Assembly (NCBI GenBank): GCA_964199315.1
Contig: OZ116702.1
Location: 11,656,001 to 11,720,000, forward strand
From: Orbicella franksi
Taxonomy: Eukaryota
Length of the DNA stretch: 64,000 nt
Direction: 5' to 3'
The translations under genes were made by a program, and so were the position numbers. The stretch's first letter is position 1. Each line of letters starts with the position of its first letter. Under the pieces are notes generated by a model, which saw nothing but the letters and a program-made list of their open reading frames with translations, was not told where the DNA came from and did no database searches. Positions 1 through 64,000 of the stretch are shown in pieces.

Positions 1-1733
1 TGTATGAAAAAACCATTGTCAAATGAGCTAAAAGTATACAATGTATATGTATTTTGTTTTAGTTGCTATAATTGTTTGTTCTCATAATCATTTTCACTCT
101 ATATGTATTTTTTTCCTTTCACAATGGAGAACATGAATCTTCTCACCAGTCAATAAGAACATAAACAAGTGGCAAATCACAGTGTCAGACATTGTCTAAC
201 TGTTATCACTCCTAACTTTTTTGGAGATGGCAAATGATACAGCAAGAGCATTTTATTGTTATAAAAGAAACAGAAAGAGCAATGAAATGAACTAGTTCAT
301 TTGATTGTGTCCTCAGTGTGCCTGCTTGAGTGGTGACAGCAGTCTTATAGCATACATGATAAATAAAGGTGTGTTCATTTCATGCTTCATTGAAATATGT
401 AGAATAATTAACACAGAGTAAATGTAACAAATTCATCAGCTCCAAAGCTAGGCAACCTCAGTTCAAAGCTTCTGATATTCTGTGATGGTGCAATTTTGTA
501 GAATCGACCTAAAATCGCAACAAATCACATAATTCAAGAAAAATAGCAAAATTTGTACGAAGTCTCTCAATTTGAGGGAAAAAAGGAAATTTTTGCTTTG
601 CCTTAAGTTCTTCAACAATTTAAACGTTATTTTAAAGTGTTTTACCTTTCAAAAGACCTCGAAAACCTTCTGCAAGCAGTGGTTCGACAAACAAACAAAC
701 AAACAAACAGGCATTCTACGTGTACATGTAGTTTTACGTGTCGGGACATGGTGCTAGTTTACGCCATAGTTCATTGGCACAGATTAAACAATCTTTTTCA
801 GTATATAGACCAATCACAATCATTGATATATTCTCTGAAGGTGTTATTTGATCCCCATATTTTCAATGAAAGTATTATCATAAAGTGCTCGATAGTCACT
901 TGCAGGATGTAGTTATTTTCGTCTGACTTGAGACAGACATCCTAATGGATAAGTTTGTTAAATCGCTGAGTGCTTCTTAAATCATAAGAGTAAAAACGAT
1001 TGCACCTCCCTGTAAATGTTAAATACTATTAAAATTCATAGTATTAATAATTGATAATATTAATAATTAATAATATTAATAGTAAATTGGCTAAGTTGGG
1101 CATCTCCAAATAATGAGGCAACAGATGATCTATTTCAGATGTTTTTGTTATTCCTTTATGCTCAAATAGGGTCTTGGACAGCAAAAAATGGGTTGTGCTC
1201 ATCTGAGACCAAATAAAACAATGTTAGATTAGTTAAAAAGATATTGCATAATTCGCTGCATAATAGACCTTTCTTGCCACATAATGTGCCTTGAAAGTTC
1301 CACATAATTTACTAAAAATTTTTGCAGAATATCAGACGTCCTGTCAGTTGTGCGGCCTGTCCATCAAATATATCCTTGGATCTGAATACTCTACAGTAGC
1401 CTGTCTAATGACTTTGAATTACTGAAATGACTTAATTGAAAAAAAAATGAAAGAAAACTGGTTTCAGGTTTTCTCATTGGAAAACTGGAGCCGCATGTAT
1501 TGTGTGCAGTTTCACAGTCCTTTCTCAAATTGTGGCCTTAAATCACTGATTTTCGTTATTGTAAGATATTATAATAGGTTTACGAATTGTCCTAACTCAT
1601 AGACACAACTAACACAGATTTGCCTTAGGTAGGTACAAGAAATGGAGAAGAAAATTCATTATCACTTTTTCCATTTGTTCAGTACATTGTATGGTGTAAA
1701 CATTTTACTGAAGTGTGCTTGTTTCACAAGCAG

Positions 1734-4700
1734 GTGCAGATGTAAATTTGAACACTACTTGCAAAGACAGCCCTCTTCATCTTGCCAGTTTTTGTTGTGC
1801 CACACAAAATGTAACCAATGGCTTTGGAGTTATCACCTCACTGTTGGAAGCAGGTACATTGCAGCTTACACTACTTAAAGTGTGTGCACAGATGCATCCA
1901 TCTGACAATATAAATTAAGGTCTTTTGTAGCCAATATAGCTTGTATTCACATGAACTTGTTGATCAAAACAGTATAGCTTCATAGCCCTGTGTATGCATT
2001 ATACATGTACTCCTGCATGCATTATACATGGATGCCTAAAAAACTAAGTCATATTGGCATCTGATCAGGAGTTGTGTAGTGTAGGCTCACATACATAGAG
2101 TTTACATGCCCTTCATAAATGTACCCCCTGTATGTGAAGTGCACATGAGCTATTGCTCAAGGTGCTACAGTGTAGGTTGCAGTATCTTACAGGCTGGTCT
2201 CAATTATTTGCTCTAAACTTCAAATTAGCAGAGCAACAGTTTGTTTATGTCAAAATTACAGCCACTTACAGTGTAGCAAGCAGTGATGATATCTGAGCAA
2301 TATTAGAACGCTTTTTTTGCAAATTCATAATTGAGATAAACTTGAAAAAAGTGTGCCAATGTTTTTTTTTAAGTTTACCCTTGTGCAGTCAGTTTTAATC
2401 TTCTCTAATTTTACCCATCCATGCCCCTGTTTAGCTTTTCTGTGTTTCGTTTCGGTTCTTCTTCAGTTCCTTATTATAATTCTATGGCCAGTCAGTAAGA
2501 GTTGAAATTCCGAAATATTGGGTGACCTAGCCCCATCAATATGACACTCCTTGCTCCCAAAACATTGTTTTCATGCTGATTTGACATCCCTTTTTGGACA
2601 AAAAGAAATTGTTTCTTAACTTAGTGTTCATTTGTTAGCTTGATACGTTTCCTCACTAATATTGTCACGCATGAAGAAAAGAGAATTTCTAACTGCCATA
2701 TTTATAGGCTTGGAAAGAATGACTTTGACGGTTGGTGAGACTTTCACCCATGTTTTGGGCCGGGTAATCACCTCCAGTAATTGGTCTTCCTCATATGATT
2801 ATTTTTTTATATATAAACACTGTAGCCTGCGAGCAGGCTCACCTTTGAGTCACGCGCGCTAGCGGCGAAGAGCAAAGCGATGCGACGGGAGGAGTTTGGT
2901 GAGGAGGCGTCTCGCGGCTACGCCGCGCGCGCTTGTGCTCCAACGTGAGCCTGCTCGCAGGCTATAAACACTGCAGTAACCCGTCCGTTTTCAAATAATG
3001 TTCAAATAATTGATATTTGGCGCCTCGGTCAGCTGTTTTTCTCCATCTTTTATCATCATGGTGGGGGGGGGGGGGGGGGTATTTTACTCCGTCTACAAAG
3101 AATGCTTTATCCCTTGTATCTCCTTAGGATGCAACATAAATTCCAAAAACTGGCTCGGTAATACTCCTTTGGCTATTGCTGCATCATCTGGAAAATGCAG
3201 CCTTATCCGTCATTTGATGTCTTTAGGTACGTTTGCCATGTCAGTCATATCGTAAGCGAAAAATGGATGCTGAAAGATATTGCAGAATGCTGCGGTTGCT
3301 TTATTTTTGGCATACTCAAAAAATTCCACAAGATAACCTCAGGACAGTTTTCTACAATAAAATTCAGATGAGGAGCTTAAATCAAGTCACATCGATCGAA
3401 GAGATAGGAAACCAGTTCTGAGAGTGATAAACGGTCGCTGACTTTGCCGGATTATACCTAAGTTAACGGTAGCGTCGTAGAGGCTTTATGTGCCACTTTG
3501 ACATAAAGTGGAGAGGGGAAGGTGAAACGATAGCTTCTGTACTTCGCCTAAAGGTAAAACTATTACGAACTCTTAGGACTGCATTTTTATCAAACAATAT
3601 TTGAAACTACTGAACTTTGAAGGGATTGTTCTCGGGGTTCTCTGTTAGAGTGGTTTTCAACTGACTGTGGTCAAGCCAAAACCGAAGTAGTCACTCTGGT
3701 TAATTACAAAGGACACACTCCTGTAAAGCGATCATAACACGAAGCAACACATCTATTAAGCACAAAGGGCGAGAAAGTGGCTACTTTTTTCCCCCACATT
3801 CAGAAAATTAGACGCCTGCACGTAGGTTTTAGTTGGTTGGATGGCAAACTGGCCCGACTTTTTCAAGCCAATCCTCTAGCGTGGTGATGCAAAACCAAAG
3901 CAAATACATTTTATTGTCGACGCCGAGGTGAAATAATACTTACGTTTTGAATGGTTAGGTGCAGACAAGAGTATTTGCAATAATGACGGAATTTACGCCA
4001 TGGATTTTGCGATAAATGCAGGTAAGTACCGTTACTTTAATGTGTGTGGTACATATACAGAGGTCAGCTTCCTATGGTTCTAGATTCAGTAAACTTTAGA
4101 GAGCTGTTTACGCTTCAGTCCTCTCCGCATTTCATACGCGATTTTTACTAACATGACTAATCCTTCTCCTGCGTTCAATTCAGCCCGCAGTCTTCGCTCA
4201 ATATATCCTGTAAAGTTCCTAAACAAAAACTGTTTCGTATTCATTCTGCATAAAAAGTGTAGCGAACTTCACTTGACCGTTTTTGCGATTGTTTGTTATT
4301 GTTTTTCTCCTTTTCGCGAAGCCTTTACCGCTGAAACTAGATATTTTCCTGTTTATCAGTCAATCCATTCTTAAGCAGCTTACTGAGCTTAGTTTAATAT
4401 CTTGTATTTTGTCAATAAAACTACCTGTTGCCGAGATAACCTTTTATCATCACCTCGCTTCAAGTTTTCAAAATATACTTATCATACTGACGAGAGGGTA
4501 ATATGCGAGGAGAGAATTTATTGTAGCTAAAAGTGCAGGGATTGAACGATATAAGGCTTAGGTATTATTAAAATGCAAACAAAACCTCCAGAGAACATAG
4601 CGCGCGTGTAAGGTATAATTTCGCCCTCGGATATGTAGCGTAGACCGTCTTACATGCAGCTGCAATTCTACCATGTAAAACTATTCAGCGTAAGAGAAAG

Positions 4701-5059
4701 ATCTGTAGTCTGTACTAAATGGACAGGGCATCCTATTTGTTAGATAGCCATTTTGTAAAATAATTGCAAGTGTCTGTCAAGTAAATTTTTGCGACGAAGA
4801 AATCAAGGGTCTCTAAAGAGCGACGTCGATAAATCCACCTGTTTAATTATGCATCGGAATGTACTCGCACTTCTCCACAGGTCATCTTGACGCAGCAAAT
4901 TTGCTGGCTATTGACGTTCCCAACCCACATGTTTGGGACATCGTTGAACCCCATACTCCTCCACGAGTAAAGCTTGGCCTTCAGAGTCCTTCCAAGCAGC
5001 ACTTGGTGTTTTCGTCCTTCCGAAGGAGACGCATGGATTTTAAGACTCTTGCTAAGTAA
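1734..5059 (+). CDS. Ankyrin-repeat protein, 3' part only (upstream exons not identified or outside the window)
   Basis: Four GT-AG exons joined in phase 1: 1734-1853 (GADVNLNTTCKDSPLHLAS...ITSLLEAG), 3128-3226 (99 nt = one 33-aa repeat, GCNINSKNWLGNTPLAIAASSGKCSLIRHLMSLG), 3959-4021 (GADKSICNNDGIYAMDFAINAG), 4881-5059 (HLDAANLLA...RRRRMDFKTLAK*). Typical GADVN / TPLHxA / LLxxG ankyrin motifs. Confidence 0.85.
2823..2964. mobile_element. 142-bp MITE with TAG..CTA ends and 9-bp TSD (AcademH-like non-autonomous element)
   Basis: Perfect 20-bp TIR TAGCCTGCGAGCAGGCTCAC (2823-2842 / 2945-2964), flanked by TAAACACTG at 2814-2822 and 2965-2973. Superfamily call comes only from the end and TSD signature. 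Confidence 0.85.
3646..3942. mobile_element. Degenerate copy of MITE family A (TAGAGCGGTTTTCAA ends)
   Basis: Starts TAGAGTGGTTTTCAA and shares internal CCAATC/AAAACCAAA motifs with the copies at 14447 and 17851; the right end is decayed. Confidence 0.55.
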
Positions 5060-6414
5060 AAGACACGTCATGGTTTGAATTATACGTGGTAATATCAAAT
5101 GTAATAAGGCTGCATAGGGTTGAAGTGCAGTGGATCGTGCGTAATTATGATTGCGTACTATTCAGTTGATGCCGGAAGAGTTCAATCGTTTGACAACACA
5201 ACTAAGATACTCTTCAAGCATTATTTGTGTTGCCACGGTCTTTTTAAGCATTCGCCGGCAACATTCAACCGTTTTACAATGCCCATACAATATCAATTCA
5301 GTTACTTGGCATGTTTCGGCCCGCGCCTTCACACGTTCTTATTGGTTTTGATACCGCTGCCTTGATTGATTTGCTGAGAGTTTTTGTGAAGTAAATAAAA
5401 GGAGAAGTAACATTATACGGATGACAAATTGCGTTGAGTATCCTTTGATGTGTTAATTACTATTTAAAACAAGTAAACGAGTGGCATGGCCAAGGTAAGA
5501 ATGTCCTCGCCTATAATCCATCTTAACATTGTTCAGTTATTGATGCTGAATTAACTCTCCTAAGTTGATCATTTTACCGTCATTACCTGACACTCGTTAG
5601 TACTGTCTACTGACTTCCGCAAAACTTATGGTATGGTTGGATGAATAGCCTATTCGTTAAGAATGCTCCACAATGTGTATCAACTAAAACACTCCCTGCT
5701 TAATACAAATGGTTTCACAGACGCTATTGCCAGTGATCGATGAGTCGGCCTTTTTCGGTTTTCTTATACTCCTGTAGACATTTTTCAAAGAATTTACTGA
5801 GATGATCCGTTTATACTAAGTACGTCCTTTAATTTTCAAGTCATACTCAAGAGAATGTCAATATCATTAAGCAATTGGATGAGGCTGAGTATGATATGGA
5901 GAATCATTGTGCAGACTGAGGAGCTTGTTATGCGCCGAAGCCCAGTCAAGTTCAGTAGCACTATGTCAAGTTTATAACATGAGATACAATAATTTTTCAC
6001 AATATCAGCTCGCTGAGAAATAAATTAAGTTTACAAAGGGATTTTTTCTTCCTTGAAAGTAGTCTTTTAAACGTAACGGCAACCTTGAATGGCTTTTTAT
6101 ATTTATTCTGGCTGGCTTTTTCAGTCAGTATTTCAGCTATTTCGTCCTCGCTAAGCCATTAAGTCTCTTAGCCAATGCCGTCGCCGCTTTCTGTTACGTG
6201 ACGTCATTCGTTCAATATTGGATGAATGACGTGAATGTTTCAAAATTTGCAGCTTCAGAAACAGACATTTCTTGAATCAATATTTAAAAGAAATGGACGC
6301 TGTTTCTGCCAACTGGACGTGCGATAGTTGATTCCATATTATATAGTTTCTATGAAGACGTGACGAATTTTTACGTCGATTCCAGCGCGTAGAAAATTCA
6401 AGAGTTGCGGTTAA

Positions 6415-6788
6415 GGCCCCGTCCACACTATACCTCAAGAATTTGAAAATGGAGGTTTCACTCTGAAAACACGTCAAATATTTTCCGTCTACACTACGCC
6501 GGAGAAATTTGAAAATGCAATAATCACCGGTCATTTTGGATTTGTGTTCGAAGAAGGCTCTGGCAGGGAAATCACAGGATTATCGTGACTTCATCGTTTT
6601 CGAAAAGCTACGTTTTCAAAATGTTTTCCTTCAACATTTAAACGCAAAGCTGGCGTTTTCAAATTCCTCCGGTTTGAGAAGCGTCTTAGAAAAGCTTCGT
6701 TTTTGTGAGGGATTAGTGTAGACAGTAGGCCTAACCGCAGAAATAAAGCTGCGTTTTCAAATTTCTCCGGCGTAGTGTGGACGGGGCC
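6415..6788. mobile_element. PIF/Harbinger-type MITE, 374 bp
   Basis: Perfect 16-bp TIR GGCCCCGTCCACACTA (6415-6430 / 6773-6788), TAA target duplication at 6412-6414 and 6789-6791, and internal sub-terminal repeats (CCGGAGAAATTTGAAAA). Confidence 0.85.
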
Positions 6789-6863
6789 TAAGTTTGGTTC
6801 TTGACTTTCGAGTCATCTATTTCTTTTCGCCAGTTCATCGATCTGTGTGGGAGTGTTTTACTT

Positions 6864-6939
6864 TAGTCTCCTTCGCAGCCGTTATTAGGGTCGAAGGAGC
6901 GTTGCGTGACGACCCTAATAACGGCTGCGAAGGAGACTA
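6864..6939. mobile_element. 76-bp hairpin MITE with TAG..CTA ends and 9-bp TSD (AcademH-like)
   Basis: Perfect 30-bp TIR TAGTCTCCTTCGCAGCCGTTATTAGGGTCG around a 16-nt spacer; GTTTTACTT duplicated at 6855-6863 and 6940-6948. Confidence 0.85.
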
Positions 6940-8573
6940 GTTTTACTTCGGTTTTCCGTTCAAGCATTCAGACTGGTTTCACACCATATAGTTACGCCTC
7001 CAACAAATATGTTAGCAGCGCTGTTAACACTGATGGTTTTCAGACGACTCATCTTAAGTTCAGTTAAGCTTAGAATTTTTTGGATCACGGTTTGCTAAAA
7101 ACCCTTGAGATTTTGGGGTTGGCCCTTCTTACGCGATACGCAAACCACAGAAGACAATCACCACTTATCACCGGAAGACAGTCCTCGTTCTCAATATCTA
7201 TCCTTACTCCACCCATTATTGTTGACGTTTATCGCTCAAAGAGTTCGTGAGAATTTTGGCGGCCACCCGTTTTGAAGAGTCGAAATTCAGGTACGTCGTT
7301 ACGGAAGGTGTGGTACATTCCATTTCTTGTTTCAGTATAACTGATTAACTTAGCTATGTGTGGAATCTGGATCATGTAGTGCAAGTGTTTTTCTTGATCC
7401 TTGAGTCCATTTCAAATAAGGCGACTCGATCCCGTGTAAACTCTTGAATCTACCTCTAAATTATTGTTTCAACGTCTCCCTATTTTTATGTGATTTTAAG
7501 CATGTAGACTCATCGTCAGTTCAGTACGCTTAAGCTTTGTCATTCGAGCTTTCCTACTCGGCTGAAACTTATTGCTGAGACTTAGAATAGAAAGAAAACG
7601 TTTTTATAGAAATACGATATAGGCAGGTCAAATAAGTATAACAACAAAGTTTCCTCATATTGGGAGGAACGGCAAAAGCTTTTTTCAACTTGCTAAATGC
7701 AAACGCTTCTAGTTGCTTGTAAAAAACTGACCACCAACCGCACAATTTATAGATGCGAGCTTTTTTAAAGAAACTCTAACTAATTGTAATTTGTTAGAAG
7801 ATTGTGTTCATACGTTACTTTTTGCTCCTTTCTTTTCGTGTATGGAATTACTTTTCGTTGTCAGAACTCTCCGAAGAAAAGTAATTTAAAACGTTAATCA
7901 TCCAATTGTAAGCCTCGAGACGATCCGTTTGATTTTTGCGGTAAGTCTTTTCTAATTCTGCTAAAAAAACAAAGAGCTTCCTGTCGCGCCCTTGTTGTTT
8001 TCGTTTCTTAAATCTCGTATTTTTTTCTTTAAAAGGAAGAATGTAAACACTTTTCCTCACAAAGTAAAATCCAATTTCGTGTTCATACTCGATGCCGTAC
8101 GTTTCAGTTTTGCACCTACAGCTATCCCTACCAAGAGTACTATCCGAAGAAGAATCGTTTTGAGCAAAAGAAGAGATGTCGGAAAACAATTCAGCTCGAT
8201 TACAGAATGGTGTTTAGAAGCCGTCGGTAAATATTCCCGACTGCAAATACGGGGCAGTTCCGCTCGCATGGACAGTATTTGTTCTTATGTAAATTGCTAA
8301 GACTCAAACACGGGTGTCTGTTACTTTTAAGAGAATTGCTTTTATGCACGCGCTGCTGTGATTGGACGGACGGCGTATTCGTGCTAGAAGGTCATTCAAA
8401 CGTTCCGGCTGATTAATATATGTGAGAATACCAGAGTGACCTCAAAGCCTCTCATGAAATCCCTGCTTCACTGCGCATCTGCATAAATCCTGTAACACCT
8501 GAGCACTCAACACAGACGGATTCACTCCAAGCATTCCTTCAGAGTTTCTTGGATTCCACTGGCATCTGGGACC

Positions 8574-11500
8574 ATGAAGCGAACATTTTGTTTTGTATTC
8601 CTGCTTGTCAATTTTCTATTGGTGGTGAATTGGCAAGGTAAGCCTTTCCTCTTCCTCTTTGAGATGATCGTATGTTTACATTTTATTTTTAGCATTTTAA
8701 AATTTGGCTGAGACTTTGGTTGTAACTTATGCGATACCGCGAGATGCACGAACATTTCTACGAGCATTCTTATCGTCGGTTGTTTCTTCTGTGTAGTGCA
8801 AATGAAAAGTAATCCCAAGTTGTACCGATCGATCGCATGCCCAGATACCAGTGGCGTAAACTGAAATTGTTTAATCAAAAGTTAACCAAAATAAAACTCT
8901 TTGTACGAATCCCGGAAAACCTATAAATGGTCTTCGTCTCTAAGTTAAAAGCCTTCATTTCGTGTTAGAAGTACCCCCCTTCGTATTTGCGAGGAAACTT
9001 CTGCTTATTTCTTGCGCTCGAGCGCGTATTGTCAGTCAACAATCGAATATCAAGTATTATAAAGTAATTGATTTGTCAAATTTACAGCCGATGTCTTTGT
9101 CGCGAGTGGAAAAGTTCGTGCTTGCTTCGTTTTGTGTTAATCGTGAGTCTAACTCAAATATCAACAAAAAGCTCGGCTTAATTGGGCAGCACGCTTTCTT
9201 TGTGAATATTAAATATCTTGCACATACAATTTCCTGAAGTCGACACTAATATCAATATTGTCTCGTTTATCTCTTATCAGGTGTTCAAGCACAACTTGTA
9301 GGTAAGTTGCACAAGTCGAGTAGTAAGTTTTCAGCACTTAATTAGCATCCATTTAGTTAAATCGTCATGCTAGTAAAAGTCAATACTAAACATCCATGGT
9401 GATGAAGTGGGAACGCAAATGCAAGGGAAGGTGTGTAGAATGTGCTAGCAGCTGTAAATAGACTAGGCTGACAGCGGCGGCGGAGGCGTGATTCATTAGC
9501 GTGATAATGTCGGCTGATTGACGTCTGTTTGGTGTTAGTTCTCATCGATACTAGGCGTGTTGCGGTCTTGCGATTGCTGTTGAGGTCGGAGCAAATCATT
9601 TGTAGCTAGGAATACTAAGCCAGTTATTCTCCCGCTTCTTCCGAGACGAGTAGTCCTTGTAGAATGTTACAACAAAGCCTGGAAGAAGGTTACGCGTCTA
9701 TACATGATCTATCGGTATCCCCTGCTCTGATACAGCTGTGAGTTATCTAAAGTGGGATTATAAATTTTGCCAACTTGGTCTCAAATCATTAGAGTATGAC
9801 TAAAATTGGCCACATTATAAATACAGGGAACTTTGAGACCGTGAATGCACATGCAGCATATTTATTTCACTTCTATGGAGGAACATTTAATATTCTTGAA
9901 ACTGATGAAAAAGGGACTGAGAAGCAACCAAAATGTCACTGATTTACAAAGCCCGAAGAGATACTGCTTCAGGTACATTACACCAAACGGAATCGAGTGT
10001 TAAACTTTGAAATAGGGTATGGAAATCATTTATATTGGTCCGAAATAAGAGAAATAACTGCGAGGCAAACCGCCTTCCTAAATTATCAATGGTATTCTCC
10101 GGGCGACTTTGCGAATACTGCTGTTGCTGTTTCTCTTATTATAACTACTTTTTTTCCTGCGTTGCCCGCTTCACTTTCTTGCCCTTCGTGATTTTCAGCA
10201 TAATCATGCATGTTCTTTTTGTCAATATAATTGATCACCGCTAAAAGCTTGTTTATTTCAAAAAAATTGTTATAGCGTTGAGCCCTTAAATGGGGCGGTA
10301 AAAGACCATCGGAGAATCAATTAGCATGTTTGCGCAATTCATTCGAACAGTACTTAACAATTTGGAACAGGAGTTTTAATTTTCAAGAGTAAACGTTTCA
10401 GAATCGGCAAAAAAACAAATTGCCTTAAAAGGAAAAGAAATTTCGCACACGGTGGATTTAAATGTTGACCTCTCGAAGGGGTTATCCAAGAAATGCAATG
10501 TCTTCGAAACATTCGCTATAAATATTTTTCGGTCAATTTCTCCTTCGATTGGGACAGGAGGCGGCGACTGCGTTTGTAGGCTTAGCCCTCTACTTTAAAA
10601 CTTGAGTAAACAGGGCGTAAGTTATCTCAAAGACTATCTATAGTACAAGCCTTTTTGTAAGGAGACTTGCTTAGGTTGATTCGCCGTCTAATTTTGTGTT
10701 ATTTGGGTTTACTTGACGTGCCAACAAACTAAATCGCACCCATAATGTTCTCGTTCAAATGTATTCGTAATCTACAGTAAGCGTGGGAAAGGGACAAGAT
10801 TTTATTTCACATGACTGCGCTAGCCAATAAACCTGTCACGAAGAATTTGAAAACTTTTCAGCACTTCGACCTTTCTTTGTTATCCTTCCATATAGTGAAA
10901 ACAATTTTAGAACACTGCTTGATTCACTTTTGTGTTCAGAGTTGCTCAGCTTCCCGCCTCACCCCAAGAGAAACTCTCGTAAATGCTTTTAACATAACCT
11001 TCGTTCAGCACTGTTGATACAGATAAATCCTCCGTTTTTCAGAAACAATCCTATATTGTTGAAAGATATTGCGAGAATGGCAGAATGCAATCAATTATTT
11101 GAATCTTGATGACTTTGTTTTAATTGCTTTTTCTTTGTTCTTTTTAGCCCCCAGCTGCTGGGCTTTTGTAATAGGATTAGTTAATTTTCCTTCTCTTTTG
11201 TCATTATTTCGTGTGCCCTCTTTTGTAAACTCTGAGCAGTTTTGCAAGCAAATTGTTTTTACATTTTCGGCATTCTATGTTGGAGAAAACGGCAAAGGAG
11301 GCATATTAAAGAACGGTCAAATCAGTCAAAATCAATAAAGTAATTTCGTTTTGTTTCTCACCACTCAAGTTAAACTTGCTCGTCAAAGGACTGTGAAATG
11401 AGATAAAAAAAAATCTCAGGTTACAGCAACAGGCAAAAAGTGTTAGTCTCATCAAGGACGAGGACAGAACTATGGTCTTACATTGGTCTTGAAAACAGCA

Positions 11501-12559
11501 CAAAATGCCTTGTTAGCAAAGTCCGCCACAATGCTTTGTGGAGTTGTGTAGTTATTTTTATTCTTTAAGCAGTAAAGTTAGTATAAACACTCGAGCACGA
11601 CACTCTAAAGGTTATCACGGCGCCATAATTAAAACAGAAATACCTGTAGCGGGCTTGTCAGTCGTTTCCTCGACACGATACGTTATTTTTGTATTATTTT
11701 ATTTTATTTCATTTCATTTCATTTTATTATCATCATCATATTATCATCATCATTATTATTATTATTATTATTGTTATTTATTAATTACTTTTTTTAATGT
11801 GCTAAGTTCGAAACTAAACGGTCCATATCCGCATGTTCTCTTTCAGATGATTGTGGTGGACTTCTTAAAGAGAGGAGCGGCACAATAGAGACACCAAACT
11901 ACCCAAACAACTACCCTGTGGATAAAGTCTGCGCGTGGGTGATAGAAACGCAATCGGGCGATAAAGTTGTACTTACCTTTGAAACGTTTGCTCTTGAAGA
12001 CAATTCTGTTTGCCAGTATGATTATGTCCTTATACGGGACGGTTCGTCGGCTAGAAGCCCGATGGTTGGAAAGTTTTGCGGCACTAGCAGGCCAGCCACT
12101 ATTACTTCCACGGGTAATTTTCTGTGGATTGGTTTCCGATCAGATTCTTCTACTACAAAGATGGGGTTTAAGGCAAGCTGGAAAACAGAAAAGTCTGCCT
12201 CCACCACAGCGGCAACTACAAAGACGTTACCTCCGCCTGTTGTGCCAGAAGGTTTGTAGTATGCTGTTGTATTGTAGAATCCCGCTCGAAAACTGCCTCG
12301 ACTGTAGCTGTGCAAATCAACATAGCAGAATCTAGTGATTTGTCAGGGCACAAGAAAAAATGCAAATAAAAATAAGTGCAGCTATTTATATACTCCATAA
12401 AAGTAATTTTACTCGAAACCTGAACTAGCGAACTTGAAAACAAATCGCAAAACTTAAGCAATGGTACCATGAGTAAAAAACTTCCTTGAAAATCATTATT
12501 TAAAGACGTAATCCTGCATTACTAAATAGAATGATGATGATGATGATGATGACGACGAC

Positions 12560-12607
<48 letters not shown>

Positions 12608-14794
12608 GGCATGACCTGAAACGCGTCACTATCAGTTTTGCTAGCTAGCACAGCCGATGTAGACGACCAAATTTAAATCCTTCACAAGTAATATGTGCAT
12701 AAGTGTTCATAAGTGTTACGTAAGTTCATATGTTGGACTTGATTTTCTTTCCCTAAGTGTTTCTGATTTTTTGATGTATTTGTTTTAAGTATTGTTATTT
12801 TTTTGTAACCTCTTTCAGGGTGTGGTGGCCACATGACTGGTGACGGTGAGAATTTTACGTCACCGAATTATCCCAAATCTTACCCCGTCGACAGCGAGTG
12901 TATTTGGACTATAGTTACAACTCCTGAGGACACTATTGAACTGAAATTTCACGATTTCCATTTAGAAAATACTGGTACTTGTCGGTTTGACTTTGTAGAA
13001 ATCCGACAAGGCGGCACTCGCTATTCACCACTCATTGGCAAATTTTGTGCGAGTACAATCATTTCACCCATCAACTCAACCGGAAACTCACTCTTCATTA
13101 GGTTCGTGTCTGATGGAACAGTCAGTGAAAAAGGTTTTCGAGCTACGTGGAGAAGGATTTCGCACAAAACTCCCACAACCCCAACTATCCGAGTTTCCAC
13201 CACACCAACACTGGCGAAAGGTAAGCAACGCTGTTCGTATGTTGTTCTCTTCAATACTAGCGCATTGTCTCTTGACTGAAGTGACTCTACCCACTGCTTA
13301 TCATATCAAAGAGACTGTCGTTTTCGGAAATCCGGAGCCTGTTGCCAAGAACAAAATGTATCTCCTAGAGTGAAGCACTCTCTGTCATCACAAGTCGTTC
13401 TTATCGACATTAAAGGGACAGAGTCAGCTGGCGCACATCCGCATTAGATACTATTTCATAGCTATTTGCATATCACGGAGACGCGATCCATACTGCTTTT
13501 AACCAAATAGGATAAAATAATATCATAGGATGAGCAAAAGCACACTCAAAAACAGGTTTTTCAGTAAACGATTGAAAATCAAGCAAAACGCTACGAAGAT
13601 TGAAGCGGATTTCTAGATGTACTAGACGCGTATCTTTGATTTCAGGTTGAGGTGAACTGTTTTCAAAGTGGGAAAACTGGTATCCCGGTCAGCGCGGTCC
13701 TAAAGCTGACTGTGTCCCTTTAAAGATAAATTAGACAAAGAGGCACCGGGAAAGTGTCTCATGCATGCAATCGTGTCGTGAACTGCCGGTAGTTTTCTAA
13801 CTCTAACTTCTAGCTCTTTTACTTCTTTTTATCGTCAGAGTGTGGAGGTGTCTTAAATGAAGAAAATGGGGAAATTACTAGCCCAGGCTACCCAAACCCG
13901 TATCCATTAAACAAGCAATGTACCTGGGTCATTTTGGCAAAAGAGGGCAAAGCAATTGAATTAACGTTCCGAGCATTTGAACTGGAGAGGCACTCTAACT
14001 GCCGTTATGACTACTTGGAAGTGCATGACGGCGATGGACCACAAATGCCTTTGCTTGGGAAATTCTGTGGTAACGTGGTTCCTGCTCCCGTCAAATCTTC
14101 GCAAAACGCCATATACATAAAGTTTTACTCTGATGGACTTACTCCCAAGCGCGGATTTACACTTAAATGGCAGACCTTTGAACGGCAATCCCCGACATCT
14201 GGGCCTCCTCCCTCGCCCGATGGAAACAAAGGTATGGTATTTGTCTATTCGAGTATGTACCGTGCTCTTATAAGTTCTACTGGAACTTAAGGCTGCTACA
14301 TCGGCTAATTGTGGCATAGATTGGATTCTTCACGCGCTATGATTGTCAAGTAAGTTGTACATATATGAAGGAAGCAATGTTTTACGTTTCACTCGCCGTC
14401 AGAGAGCCTATAAGAAAGCCTAAGCCAATACCATCTGTTTGCATGATAGAGCGGTTTTCAATTGAGTGTCGTAAAGCCAAAGCCAAATTAATCACTCAAG
14501 CCAATCAAAAAGGCCATAAACATTACAGTGAGCCAATCAAAACCCGAAGTAATTACAAGTAGCTGACGCAAAGCGCGGGAAAACGAGTGCAAACGAGTTA
14601 CGATTGGTTTTGGTTTTACTTCTGATTCGATGAAAAATTGGCGGGAGTATTTTAAGCCAATCGCGTAGAGTAGTAAGCGCAAAACCAATTACTTTTCGAC
14701 ACTCAAATCAGAACCACTCTGTACATGTATCTAATAATTATTCCACGAGACGCGTTGGACATGAGATGGTACTACGCGCCTCGCTGGCTGTAAC

Positions 14795-14827
<33 letters not shown>

Positions 14828-17569
14828 CGTTTTATAAAAACGCCCCCAAAACATTGAAAACTAAAATAAAAACGTCCCAAAAAAGTACGCGTACGTTTAC
14901 CATATTTGTAGAGCATGGTATAATTAAAATTGGTTCGTGCTTAGCGTGCGTATATCGAGTTATGGATGCTCACGGGAAGTTTGGAGAGCACGAAAGAAGC
15001 GTAAGAGTTGCTCGAGGCGACAGCCGAAAGCAACTCTAGCTTCTTGTTATAATGTTATATTGGCTCATATAATACCATGATGGCTAAGCCAATGAAATGG
15101 AAAATTACACATTTGAGGTCTAGACTGAAAGCTCTTAGTGAGTGAATGAGTCTAGGTCAGTACATTGGGTCGCTTTTCGAGATCTCAAAAGCACATTATT
15201 TTCTGAAAAGGTATCGGAAAACCATCTTCTATTTGTTTCGAATAAAAACTGACGACATGAATAATAACGCTTCTTCCGGCGGTCAAGAGTGCACGGCAAT
15301 GTCGGCAATGCAAAGAACGCATAAAGTGGTTGAGCTTCAATGTTTTCCTCAACGATGTGTTTATGAATGTATGGAGACACTGTTTCCAATTCATAGTTCA
15401 TCCTCTGATCATGATATTAAAAAATTCTGTGGAGTCCGACGAACTTAAATGTTTACGTAGCAGTTTTGACAACAACAACAACAACAGCTTTATTTATCCC
15501 TTTTTTTATGAACGTATGGAGACACTGTTTCCAGTTCATAGTCCATCCTCTGATCATGACTTTAAAAAATTCCTATACCTTGTTTTTGGGGGGGTTTTTG
15601 ATCAGCTTCTTTTTGAAAATTTACGTATTTTTAAACTTGCCGCTATACAAATAACAAGAGTGAAGTGTTCTGACCACACATCAGTTTGGCTAGACATATG
15701 CTCTTACCTCTACGCATTTGTAGTGTCCGGCTTGTTTTGTTAAATAATTTGCAGCCAATGCTGAGCAGTACTCGGCTTCTTTCTTATTCGATTTGTTATT
15801 TTGTGCTCTATTTTTTACAGCTTGCGGCGGCACATTTACCACGATGTCTGGTGCTATGCAGAGCTCTCTCTATCCAGAGAACTACCCCGTAGACGTGCTA
15901 TGTCAGTGGGTTATCCAACTACCACCACAGTACAGAATACGCCTGGAGTTCATGGACTTTCAATTGGAAGCGAGCAGAAGCTGTCAATATGATTTCGTGC
16001 TAGTAATGGACGGTTCACCTTCCTCGCCAACCGCTCTAGGGAAATTTTGTGGAAACTCAAGTAAGAACGTTGTGGACTCTAGGACCAATGTAATGACTGT
16101 TCTGTTTAAGTCGGATGAGACAAAGACCAAGAAAGGATTTCAAGCTTACTGGTATGCTCAGCCGGCCATCATTAACATTACACCTTCTCCTATAACACCG
16201 ACAAAAGTTCCATCGAACGAAATTAACGGAACTGGTGAGTGCAACAAAGACAACGTGAACTTTATTGCTAAGTTTGTAAATATAGCATTTGCAAGGTAAG
16301 AGACACTAAGAGAAAAATAACTGGCTAATCTAGTTGAGTATTTATTCATCCTTTTTTAAAACGTCTCTATATCAGTTAACTTCTAGAACAGTTAACTTCT
16401 TACACTCTTAACTTCTTCGTCTAAACGTGTACTGTGCGTGCATTTTGCGTCCATTGAAGGGGTACAGATCAAACCGAAATACGGTTTCTTTGTTTCTAAC
16501 TTGCAGAGTATACATTGAGCGAAGAAGTATCTTTAATTTTCTGCTCTTCCTTGCCCTGCCCTAGAGTAAAAATTCCACCTAATGATCGTATTTAGTGTTT
16601 TAATGAAGATACGAGAGAATCCATCCAAAAATTAAAATGACGAAGCGTAGTTACCGACAAATTATCCTCCAGCTAATGACTATACTTAAACTTTTAGATT
16701 GCGGAGGAAAACGCATGCGTCCAAGTGGTGATATCTTCTCACCCTCTTACTCCATTTCTTCGTCCGTACCAGCTGACTGCGTGTGGATTTTGTCAGTGTA
16801 CGATGGAGACAAAATTGCGATCGGTTTCAACGAGTTTGATTTAGCCGTCGCTGTAGACTGCGCTTCTGAGTATGTGGAATTGAGGGATGGGGAATCGGAC
16901 GACTCTCCTCTGCTGGGACGGTACTGCGAATCTGCACCGATGGTGGTACTCGGTTCTACGAACAAGATGTGGATGCGCTATTATTCGGTTGGGACGGGAA
17001 GGAAAGGTTTTGAAGCTACCTGGACTACAATGAAGCAGACAACGCAGGTGGAAAAACCTAACAGTCCAGAAGTGGGCGATGTGAAGAAAACGGAATCTCT
17101 TCCTTATCCACCAAGTAAGTTGCACTTTTATCGTAAGAGTTATAAAAATCTTTTTTTCTCCTTGCCATATGAGGAAACTGTCTTGTGAACAAGGGCTGAG
17201 CGTAGAGGTAAAGAAATTTATCAAGTACAGGAGGTTGTCTTGGCTGCCAATAAGGTTATAGGAGCACTCACAATGTCATCGTTCAATTGACCACATGTTA
17301 TCTTTAAAGAGAGAGATTAATTTTTTCTTAGACCCATACATGAAAACAAGTTCTTTACCGTAGATATAATCTGTAGATGCCAAGGTATCTTAATCTATCT
17401 TATTATATGGCTAGCTCCGTGAGCGGGCAAGATGAATCAAATCCTGCGCTGTGATTGGCTACCCGAGCAGGCAAGATGGAGCTATCTTGCCCGCTCGGGA
17501 CTATCCGCCGTGTCCCGCAAGAAAAATTTCCCCGAAAGCCATGTAATAAATCCTTTATTGACCAAGCTT

Positions 17570-17604
<35 letters not shown>

Positions 17605-20600
17605 TTTTTTACAAGTTTATGGACCTCGCAAAAAAAACTCGCAAAAAAAGAACTTGGCCAATATCCAGTCGTCTTGACCTCACACTTGGTCGATCACCCA
17701 TAGATATTTTCGTGTTGCGGTTAATATACACTCAGCTGTTCACGAGACGATCATATATATGGTTCAGATCCAGCTATCAGGCAATCTGGTTACTGATTGG
17801 CGTTATCTGGTCAAAGATGTAGCCTTCATGGTTTTTGGAGGCTCGCCTCATAGGGCAGTTTTCAAACACTTGTTTTGCATTACTACCTTACACAATGGGC
17901 TTACACGCGCTCCTTTCTCAGCCAATCAGAAGTAAAACAAAAACCAATTGTGAGTTGGTGGCACACGTTTTCCTGCGCTTCGCGTTAGCTACGTGTATTT
18001 GCTTGAAGTTAATTAATTCACTAGATTTTCTGTGTCCTTGGTGATTAGTCAGAGTGATAACCTTTGTTTTGGTTTACTACACTCAAATGAAAACCGCTCT
18101 ATATGTAATGGTATATACCGTTGAATGATCTATCTCGTATTACTATAAATCTACTAACGTTCTATCACGAATGCCGTTCTCTGATTGGCTACGCTACTCA
18201 CTGTCTATGCTGTGATAGATAGTGAGTAGCGTAGCAGTGTGCGCTTGTTAACAAAATAACGGCAGCTTCTTGGCGTTTTCAAGGTGTCTGTGAGGAGGAT
18301 TTAGATAAACTTTTGAAGTACTAGTAGAATTATACTTAAAAGATTAGATTATTCGCTCTCGATTTCTATGCGTCATAGTTGACTCGGGCTACACCCTCGG
18401 CAACTATCACGCGATAGAAATCTCGAGCTCATCTAATTGTTTATTATTAGGCGATGCAACATTATCTAAAGTTATTTGACTGCAAAAAAGGCAATTGGCA
18501 ATTTTTACACATGTGCCTTCTATACTTAAAGAAGCACTGCTAGTTACCAAAAACGCAGATCGAGTGATGCACCGTGCTGGCACTTCTCTATTTTTGCCCT
18601 GCGTGTAAGTGTTTACTATTTCCTTTGGTTGCTTTTGTTTTTCGTTTGCCACTTTTCCCCATGAAGTGGAGAAATAATAGACGGTTCTACGTATGATACT
18701 CATTTTCTGCGTTTTCTAGAAGCATTCCGCCATTTATTCCTTTTCTGCTTCTTGTGATAAACAATTATTTTGTGCCAGATTTATTTAATTTTATTTCTTT
18801 TATCAAAGAAAAATGCGTGGAGGCCCTTGGTATTGAGAATGGTGGAGTCAAAGATGGCCAGCTGACGGCCTCTTCTGTGTGGATGGGTGTGAACACATTT
18901 GGTCCTCAGCAAGCCAGACTTCACAACCAAAAATGGCCACAAGGCTGGAGTGCTGACCTAACTGATAAACAACCATGGCTTAAAGTGTCGTTGCAGTCGG
19001 ACTATGTGATTACTGGCATCGCCACGCAAGGTTATGGTAATCCAGTCTTCCGTGAATGGGTTGAAAGCTATTACTTAGTCTGGCTGGACACTAAGGCTGG
19101 TGAAGTCTTTTATCGTGAGGATGGCAAAGTCAAGGTAGGCGTATGTCTGAAGGTTTTTTTGCATTTTCCTTCCACTTTTAACCCTGTCTAATTTTTCAAG
19201 AAAATAGTTTTACTTTAAGGGAACAGTAGAACGTCCTGAAGACTGAAAGAAATTAATTCAAACCAATTTAGTTACATAAAAAAAAACTTCTCTCTGAGAT
19301 TATTTGAATTTATTAGGTTTTAGATGGTAACAGTGATCACGATACCGTTGTCCGTCATGTGCTAAAGGAGCCCTTTATAACTAAAGAAGTAACTGTCCGG
19401 CCCAGAATGTGGAAGGGCAGCGTTGGCCTTCGAATGGAGTTATACGGATGTAAACTTGGTAAGCTCTGTTTATGTAAGAGCCTTGGCGACTCTGTACATG
19501 GAAGCGAAGGAATGTGTGAAGTGTGTGAATGTGTGAAAAGAGCAGTGTCATTATTTGATTTTCTATTGTAAATGTATTCTGCTGATCACATTACATCATT
19601 TTTACACGATTAATTTAGTTTCTTATTCATTTCACTTCTGAGGTTCGTATAACTTCGAGAGTTGCTTGTAGTCTTCAACTAAAATTCAAGTTCTGTTTTC
19701 TTTCGCTACCTCGTCACGAGGTGCCAAACAGACCGTAAGAAAGAAAGAGAAACATTTTTTTCTGGTGATTTCCCTTCTCAAAACTCCAAGGTTAAATTTG
19801 CTAAACCTTATTGCTAGGGTCACGTCCATGAGGTGATAGCTGAAGTTAATGTTAAAAAACCTCTTTATTCAGATGATTGTCAAGAACCACTTGGACTAGG
19901 AAACCGAAACATTAAAGATGAACAACTGACAGCATCTTCTGCTTGGGGCGATAATCCAGAAAAGTTCGGTGCTCACAGGGGCCGGCTCAATTTAGATCGC
20001 TGGCCTCAAGGTTGGACAGCCAGTGTAGAAGACACTTCTCCGTGGTTTCAAGTGAATCTGAACGACCCTATTATTGTAACGAGAGTAGCTACGCAAGGAT
20101 ACGGAGGGCCTGCGGGAATTGGTCAATGGGTAGAGAAGTACCGATTGTCTTGGGAAAATGAAGAGGGTACTTGGCGCAATTACTCCCATCCTCATCGTGT
20201 AAGCAGTTCAGCTGTCCACTGGAAGAACAAGGTGATTTACTTTTCTTAAACATCTGGAACATCAAAGCGCGATCTTAGAAGCATTTACTTACTGCATGAG
20301 AAGCGTAAGAGCAATGCACGAGCTAAGAGCAAGCGAAGGTAACTCTAGATTCATATGCAATCTGCAACTGGACTCTCAAGTGACCCTTACCTCAATTAGA
20401 GCATAGCTACAACAAGAACCAAATCTTTTATAACATAAGAACAGGGATGGGAAAAACGTGAGAGGCAAATTGTATTCGAATGATAGACTCAAAATTCTGT
20501 TTTATGCCTAGTAAAGATACAGAAACTCTTTCAGCTCCGTTTTTGTTTTCCCTGTCGATGCTTTGTGGGACTAGAAGAACTTGTCACTAGTTCCTGCGTT

Positions 20601-23600
20601 TTAGTGTGCAATGTAGGTTTCCAAAGTACACTAAAACGAGGAAACAAACCTTGTCTAATCTTAACCTTATTTTGCAGGTATTTCATGGAAATAAAGACAA
20701 GACGACAGTGGTGTCACACACTTTGCAGAATGTCTTAAAGTCAAGCAAAATCCGTTTCTGGCCCCTGGTCAAGCATGACTTTGTTTCCATGCGGACGGAA
20801 CTGTATGGCTGTATGGGAGGTATAGGTTACTTCTTATTCTCAAAAATCTGGCGTCGTCCTATTCTGAAATGCTTGATGATCTTCAGTTAAAGGTGCTATA
20901 AACAATTGTACCTCCTTGAGTACAAAGCTCGTGTCACCACCGAGGGTGCAAATCATGTGTTGAATACTTAGCAATTTATGCGCTCAAATGTCGTTGAATA
21001 TTTTTTAAAAGTCTCGATCAATTCAGTTGATCACCATGCTGAGTATCCTTCCTTCTCTTTGCATCTAAGTGTACAGCAATATTTCAATAAAGCGATACCA
21101 TTAAGCCGTCCTCTCTTGATTGAATTTCCCCCCATATGCAGCTGCATTAATTTTGCGGCTTAGAAATATATTGTCTAAACGTTGTTCGCTTATGTTCTTT
21201 AAAACCTTACAGAATCTTCAAAAACCGTAACTGAATGCACTACAATTGGTCATCGCATGACTGGTGAATCAAATCCACCCAGCAAAAAGGATTGCCAATG
21301 GCATGTCACTTCATCCAAAGAGGACGGCACGGTAACACTCAAGTTCACAGCTTTTGACTTCTCAAAAAGCGATCCTTTCTGTAGCAAAGACTACATTGAA
21401 GTCAGGAACGGCCTTACTAAACATGCTCCCGTAATAGGAAAATACTGTGGAGGCAAGATGCCTGCTCCAGTGCAATCTTCGGGAAATGGTCTCTGGGTTC
21501 GTTATGTGGTGTCTGGTGAGATCAAAACTAGGATTGGCATGACTTACCATGATGGTCCTAAAGCCCCTGTACAAAGAGAGAAAGGTATGTTAGTTTTCCT
21601 GTTTGTATGAAGATTCCTAAACTGTAATATACCCAGGGTTGCAATGTTGCACGATGTTGCAATGTTCCCAAGAGGAACAACAACCCGCGATTGAGCCTGC
21701 CCTAGATCTGAAATACTGCCCCGTTCGCTATTAAAAAATTCGACATTGATTTCATATTATGCTGTTTATTCTCAGATCAACTTACAGTTCTTTTGCTCTT
21801 AACTGTTAAATGGCTTTTGTTGTCGCAAAGCTGCATTTGGTGTCTTTTTTTAAAGATTTTTATCATCATTTTTCATTTTTTATCAGAAAATCTGTCCCAT
21901 GTATTTATCGATCAATCTAAGTGAATTGCGTTGTTTGATAATTTTCTGTTCCATTTGTAGGATGTGGAATTCGAAAACATTCAACTCCACCCAGCCAAAC
22001 GGACGGACGTACGCCCAAACAATGGCCTGGACAATGGCCCTGGCAAGTAGCCCTACTTCTTATGGGACAGTCTGTTCAACAGTGTGGTGGGGCTCTTATT
22101 GCTCCTCGGTGGGTCCTCACAGCAGCTCACTGTTTTAAAAGGTAATGTTCATTTATATTAGTCACTTCTCTTCCTAAAAGCGGAAGCATAATAATGCTTA
22201 GTGAAACCTATGGTAATAGTTTCAATGCAGTCATCAAATTTTAATTTTCCATTGTGGGAGAAATTCCAAGGAGAACATAGCGCACAGATAATCAAATAAT
22301 CAGATTGTTGTTTTTTGTTTTTTCGTGTGTGTGAGGTAGGGTTAATCCCCTTCTACCATTGGGTACATAGTGGCCATTTTAATGCCTAACGATTATCTCC
22401 ACACTCTTTAAGTGTTGCTGACTGAATGTTATCATTACAGCGACATCCCGCCTATACGTTACTGCTATAACTCGCATATGTTCATTTGACTATGCTGTGT
22501 ATAATATCGATGGCTGTTAACATTTCAATTTGCTTCTCAGTAATACAGGGCTATAAAGCCGTCCAACCCATTCCGTACTGCCCATTTCAGATGGCTGCGT
22601 CGTACCTTTGTTGCTCTCGTTTTCGCTGTTTACTTGAAATGCAAGTTGACGAAATAAGAAGTTTATTTATTCCGCGTAAATCATACTTTTTATTACTTAA
22701 GGTCATTCCACTGAAATAGAACCTGCACTGAGATGTTTGTCAATCTTTACCTATTGATTTTTTATATTATATGAACTTTTGAAATAAAAATTTAGGGGTC
22801 CCTGTGTTCGTTTAGGAGCAACAGCAACTAGTTTTTACCAAATAAATCCTTATAATCGCACCATGATCATAGTCACGATTTCTTGCTAAATTCACGTTTC
22901 CGACGATTGCTTCTTGTTCTACGCTGAGAATTTGGTCCTTATTTATTTTACATAGAGAAATTTATTACTCAATTCAAAACAACAGAAAAAAAAATGATAG
23001 GTCACCGTACTCGCTTTTCAGAAAATGACGATTTACCTCTATGGCGAGGTCCAGCCGTAAAGAAAAGCCGCCATTTTTTAATGCGCGCGCGCTAATCACG
23101 CGTGAAATTACGCGCAGTAGGGATGCGCAATGCAGTGCTGGGGAATGACCTTAACTCCGTACATATCTCTCATACTAATAAAGCACAGTTCCGGGTAAAA
23201 TTCCCTACTTGCATTTGCAGGTTCAAGCAGCCTCTTCAATGGGTCATACGTGCCGGAGAGTTTGATCTCACCCTAGAGGAAAATTCCGAGCAAAACATAC
23301 GAGCTGAAGCAATATATGTTCATTCTTCATACATATCTGCTACAAACGAGAATGATATTGCCTTGGTGTACCTCGAAAAGCCGGCGCAGGTGAACGACAC
23401 AGTTGACATAATTTGCCTTCCCGATGAAGGAGACGTTCAGCCTGGAAGCTCTTGTGCTTCTGCAGGGTGGGGTTTTACACCAAATCTGCATCATACTTCT
23501 GCGCCACTAAGATCACAGGTGGTGCCCGTTGTATCTCGCCAGGAATGTAATAGATTCAGTTCCTACGGCGGTCTGGTAAAAGAAGGAATGATTTGCGCAG

Positions 23601-23797
23601 GGTTTGCGAAAGGCGGCGAAGATAGCTGTTACGGAGATGGTGGAAGTCCTCTCATGTGCCAAATCTCGCAAGGAAAGTGGGTTGTTGGCGGGATTAATAG
23701 CTGGGGGCAAGGTTGCGGACTCCCTGGCAAGTATAGTGTGTACACATTCACGGAGAAGTACCGAGACTGGATTAATCGACACTTGCAAGCAAACTGA
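8574..23797 (+). CDS. Secreted CUB(x5)-F5/8C(x2)-CUB-trypsin-like serine protease homolog (catalytically inactive), ~1393-1404 aa
   Basis: 14 GT-AG exons in one consistent frame: 8574-8637 ([22 protein letters not shown], signal peptide), 9281-9301 (micro-exon VQAQLV), CUB exons 11847-12251, 12819-13220, 13839-14231, 15821-16234, 16698-17114, F5/8C-1 18809-19134 + 19317-19458, F5/8C-2 19873-20198 (or -20231) + 20678-20819, CUB6 21213-21584, protease 21961-22141 + 23221-23797. CDS is 4182 or 4215 nt, both multiples of 3. Motifs include CGG..SP.YP..YP, C.YD, LGxE..TASS..GW..TQG..ELYGC, WPWQV, TAAHC, NDIAL, and GDGGSP in place of GDSGGP. Confidence 0.93.
12531..12608. repeat. (GAT)n microsatellite with GAC interruptions, intronic
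   Basis: About 26 trinucleotide units read directly between CUB exons 1 and 2. Confidence 0.95.
13414..13719. mobile_element. Kolobok-like MITE (TTAA TSD), 306 bp
   Basis: TTAA|AGGGACAGAGTCAGC ... GCTGACTGTGTCCCT|TTAA; 14/15 TIR match. Confidence 0.8.
14447..14721. mobile_element. MITE family A copy
   Basis: Left end TAGAGCGGTTTTCAATTGAGTGTCG, right end CGACACTCAAATCAGAACCACTCTG (imperfect ~25-bp TIR); similar to the copies at 3646 and 17851. Confidence 0.75.
14737..15045. repeat. Interspersed repeat with two long hairpins
   Basis: Hairpin 14737-14827 (ATTATTCCAC..GTTGGACATGAGATGGT / ACCATCTCATATCCAAC..GTGGAATAAT) and hairpin 15004-15037 (AGAGTTGC..GCAACTCT). Confidence 0.6.
15360..15572 (+). 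repeat. ~68-bp direct duplication (15360-15427 and 15505-15572) flanking an (AAC)n tract
   Basis: TTTATGAA(T/C)GTATGGAGACACTGTTTCCA(A/G)TTCATAGT(T/C)CATCCTCTGATCATGA..TAAAAAATTC occurs twice. Confidence 0.85.
17404..17702. mobile_element. Interspersed repeat family B (non-autonomous element)
   Basis: Shares GATTGGCTACC..GGCAAGATGG..GCCCGCTCGGGA..TTATTGACCAAGCTTGTTCG..CAAGATGGCT..ATATTGGCC with 42405-42633. Confidence 0.75.
17851..18101. mobile_element. MITE family A copy
   Basis: Left end TAGGGCAGTTTTCAAA, right end ACACTCAAATGAAAACCGCTCTA. Confidence 0.7.
18150..18447. mobile_element. Interspersed repeat family C with internal palindromes
   Basis: Colinear ~300-bp match with 54272-54569; contains the palindrome ACTCACT(G/A)TCTAT..ATAGATAGTGAGT and a 3' hairpin GATTTCTAT..ATAGAAATC. 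Confidence 0.8.
22701..23150. mobile_element. Kolobok-like MITE (TTAA TSD), 450 bp, in the intron splitting the protease domain
   Basis: TTAA|GGTCATTCC ... GGAATGACC|TTAA. Sub-terminal motifs TGCGCATCC(C/T)TACTGCGC and ACCGTACTCG are shared with the element at 63425. Confidence 0.75.
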
Positions 23798-26700
23798 TCG
23801 TCGGTTGTGGAAATGGGCGCTGAAGCAATAGTTTATTCAACTCTGCCATGGGTATTTAAATAGTCCAACGTGAAACTTATAGCTGGCCCCGGTTGACTTG
23901 CCGTTTCGTTTGGCACATGCTAGGAGCTGCTCATCTTGCTCAGTTTCCCAGCTTGGACACCTCAGCTGGGAAACCTCGACGTTGCACTTGTGTTGGTCGA
24001 TCATTCTTGACACATTGTAAAAGGAAATGTTAAAGTTACCTTAAGTTTATTACAACCAAACCAGACATTTAGTGTTTTTTGATGTGCGAATAGACAATAG
24101 GCTGCATAGCCCGAGTCCATAACAATAATAGCTGGAGCTGCTTGTCTTACCTTGTTGCGTTTCTACCGGTCAAGGGATCTTTGATTTTTCTAACCTAACT
24201 AATTGGTATCATATCAAATGTCGGTCCTAATAGAAACGAAAATCAAATAGGTCTTCTTTCGTTTGTGTGCTGATGTTACTGATCAAATGCTAATCAAGGT
24301 CTATAGCCACTTTAAATCGTGTATTTATCTGCTGGTACTAACATAAACGTAGTCTCGCGCTGATAAGATAGTTGACGTGCTTCCGGTGATGTTATGAATA
24401 AGGCGCCTTCAAGCCCATTTCAAGTCTGGTCGTTCACCGTAACAGGTAGTTATAGCGGATAAAAATTCTCTTTGCTGGCAAACACTTCTCTTTGTGTGGA
24501 ATATGTGGTTTCCTGAATGGCTGTTTCCCCGTCTACCCTACACCATGGTTTATTCCCACACACCATGTTTTATTCCCATACTGAAGGCGTGAATGGGATG
24601 TATCGGGTTTTCTATAATAATGCTGCCGGATTGCTCGTGTTTACAACCCAAACCTTAACGTGATCGAAAAGGAACGATTGTCGTCAACATTGGAATCTAT
24701 TCGTGATATAACATTCACCTGAAGGATCCTGAAGAGGCAGATTCAAGAGTCTTATTTTGTTGCCAAGACTGCACGGTTATCTCCTTAGTGAATTTTGACT
24801 GTTTTTGTTACAGTGAAGGGTAGATTTCTTTTAACGGCCAATACAATCTTCTACAAGTTTTTTCAAGCTATCAATAATAGACATTGTTTTGAGGCGGACT
24901 TAACTGAACACAAATATTTAGCGTGCCAACTGGCGAAGATAAATGTACACCATATTATAGGAATAGAAATATGTTCTTACTATAATACCTGCAACGGGTA
25001 TTGGTTTAGTGGAGGATTGGTTATTTCTTTATCACAGTGAAGCAAATTATTCAGTGCTCTCGCCGTGAACATTTAAAAATAGTGCTACTGCAATAAACTG
25101 CGACCGGTATGAGTCTGAGATTGTAGGTGTTGCAACGTCAATAAAATATATTAATCGTTTGTCTCGCGATGTTAAATCACGGCACGGTTCCCACGGTCAG
25201 GTAAACGTCCAGACGAACAATTTTACTTCTACATTGGGTAAAATACCGCACATTGTCGATTTGGTGAAGGAAATTCCAAAATTCTGTCTCAGCAAAAGGT
25301 CAATAAAGTCAGGGAAATACTTGGGCCCATCTTAAGTTCTCTCAAGCGGAAATGGAAATTGATTTTTTTGGCGCCTTTTGCCAATGAGTTAAGTTTTATT
25401 AGCAGATTATCTATAGCACAGGAAACCAAAAAGACAATGAAGGAAACGATGGAAAGAAAAGTGCTTTCGCCTCTCTCGGCCCTAGAGAAAATTGGTAAGT
25501 CGGAGGGTTGTTTTTCTCTTATGTAATGTATAGGGACCCAGATAAAGATCACGGCGTTTCGATCGTGTACGTTTGATATATGTCATTGTTGAGCTGCAAT
25601 TGGTTGATTTCGATCACGTCTTGATGACCAGTCACCTAGTGAATTTCTTTGTAATTATATCATCATTCTACGCGAATCTGTGTGTTCTTCGACATGCTCT
25701 TTTCTCCTCGCATCCAAACGTTTTATCATCGGTTGTTTGATCATCTTCAGCTCGTTATTCCGTCCTCTGCAGCATCAAATGAAATTTTGTTTTACCGGAT
25801 ATGCGATAGGGCATATAAACTAAATGAGATGCACGTGTCTTCGAAGCTCTGATCTTTCGAAGGAGCCTTGTCCAATACAACCTCATTCCAACGTAAGCAA
25901 CGCAAACCGACGATTCGTCCTTATGAGGTGTAAGTAAACTACATGATTGGTGCGGTATCGCCTAATTTTTAATCCTTTGAATTGCCAAGTTTAATAGCTC
26001 CAACGAAAATACTCTCCATTAATTAGCGAGATAAAATCGTTGTCAATCGATCCTGGTATGGCATTTATTATTCTGCAATTATATTGAGTTCTTTGCGGTT
26101 TGACCTTTACGTTCATTTGGTGGAAAAGCGTGAATTCCTTTTATTCATAGTATCTTGTTAATCGCATTAGCCGAGTGAGCCAACAAAAATGAACATGCTT
26201 TAGGTTTTTAACACACTACACTTGTAGATAATTGAGACTAGTATTGCAGCCGGACATGTATAACGGGGACAACACTGACTGGATGCACAAGGTACACCCA
26301 TTTTTTTTTTTTTTTAATCGCACCATGTATTCGACTACAGGTATTTTAAATGTTTTATTACAAGCATCAAGTTCGACAATAGAAAGTCTTGATTTCATAA
26401 CAAATAAAGGCAATCACCGCCAGCACCTTAATAGCTTGAGCCTTTTAACATAAAGCCACGATAATTAATAGGCGGAGTGTAAAGCAATACAGGTCAGGCT
26501 CAGTATTTCAAATATGCTTCTAATAATAACAATTGACTTATTTTATTTTCTTCACACAAGAGACTATAGTCTCATGGTTCATATCATGAGAAACAGATTT
26601 CTCTCCCTGGCGAGAAGTACACCAAAAGGATGGAAAATAAATTACAACTGGATTTTTTGTTGTCTCGAGAGGATTATATTTTTGAAGTTTCGGCTTTACA

Positions 26701-29183
26701 TTTAGCCACTTTTCAGTGTCAACAAAATAAAAAACCTTAATTACCATCTAATGAGCTAGAAATTACCAAAGTGCTATATATATATACATCTGCGTCAAAA
26801 CATGTCGAGTGCTTTGTTTGTCAGATTTTTTACAAAAATGTCCTCTTTTCTCTGGAAGCAGTACACGCCAATAACTGCTGTTTTGACAAGAACTGTTTAC
26901 GACAGAAGAAATCGCCGTAGAACTTTCTTAGGAGTGACCGTAGGTACGTTGTACGATTATTATCTTGTTTTTCTTTGCTGTAATAAAATCGTCAGTCATA
27001 AGTAGGGCTTTACTGCGCAAAGCTGGGATAAACCTACAATGCTTCAAAGGGATTACCAAAGCACTGCCTTGCCCTCCAGTGGAGCTACTTATGTTGTGCA
27101 GTACGCTTTTTTGATAGTTGTATCAGATGGAAGAAAGCAGTATAAGAGGTTCTTTCAAATACGCTTGAAACAAGAAGGATTAGCAGAACATAACGGCTTA
27201 AAATGCTACTTCCTTCCTTTCTGATGCCGTTGCATTTTCCAAGACAAAAAGTCTCGAAATTTCCGCATAACACCCCTACATAGAAAACGTGATGTTGTAC
27301 CTGACTAAATACGTCATTCAGTGCAATTGAAGGGGCCGCGGCCATCGTCTTTGTGTTGCCGGCATGAAATGGAAGACTAATGGATTATTATTTTGAGCTG
27401 ATGTTCCTAATTACCGATCTTTGCCTGTCCACTTAAGAGTTGTCCAAATACCATTGAACATCCTATCATTTCTAATTTTGTTACTTCTGGAACGGAATGT
27501 AGCAACGTTGTCGGAGAACATGTGATAGAATATAAAACTAATACTTGTCTTTGGTCGTGAGTCGGAATGTAACAAACTAACTAACGATAAAAAATCTGTT
27601 GAATACCCAAATTGTTAAACAGATTAGCACGAAGAAAGTTGCTCGCATTCTGTGGTGTCGTTAATTCCAGTGTAAGGAGTACAAATGTCCCCTTAATAAA
27701 AATGAATTAGCCACATGTAGTATAAGCGATGAATAGTTACATGATGATAACGGCATAAATTATCACTGCTGGCATAAAGCGGCCTGACCTCATCCAGTCA
27801 CTTAAGACTGAACTAGGTTTTATCATATGAGATTTGCAAGAACTAAGAGGAATACTTAACACGTGCGGTCAAGAGCTGAGTAAGTATTTTCACGTTGTTG
27901 TACAGTACATTGTCACAATAATCTTTTGAAGACACACATCGTGCTACCGCTATTGTAATAGTCTTAGGAAGAGCAAAGGTCTAAGTTTTCTTCATGAGAG
28001 GGGCACGTGAACCAAGCGATTTCTACCAGTCTGCCGAGTCCTGCATTTGTCCCTACCAGCAGGATATTCAGTTTTGGGAAAACAGAAAATTTATAACACG
28101 CGACGAATCAATGCATTGGCATATTGTATTTGTTCGTATATCCGAGAGAAGCAATCCTAATCGCTACGCAAACCGTCTCGTGTCGATTTACCAAGCGTTA
28201 GTTCAATTTTTCTTGAGTCTGATCAGTCTTCTTGCTTTGTTACTGCTTTTCTTCAGTCAGATGAGGTTTTGTTTTACTTCTTCGCGTGTTTTACTTTTTT
28301 TGGAAGAACTAACCCTTGTCCATCGTGGTTCTTTTCAGGATTCAGCGTGGCAAAAAAGGGAAAATAAACAAGTCTGCCTTCTTTGAAATCATTATACCCC
28401 GAGGTGAGCGCCAAATTTGGTAATTTCCATTTCTTTTCTTCTTGTTAAATAGGTTAAATATATTTAACCAAATTCACAGTATTCTTTGTCGATATTTGGA
28501 GTTACCAGTTATGTCTCCCACGTGCCGTGCCGATCGCTTTTCAGATATCTTCTTGTTGAACAGAAACCACATGGCAGCAGGAAAGGTTTCTGTAAAACGA
28601 TGCTTAGAATGTTTTCCTCGTGAGAAAGAGCCCTGTACGGGAAGCTATTTTGGGTAAACGTTGGCAACTGAACCTTGTTTGGTGGCTGGAATGTAAAACA
28701 TGATTGTCATATCCAACACAATGTACGAACGATTACACCTAATTATGAAAGGTTTTGTTATGGTAATTTAGCCACAGTAAAAAATTTTTAACTTTGTCGT
28801 CTCTTTATTTAGAACAGTGGGTCGGTGCGTGAGTGAGATGTCAAACTCTACGTTGTTACTAAGTGGATAGTTTAGTGAAATACCAGCGCTCTTGTCATTT
28901 GAATTCATTTTAGCAGTGAGCCTCGCGCAGTAAACATTAACTTGGTGAGTGTGTGTATACTTTATGATTGTTAAATTTTACCTCTAAGTGGTTGTGTTTA
29001 GCAGACTCTTTACTGTCTCGGAATATTCTATAAATATACTCATGCCAAGAGCACGTTGTTGAGTTTTATTATGCCTTCGCTTTTTAAGCGAAAGATGGAA
29101 CTTTCTTTGCATCAGAATTCTTTTTCTCTCTTAGAGGACGAGAAGAAAAAGAAGAAGAAAGGAATTGTCCCAAGTTTACAACA

Positions 29184-32116
29184 ATGGAACTGTCACTGAT
29201 TTACCTGCTTCTTACAGTGATCGAGACAACGTGTAACCCTTTCTGTGAAGCAAGCAACTGGCAGAACCCAAAACTTGCAAAGTGGTATCGCCCGTCTGCA
29301 GTCACGGAAGGCTACACCGAGACTGAAGATGGCACTTTATACTTAAACATTGATGAAGATAGTAACACAGTCCGTGATTTAGCCAAAAAAGTCCTTTCTA
29401 TGCTTAATCTTACCGATGACATTTCGGTGCAAGGGATCTCTTTTACTCAAGTGGACTCCAGTCTTGGAAGGTCGCGAAGGGCGCCGGGGATCTTTGGAAA
29501 GGACACCCGGGTAAACATGCGAGCGTCTCTCGAGGCGCAAATGTATCCGTTCTCCACCGCCGTGATGCTTTCTTCCGGTTGCACTGGCACCCTCATAGGA
29601 GCTCAGCACGTGCTGACGGCCGCACATTGCGTGCGCAGTGGAAAAAGACTGTTAAAGAGTGCTAAAAACTTGAAAGTTGGTAAGTATCTGTCTCTAAATA
29701 TGGCGTTTGATAGAGGAATATTTCGTCTTGCTCAGTGTGGCGATGATATCATGCCAATGATATCTCTTTAGTGTTTTGTTCATTTTAATTTACGTTTCGA
29801 GATTATCGGGACGGTGCGTTATGTCACATATTCTGAACTCGAAAAATCCGTGCGTTATCCCTTTTCACATGGTTATGAATTCCTTGGTGATACAATGGCT
29901 ATCGTTTGCAGAGGTTTCCAGACTGAACTCGACATTACGATGTGTCTGCTTCGTCATTTTTATATATCGGTTTGACAACTGACCACACAGTTTGTCAAGT
30001 GCCTAAAAACGAGCAGTGACTAATCGTAATGTAAAAGAAAATATCTCAAACAAAAATGGTCTTCACTTGACGTTTGTTTTGATTTGCCGTTAATAACGCA
30101 GAACTGTAACACCAAAATAATGTAAGATTATTGAAATTACTAGCCCACTAGTGAGAAACCAAGCGTGCCGTAGGGGCGTTAAGCCAGTAGTAATTAGACG
30201 GTAAATGAAATAAACTCCAGGCATTGGGTATCTTTTCTGTGTGCATTCCACGAACAAAATGAAAAGTGCTTCCTTTGTAAACTGTACGCATTTGTGTTCT
30301 TCAGCTGTTTGTTTGTTTTGGTTTCTTTGATCGTGGTCTTTGTTAAGTGTTTCCGTCAGTTATCAGCGCAAACCTCAAAGTTTTCAAGCATTTCAGCAAT
30401 GCAGAATGTTTCGTGACAAGCGATCGTGCGTGAAAAATGGCAGTCTTAATTCGCTTTTAGATCAATTTTGTTAATGCGAAACCTGTCCTATTGCAACGAG
30501 TGTCAAAATATCAACCACTGCTCAGAGAATTATCATTTTTCGGAGTTTACATTTCAAAGGACAATAGCTTTCATGGTTATTTATTAAACTTATTTAAAAT
30601 GATCTCCGATTAACTTCTTTGAGTAGTAATTTGTCTATGGATGAAAAATCGAGGTCTTGCTATGTTATAGAAGAAAACAAATACTTCTTTCTGTTACGAA
30701 AAAGTTGCCAAGTTACAAATACATCTTCACTATTATGCCCCTCTCACAGAAACGCCTCTGAGGGAGGACGCACTTTCGCCGTCAGAACTATTAAAGATTG
30801 GAACAGTTTACCCCGGTCTTTAAAAACAGAGAAGTCCGTTAAATCGTTTAAGGCTAAATTATGTAATACTATTCTTAACTCTCAGAAAACTAATGGAATT
30901 TTTTAACTCTTATTATTCGTAGTATGTTTGAAATTGTAAGTCCAGTTTATTATTTGTAACCATTTTTAATAGTAACTTAATTAAGTATTTTATTGTAAAT
31001 AATATCGTATTTTAGCATTTTATTGTAAATAATATATTTTTAGCATTCTAATTATTTTAAGCTGAGGGCCCCAAGTTTATCAGTAACTTAAGTTACTGTC
31101 ACGGGTCACTCTCATTAAATAAAGTCTTTCACTTCACTTCACTTCACTGATTAATGGCAATGTACATCTTTATTTAATTCACTTTTGCAACACATCATTT
31201 TCGTTGAAATAAATAGGCCTTTTTTTTCCGCGCTTTCCGCTTAAATTCTCACGATCATTTAAAGAAAATGATATCAAATGGATCTGAAGTCTGTTCAGTG
31301 ATGTTCCTTGTTAACTTGGACTAAAACGAAAGCCTTTGAAGATACATCCGATTAATAAAACGGTGTTCAGACCCATTAATCAGACAGCTGCATGCGCCAC
31401 TTAAAACATTATTCTCGCTAGTACGCTTTCTAAAGAACCTTTCATTCTTACAATTGCTTGTATATACACTGGTAAATTAATTCTTGGATATTGTATGATG
31501 TGTACCTGCAAAACAGTTCTAAAGTTGTGCGTCCTTAATTAAATCAGTGAAAGATTTGGTTTGTAAAAACAGAGTAGTTAACAAATTACTACGTCAATTA
31601 CACGTCATAAATTGATTCCGCATTGATTTCTCAGGCTTGCTTCAACGTTCAGGAAAGTTCCACTGGATCCGCGTGCAAAGAACATATGTGCCCAAAGATT
31701 GGAAGACACAGACCCCGCCAAGAGACAGGCTGAGATACGACTTTGCGGTTTTGAAACTCAAGCGTCAGCACAACAGGCAGCACATGTCCGTGCAGACGAG
31801 CAACCTCCTTCCCGGCTCAAAAATTCAGTTTTCTGGCTTCCACGGTGATAAGTGGTACAACTCGTTATGGTACACGTACTGCCGGGTGTACAGAAAATCG
31901 AATGACATGATTCTCAACTTCTGTGATGGTGCTAAAGGCGTCTCCGGATCGGGAGTTTACGTAGATACTCCTAGTGGTGATGAAAACGCCGTCGTTGGAG
32001 TAGTATCGGCAATAGCCCGAGGAAAGGTCAAAGGCAAAGTGTTGGAGTTCAATGTTATAAATTCCCTTACCAGTACCAAGGTGCGACAGATTTCAAAATG
32101 GGTTACCAGACGCTAA
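29184..32116 (+). CDS. PRSS23: Serine protease 23/35-like (PRSS23 family), 325 aa, secreted, intact catalytic triad
   Basis: Exons 29184-29679 and 31635-32116 (GT-AG, phase 1, 978 nt). Signal-like N-terminus, furin-type RSRR site, then IFGKD.R, YPFSTAVMLSSGCTGTL...HVLTAAHC, KFHWIRVQRTYVPKDW, YDFAVLKL, CD..KGVSGSGVYV. These match the PRSS23 family pattern (YPFST.V.LS.GCTGTL, FQWIRVKRTHVPKGW, GASGSGVYV). Confidence 0.93.
30730..31148 (+). mobile_element. 5'-truncated CR1/L2-clade LINE 3' end inside the PRSS23 intron
   Basis: ORF2 C-terminal motif LLCP..RNASEGGRTFAVRTIKDWNSLP...SVKSFKAKL (F.R.I..WN.LP....S...FK..L), then a 3' UTR, AATAAA at 31118-31123 and a (TTCAC)n tail ending at 31148. Confidence 0.8.
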
Positions 32117-33619
32117 TAAATCAAACTGGCGCCGTCCCAGAGGGCGTAAGCTAATGCTTGAGATGCAGAATGGCCTTCCTCATTGTCACTAGTTTGTCTC
32201 TGTCTACTATAAACAGTATTAAAATGGAACAAAATGACAAAAACATTTATGTTCGCTGTTCACATTCACAAATCACGGAGAAAACATCCAAGGACTTCCA
32301 GCGTCAGCGCAAAGTACTCTTTCTCAGGAACAGTAAAGTAATAATTTGCTTTGCGGAAACCAGTATTAGAACCAAGGAGAAAGGCAGAAATTTGTAGCGT
32401 CGACAATACAGTACTCAGTCATCACACTAACTTTCGTGCCCTGGTGCACACGAGGCCAAATTGACGTTACGTATGTATGTATGCTCATTTTAGTTGGAGG
32501 ATGGTTGTAAATATTAACTTAAAAGTGATATTTATTATTCATGCCGAGGGATAGATGTTTCAGATCTGATCTCGGGTTGTGCTGTATGTAGGTGAATTAG
32601 CAGATGCCGGTGTAAAAAGCTTGAAGAGGTTGGCATATGTAATGAAGATCATCGCTCGACATACCTCTAACTATAAATTTAACATAGTTACAGATTGTAG
32701 GTATATTACAGCCAATTTTGCAAACAGAAGCTGTTCTTCGTCCAGGCCGCGGTAAACGTTTTTATATGACGTGGTGGTTGATAGCCAGTATTATCGTTAC
32801 AAAGCTGTAGGCCTATATCCTTGATCAAATCGGTGGACACAAGGGCTTTTTTTTTTTCGTTTATCCTGAATATGTTTTGAACGTTAACGTTATCTGCTTG
32901 TTCAATGAAACCTAGTAAATTCTAGCACTATTCACCCTGCTTGGAACAGGCATTCTATGTCAGTGTTAACCTTAGTAAGAAAATTTGTAATAAATTACAA
33001 ACTGATTACAACATAAAATGTTCCCTTCGTCTTTATTGACACGGAAAGGAAGTCGAACTGAAGGGACAGTTATGTATTTGTATGCATATATATATATATA
33101 TATCTTTTTTTTTTTTTTTTTTTTTTTTTTTCCAATTTCCCACTCATCTGTGTCCTTTGTTTGCCGTGTGGTGAAACTTGGTTTTTCAATTTAACGTCTA
33201 GTGTTCAATTAAGCAGCGGGAAATTAAAGCCGCCTCCATTATTTACGCCAACTAGACTTCGTAAATGAAATCGTACTAACTCCCTTATTTTCTTTTTCTT
33301 GTTCGGTGTCTTTGGTCCAGTTAACACTTGAAGCTGTAAAGCGAATTATTATTTTTCTCGAGAACGTCGTAAATTTTCACTTACAAATTACTCATTTCCA
33401 ATACCAACATGGAATAATATGCAATACCTTGGCCCTTTTTATTCTCGTGACTTTAACATAAATGCCTCGCATTTAAATTTTGGGAATAGACACAGGAAAT
33501 AATGCTCTTGATTCCTGGTTCGTTAAACAAGTTACAAATATTATTTGATGGATGTTCTAATGACAAGGCCTCAGATGAAAATTGGTTTTCATTAGATTAA
33601 AATGAAGCTCCCATTCTAT

Positions 33620-33650
<31 letters not shown>

Positions 33651-35339
33651 GGTTTAGGAGGTATTTTAATACACTTGTGATAGCATGAAATTGTTACGAT
33701 GACTGAAATCCAGTAGACAAAACACGTAGCTAACAAGCGCTCTGTGTATACGAGATCACACAGAGCCACTTGTTAAATTAACATGTTAATTACGTTGCAG
33801 CGAATGAGCTTTAAGAGCGTGGGAACTCACTATATAAACTTTTGTTTAGCACTTCAGTCAAGGAAAAGCTTGTTTACATTTTCCACTTCAATTGAAAACC
33901 GGGTACTTTGTTTTCGGTTACCAATCTGGAACAAACACCTAAAGGCAAAATTCTTTCTCTTCACCCCCTGCAAAGCGAGAAATGGAGGGATAGATAAGAA
34001 GTTCCTTTTTAGGCCAAGAAAACAACAAGTGGCCTACTCCACAATGGGCCTTAAATGGTGACTTCGACGGAAATTAAACAGCAGTTATGAAATGATGAAA
34101 ACAAACCATGCATGTACTTGTAGAAATTAATTTTTTTCTCCATAAAACTTACTCTGTATCTGTTTTACTGCAATCCTGAAGCCTTGATCTCTACTGTTGA
34201 ATCTTTTGGCCCTGTGACAAAATGATTATCTTCAAATTGTATCGGTTGCCTAGAGCAAGCATCTCATTTTCCCTTTAGAACCATGACTGATTACGTTGTA
34301 CAACCAAAAGCACAGCTAAACTTTATGCTGTAAATTTAACTTTAATCTTGTGCATCTAGCAGTATCACTGATATAGATAATCATTATACATGTAGATGGT
34401 TCTCCTAACTAAAGTAATATAGTGTTTAATAATCACGAGTATTTTTCGAAACAACTGCGTAACATATGGACGTTTGCCGATTTCTTGCAATAAGTCTAAG
34501 TTATGAATGCATCTGCATAATGCTATTTATAAGAAAGCGATAAATCTTCGAGAAGTATCCTTACGTAGACCATGCTAATGGAAAACGCAAAAGGCTTCAT
34601 GAATTCAGTCAATTTGGGTACATTGTCATCGGCATTTGTTGTTATTCTTTTCTGAAATCCAAACATCTTGTCAATACATTCCATGTGCGCCGGGTTACAA
34701 ATTTGGTTAATGACATAACACGGCCAACTTTCGAAAACAAGGCTTTTGCCTTAATGAGGCCACATTTAGCTACCTTAAAGTTATTTCGTTAAATAGGTAA
34801 TTTGATTTATTGTCAAATTCTCTCGCCTGCCCTTGGTGCTTCTATATACGAACCTTGGTGAGCCTATAAACGGCTTGTGTCTCCTGAACTGATGCAAATA
34901 AAGTGAGGAAACTAAAACATTTCAAATGTCTATGAACCCTGGATTATAAGTTGTATATTCTTTGGATTTTTCTCTGTTTTTTGCTTTCGTTACAATGGGC
35001 ACATTTGAAGAAAGTAAAGCAAAGAATAAAGCGACTTATTTTGCTAAAGCAGCCCAACATACCTCCAGTTTTGGCCACCATGCATCTCAGTGAACCTCCT
35101 GAACGTCCGCTACTTAAAAGAACGCCTGAGTTACCCTGCCCCTTTCATGACCCTAGTCAAAACTAATTTTATGGTCATTGAAGTAGCTCGGGTAGCTTAA
35201 TCTGCAGTTACATATGCAGTCATGAGCAAACCCACACCTTTAACCGTTCCTTAACTGGTTTGTTTTCATACCATGCACTCAGCGAACAAGGGAATCCCAA
35301 GGCATGGCCACGGCCTTGGCAATTATCATGATTAGATGC

Positions 35340-35933
35340 TCAACTGGACACAAATTGGAAAATCATTTCCAATGATTTACTTCTATTATTGGCAAGTGAA
35401 GTTGAGGTATCTTCTTTTGTTTGGAAAACATGTCGAGAATTCAGATCAAATGGGTTGACGCAATGTAAGGAATTCGTCCAAGGAGGTATTTGCAAGCTCG
35501 CATTTACAAGACCTTTCGGGAATGTCCTGAGGATCGTAACACCAGAATACTGAAGGAGTTTTGTCTCAACCGAAATCGTGGTCAAACCGTAAAGTTCTTC
35601 TCCAGATGTATGGCAAGTTACTTCTCTGACAGTGAAATGGGATATAAACATGACCGATAGCGGAATTAACGCATTTTGGTGGTTCGCACTCGTGACAATT
35701 GCAAGAAACAACTTACAATGATTTTGCAACTCTAGGGGGTTGTATTTTGGAGCTTGATCAACACTGAAAAATCGCAAGGAGAGAAAATCTGCCGGACGAA
35801 GTTCTATGCCCTTTTTATTTTGACTGGAGTTCGAGTCTGATAACCAAGCAGGAGCGCCAAAAACATCACGAATCCCTACCGATGTATACAGAATACCTAG
35901 CACAGAGATTTCCGACTTGGTGCAAGACTTCAA
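35340..35933 (-). other. Unassigned 197-codon open frame (TTG start) inside a ~2-kb coding-like but disrupted tract
   Basis: Longest ORF in the window that is not part of, or antisense to, a modelled gene. No recognisable domain or clean splice model. Confidence 0.2.
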
Positions 35934-38685
35934 GTGCCAGATTTCGAAGCGATAATTAACAGATCAAAACACTGGTAACGTTAATTATACCAAGCCGCCG
36001 TCTCCAGGCAGATGGATCGATCAGGCCACAGGAATGCACTAACGTCATGCACTGTAGTTTCTTTCCTCTCCAAATCAAACATTGATCTCCCCTTGCAAAG
36101 ATAGCATTTCGTCTGAACAAGCCTTTGACAGGTACCAGTTGTAAATTTCTAGAGTAGAAGTTTCAGCTTTAGATAGGAAAAAATGGTTTTGCTTGAATGA
36201 GTTGTCAGTTGATGACCGTCATGTGGAAGAATGCATAAGAAATTTCAGTCTTGAAAGTAAAACATATCTGAAGAAGCCGATATGCCGTTTGCAAAATCGT
36301 TTTTCAGTCCACTGAGTCGTGAATGTTCTTTTACACTTAGATCAACTCTTGAGAGCTATTAAATGCAAGGTGAAGACTTGGTGGAGACGCCAACTTGGTT
36401 AGCAATTGTTAAGGTGAACAATGGTAAGTGGCTCTTGACGTTTGTGTTCAATTTGGATTTGTTATTTTCTTTCTACATTTGTCATATATTTCGTTCTGCA
36501 ATTAATTTTGATGAAAATATTCGAAGTAAAGTAACCAACGTATCTATTCTGACAGCTTAAATGTACCTTAATGCTTAATAACTATTGACCTATCATAATA
36601 CGGGAATCACCTTAGTTATTTTATACATAATCTATCCTAAAGTTCTGTTTCAAAGCTAGCCCAATGTCTCCCGGAACAATTAAGGTGCACCAGCAATGCC
36701 CCTAAGCCTGAGAACCAACAGAGGTGGGGTTTCTAAAGAATGAATGAAAAATAGAATTCCTAAATTGACTGAGGTCTACTGCAAACTTAGTGGAATCAGA
36801 AATTCTTGAAGGGTCATTGTAACCACAACCGTTTGCCCACAATTTTGAGTAACATGAGGGTGGGTGACATGAGGATGAGATTACATGATTGTAAAATTAA
36901 TTCAAATTGCCAAGCCTCTGTTCAGTAAGAGATCAAAGATGACTTAAAAATGTGGCCGAGGAAACAAATTAAACAAATCCTGAAATGCTATCACCAATAT
37001 CTGCAATGTGGACCTCCAACATTGGTACAGATTGTCGCGTTTCTCTACATTTCAGCAAAAAAAAACAAAACACCCATTTTAACAAAATAGAGAACGTTGG
37101 AAGAAGACTTTTAAAACTCAGGAAATAACGAGGATTTTCGATTATTTAATAATCTTTAGGGCGAAGACAAATAATCGCAAATATTACATGTTTTGAAAAT
37201 ATTTTAAACAAAGGCCAGATTGTTTCCGGACTGTCAGATTGCTTCCGGATTCCATTTTTCATCACCTGTCTTTTTTATTTGATATATGGTGTCGAAAACC
37301 ACGTCTGGTAATTGACGCTAGGGCGGATTGGGTGTGGTGAGTAAAAATGTTTCTAGTAAATGTGCATTTGCTAAACAGCAACTAGAAATTGAAAGGTAAA
37401 TTCATGCTTTGTGACCATCCAAACCGTGAACGTGATACAGTACAGTTTAAACAAATTACGTGCTTTATTTTTTTTGTTCTTTTCAACTTGCGTGATACTT
37501 CATACTGTTTAGGTCTTATATATACGTTATCTTGCTTACAACCTTTAGGTTGCTATTTAAATCCATTATTCATATTGTGTTTCAGTCATCATAAATTGTG
37601 AATGAACAATTAGTCTTCCGCCTACATTCGGGACTATTTATCAGTTTACAGCGTCATATAAGCCGACTGCCTCTGTACATGAAGAACTGGGATCAGTTCT
37701 ATGGAAAATATTTACACTAGTGTTATGTTTCTTATTACTTAGACTTAATAAGAGAAATTGATTTACAATATTTAGAAGTGTCCAAAGCCGTTTAAATCTA
37801 TGCACAGGTAATCCCTTTTACATATAATCACCTCCCTTTATGCACACAGTTTATACGCCGTTGGTTTCGCTGTTTTATAACCTCTAAGTGACCTAGCGTT
37901 GACCATAGGGTTTGTTATTATGCTTTGCCTTTTTGTTTCAACAAACGACATTTGATGTCTGCGAAAAAGAACAAAATTAACTAAACGTAAATTGCTCATG
38001 GAACCGCAACACGCCGTAGGCAACATCGGTCTAATTCATGTTAATTTTAATTGCCTTTTGCAATGAAAAACATCTCAAGATCAATGCATAGCTCTATAGC
38101 TCGCAAATATTCTTAACGACATCAACCTATTTGATATTAAAAATTGACCGTAACGATTTTTCTTACCATGTTTTCAGTTAATCGTGCTTCCCTGCGAAAC
38201 CGGCTTCCAAGAAGATTGCACGCTGTTGCGCAATAATGAGCTGCTCTTTGCATGATATATAAATTTCAATCATACAACGTTATCTGCCCCTGATAACACG
38301 TTATCATGTACTGTGAAGAAACCCAATGTTACCTGCATGCAGTTGGGTACAAAAGTAAAACCACAAAATTAATAGACGGCCTGGTATATTACAAACCACG
38401 TAACGCAACAATAAACTGTCTTAAGTTAACTTCCACCTTAAGTCTAATTATTGCTCGGCGATATTCACGTCTTTTTCAAGAGCCCTTCGAAACTTTTCCA
38501 AACTCTAAATATATATATATATATTTTTTTTTAACGGCTTCTTCTCTAATCCCACTCCAATATTACTGAGCTAGTACTCGGTTGATGTTTTTAAATCCAC
38601 GCAAGTCGCGACGTCAGCACCATTCTCTTTACAAGACGAAAACTCTTTGCTTCACTTCAAAACTTCGCACGACGGATATATAATG

Positions 38686-39045
38686 TCAGCCGTTTAAACA
38701 CGGTCTGCAGGCGCATTTCTTTGCTTCTGGGTAGCGAATCACTTTTATTACTCCGTGGCAGTTCACTGATTTTTCTTTGATAGTAGCTTCGATGGGTGCA
38801 CAGCACGAGCAACTTGAAGCAAATCCAATTCTATGGCTGAAAGGTTTCGCCGACGACAAGCATTTGCCGCTACAACCAGAAGTTGAAATTTTGAACTTGC
38901 ACCCGTCACTTTGCATCTGGAGGAAGCCTTTTCGCACTTCACAATCTGAAGTTGGTCTTGGCCAATATTGTCTGCTTTTTTGTTTAGCCGTGACAATGAC
39001 GATCAGCAAAATCCCCACCACGACTTTGGAAACGGAAAGCAACAT
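38686..39045 (-). CDS. Secreted cystine-knot hormone-like protein (bursicon/Norrin/glycoprotein-hormone superfamily), 119 aa, 11 Cys
   Basis: ATG at 39045-39043, 20-aa signal peptide (MLLSVSKVVVGILLIVIVTA), Cys at 35,49,58,62,79,81,82,96,111,113,116 forming C-x-G-x-C, S-C-x-C-C and C-x-C-x-x-C. Coding region is uninterrupted; possible 5'UTR acceptors lie just upstream. Confidence 0.92.
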   Translation of the reverse strand: MLLSVSKVVVGILLIVIVTAKQKSRQYWPRPTSDCEVRKGFLQMQSDGCKFKISTSGCSGKCLSSAKPFSHRIGFASSCSCCAPIEATIKEKSVNCHGVIKVIRYPEAKKCACRPCLNG

Positions 39046-42000
39046 TTTTAAAACGCCTGTAGGGATAGAAACAGTTTCGAATTAGCCCTGAAAAGCGGTT
39101 CTTTAGTCTATTATCTATCTAACTGCTCATGGAATTATATGATTGGTATTAAAGACAAAGCGATCCCTCAAGTCCGTGAAAGATCTCATCTAAGACAGCA
39201 GCACAGTGTCTCTAGTGCAACGATGGAGTTTTGATAGTCAATTGAAAGTTGTACAGCACAAAATAACTGGAGTTAAGCTGTGAATTTAAAAATGGATAGG
39301 TTTCTTTAACTGAGAGTAAAAGACCGTATTGACGTCAGACCAGACGCTTAAATTCACAAAACATACAGAAGAAGTGAAATAAATTATTTTTTCTTCTAGT
39401 CTCGCCCGCTCAACTTTCAAAACAATTAACTAGTGTAGGGTGCTAGTTTATTGTAATGAAAGACCTGTTTTGTTTGCAAGTTACATCCTAAAAGCCAAAA
39501 AAGTCCCAATACCCTGCAATATGAGTTTTTTCCTTGTGCAATTTCGATTGTAAACTAGACTGGTTATCTATTTCACCCACCTGGGAGCCCCGTGCCGTGA
39601 AAGCTAGACGTGTATTTGCAGCACTTCAGTCTAAATCCTTTCAAATCGTACTCCTCACTCAAGAGGCGACACGCTTACTACTTCTGCGGCTCGCCAATTG
39701 TTTTCTGATCAGTAATTACCAAAACATAATGAGAACAAAGATTCCCTGTGTACAATGGCCACCGACCCTTCAGTGGATCGAGTTTGACATGTCAACGACA
39801 GTGCTTTACACATCCTCATCTAATCACTCCATTAACGTCAATTGCATTGGTAATAGTTCGACGACGTCAGTTCGACAGCCAAGTTGATTTTATGTGGCAT
39901 ATTTGTCAATGCTTTTCTATGAAAATCATAAACTGTAGGCCACTAAGGTCATGATCTTTATGTTTATATTAGCTCAAAACGGCATTAAATACCTTGCTCC
40001 CGGCACACTTCGGTAATCTGATCGCGTCTGTATCTCAGCGATAGGTTCGACGTCTTCAATAGTCCTTTTCAACGCATGCGTAGGTTTAATTCAGCAATCT
40101 ACAACGAAAATTAACTTTACTTTAGGTTACTACGTACAAACGTTTGACTGAATTAGGCAACGCCAGACTGAGAAAGCAGCGTGCTTCACAAAAACCTGAG
40201 TATGTCGGGAGTTTTAGTCCTCAGACAGTCCAGAAAAATATTTCTGTTTGTTAAAATAACTGAATATTAACCTGCCTTATATTAGAACTAAGTACTTTAT
40301 TTTTTAATTCGAACGGTTAGAAACTATCATCAATTGCGTATCAATTCAATTGCATATCAATAAACTATAATCTGTCATTGTGGTTTATGCTCAATCGACT
40401 TATTAAAACATGATAACTAAGGTTGACTTTCAGAAGTAGGCCAAAAACACAGTCGGGTGCCTATTCGAAGCAATATTTCAGTCTAAAAATTTATTTCAAA
40501 TTAGCCACTCTTCCAAATCAGCGAACACCGTTAAGATTAAAAGCGTTAAGACCTAATAAACTTTCTGTCGCGAAGAAAACATCTCTTATTGTCCGACTTG
40601 AGGAGAAGACATAAGCTCACGGGAGCCAAATGATAATACAATTTAGGATCCAAATTAGTGTCCTGTACAACAATTTTACATGGCTTTTCGTTGACTCTTT
40701 CAGTTGCAGTTGCAGATAAATTTGGAGTGCCTACAGCGTCAAACTCCACAAGATTTCATTGCCTAATTCTTTTAGGGCGAAGGTGGCCAGTTATTGTACC
40801 GAATAACAACACAACGAGAAAATACGGTGACAAGACAAGTAATTGGTGTTAATTCTTCGTGCATCCGTTTCACGAACTAGATAGGACACGAAAAATAATC
40901 AACACTTACGGACGTTTTGAAGTATTTTTGCAGCGTACGTGACCAGAAAACTAAGTATCCTGCGTACTACTATGGGTGTTTTCATGCAATCTGACGAATT
41001 TTCAAGCAAGTGTTTGCTCTCACGGCAGGTGCATCTGTACGTACCTAGATACGATTGAGGAGTGCTGTAACTGGAATCTCCTACACGGGTCTGGAAAGTT
41101 CTTCCTTTAGCGGTAAATCATGTGAGTGGCTTTCAGAACACGAGAGCTAATTAAAGGCTTGACAAAGGTGATTAATTAGGCCTATCATTGCCTGCTGGCT
41201 GGACACACAGAGGAGATCATTAGGTGCATGTGCGGACTGACTAATGAGACCGTTATGCCTTGTCGTTGTGTCACATGTCTATAGCAGGGAGAGTAAATCC
41301 TGTTGCGTCTTAAGCATTTTCAGTGCAAGATTTGATATCTAAATCGTAGTAATTCTAAAAGACGGTGAAATTTTTAACTCCTCACCCAACTTTAAATTGA
41401 TTGGCTACCCTTGATACCACATCATTCTCGCTTACATCGCCTGTGTTAAGTCCGCATTCATCTTGAAGCGGGTTATTCTAAGTTGATTCGATGAATATAT
41501 CAACTTTCACTTCATACACTTCTCTGGTGCAATGTCACGTATGGGAGCTGTTTTGTACAGTTGTACCATTTCTACTTTGTTTAAAATGAATAAATTACCG
41601 ACATAATTTATGCACGGTTAAAAAGTTGTGATGTTGTTTACTCGAACAAGTTTTAAAACGCTTTCCATTTGTCATTTTCAAGAACACATGTACAAGTACG
41701 ATTCAAGAACTAAGGTTTTCATAACGTTTGGCCCAGGATTACTGTTTTTGAGTGGAAGCTTAGTTGTCTTTCAAAGAACCTCAATTACTCTGCGTTTTAT
41801 AACAGAAACTAGCATGCAAAGCCAGATTAAATCATGGAAGTAAGTTATGACCTTAAATCAACTATTATTTCATTATTTGTTAATAGACACAGCACTTTCC
41901 TATCTAACTATTAACTAAACTATTTTGATGACTTTTCTTACTTGGAGGCTTCTTTTCCAAGCTTAAGAGTAAAAGCAGCTTCCATTATCTAATCTGTTCG

Positions 42001-42404
42001 AATTTGTATTTCAACCTTTACTTAGGGGGATATGTGTTTTGTGTTACAATTTGCTTAAAAAAAAACGTGAGAACGTTGAATTGACGCTTTTGCCATCTGT
42101 TAACATTGTTATGCAATTCAAAATGGCGGCTAGATTTCGTCATTTGGCAATCCTCTAGGGACTATATGGCGTGCCAGGTAGAACGAATGTTCTTTTTCAA
42201 CAGAACGCATAGCGTTTCTTTCTGAGTGCATGGTATGACACGTGTTTTGAACAATAATCGATACTGCTATGGAACAGCATTACACGAAGCTGTTTAAGTT
42301 TCATCTGAATGGTCACAAACTAGGCTTCCATTGTAAGGTCACGAACTACAGTTTTGTCGTTTACAGACTTTAAAATCAAAAACGCATTGTACAATACTTA
42401 ACAC

Positions 42405-42633
42405 TATTATAAGGAAGGATGAGCCAAATCCTGGGCTGTTATTGGCTACCGCCCAAGTGGGCAAGATGGGACTATCGTGCCCGCTCGGGATTACCCGCTG
42501 TGTCCCGCAAGAAATTGGTTTTCTTTATGCCACAATCTTTTATTGACCAAGCTTGTTCGATCAAGATGGCTAGATATTGGCCTCGATCAATATCCAGCCA
42601 TCTTGCCCTCGCGCTTTGTCAATAACCCATATG
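42405..42633. mobile_element. Interspersed repeat family B copy (internally deleted)
   Basis: Colinear with 17404-17702 and ends ...GTCAATAACCCATAT. Confidence 0.7.
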
Positions 42634-43158
42634 TACTACACGAAATTACAGCTCAATAGCTTTCATTTGAATGATCAGACACTAGAATCTCGTTTACAAC
42701 GTGTTCTTGAGCTTCTCACTTCTTAATTTGTTTTTTTTAATTCTACCAGGTCTGTTGGCTACCTGCTTATTCCCTTATCAGGCTCGATTTGTCGTTATAA
42801 CTGTTTCTTGAACTTACTGGCTTTTAATAAGTAAATGTAGTCTTTTCAAAATCTGTACCTTTCAGGACCAACGCTACGGACGCCTTAACCGAAAAATCTA
42901 GCCTGCTGTCGGGTTGTTTTTCGTAATTTCTTCCATTCTTCCCCCCACCATGGCCATTGTTGTTCCTCTTTGGTGCGTTTGCACTTTAAAGGTTCTGATT
43001 AAATAATTTTTTCATCGCGAGGCAAGGCAATATATCATTAGAAAAGTTATTTGCACTGAGTGAAGAATCCCAATCACAAACAAGAAAGAAGATTGGTGAT
43101 CTCAAAAACTACTTAGAGCTCAAAACGTCTTTTCCAATTCCAGTACAAACAGCAGCCA

Positions 43159-43309
43159 ACCCCTTCAAGCTTTGCTAACAATGTACAATGCAACCAACTT
43201 CTCTTTCTGCAGTTGTTAAGTTTTTCCCGTACCTACCCCTTCAAGCTTTGCTAACAATGTATAAAGGCAACCAACTTCTCTTTCTGCAGTTGTAAAGTTT
43301 TTCTTGTAC
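43159..43309 (+). repeat. Two-copy tandem duplication, period 76 bp
   Basis: ACCCCTTCAAGCTTTGCTAACAATGTA..GCAACCAACTTCTCTTTCTGCAGTTGT.AAGTTTTTC starts at 43159 and again at 43235. Confidence 0.9.
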
Positions 43310-44802
43310 AAAATTTAAGAAAAAAGCGTAACTTTAATATTGTTGGGTAAATTATCAGCAAAATTACATCTGTGATGGCTCGCAAAAATACCGAGCCTTC
43401 AATATGCTTTCAACGAATTTTCAGTAAATATGAGTTACTATGCTTTCAAGAAATATTAGTAAAAGATAGGCTGCTTACGTTTTGTTGTTCAGTTGAGGGA
43501 TAAATATTCAACAAAAAAAGGGGCAGCGATAAGAAAAACAACCTAACGATGATGCCTGGCTTGACTTGCCAAGTAAGATTACGTCTGAAATCTTTATCCA
43601 AGAAACATTAGTCCTCGAATCTCAAAATCAATTCACTTCAATTCTTCTGGGTTTGAAACACTGTACGTTGAACTAAGAGGCAACGTCTGCTAAACAACGA
43701 TTTCAAAAACGAGGAAAGGAATAACGAACAAAAGTCATCGATAAAAGAATGTTCGTTTACGTATCTTCTATCATAACAACTCGGCAATACTTTATTTTCT
43801 AGGAGAAATATGGGGAAAATTCGGACTGGCATTACACCGGAATCACAATTTAGCAAGTAACTTCACTTTCCCGATCAAGTGGAATCCAAAGATTCCCTTT
43901 ATCTTCACAGGGATAGACAAATATAACGTTTTAGGTTTTTACGTATTGTCAGTTTCCCACGTCTCCGTATAACTCATTTGCTGCTTGTCTGATCAGAACA
44001 ACGAAGCGAACAACTTATTGTCTACATATTCACGTTCGCTATCTACAAATTCAGTTCTGTAGCAATCACAATTATTATACTTTTTTTTCTTTTCTGCTTT
44101 GTATTTAGCACATTTCAATTTGTTATAAGACTTTACAAACAGCAAAACTTTGACGATTCATTATGGAGGAACTTCGACGTAGATGATAACTCCTTTACTT
44201 CCAGACGGTGATTGCCGCAGAGTGTAGGAAAGAATACACAATGAATGTAGAGTCAAATATAAAGAAAGCGTCGATTTCAATAAGGATCTAATAAGAAAGT
44301 GGACCTTGTTTAAAAACTTGAACAACGTAAATTAAACAGTTTTCAAGTTGATGCTGACATTGTCATTGCCATATTGACACTCCCAGTCATGGCAAGAGGT
44401 CTTATCAAATAATAACAAAATAATAAAGTGGAAACATAGAAATTCTTAAAACGTATCAAACCATGGTTTCCAAGCTTTGTACAATTAAAAATCTTATCGG
44501 GAGAGAAATCTATTAAATCCCAATAATGCGAAACTAAAATTTTGTCGAAAATGTATACGACATACAAAAGTGAAACAAATGTCGTTTCCGTTTATGACGA
44601 GCCCTAGCTGTAACAACACAGTGATCAGTCTCTGTTTTTGATAGCTTTCTTCTCATATTTTCAATGGAATGGTGAGATTGAAAAAGTAGCACAATTCAAC
44701 TACAGCTAATTCTCATCCCTTCTGTCAATGATCCTGAAAGCAAGCAGCGTTTGCTAAGTGATATAATCTAATAGCTTTTTGTGTTCGCGACTAAAATAGA
44801 CT

Positions 44803-44849
44803 AAATAATGGGAATAAATAATGGGAATAAATAATGGGAATAAATAATG
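44803..44849 (+). repeat. 13-bp minisatellite (AAATAATGGGAAT) x3.6
   Basis: Read directly from the sequence. Confidence 0.9.
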
Positions 44850-45496
44850 TAACTCCACTCTCACTTAGATTCAATTTAACATGGTATCTTTTTCTCACCT
44901 GGGAAACTTGTCGTTACTCTTCCTAAAGAGAAACGTAAGACGTAGAGAACTATGACGGTTTTTTTTTTCTAAGAGCTGCAACATTTGAAGCGTCAATATC
45001 AGTCGTAGCAAAGACAGCTCGACCAATACTTCGAGATCCCCAAATGCTTTTTTTATGGTGTAAATATGCTTTCAGACAAAGAAATTCGAAAGCATTCTTG
45101 TGAGAAAATTTACAAGATTTACTTTATATATTTTAGCATGAATTGTCAGAGACACAGATACCAAGAGAAGAGAACATGAAATACTCCCATAATCAAGAGG
45201 GTAAAACTGGGTGTGACTTTGCGTGACTGTCGAAAACCTTTCTTCCTTGTAACTTTACTCCAAGAGGAATTTAAACCACATCACAACTCTAAAAAACCGC
45301 TCTTTTAATTGATGTCTTGAGCCCTAAGGTCTTTTATATATCATGCAAATTTCATACCATGTTCCGTGTTGTTCATGCATAAAGTCGGCCCGCTTAGAAG
45401 CAGGCAGTGCAGGCTGAGATTATAAGCTTAATCCAGGCGTACGGCGCTGAATCTCGACAGCCTTCCTCAGTTCAATTTTGTTTGCCCGAAAATTAC

Positions 45497-48400
45497 CTGT
45501 ATTGTACAAATGTATTTACTTCCAGGAAGGCCTTTAGTAGCAACGAGAAAAGCAGTAACGTTGTACACATGTGTTTCGTCCGTCGTTTCGATACCTATAG
45601 CGGCCCTATCTGATGCACTTTATTGCACTACTCATTTCCTTTCGACAGTGCAAAGTTTCTACTCATTTTGAATATGGAGTGATAGTTAAAAGCAATAGCC
45701 GCAATACTGAATAATAGAATAGCATAAAAGATTCACATTTCTTGTATGCCAACCAGGATGGCAATTTTCCATCGACTAAACGATTCCAGTTTTCACTGAC
45801 AAGATCACATTTATCTGACGCTGGTACATGCCACGTCACTTACAAATAACTATCCAGTTGCTGTGATGACTTATGACTTTGTTGTCATGATTTTGTTGTC
45901 AGTTATTGCATTGTTTCCAAATTAAGTTGCTGTACGCTACATAACAGGAATATTTGCTTTCACCCGGAATGTCTTACCTAAGATGTAATGGGAAGACTTC
46001 TTGTGGGTTGAGTTAAAAAATCGAGTATGGGCAGCTGATTTCACAGAACTGAGTTCCAGTTGATGAAGGTTCGTTAGGATTATCTACTTGGATTGTCTTG
46101 CACTACAATGTAGCCCTCGTTCCTGGGGGCGTCATTAAGGTGCTTGTCTTTAAGCCAGATGACAGCAATTAAATGACTTGAGACGCTTTTTCCTTGAGCT
46201 CTAAATAGCTTAAGTGAGATGTCAGACCCATTGAGATTCCAGAATAATCTGAGAAGGAACTGTCTGGTTTCCAAAACGACTGATTTGCATATAAACTTTA
46301 AAATGAATTATAAATAATGACATTAACCAATGTACCTTCCTACGAAGAGAAGAGGTTATGTTGTGATATCAACCAAATAAGTCGTACAGAGTGGGCTCAA
46401 CTGCGGTTGGTGTATATTCCAACGTGAGCAACACTGTCGATGTCAACTGAAGGTGAGCCTCTTCCAGACTTGCTTTCTTGGGGTTTTGTTCAAATAGGAA
46501 CACACATGCACTTAGTCACAAGCCATACCCACAGGTTCATTACTTAATGATTCGTTGTCTTCTGTCTTAGCCGTCCGACTATGCAAATTTTTAACAGTGT
46601 TCTGCTGTTCATACATAAAGCTAGGTCACATGGAACTAAGTGGTGTAGGATTTGGAGTGTTAGCTGAAAAAAACCGCCGGAGCCAAATATCGTAACTGTA
46701 CTGCTCAAATTTAGTAAACCATACATTTTATTTACAGTAAAATTATTGTATCGAGTACGTGTCCTTTGTAAAAGCCTACTGTGGCTGGCATAAAGGCACT
46801 GACCTACTAATTGATTTAGGGACGTTAGAAAATGGGTATCCACTTTGAAGTTACAAAATGGCTTCAACACCTATCAGCAACATCAAGAGAAAACTTCTTA
46901 TTCATTATACGTTTGTTTAACGGGCTAAATTAGACAAAATTTCGGCGCTTTTGCTGGTATTGATAAAAATTAATCCAACCGTAGTAAATCACACAGGAAA
47001 AATAACTTTTTGTGCTCTATTCTTGCGTAGTTAGGTTCAGCTATGCGTACGATACCATGACTAAATACCTTTAAAATATTGCTCCAAACCACCTTACCTA
47101 CGATGTAACTGATGATGAGCTTCTCAGATGGGGGTCGAGTTTAAACTTTGAGTACTGCATACCTATGACGTGCTCTAGTTGACGACATTTTGATTAATTT
47201 CCTTCCTGGTGGCTGATAAATTCAGCTGACAATAATTAAATCCGATTTGACAGACCTTTTCTTAGCTTTGACGCACTTGAATGAGATGTGAGACCCAATG
47301 AAGTCATGATGACAATCCTGAGTAGCTTCGAAAAACAAGTGTTGGAAATCATGTCATGAAAATATCATCAAGAAGATTACCTAGTGTGCTATTTTTGCCT
47401 GGCACGGATCATGTGGCATTTCTACATGCGGATTTTAATGTACATGAGTTCATGTACAAGCTAGAGGATAAATGAAAGCCTGACGGAAGAAGCATGTTCA
47501 GTTACATACAGTAACGATGTTGAATATAATATAATAACGATAAATTAAAGATATGTTGTATTGCTAAACACGTTGTAGTAACAGCTTGTTCATAACTGCT
47601 GTTTTTTCGTCCTCATCAGAGCAACTGTACAGCAACTGGAAACAGCTCACGCATGGGCACTTATGTGCGACGTTATGATCAAAACAAGTCTATCTAAACT
47701 GCCATGCATTTTTCGAAAGCTGTTTCCAGTTTTGAACATTCACATAAAGAGAGAGACAGTGGTCTTGAACTTTGTACATGTACATATAATATATTAAGCA
47801 CTACAACGTATTTTGCATTCAAGCATACGGAACCAGAAACTGATTTACCTCAAGAAATTAAAGATATGCTCTTTTGCTAGACACATCGTAATAACAGCGG
47901 GTTCATCACCGATTTTGTTTTCGTCCTCATCAGAGCAACTGTACAACAACTGAAAACAGCCCACGCATGGGCAACTATGTGCGACGTAATGATCAAAACA
48001 AGTCCATCTAAACTAACATATTTCGAAAGCTGTTTCCAGTCTTGAACATTCACATGAAGAGAGAGACAGTGGTCTTGAACTTTGTACATATAATGTATGA
48101 AGCACTACAACATATTCTGCATTCAAGTATACGGAACCAGAAACTGATTTACCTCCATACACGAAACTTGTTAGAGTTTCTTGCCATGTGATCTTAAACA
48201 GCATCTGGCGTCATAATTAACTTTTCTGAGAATTACAACATTGCTTGCAAACATTCCCGCTACTTGTACTTATATTTTCTTTGTAACAGTCCAAATGGTA
48301 CGTTCTCAAATGACTGCAACTTGTAACTTGTAAACACTTAAAAAGCGATATGGCAAAGTAGGAGGTGGAACTTACACTTGATGTTCACACAGGCAACATT

Positions 48401-49330
48401 GCCAGTATATCTCGCCTCTTCATCGTAACCTAACTAGTACACGACATCAAAGATACGCGTTCCTTCAGCTTGTAGTTCTTTTTAACACGGTGAAAACCTG
48501 AGGTTTTCTAAACTAGCTTATATTTGGCAAATACGCAAAACCGATATGGACTAGAAGGAGAAGAGGACTTGATGTGCATACAAAAAAATACAAGAAACGT
48601 TTGCCGGTACTTCTTGCCTCTTCGTGTTAAAAACGGCTGTATCATGCATCCTAATTAGCACACACAAGAAAATATCACTGAGTAAATTCTCCTACCCAGT
48701 TTCTTCGCGTGACCTAGAATGAATGGTACCTTGTGGAGTCACCGCAATTGTAAACACTTCACATCAATTTGGTACTAAGGTGCAAGAGAGGACCATCCCC
48801 TACGAACTGCCGCCATATTCTGACAAGATGTTTTACTGCACCATTATCAGAACGTGTAATGCCGCATGTGTCATAAAACGACCCAAAGCCTATATGAAAT
48901 ACTTTTGTCGGTCACTTCAGAAATAGAACCTTTAAGGGGTAATCTACTGATATAGCTTTTCTTAATGCTATTTTGCGTGCATTGATGTTTACACTAATGA
49001 CGCACTTGACGAAATGACTGCTGTTCTGCCCTACGACGAGGGCTTCAGGCACTCACAACAACTTGATGACACGTGATTTCATCTCAGTTCGAGTGGTTTC
49101 GATGGTCGTAATTCTCAGCATTGGTATATCACTATATTGCACTTTAGGTTTTTTACATGAGAGTTGAGCCAAGAAGAGATGCACGAAAGGGTGCCCAGTT
49201 AGTTCGTTCATATTTAAGTACAAAACTCTGTTGGTTTCTTTCGGAAAATCATCCCCTTTAATTGCCATGGTCATGCATTGTCTGACATTGTAAGGGGCTT
49301 GAAGACGACGACCACCGCAAGGAAACATCT
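45497..49330 (-). pseudogene. Decayed multi-exon gene for a cell-surface protein with FN3-like repeats (possible sushi-like exons upstream and a TM-like segment downstream)
   Basis: Series of AG/GT-bounded minus-strand segments: starting 49330, 48889-48730, 48497-48376, 47317-47098, 46663-46336, 46248-45978, plus a donor at 45497. Segments 47317-47098 and 46248-45978 are paralogous (GSHISFK..K.RSVKSDLIIVS* versus GSDISLK..QGKSVSSHLIAVIW; both end TTACATC.TAG|GTAAG). Multiple in-frame stops and frameshifts. Confidence 0.5.
47604..48155 (+). repeat. ~245-bp imperfect direct duplication (47604-47851 and 47918-48155)
   Basis: Colinear copies from TTTTCGTCCTCATCAGAGCAACTGTAC to GGAACCAGAAACTGATTTACCTC. 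Confidence 0.9.
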
Positions 49331-49429
49331 CTAATCAAAAAAATTAAAGACAGGAGCAACGGCCCTTCACGTGAGGTATACATGCATCATTGTGCATTGC
49401 TTTCCTGTGCTGTCTGCACGCGACCAACG

Positions 49430-49709
49430 TGAAGTAATCACATTCTTGGCTTTTTAGAATGTACCAAGCGTAGCCGTGAGTCTTCTATGCTTCTAAACGG
49501 GGAGTCATCACATTCTTGGCTTTTTGGAAAGCACCAATCGTAACAGTTATTTTTCTAGGCTTCTAAACGTGAAGTCATCACATCCTTGGCTTTTTAGAAA
49601 GCAGCAACCGTAACAGTTAGTTTTCTAGGCTTCTAAACGTGTAGTCATCACATTCTTGGACTTTTAGAAACCACAAACCGTGACAAAACGTTTTCTATGT
49701 TTCTAACTG
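49430..49709 (+). repeat. 70-bp tandem repeat x4 (diverged)
   Basis: Units start at 49430, 49500, 49570 and 49640: TGAAGTCATCACATTCTTGGCTTTTTAGAAA...TTTTCTAGGCTTCTAAACG, with no unique spacers. Confidence 0.9.
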
Positions 49710-50531
49710 AATGTAGAAAAATTCTTGCACATTCAGAAATAAATGTGAAAAAATTATATAAATTTAACGTAAAGGTTAAAAAAAAAATAGATAATGGAAA
49801 ACGTTTCACGATTATAATGAAGACAGTACAGATTCGCAAGATGGCAACGTAAACTTGGTTAAGCATTTTTGAAAGACCACACTTTCATTTCAACTTAATT
49901 TTCGGTAGCGTCTGACGGAAACAGGGATAAAACCTCTTCCATGACATATTTCCTAGAAATTTCAATCAATAAACGTAGCGTGCCAGAGGCTCACACGTGC
50001 ACAAGTATGCGCAAAATCTACGTCGTCCATATTGATCATATCTGCGTGTTGAAATTGCTAAGTTAAACTTAAGTGATAATTTCTTGGTTGTTTCTAAGCA
50101 TATAATATTTAGCAAAAGTCCCTTTTGTAACGTCAATGTCAGACAGATTTCCAGTCCGCAGATACAGGCAAATGGATACATAGCCAGTAGTGTCGTTCAA
50201 GTCCTTTAGAAATCTTTAGAAGTTCTTTTTCGTACCAAAAAAAAACCCTTCCGGAATTCGGTTCATGACGATGTCAGTCGTTCGAGGTTGATCGTAAGGA
50301 TATCACTGAGTGTTTTGATGAAGCTAGTTTGGAAGGGTTTTGTTGACACTGAGGCATCATGAGAAAATGCTGAGATAGATAGCAGTTATATGAGCACATT
50401 TGGATAAAGAGCCAGATTAGTAGGCTGGTTGTGGCCAGTGACCGTTCATTGTTAAAGGGAATCTTGGATGAAAAGTAGTTGAAGTTCAAAGTATACCTAA
50501 TGGTTCTCTTTAACTGATCCTGGGCCTTTAA

Positions 50532-53500
50532 GAGTGCCTGCCCGTAAAAATCAGACAAATTCTTAATTTCGCGGCAAGGGTCGAAAATTCGATTTCGCTC
50601 ATATTCTTATGGTAGATAGGCTAGGGCATGACAAAAAACTACTGGATAGTTTTTTTGGCAAAATATCCTTTTATTTCAAAGAAATATGCAAATTACCAAA
50701 TACCGTTAAAATCGTCATTTGACGCACCATTTTATTAAACAAGTTTGAGAGCCTCGCATGCAAAACCACATCATTCTTCCGTCTTTAAAACACTCAAATA
50801 TTTTTGTGCAATGTTTAAATGTGTACTGGGTTGATTTTAGGGAATGTTACGTTGTCTTTTTGGGTGCACAATAATTAAATTTCGAAGACATGTATTTCAT
50901 TCACTTAAAAGTACTTCGTGAATATAATTAATTTTCACCATGTGCGAAACTTTCAAATGGACCAAGCTTCTGGTGGTTGAATTGCAGAAGGATGGTCTAC
51001 AGATTCCTGTAAATATTTCTTTGGGCAAATGATTGTGAGCAACGCGAGAGCTTTTCAAAGTACGTCAAAAATGCAAATATTTGACCATCCGTCGTCAAAT
51101 TTCAATTTACGAGTTAGACGTATATTTTAGCATGCGCCACATGACTTGACCTATGTTAAGTTGAAATAGACACAGAGCTGATAATTTCGAAATGTTCTAA
51201 CCTCATTTGCTGTAAAAGGCAGGTCCAAAGCCGATTTGACGTGTTTCTATCACCATTCTTCGCACATAAAGCAGAAGTTTGGTTTTGTTTACATAACGTC
51301 CGATGTACATCGCCAACTGTCAACTTATTTAACGGTCGAATACCGTGAATCTGTGACCCTCGTTCGACACATATGATCACCACTGCATCTAAGTCAAAAA
51401 CGGCTAAGTCATTTGTGGATAGTTGCTTGCTTTGCACTACACCAAAATATTACGTTTGATCATCACGGTTTGATGGCTTGAATCCTTGCTTGCAGCGGTT
51501 CCTTGTTCGTCACGCAATTCTGTCATCCCATTTTAGGGGGTAGGGGTGGAACAATTTCTATCCTGATACGTAAGGTTCCGTAAGGCTTGCAATCACTGGG
51601 AGCACGTAATCGTGTTGAGTAGGAAGAGATTAAATTAAGAAATGAAAAGAATGAATAATTTACCATTGCCTCTGTTGTTATCTTTTACTCGACCACCGCT
51701 ACCTACATGCCCCTGCGTAATACTGTAACGCTAAACTCATACCTAGGTCTTTTCGCGCTATGCAATTATTTTTGGTTTATATGTAATACAGTGGGCTATC
51801 CCCGGGGAAATGGGTGGCGACCGCTTAATGGGGCTAGCCGCTTAAATAGAGGTTGGTGTACCTTGAATATTTAATTTTTCACTATCGGGCTATAAATTTC
51901 TTGGTGAACATGGAGTCAATTCAATACAATCATGATAGACGTGTGTTTGAATTATCACTCGTCATGCACCTTCAATTTCAGACTCTTCTCTGCCATCGCC
52001 CTTTCCAAAACAAAGTTCTTAAATTTTGGGTGGCCGCTTAATAGGGGTAAAGACAATAATGAAACCCTTATCGGAATGACCAAATGATGGCCGCGGAGGT
52101 AACCAGTCAATAGGTGTTTTATTTACAATATTTTACTGACGATAATTTTGGACTGTACTGACAACAGTCCTCTATTTTCTGTTACATACCAATGCCTCGC
52201 CACTAAGCAAACAACTGATACGCCAAACAAAATGGCATGGCCAGGGCTATTTACTCACGTAATTACTAATTAAATTTAGTCCGTTTTTCTCACGAATTAG
52301 ACACGTTGTGATTTCCTATTTTTATTTCAGCTAGTTCTTGCTTCATTAATCTATAACTTTTTTATGACGATTCTCTTAAAATTCTAGTGAGTACAGGTAC
52401 TAGCTTTATCAGCTGTTGTCTGAAACATCAGAACGTACAACAAACGTGATATGGACCGAGGCCACGTACACTATAGAATATGATTATATAAATATACACA
52501 TGTTATTATATATATGAAAAAACAGAAGAACAATGATTAAATTGTTTCACTTATGCTGAGAGTACTCTACAAAATAGATCAAAATGTGCAGCATATGCCG
52601 TGACAGCACTGCGTGACGAACAACAACGGCTGTAAGATTGTGCTGCGCCGACACGCTTATCAGCAATGGTCAGCAATCAATCAAACGCAATATTTTGGCG
52701 CAGCGCAAAGCGAGCAACTATCTTCAAATGTCTCAGCCGTTTTAGACTTTGATGCAGTGATGTTCATATGCGCAGAAAGATGGTCACAGATTCATAGTAT
52801 TCGACCAATAATAGGTTGACAGTAGGCGATGTACATCGGATGTTAACCTTGTGTAAACAAAAGCGAACATATGCTTTATTTGCGACGAATGGTGAGAGAT
52901 CGACTAGAAACACGTCAAATCGGCTTTGGACCTGCCTTTTACAGCAAATAAGGTAAGAACATTTCGAAATTATCAGCTCTGTGTCTATTTCAGCTTAACA
53001 TAGGTCAAGTCATGTGGCGCATGCTAAAATATACGTCTAACCCGTAAATTGAAATTTGACGACGGATGGTCAAATATTTGCATTTTTGACGTACTTTGAA
53101 AAGCTCTCGCGTTGCTCACAATCATTTGCCCAAAGAAATATTTACAGGAATCTGTAGACCATCCTTCTGCAATTCAACCACCAGAAGCTTGGTCCATTTG
53201 AAAGTTTCGCACATGGTGAAAATTAATTATATTCACGAAGTACTTTTAAGTGAATGAAATACATGTCTTCGAAATTTAATTATTGTGCACCCAAAAAGAC
53301 AACGCAACATTCCCTAAAATCAACCCAGTACACATTTAAACATTGCACAAAAATATTTGAGTGTTTTAAAGACGGAAGAATGATGTGGTTTTGCATGCGA
53401 GGCTCTCAAACTTGTTTAATAAAATGGTGCGTCAAATGACGATTTTAACGGTATTTGGTAATTTGCATATTTCTTTGAAATAAAAGGATATTTTGCCAAA

Positions 53501-53612
53501 AAAACTATCCAGTAGTTTTTGTCATGCCCTAGCCTATCTACCATAAAAATATGAGCGAAATCGAATTTTCGATCCTTGCCGAGTTATTTTCCATTTTTAT
53601 GGACAGAGACTC
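50532..53612. mobile_element. 3.1-kb foldback-type non-autonomous element with ~930-bp inverted arms, TTAA-flanked
   Basis: Arms ~50532-51460 and ~52678-53612 are reverse complements; TTAA at 50528-50531 and 53613-53616, both ends starting GAGT. No transposase ORF in the ~1.2-kb spacer. Confidence 0.9.
51789..52155. mobile_element. Probable Tc1/mariner-type MITE remnant (TA|CAGT..ACTG|TA) in the foldback spacer
   Basis: TA-CAGTGG at 51787 and GGACTG-TA ending 52157, with repeated internal GGCCGCTTAAT/CCGCTTAA motifs. Confidence 0.45.
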
Positions 53613-54271
53613 TTAAGTTGATATCTCTGTTCTTAGTTCAAATAAGAAGTGTTTAGTTTTCAGTTTAAATCACCTGGGCGCCGCCATGTTTACTTTATGG
53701 TAATTTATGATGTCATTGCGTGGTCAGAGATCTCGAAATGGAGTTTACAAAAGAGGATGGACCATGTTCAGCTGGAATGTGAATTATAAACAATTAGAAG
53801 CACTTTTATATCTCTAGATTCACGCAATGCTGTATTTTAAAAGTATCCAACTGCGTATTGACAACAAAATGTCCCATCAAACTTTGCAAAAATAAACATG
53901 GGGGCCCGCGGGAAACTTGGACTCCTAAAATAGCTGAAAAGAAACATCCAGCATTCAAAACAGGCAAAAAATTATCGACTTCAAATCACTGAAACAATTT
54001 AACACAAACACCAGCTTGGGATTTAAAACAAAACTGTTTTTTAGCCAAGATTCCCTTTAAAGACTGCCGTGTCCTTCAACAGAATCTTTTGATAAATAGA
54101 AGACATGTACCTTGTGTGCTGTGCTGTGTGCTGTACTGTGTTTCCACAGCTCTTTCGATTAGAAAATACCGCGAAGAAAAAGAAGAAAACAACTTGTTTA
54201 CTCTGATCATCAAAACGTAAATTCTCTTTGCTCGTGACATTATTACGTCAACAGCTCGTTCTGTGTTTCTA

Positions 54272-54569
54272 CTACTAGCGTTCTATCAGGAATTCCGTTC
54301 TCTGATTGGCTACGCTACTCACTATCTATTCTGTGATAGATAGTGAGTAGCCTAGCAGTGTGCCCTTGTTAACAAAATGACGGCCGCTTCTTGGCGTTTT
54401 CGAAGTGTCTGTGATGAGGATTTAGATAAAGTTTTGAACGACTTGCAGATTTATACTAAAACAATTAGATTATTCGCTCTCGATTTCTATGCGTGATGGT
54501 TGACTTAGGCTGCGCCCTCGTCAACTATCGCGCAATGGAAATCTCGACCTCATAATCTAATTGTTTAAT
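54272..54569. mobile_element. Interspersed repeat family C copy
   Basis: Colinear match to 18150-18447, same orientation. Confidence 0.8.
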
Positions 54570-55442
54570 AGTAAGACGATTTTAAACCAATCAGCGCGCG
54601 TGTTTTCTTTGGGCTATTCTCACTGCATAATTAATTAGCTCATTGCAAAAGATGCTATTATTTCCGTGTTATTCCCGTTATCGCCCGTGCTGGTAGCGTC
54701 GGTAATGCTTTGAGCCATTTGGAGTTTAAATTTGGTCGTTTCGCTTGAACCGTGGTCTTTTCGTCCTGTGCTCCACAAAGACAGTCATCTTTTGCTATCC
54801 ACCCACCTCCCCTGGTGGCCGTTGCATGCCTACTTCCTCGTCAGTCGCTGCCTCTTCCCATATGCGAAGAGGTAATGAGTATGCAGTGAGGATATGGTTC
54901 TATTTTCTGAACACATATGCTGTATGCAGCTTGCCTCGTAATTCCAGATGTGGAAAGCGATCCAAACATTTCTATAGCATAGCCAGATAAATTGCGCAAT
55001 CTAAATCAGTAAAGCGAGAACGATCAACCATGACTCAAGGGCGCACGTCCATGTTCCTAAAAATGACATGTGCAAATCGCCGCACTAACCAAAATTTGAT
55101 TTCGGTCGCTCTAAGCAAAAATAACAAATTGTTATGAACTTGGAACGCTAAGAATGAACCAGTTCTTAAATCAACGAGGAAAGCGACCTCTAAAATAAGG
55201 ATCTTGTTAGGTTCTCTCTGATATAACTTGGCAACAATTTTTTTTCGGACGTTTAAAGGCTATTTTCCTGAGATTCGGATTAGAAACTCTTTCGTCAACA
55301 GTTGTCATCAACTTCCACCAGAGGTTCCGACGTTATTTTTCTCCTTGTCTGTCCCGCTATGCGACATTTTTTATCATTGAGACAAACTTAAGATGTTTTA
55401 GAAAATGCATGTACTTTTTAAAATGGACCTCTTTTTCCTTAA

Positions 55443-55651
55443 GCCCTGGTCAAACGACGCATGATAGTTGAGGATAGTTGTAGCACGTACTTCCGTTTAA
55501 CCAACTACCATGCACTGTCATCGACTATCGTAAACCATCTTTGAGCTTGATCAAATTCTTCATGATAGTCGATGGTAACGTTTCCCGTTTGACCACGCGT
55601 ATGATAGTGTATGATTATCATGGGCTATCATGCACCGCGTGTAACCACGGC
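55443..55651. mobile_element. Degenerate Harbinger-like MITE
   Basis: TAA|GCCCTGGTCAAACG ... CGTGTAACCACGGC (11/14 TIR match), with internal repeated GATAGT/ACTATC motifs. Confidence 0.45.
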
Positions 55652-58600
55652 TTTGGTTTGTAAGCCGAGCCTGAGCTCGCGAAATGTTAGTACACGGTAT
55701 TCACTTTGGCGAGAGAGGAGCTCGAGAGGTCCCTCGCGACGGGAAGATCAGTTACCTTTTAGCTACAGCAGACCTAGTGCTCTGTTAGGTCATTTACTAA
55801 GATGTCAAACCACGTCCAATGAATATCTTGTGTCTGAATGACACTAAATGTCACTCGTTAATGAAACGTATATGAGCCTAGCACTGGTCACTGTTAGCGC
55901 TTTTAGCCCTTTTCACAGACGACATTTTGGATATAATTCTTTAAACGTAAGGAGTACGATGTCCTTATTTAGAAGTCGCGAGCCTTCCTTCACAAATGAG
56001 CTAATTGTTGAAGTGACCCAGACAACGTGATGTTGAAACTCTTGGCAGAGAAACGTTTGGGAAACTTTCATGTCGTTTTATGTAGAGAATGCCAAGGTGA
56101 TGCTGATGTCTCTCGTTTTCAAGCTCATGTAAGCCAAGCGCAGAACATTTACTGGATAACTTTAATTGCTTTTGTTTTTGAGTACAAAAAGTGTTTGCGA
56201 ACACAACTTAATAGTGACGGGCGAAGTTAATGAACCATAACGCACTGGTGTTTGCGGTGACGTCATGGAGTTTCTAAATTGTGTGATAAGTTAAATTGGA
56301 AAGAAAGAAGATGAGGCACAAGGATTAACGAATTGTAAAGAGCAAGAACAAATCTGCTTGAAAGCGACCGTTGAAAACAAATCAGCGGTTTGTCTCATGG
56401 CAGTTAATCCGTAGACTAAAGATATCTCAGAACGATAAACGTTGTTCCGCAAACATCACTCTCTCTCTTCGTCGAGATCGGCTAGGAAAACCTGCAACTT
56501 CAGCAAGTCAGTTCTGCCTTCTAGCGTCATACAGAAAACATGACTTAATAAGCCATGCGGCCTTTTCACACTACGTATTAATGATCGAATTTGTCCGTTA
56601 CTCAAGTGTAAGCACGTAATTGTCTTCTACCGTTTGATGTTTGCCTCCCGTACAACTACAGCGGTCGAAGCTAGCCCTCCCTCTTTTAATAGCTTCAATG
56701 CTGCAGTACAATCAAAGTACTTTTTATGAAGATCTTTTAAGCACCGAACAAAGGGCAATTTGCACAGATAAGAACACGGACATGTAAGAAAGATTTTGAT
56801 TTTGCGCAGCTTGTTTCTCGCCATGTATTAACACAAGTTTAGATCAAAACAATGTACAGAAATTTAGTCAAACTCACCTTAATTGAAAGCTGCTCTTTTG
56901 CGTAGCTTGTCAACCTCTAACGATAGTTTTAGTCCCAAGCAGTAAATTGTTTAAATGGCTGTGGTAACAATTATTAGAAACCAAGAGAATATCACGTAAT
57001 TTATTCAAGATCGTAAAATTTATTTGAGCCCGAACAAAGAACTCATTATAGCGAAAAGGAAATCAGAAATAATTGTCACTGTGAGGTTATATTGTTCACG
57101 TTCACAGTGAAACAAAGTGCTATTCTTTTTAGCAGATTCGTAGCCTCGGGCTGTTGTGTTTAGCATTCTAACCACGACACCAGTTAGTACAAAGGAAATG
57201 TAGATCGCCAAAAGATTCACGAAAACATTGCAATATATATCGTATATATGCTGGTATGAGCATATTTTGTTTGCAAATTTGCGTTATTAGTACATGCTTT
57301 AATTGCACCTTAATAGAGAAACAATAACAAGAAACTACCAGTACAGAACGTTTCTTTGCTTTTGTTTTGATATTAGATTTAGTTTTTCTATATAGGACAA
57401 CCAGAGAGTTATAGCGGGTTGCCGTCACTGATGTATAAATGGGCTTTCTTTTACCCTTCTTTTAATCCCAGCAGTATGAACTCAGAATAAACCATATTTA
57501 CATAAGTCGTATTGTGAAAAATATTGAAAACTAAACGGTCCTTCTTGTGAGTAGCTTTCATTAAAACAGCTGTACACCTGAGTGTCATCCACCGGTCAAC
57601 AGTCAACAGTCACGGTATTTTGAGTTATTTTGGCTACATACAAAATGACCTTTTAAATTGAAGGAAACCTGAAAATAATAGTTTGCTTAGGGAAAAAAAC
57701 ACTAAAGAGAGACGATTGTCGCGGATTACAAACGACGAAATTGAAAAATTTAGGGTAAACTTTTCAAGATGCGAAAAACGTGACTGCTTTCTGTGACCCA
57801 CAATAGCTTGTAGAGAATAAAAAGATCAGTACCCGCTTTATTTAGATTGTCATGTATACTAAGTTTCTAAATCAGAGATGATTTAGAACCCATGAGGAAT
57901 TAAGGATGAATTAATCATGATAAACCAAAGGATCAAACGAAATGTCATGCTAGAATGAGTGAAGGAAAAGAAGAATCAATATCATTTGAAAATCAATCAA
58001 TCAATCAATAAAAAATCGATAAATTATTGTTAAAATTCGCTAGACGTGCTTTAACACTACTCGATTTAACAGTGTTTCAATCTTTTCCCGAGAACTATAA
58101 AATTGAAGCGTCAGGAATAGAATGAACATTTATGGCCAGAAAATTTTTATATCAGTTCTTGTGGTGATAGAAACTGTTATTTTTGATAATGGGTTTGTTT
58201 GAACAATAAGTAAAACTTCACTAATGTACGCAATGTTTTTAGCAGCTGCCAAATTAAGTTGTTGTTTTGGATATTTCTTTTCTTTTCTTTGTTTGTTTGT
58301 TTGTTTGTTTTGTTTTGTTTTTTTTTCATTGTATATTTAGCAACTGCAACATACGGTTTTTACAATTTTAGTTGTTGAACACAATGCTAAGTGAATCTTA
58401 AATTTGGTCATCGATCGTTCATGACGTTGCAAATTCTTTTAAACTGAATAGTCATTTAAATTATAGTACTCGTAAGGTCCTAGAAAGGCACTCGAAACGC
58501 GCCAATTGGGCTGCATTCTTTGATGTACTTACTCCACTAAATTAATCTGGTAGGAGTCTTTCATTGATTAAAGGTTGTTTTTAACTCTTTTGTTCAAATG

Positions 58601-59655
58601 CATGGTGCTTGTTGTGTATTATATTTTATGAAGTGATATTTGCAATCTAATGCCTAAAAAAGGCAGCGTTCCAAACTGATGCCACTGCTTTATTAGCTTA
58701 AAAAAGAGACGAAAATTCCACCTCTGATAAATACGATTTTTATAGGTGTTGGATGCATGCAGAACTAAATATCTCTGATTATGAGGAAAGAGAACCCTCA
58801 AATTCGGGAATTTAACCTATGTGCTTTTATCCTTCACAGGTCTTAATCTATATTTATCTCAAGTCTTCATTTTGCGCCAACTCCTCCCCACCTCTAACAA
58901 GAAAGACAAGTCAGCTACGAAAATGGGCTTTGTACTTCGTGTTCGTCGCCCTTGGGCAAACAGCTCTTACAGCCTTCGCTGAATTTTGCCTTTCATTTCT
59001 TTTTTCGCCGTGCTTCTATCAGGAAACAGAGCAGTGATACACTCGGTTACCTATGTCAGCCATTGCAGCCATTTTTCCGCTACTAAGGTGACAACTATTC
59101 AAATGTATGGTGATTTTAAGAAGTTATTTCACGGTTGATAACTTTTACAACGCAGGAATCATTAAGCTGCAGGAAGAATTTATCTCAGTGAATCAAGATC
59201 AGCAATTTATGATATCCAATAGAGACGTAACCGGTGTAACAAAACAGACATGGTTTGTTTTGTAACCTAACATTTTTTTGCCAATGTCTTTTGTTAGTTG
59301 AAATAGCCAATTACAATGAGAAGAGCACGAGACAGATTCGCGGTTATTAACGATTAAAATAACTCGCCCTGACTCCCAAGATACATGTTTACACTTTTAG
59401 GAAGTGTGACGCACCTTTTGTGGTCTTTCCAAGAACGGTCTTGCATTAGATCCTACATTTGATTCTCACCAAACAAGCGCCACTGGTAATACTTGGAAGT
59501 TAAATGGGTGTTTGTGAACTCAAGCACGCACCAACGTGCTTAGGTTGCAGCCAGAAAGTCTGAGTGATTTTGCTATTAACCAAGTCTGAGTGACGCCACT
59601 GCACCCTATCCATGCGCTATTGAAAGGATCAGATCTCCAGTTCTGGATCATTCGT

Positions 59656-60125
59656 TCAAGTTGTTTTTTTTTCAGTCTTTGATGCTTTTCCGGGGAGGAA
59701 GTTTGAAACTTTGGAAGAAATCATGTGAGCTTCATTCAAGCACGTATGCAACGTCGTGACAACTTTGTAAAGGAAGATGTTAATTAAGAAGCCCTTGACT
59801 GAAGCCACGATTTGGGCAACATTTACATCATTTACATAACGCGAAGTAACCGCAAAGACACACAAGATGTTCCCAACAAAGTAAAAAGGCAACGAAACTT
59901 TGTTTAGCCAAGATAATCGTTGGTCTTTTGTGTTGGGGTAGTGGCTGCTGCATTTTCGTGTATTTTCAGACAGTTTTATCCATATCACACTATCAACAGC
60001 TTAATTAAAACTTTGATTATGATTAATGTGTCCTCATCTGTACATCAGTATTTCCTACAAAGACTAAATAAACCCATAACGTATCTCTTGGTAATTGAGA
60101 TTTATCACGCAAATTCCAAATAGCC
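59656..60125 (-). pseudogene. Degenerate fragment resembling TM5-TM7 of a secretin/adhesion-class GPCR
   Basis: 110-aa ORF (59988-59656) with two hydrophobic helices, VSLPFYFVGNILCVFAV and VAQIVASVKGFLINIFLY (compare class-B TM7 NSLQGFFIFIF), preceded by RLSWL. Frameshifted upstream pieces read TLIIIKVLIKLLIV and LWVYLVFVGN. Confidence 0.35.
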
Positions 60126-60811
60126 TGAACCAACCTCTCACAATCGCTGAGCATGGGCGGGGTAGGTTAGGCTTATTTACCAGATGTTTAATTTGAAGAA
60201 GTTAAATATGCAATATAGCGAGACATTTTTTCTTTTGGCAGAGCTAAGAACTCCCAGAACAGAAATACAAGTCATTATTGTTTTCTGGATCGACGCGTAA
60301 CTATTTTTTAAAAAAATGGATTGTTGTAAACCGATCGGTTAAATTATTATACATCACCTCATGAGTTGTAAATCAAACGTCTCCTACCTTAAGTTGATTT
60401 CTCAGAGGGAATATCAAGCAATTATTGTCAACTTCTAAAGCTTCCTTGCTCCTCCAGAGATTGCCTTGGGTCCAAAACAATCAGTCGTGCAGTAAACAGC
60501 GCACACGACGTCCTAAAAATCTGAATGCTGACGGAACGATGAGCGACAGCGATAGGTAACAACAAAGATTGCGACAACGATAATAACGTTAGTGACTAGA
60601 GCGACAACACCTGAGGACGATGACGACTGAATTTGATGACAGAACGACGACCATAAAGTAAGATGATGGTCAGAACAACGGCGATTACGATAAATGACGG
60701 TGCCGATGATTACCACTCGTCTTAATTCTTAAGTGGACGTGAATATCGAAGGATAAGGTTAATATCCTCAGCTCTCCACAAGCAATGATGTAAATGACTG
60801 TTGTGCTTAAA

Positions 60812-61106
60812 AGGGTAAAGTCTACATACGAGCCAAGTGGCCCATCAAGCCGGAGCTTATCCCGGTTACTGTAGCATGAATCGACCAGGAATCTTTCTAC
60901 TCTCCCCTGGATGGGATGCTACTCCATCGCAGGGTTACTCCCAGCATTAAATTGGCCGGTACCCATTTGTACACCTGGGTATAGAGAGAGGCACTGTGAG
61001 AATAAAGTGTCTTGCCCAAGAGCACAACACAATGTCGCCGAACGACTCGAACACGGACTGCTCGATCCGGAGTCGAGCTTGATAATCATGAGGCCACCGG
61101 GGCTCC
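60812..61106 (-). mobile_element. tRNA-derived SINE with CORE-like central domain
   Basis: Minus strand: A-box-like TGGCCTCATGA, B-box GTTCGAGTC (plus 61044-61052), then CTTGGGCAAGACACTTT..GTGCCTCTCTC..TGTACAAATGGG resembling the MIR/CORE domain, and a short ..ACTTTACCCTTTT tail. Confidence 0.85.
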
Positions 61107-63424
61107 AAGACTGCCAAGCATATACCACATTTTTGAAAAGCCACGGAAAGAAGAGGACTTGGTTTCTGATGTCAAGAAGAGTAAAGGTTGTCAATGAGCA
61201 TGATTTTGAAGAGTGAATAGGGTAGGATACCTCACGCTTAACAACAAATCGTGCACACTGTCTGGACTGGCTATACTACCTTATACCTACACCAACCAAA
61301 TCCGGAATTCTGCCAAATGCAAAATATTTTGAACAATGAACGTTTTGATGATGATTAACTAAAAAAATGCTCTTACTTTTATGATTTGCTTAGGATTAAG
61401 ATGATTAATTAGATAAAATGCAAGATTACCTGTTTCACCTCTAATCTGGCGGGTGTGTACAGCGTCTGATAAATAAAGCAATCGACGGCAAGTTTCAAGG
61501 CCCAATTATAAGAAGCTCCCGATATTGCAATTGACAGGTTCAATTGGTCTTCTTTACTTGAATCGAATCGAACTACGATCAATCAATCTTCTTTTCGCCT
61601 ACAATGTAAGCTCAGTGGATATAAAACTACAATAGTTACTTAAAATAAAAAGCAAGTCCTTTTTATAGGAGCTAATCCTATTTTTAGTATTTTCACAAGG
61701 CAAGTGTGATGATCAACGACATTTTACGCAGCAGAAACCAAAAATGAAACTAAATCATCGTGGCAGTCTTACTTGAACTCTGATGATAAAATACTTAGTA
61801 CAATTCGTAAGAAAGATCGCAAAGGTTTTACAGTTAAATACTAAGTTTAATTACTTTATACTTGTCAAAATTCAAAAGGCACATTTAATGAAGATAAATC
61901 GGTCTGACTAATACAAAATCCAGTTTTAATTGATGATTTTATTAGAAATTCTGGGTCAGCATCTAACTTATCACAGCCCGTCAATATCACCAAGAAAGCA
62001 CTCGATTACAAAATTCAAGTTCTTAGCAATTCTGTTGCGGAAAAGTTATTCGAAGCTAAATATTCCCACGGAAGCCATTTCGAGCGACGAATGTCATTGT
62101 GTCGATGCCCTTTGGGCATATGTTGGAAGCCACAAAAGCGCAGCCAGGTATAAATCACGCAAAATAAAACTAGCGGAACCCTGACTCCTTCAGACAGCAA
62201 GGTTATTGCTTCAAATTAATATCGATATCAAGAGAGATACCATCTACCATGCATGGCAAACGCATCAAAAACAGTGTTCAGTGGCTCATAATAGAAAGCC
62301 GTCGGGTTGCTGCCTTGAAGGCGAAAGTGTAACAGCGGTGTATCGGGATGAAGCGAGGGTAAGGTGAGGGCGTACTGAAGGAATACAACAGGCATGGCAG
62401 GGGTGTAGTGAGGGTGTGTTCATGGCCACGCAATGAAAACAATGTAAATTTTTTCGTTGATTATATGGATTTTAAAGCACGTTTGTTAATTTAGAAAAGC
62501 TAAGGACAGCTTTTTTTGTTTTTCGTTGGCATCAGGGGGTTCAAGTATCTTTACCGAACAGTCTTCATCTAGTAATGTTAGAGAATAAATCTCTCTTGTT
62601 ACTCGTTGCATACGTTACGTAACTTTTAATCGACTCCGGTTAAGCATTCAGCCAAACCAAATTTCGATGACGTATATGGCTTATAGAGATTTGTTGAGTC
62701 ATTAGCGTTTGGAAAGCGCCTTCAAGTGCGTAATGACCTAAGGTAGCTAGGACTTGCGTAATTCCAAACCTCCTTCGTCTGAGACCTGATCATACTATTC
62801 AATGAGACTCCTAAGCTAAAAGAAGTTGATTTCCTGAAGGTAATATCCTTATCGATTCTCCGGCTTCTTTTGTGAAAAACCGGAACAAATAACTCAACTC
62901 TTCAAGGTACTTGTGCCCCGAGGCATGACTCTGGCCGAGGAGACCCCTTGGTTTGTGACTATGCAGTACTTATTTTAGCACAACGATAAAATACGTACCT
63001 TCTTTACACTCGCGAACACAACCAAGTTAACAACTGAACAAAGCTTTTAGTCGTTGGCGCCCTCGTTGGCCAAAGGGGTTTTCTTTGATGACTAAACTGT
63101 ACTAAACCTTTATCGGTAATTGCCGTGGGCCGACAGTTTCTGAGCCTAAAGTTGCGAGATTGTGGTCGAGTTACGTGGTTAGAATTTAATTACAACGTCA
63201 TTGTTTTTAATAATTCACGTGATGTTCTTAATCCAGTGGAATGAAAACAACGTTTTTCCAATGATGCTCTCCTCGGGAAGATTTCCATACATTTGTAAAG
63301 GAGAGTATATCACTTCATTTCTGGGTGAACAGTTAACGCTCAAAAGGTCAACTAGCTTTATCGATATCTATAGTATTATTTTAATAATACTGTCGGTAAA
63401 GATAAAACATTCAAGGTAACTTAA

Positions 63425-63978
63425 GAACGTTCGCGCCCATTCACGGTTTCTGCGCATCCTTACTGCGCACATAATTCATGTCCCAACGTCACACACGTCG
63501 TACATCATGCGCGTGCGCTAAGCAACAACGGAATATAAGCAAGCGTAGGGCTTGGTACCGGTTGTGTTTAATTCACCTGCAGTTTACTTTCTTAAATGGT
63601 TGGTGAGCCCCTCTTTTCTTTTCATAAATCACTTCCTTCACTGATTTTCTCTATTATAACAAGAAGTTCCGAATATTTTGCTTTTTCTTCTCTTGTGTGA
63701 CCGAAGTTTTCTTTGAATGTGGACCGGCAAGACTAAAGTATTCTTTGTCAAGGCCTATTCCACCTGAAAGAACGACATCAGCTGCAGACGTTTACTTAAT
63801 AAACTTAGTTTAGTTGAGTACATTTACATCAGTGATGTAAATGTGACTAAAGCAGCTCCCTCTATTGCAGATAGTTGTAAGCTAAGATCGTTTTAAGACG
63901 GAAAAAGCTTCTTAAAACCAATGGTCTTCAGTGCGCCTTCTCTCTAAAACGAGTACGGTATTTTGGCCGCGAACGTCC
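63425..63978. mobile_element. Kolobok-like MITE (TTAA TSD), 554 bp
   Basis: TTAA|GAACGTTCGCG ... CGCGAACGTCC|TTAA (10/11 TIR match); sub-terminal motifs shared with 22701-23150. Confidence 0.8.
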
Positions 63979-64000
63979 TTAAGTACACACCGTGATTTGA

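Follow-up and report, generated by a model that had tools for sequence, protein, structure and literature searches.

Cystine-Knot Hormones of Cnidarians

Burs/GPH-like peptides have been described in sea anemone, coral, and Hydra (PMC4079206). According to the same study (Roch and Sherwood 2014, PMC4079206), the cnidarian Burs/GPH peptides have 11 Cys residues, including those of a CxCC motif, in a pattern identical to that of bursicon, Norrin, and sponge CKHs; the N-terminus is short, a sequon is typically lacking, and the last knot Cys is also the last Cys of the chain. Four bursicon-like GPH subunits, Tcy-GPH-1 to -4, are found in the cubozoan Tripedalia (PMC6402141), and NvCKH1/2 are further cnidarian cystine-knot hormones, or CKHs (PMC9910494). 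The 11-Cys CKHs of non-bilaterians have been argued to be covalent dimers, and models of bursicon and of a ctenophore CKH have three interchain bonds, formed by the outer two Cys residues of CxCC and the last Cys (PMC9910494). Both type A and type B LGRs have been reported in cnidarians (PMC4079206, PMC9545775). Ligand–receptor pairing is still a gap for the non-bilaterian cystine-knot hormones, and the papers cited here give no biochemical characterization of these ligands.

The gene analyzed here lies in a 64-kb window of the Orbicella franksi genome, i.e., the whole stretch of DNA that was analyzed (C5:11.656–11.720 Mb). Its product, a secreted protein of ~100 aa with the 11-Cys pattern, a short N-terminus, and no sequon, matches the traits of the cnidarian Burs/GPH peptides. 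On balance, we favor the reading that the gene encodes a secreted ligand of this known class, acting as a covalent dimer, presumably a homodimer, on a putative receptor. The gene differs from the published coral genes B/GPH1, B/GPH2, and ‘NDP’ in that it belongs to a separate orthogroup and stands alone, whereas those genes are linked or clustered. The novelty implied by the initial annotation is overstated: the gene is absent from those published coral sets that were checked, but the class was already described for cnidarians (PMC4079206, PMC6402141, PMC9910494). The gene is an incremental addition to that class. What is new is a verified gene model, an orthogroup to which none of the published coral genes belongs, and a count of at least eight 11-Cys genes whose genomic arrangement is defined. 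The coral repertoire extends beyond the published set of B/GPH1, B/GPH2, and ‘NDP’.

The Gene and Its Product

The coding features are as follows.

38686..39045, minus strand: complete CDS, ATG to TGA, 119 codons plus the stop, single exon (ORF list, Pfam, orthologues, dN/dS)
38983..39045, minus strand: presumed signal peptide, residues 1–21 (hydrophobic stretch read in the sequence; cleavage placed after VTA)
38698..38943, minus strand: cystine-knot domain, Cys35 to Cys116, with 11 of 11 Cys inside (alignments A1 and A2, AF2 model, fold matches)

The Cys residues of the 119-aa protein are at positions 35, 49, 58, 62, 79, 81, 82, 96, 111, 113, and 116, all of them past the leader. The protein includes the motifs CSGKCLSSAKP, SCSCC, and CACRPC. 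No N-x-S/T sequon is present in the 119-aa protein; its two Asn residues sit in N-C-H and N-G-stop. On all of these points, i.e., the extent of the ORF, the Cys count, the three motifs, and the lack of a sequon, the initial annotation had read the sequence correctly. The proposed cleavage site is ~13 residues from Cys35, and the C-terminus is 3 residues beyond Cys116. After leader removal, the mature product is predicted to be a small, secreted, non-glycosylated cystine-knot protein of ~98 residues.

The Pfam search gave a match to Cys_knot (PF00007) at 27.5 bits against a cut-off of 24 (E 4e-6). Cys_knot alone was matched in that search; neither DAN nor Hormone_6 was. The AlphaFold2 (AF2) model has a mean pLDDT of 85, with values of 87–97 in the knot domain. 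Residues 5–19, outside the knot domain, are modeled as helical at low pLDDT.

Transcript Structure

The splice evidence comes from the raw reads of one polyA RNA-seq run, X24. The transcribed features are as follows.

37635..39056, minus strand: last exon, with 11 nt of 5′ UTR, the CDS, and ~1.05 kb of 3′ UTR, 3′ end approximate (X24 depth; X13 contig 37635–39058)
39057..39992, minus strand: intron 2, 936 nt, GT..AG, within the 5′ UTR (splice-site sequences checked)
39993..40098, minus strand: 5′-UTR exon 2, 106 nt (X24 depth ~30), with an in-frame TGA and a two-codon uORF
40099..59414, minus strand: intron 1, ~19.3 kb, within the 5′ UTR
59415..59446, minus strand: 3′ end of the main first (5′-UTR) exon, from a unique match of the loose-end consensus; only the 3′ end is delimited
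45978..46010, minus strand: 3′ end of a minor alternative 5′-UTR exon (unique match 45981–46010)

X24 depth is ~100 from ~37.6 kb to 39056 and below 5 on either side. Intron 2 is spanned by 67 reads that splice 39056 to 39993 (35 + 32 reads, with 52 start positions). For intron 1, 57 reads continue from 40100 into the unique match at 59417–59446; a GTGCGT donor lies directly after 59415, and the target letters occur once in the window. The minor exon ending at 45978, seen in 4 X24 reads and 1 X13 contig, is spliced to exon 2 or straight to the last exon. The 3′ end of the transcript has no canonical AATAAA nearby.

Thus, the coding sequence is uninterrupted, but the gene itself has two introns, both in the 5′ UTR. 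The initial annotation’s description of the gene as intronless holds for the CDS only. In the spliced mRNA, there is an in-frame TGA 90 nt 5′ of the ATG, in exon 2, with no ATG between. The alternative 5′-UTR exon, as read from its sequence, has a second in-frame TGA. The initial annotation had said that its view of a stand-alone secreted cystine-knot protein would be refuted if the ORF proved to be the last part of a larger mucin-like gene; the in-frame stop shows that it is not. That view is upheld by the transcripts.

Conservation and Selection

A word-indexed search found 18 relatives, including proteins of 117–157 aa with 56–91% identity. The named orthologue sources among these 18 are the stony corals Desmophyllum pertusum and Pocillopora damicornis. 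A second search, exhaustive over representative sequences, returned 36 proteins with E ≤ 1e-3. Named proteins among the 36 are a Tripedalia ‘glycoprotein hormone-like secreted protein’, a direct match with an E of 1.9e-9 and 39% identity, and, from Sycon, a ‘glycoprotein hormone alpha-2-like’ and a ‘bursicon-like’ protein. An exact look-up of the 119-aa protein in public assemblies returned no record. Orthologues are stand-alone proteins of 117–160 aa, and in an alignment of 47 relatives the 11 Cys residues are invariant or nearly so.

The gene was also compared with that of a related coral, through a Logan contig carrying a 90% orthologue; this contig is colinear genomic sequence rather than cDNA and so bears on conservation, not on splicing. 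The CDS is 93% identical at the nucleotide level, against 79% for the whole 2.2 kb. The dN/dS ratio is 0.35, and residues 73–119 are identical to those of the orthologue. The comparisons show a real gene that is under purifying selection and is conserved, as an orthogroup of its own, among stony corals and in some relatives farther away.

Nearest Characterized Families

In every search, the best solved match is 8enb chain A, from the C. elegans alpha2/beta5 LGR ligand, which carries the deposit label ‘Bursicon’. We take this chain to be the alpha2 chain, i.e., thyrostimulin alpha2 or GPA2. With the single sequence, phmmer gave an E of 0.0013 for C. elegans alpha2 and 0.4 for Norrin. Profile A1 ranks alpha2 at 1.1e-14, NBL1 at 1.5e-14, gremlin-1 at 2e-14, the vWF CTCK at 8e-12, Norrin at 6e-11, and GPH beta at 1e-5. 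The orthogroup profile, A2, gives the order alpha2 (8.8e-10), NBL1 (9e-8), gremlin (3e-6), vWF (9e-6), Norrin (2e-4), and FSH beta (0.04). Its alignment to alpha2 extends over ~87 residues with a single one-residue gap. C. elegans beta5 was not matched by profile A2 at E up to 1.

Structure searches point the same way. A Foldseek search of the PDB with the AF2 model places 8enb_A at rank 1 and Norrin chains at ranks 2–4; gremlin-1, FSH beta, NBL1, and the vWF CTCK are also found. Fold matches in Swiss-Prot are GPH beta chains, insect bursicon, Conus thyrostimulin alpha2, mucin CTCKs, and gremlin, with E of ~1e-5 to 1e-4. These fold searches confirm the superfamily and do not separate the families, the E values lying within one to two orders of magnitude. 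In an ESM Atlas feature search, GPA2 clusters come first, at 0.93–0.95, and ‘partner of bursicon’ is next, at 0.91. The GPA2 likeness reported by the initial annotation is therefore found again, C. elegans alpha2 being nearest in both sequence and fold, with small margins between GPA2, NBL1, gremlin, the vWF CTCK, and Norrin in both profiles and folds.

The present protein and C. elegans alpha2 have in common the CxGxC-S motif and the C-terminal CxCxxC. The HMMER alignments also reveal a difference: alpha2 reads K-C-C, without the first Cys of CxCC, where the present protein reads C-S-C-C. C. elegans alpha2 is reported to pair with beta5 in a functional heterodimer and to have an intrachain C-terminal Cys (PMC9910494). 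No gene for a beta5-type partner is linked to the present gene. Because alpha2 lacks the first CxCC Cys, and because no beta5-type partner is linked, we do not assign the protein to GPA2.

Insect bursicon also has 11 Cys residues, with three presumed interchain disulfides; structure-based identity to it is 23–26%, with a fold E of ~2e-5. The SCSCC and CACRPC motifs resemble the SCMCC and CMCRPC motifs of Drosophila bursicon. The receptor of bursicon is a type B LGR (rickets/LGR2). Bursicon, however, is an alpha/beta heterodimer whose genes are often linked, whereas the present gene is alone and its product models as a homodimer. The same 11-Cys pattern is found in Norrin and in the CTCK domains of vWF and mucins, for which the fold TM, normalized to the match, is 0.63–0.75. 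The Cys positions thus bear out the earlier assignment of the framework to the bursicon/Norrin/CTCK type. CTCK domains are the tails of very large proteins, in contrast to the stand-alone product described here. Norrin has weak sequence similarity to the present protein and ranks behind alpha2, NBL1, gremlin, and vWF with profile A2.

The DAN family (NBL1, gremlin, SOSD) has the same superfamily fold, and the profile E of NBL1 lies within ~100-fold of that of the best match. DAN proteins are without the CxCC cysteines of the present protein, and the coral’s own NBL1 and gremlins cluster apart from it.

Phylogeny

Two trees were built, one full-length and one of the knot domain only. The orthogroup of the present protein comprises 24 database sequences with support of 98/97, and a core of 18 with 97/93. 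In these trees, the present protein groups with no other paralogue from the same genome, the seven other 11-Cys genes included. The genome’s own DAN paralogues, with NBL1 and three gremlin-like genes placed, split from it at 97/86. Clustering with DAN antagonists, which the initial annotation had named as an outcome against its reading, is not what the trees show, and the CxCC pattern, the Pfam result, and the tree together led us to reject DAN membership. The genome’s own CTCK exons form a separate clade.

The present protein groups with cnidarian and sponge CKH-like proteins, in a tree whose deep nodes are without resolution and from which bilaterian bursicon, GPA2, GPB5, and Norrin are absent. 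The underlying alignment has only 90 columns, the branches are long, and the bootstrap had not settled. Profile A1, run against a set of 5.8 billion proteins, returned the same cnidarian matches only, with no named bilaterian sequence. The placement beside bursicon/GPH would follow from the literature together with the profile and fold ranks.

Paralogues in the Same Genome

The genome was searched with the protein, PF00007, and profile A1, followed by ORF extraction. Eight 11-Cys CKH-type genes were found, each with its CDS in one uninterrupted ORF; two are lone and six are in two clusters. The present gene, at 11.69 Mb on C5, is one of the lone genes. The other seven are as follows.

C15:5.362 Mb, plus strand: L021, the B/GPH1 orthologue (by eye against the PMC4079206 supplementary alignment)
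C15:5.365–5.374 Mb, minus strand: three tandem 118-aa copies beside the B/GPH1 orthologue
C15:14.514 Mb, plus strand: L030, the B/GPH2 orthologue (by eye against the same alignment)
C15:14.503 Mb, minus strand: L031, the orthologue of the published coral ‘NDP’ (likewise by eye), 11 kb from the B/GPH2 orthologue
C2:18.07 Mb: the other lone 11-Cys gene

The genome also has an NBL1-like gene, three gremlin-like genes, a SOSD-like gene, and CTCK exons of larger genes. The NBL1 and gremlin paralogues have CxxC where the present protein has CxCC. That the present protein might itself be the published coral B/GPH1, B/GPH2, NDP, NBL1, GREM, or SOSD was rejected by eye against the PMC4079206 supplement: none of the six coral sequences there matches it, and their counterparts are at other loci.

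A genome-wide profile search found no second cystine-knot gene in the window. Elsewhere on C5, the closest cystine-knot matches lie at 6.36 Mb, in a CTCK exon, and at 17.44 Mb, in a SOSD-like exon; for CKH paralogues, the nearest lie on different chromosomes. The earlier remark that no second subunit gene is visible nearby is thus correct for the 64-kb window, but genome-wide there are seven more 11-Cys paralogues elsewhere.

Dimer and Disulfides

A homodimer model of residues 31–119 scored 0.51 in three runs, whereas the best of 3 controls scored 0.02. In calibration, 21 of 30 solved homodimers (7 of 16 for animal proteins) and none of 23 monomers attained the pass mark of this test, and a pass may come from a model that has memorized the known dimer structures of Norrin, vWF, or GPH. 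At least 92% of contacts recur across the runs, with a partner pLDDT of at least 83. The predicted interface includes residues 55–70, 79–84, 111, 113, and 116–117, and so takes in the CxCC motif and the last Cys; the disulfide bonds themselves are not resolved by the model. Dimerization, which the initial annotation had expected from the odd Cys, is in this way supported at the level of prediction. Because the present gene has no linked paralogue, whereas six of the other seven belong to linked pairs or clusters, a homodimer is favored.

Crystal structures of Norrin and of the vWF CTCK show antiparallel homodimers with CxC-to-CxC′ disulfides and a disulfide between the C-terminal Cys residues. 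By analogy with Norrin, the vWF CTCK, and the models of bursicon and ctenophore CKHs, the knot bonds of the present protein would be 35–82, 58–111, and 62–113, with a loop-to-loop bond 49–96. Interchain bonds 79–81′, 81–79′, and 116–116′ would then give an antiparallel covalent dimer. Family analogy suggests that this dimer, most likely a homodimer, may serve as an extracellular ligand, with a type A or type B LGR as its most probable receptor.

Receptor and Alternative Readings

An ‘alpha-ancestral’ homodimer has been proposed as the ancestral state of all LGR ligands (PMC9910494). With its lone gene, alpha2-like chain, full 11-Cys bursicon/Norrin framework, and predicted covalent homodimer, the orthogroup described here might be an unlisted CKH lineage that keeps this state, a suggestion that we make tentatively and with low confidence. 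If it is true, the lineage would give direct access to the pairing between an ancestral-type ligand and the type A or B LGRs of corals. The present gene, whose product is a likely homodimer and shows the strongest resemblance to GPA2, is a reasonable first candidate for receptor de-orphanization.

Two other readings keep the protein a ligand but change its partner or its receptor. The protein may pair covalently with another 11-Cys CKH paralogue, e.g., the product of the lone C2 gene or of a C15 cluster member, in a heterodimer that would be the active ligand, as bursicon alpha/beta and GPA2/GPB5 are. Seven further paralogues with a single coding exon are available in the genome, heterodimers are held to be likely for cnidarian CKHs since these come as dissimilar pairs (PMC9910494), and cnidarian subunits may form hetero- or homodimers (PMC6402141). 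Yet no partner is linked to the present gene, nothing else of the kind being found in the window and the nearest CKHs being on other chromosomes, whereas the genome’s other CKHs are mostly in linked pairs or clusters; moreover, the predicted homodimer passes its controls. We regard a heterodimer as unlikely. Less probable still is a Norrin-like homodimeric ligand of Frizzled/LRP5/6, or of an LGR4-type receptor, that would signal through Wnt/beta-catenin rather than through cAMP-coupled LGRs. The agreement of the 11-Cys framework, including CxCC and the C-terminal Cys, speaks for such a ligand, as do the lone gene, the predicted homodimer, the Foldseek ranks of the Norrin chains, and the A1 value for Norrin. 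Against it are the phmmer E for Norrin, which is not significant, and the A2 profile, with Norrin at 2e-4 versus 9e-10 for alpha2; in addition, the coral ‘NDP’ of Roch and Sherwood corresponds to a different locus, L031, at C15:14.50 Mb.

The remaining readings take the protein out of the class altogether. As a DAN-like secreted BMP antagonist, it would bind BMP ligands instead of activating a receptor. NBL1 and gremlin-1 are almost equal to alpha2 with profile A1, and 35 of the 47 family members also match Pfam DAN; the present protein, however, matches Cys_knot alone and keeps the CxCC cysteines, where the coral’s own NBL1 and gremlin paralogues have CxxC, and those paralogues separate from it in the tree. 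An antagonist of this kind is improbable, to about the same degree as a Norrin-like ligand. A last reading would make the sequence a CTCK exon at the C-terminal end of a larger gene, of the mucin or vWF kind: CTCK domains have the same Cys pattern and fold, and the transcript does have upstream exons. Those exons, however, are non-coding for this frame, exon 2 and the alternative exon each having an in-frame TGA; the ORF opens with its own hydrophobic leader, the orthologues stand alone, and the true CTCK exons of the genome form their own clade. For the transcripts seen, a mucin/CTCK terminal exon was rejected on the splice structure and the in-frame stops, and we give this reading hardly any weight. 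The favored reading is still that of a Burs/GPH-like CKH ligand.

Expression

Runs X22 and X23, which are from another sample, yielded 0 and 4 reads, respectively, a weak test of expression there. Set beside the X24 reads, these counts hint that expression of the cystine-knot gene is sample-restricted, as would fit a stage- or cell-type-specific signal.

Cystine-Knot Paralogues Elsewhere in the Genome

The genome that carries the 119-aa, 11-Cys cystine-knot hormone-like gene on chromosome C5 has paralogues on two other chromosomes, as follows.

C15:5,362,445-5,373,540, four-gene 11-Cys cystine-knot hormone cluster (loci L021, L004/L020, L003/L018 and L006/L019)
C15:14,502,830-14,514,623, opposite strands, orthologue pair of the published coral genes 'NDP' and B/GPH2 (loci L031 and L030)
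C2:18,071,001-18,071,381, lone 11-Cys cystine-knot gene, 126 aa (locus L027)

In the four-gene cluster, the CDS of each gene is a single ORF (4/4). The + strand carries a B/GPH1-type gene, and the - strand carries three near-identical 118-aa tandem copies. This layout may represent an alpha/beta-like linked set together with a recent triplication. The 'NDP' and B/GPH2 orthologues lie head to head with 11 kb between them and look like a second linked pair and a candidate heterodimer. The lone C2 gene, which clusters with the C15 tandem copies in the tree (98/80), scores higher against Pfam DAN (32 bits) than against Cys_knot (18 bits).

Transcripts and Untranslated Regions

Fourteen runs labelled RNA or metatranscriptomic contain ~86-92% of the sampled words of the entire 2.5 kb at 37700-40200, intron and flank included. 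The presence of intron and flank words suggests genomic DNA or unspliced transcripts in these libraries. The expression evidence for the main gene is taken only from the raw-read polyA run, X24. At window position 39016, all X24 reads and the X13 contig have T in place of C, a synonymous difference that turns codon 10 on the coding strand from GTG into GTA. It is the sole difference in the CDS, and the 3′ UTR displays several fixed differences. The 3′ UTR also includes a (TA)n plus T-run microsatellite at 38497-38537, a segment left out of RNA-read placement as a repeat.

Small uORFs are found in the 5′ UTR (39993-40098 and 59415-59446, - strand). The exon 2 uORF is simply ATG-CGT-TGA, the TGA of which doubles as the in-frame stop ahead of the main ATG. 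A second uORF, of 14 codons, crosses the exon 1/exon 2 junction.

At the 3′ end of the CDS, the database orthologues P0001 (91% identity) and P0004 (71%) continue in frame past ...CLNG into W and an unconserved tail of 27-38 aa, at the position where the main gene has a TGA stop. The extension could reflect TGG in place of TGA, or else an error in the gene models.

A Putative Serine Protease Gene

Two long ORFs in the window are candidate trypsin-like exons:

29184-29771, + strand
31637-32116, + strand

The former has a Pfam Trypsin match (32.5 bits) around a TAAHC motif. A Pfam search with the latter returned no match, and GVSGSG is found at the site where GDSGGP is expected. The two look like exons of one trypsin-like serine protease gene, distinct from the CUB/discoidin/trypsin mosaic at 8574-23797.
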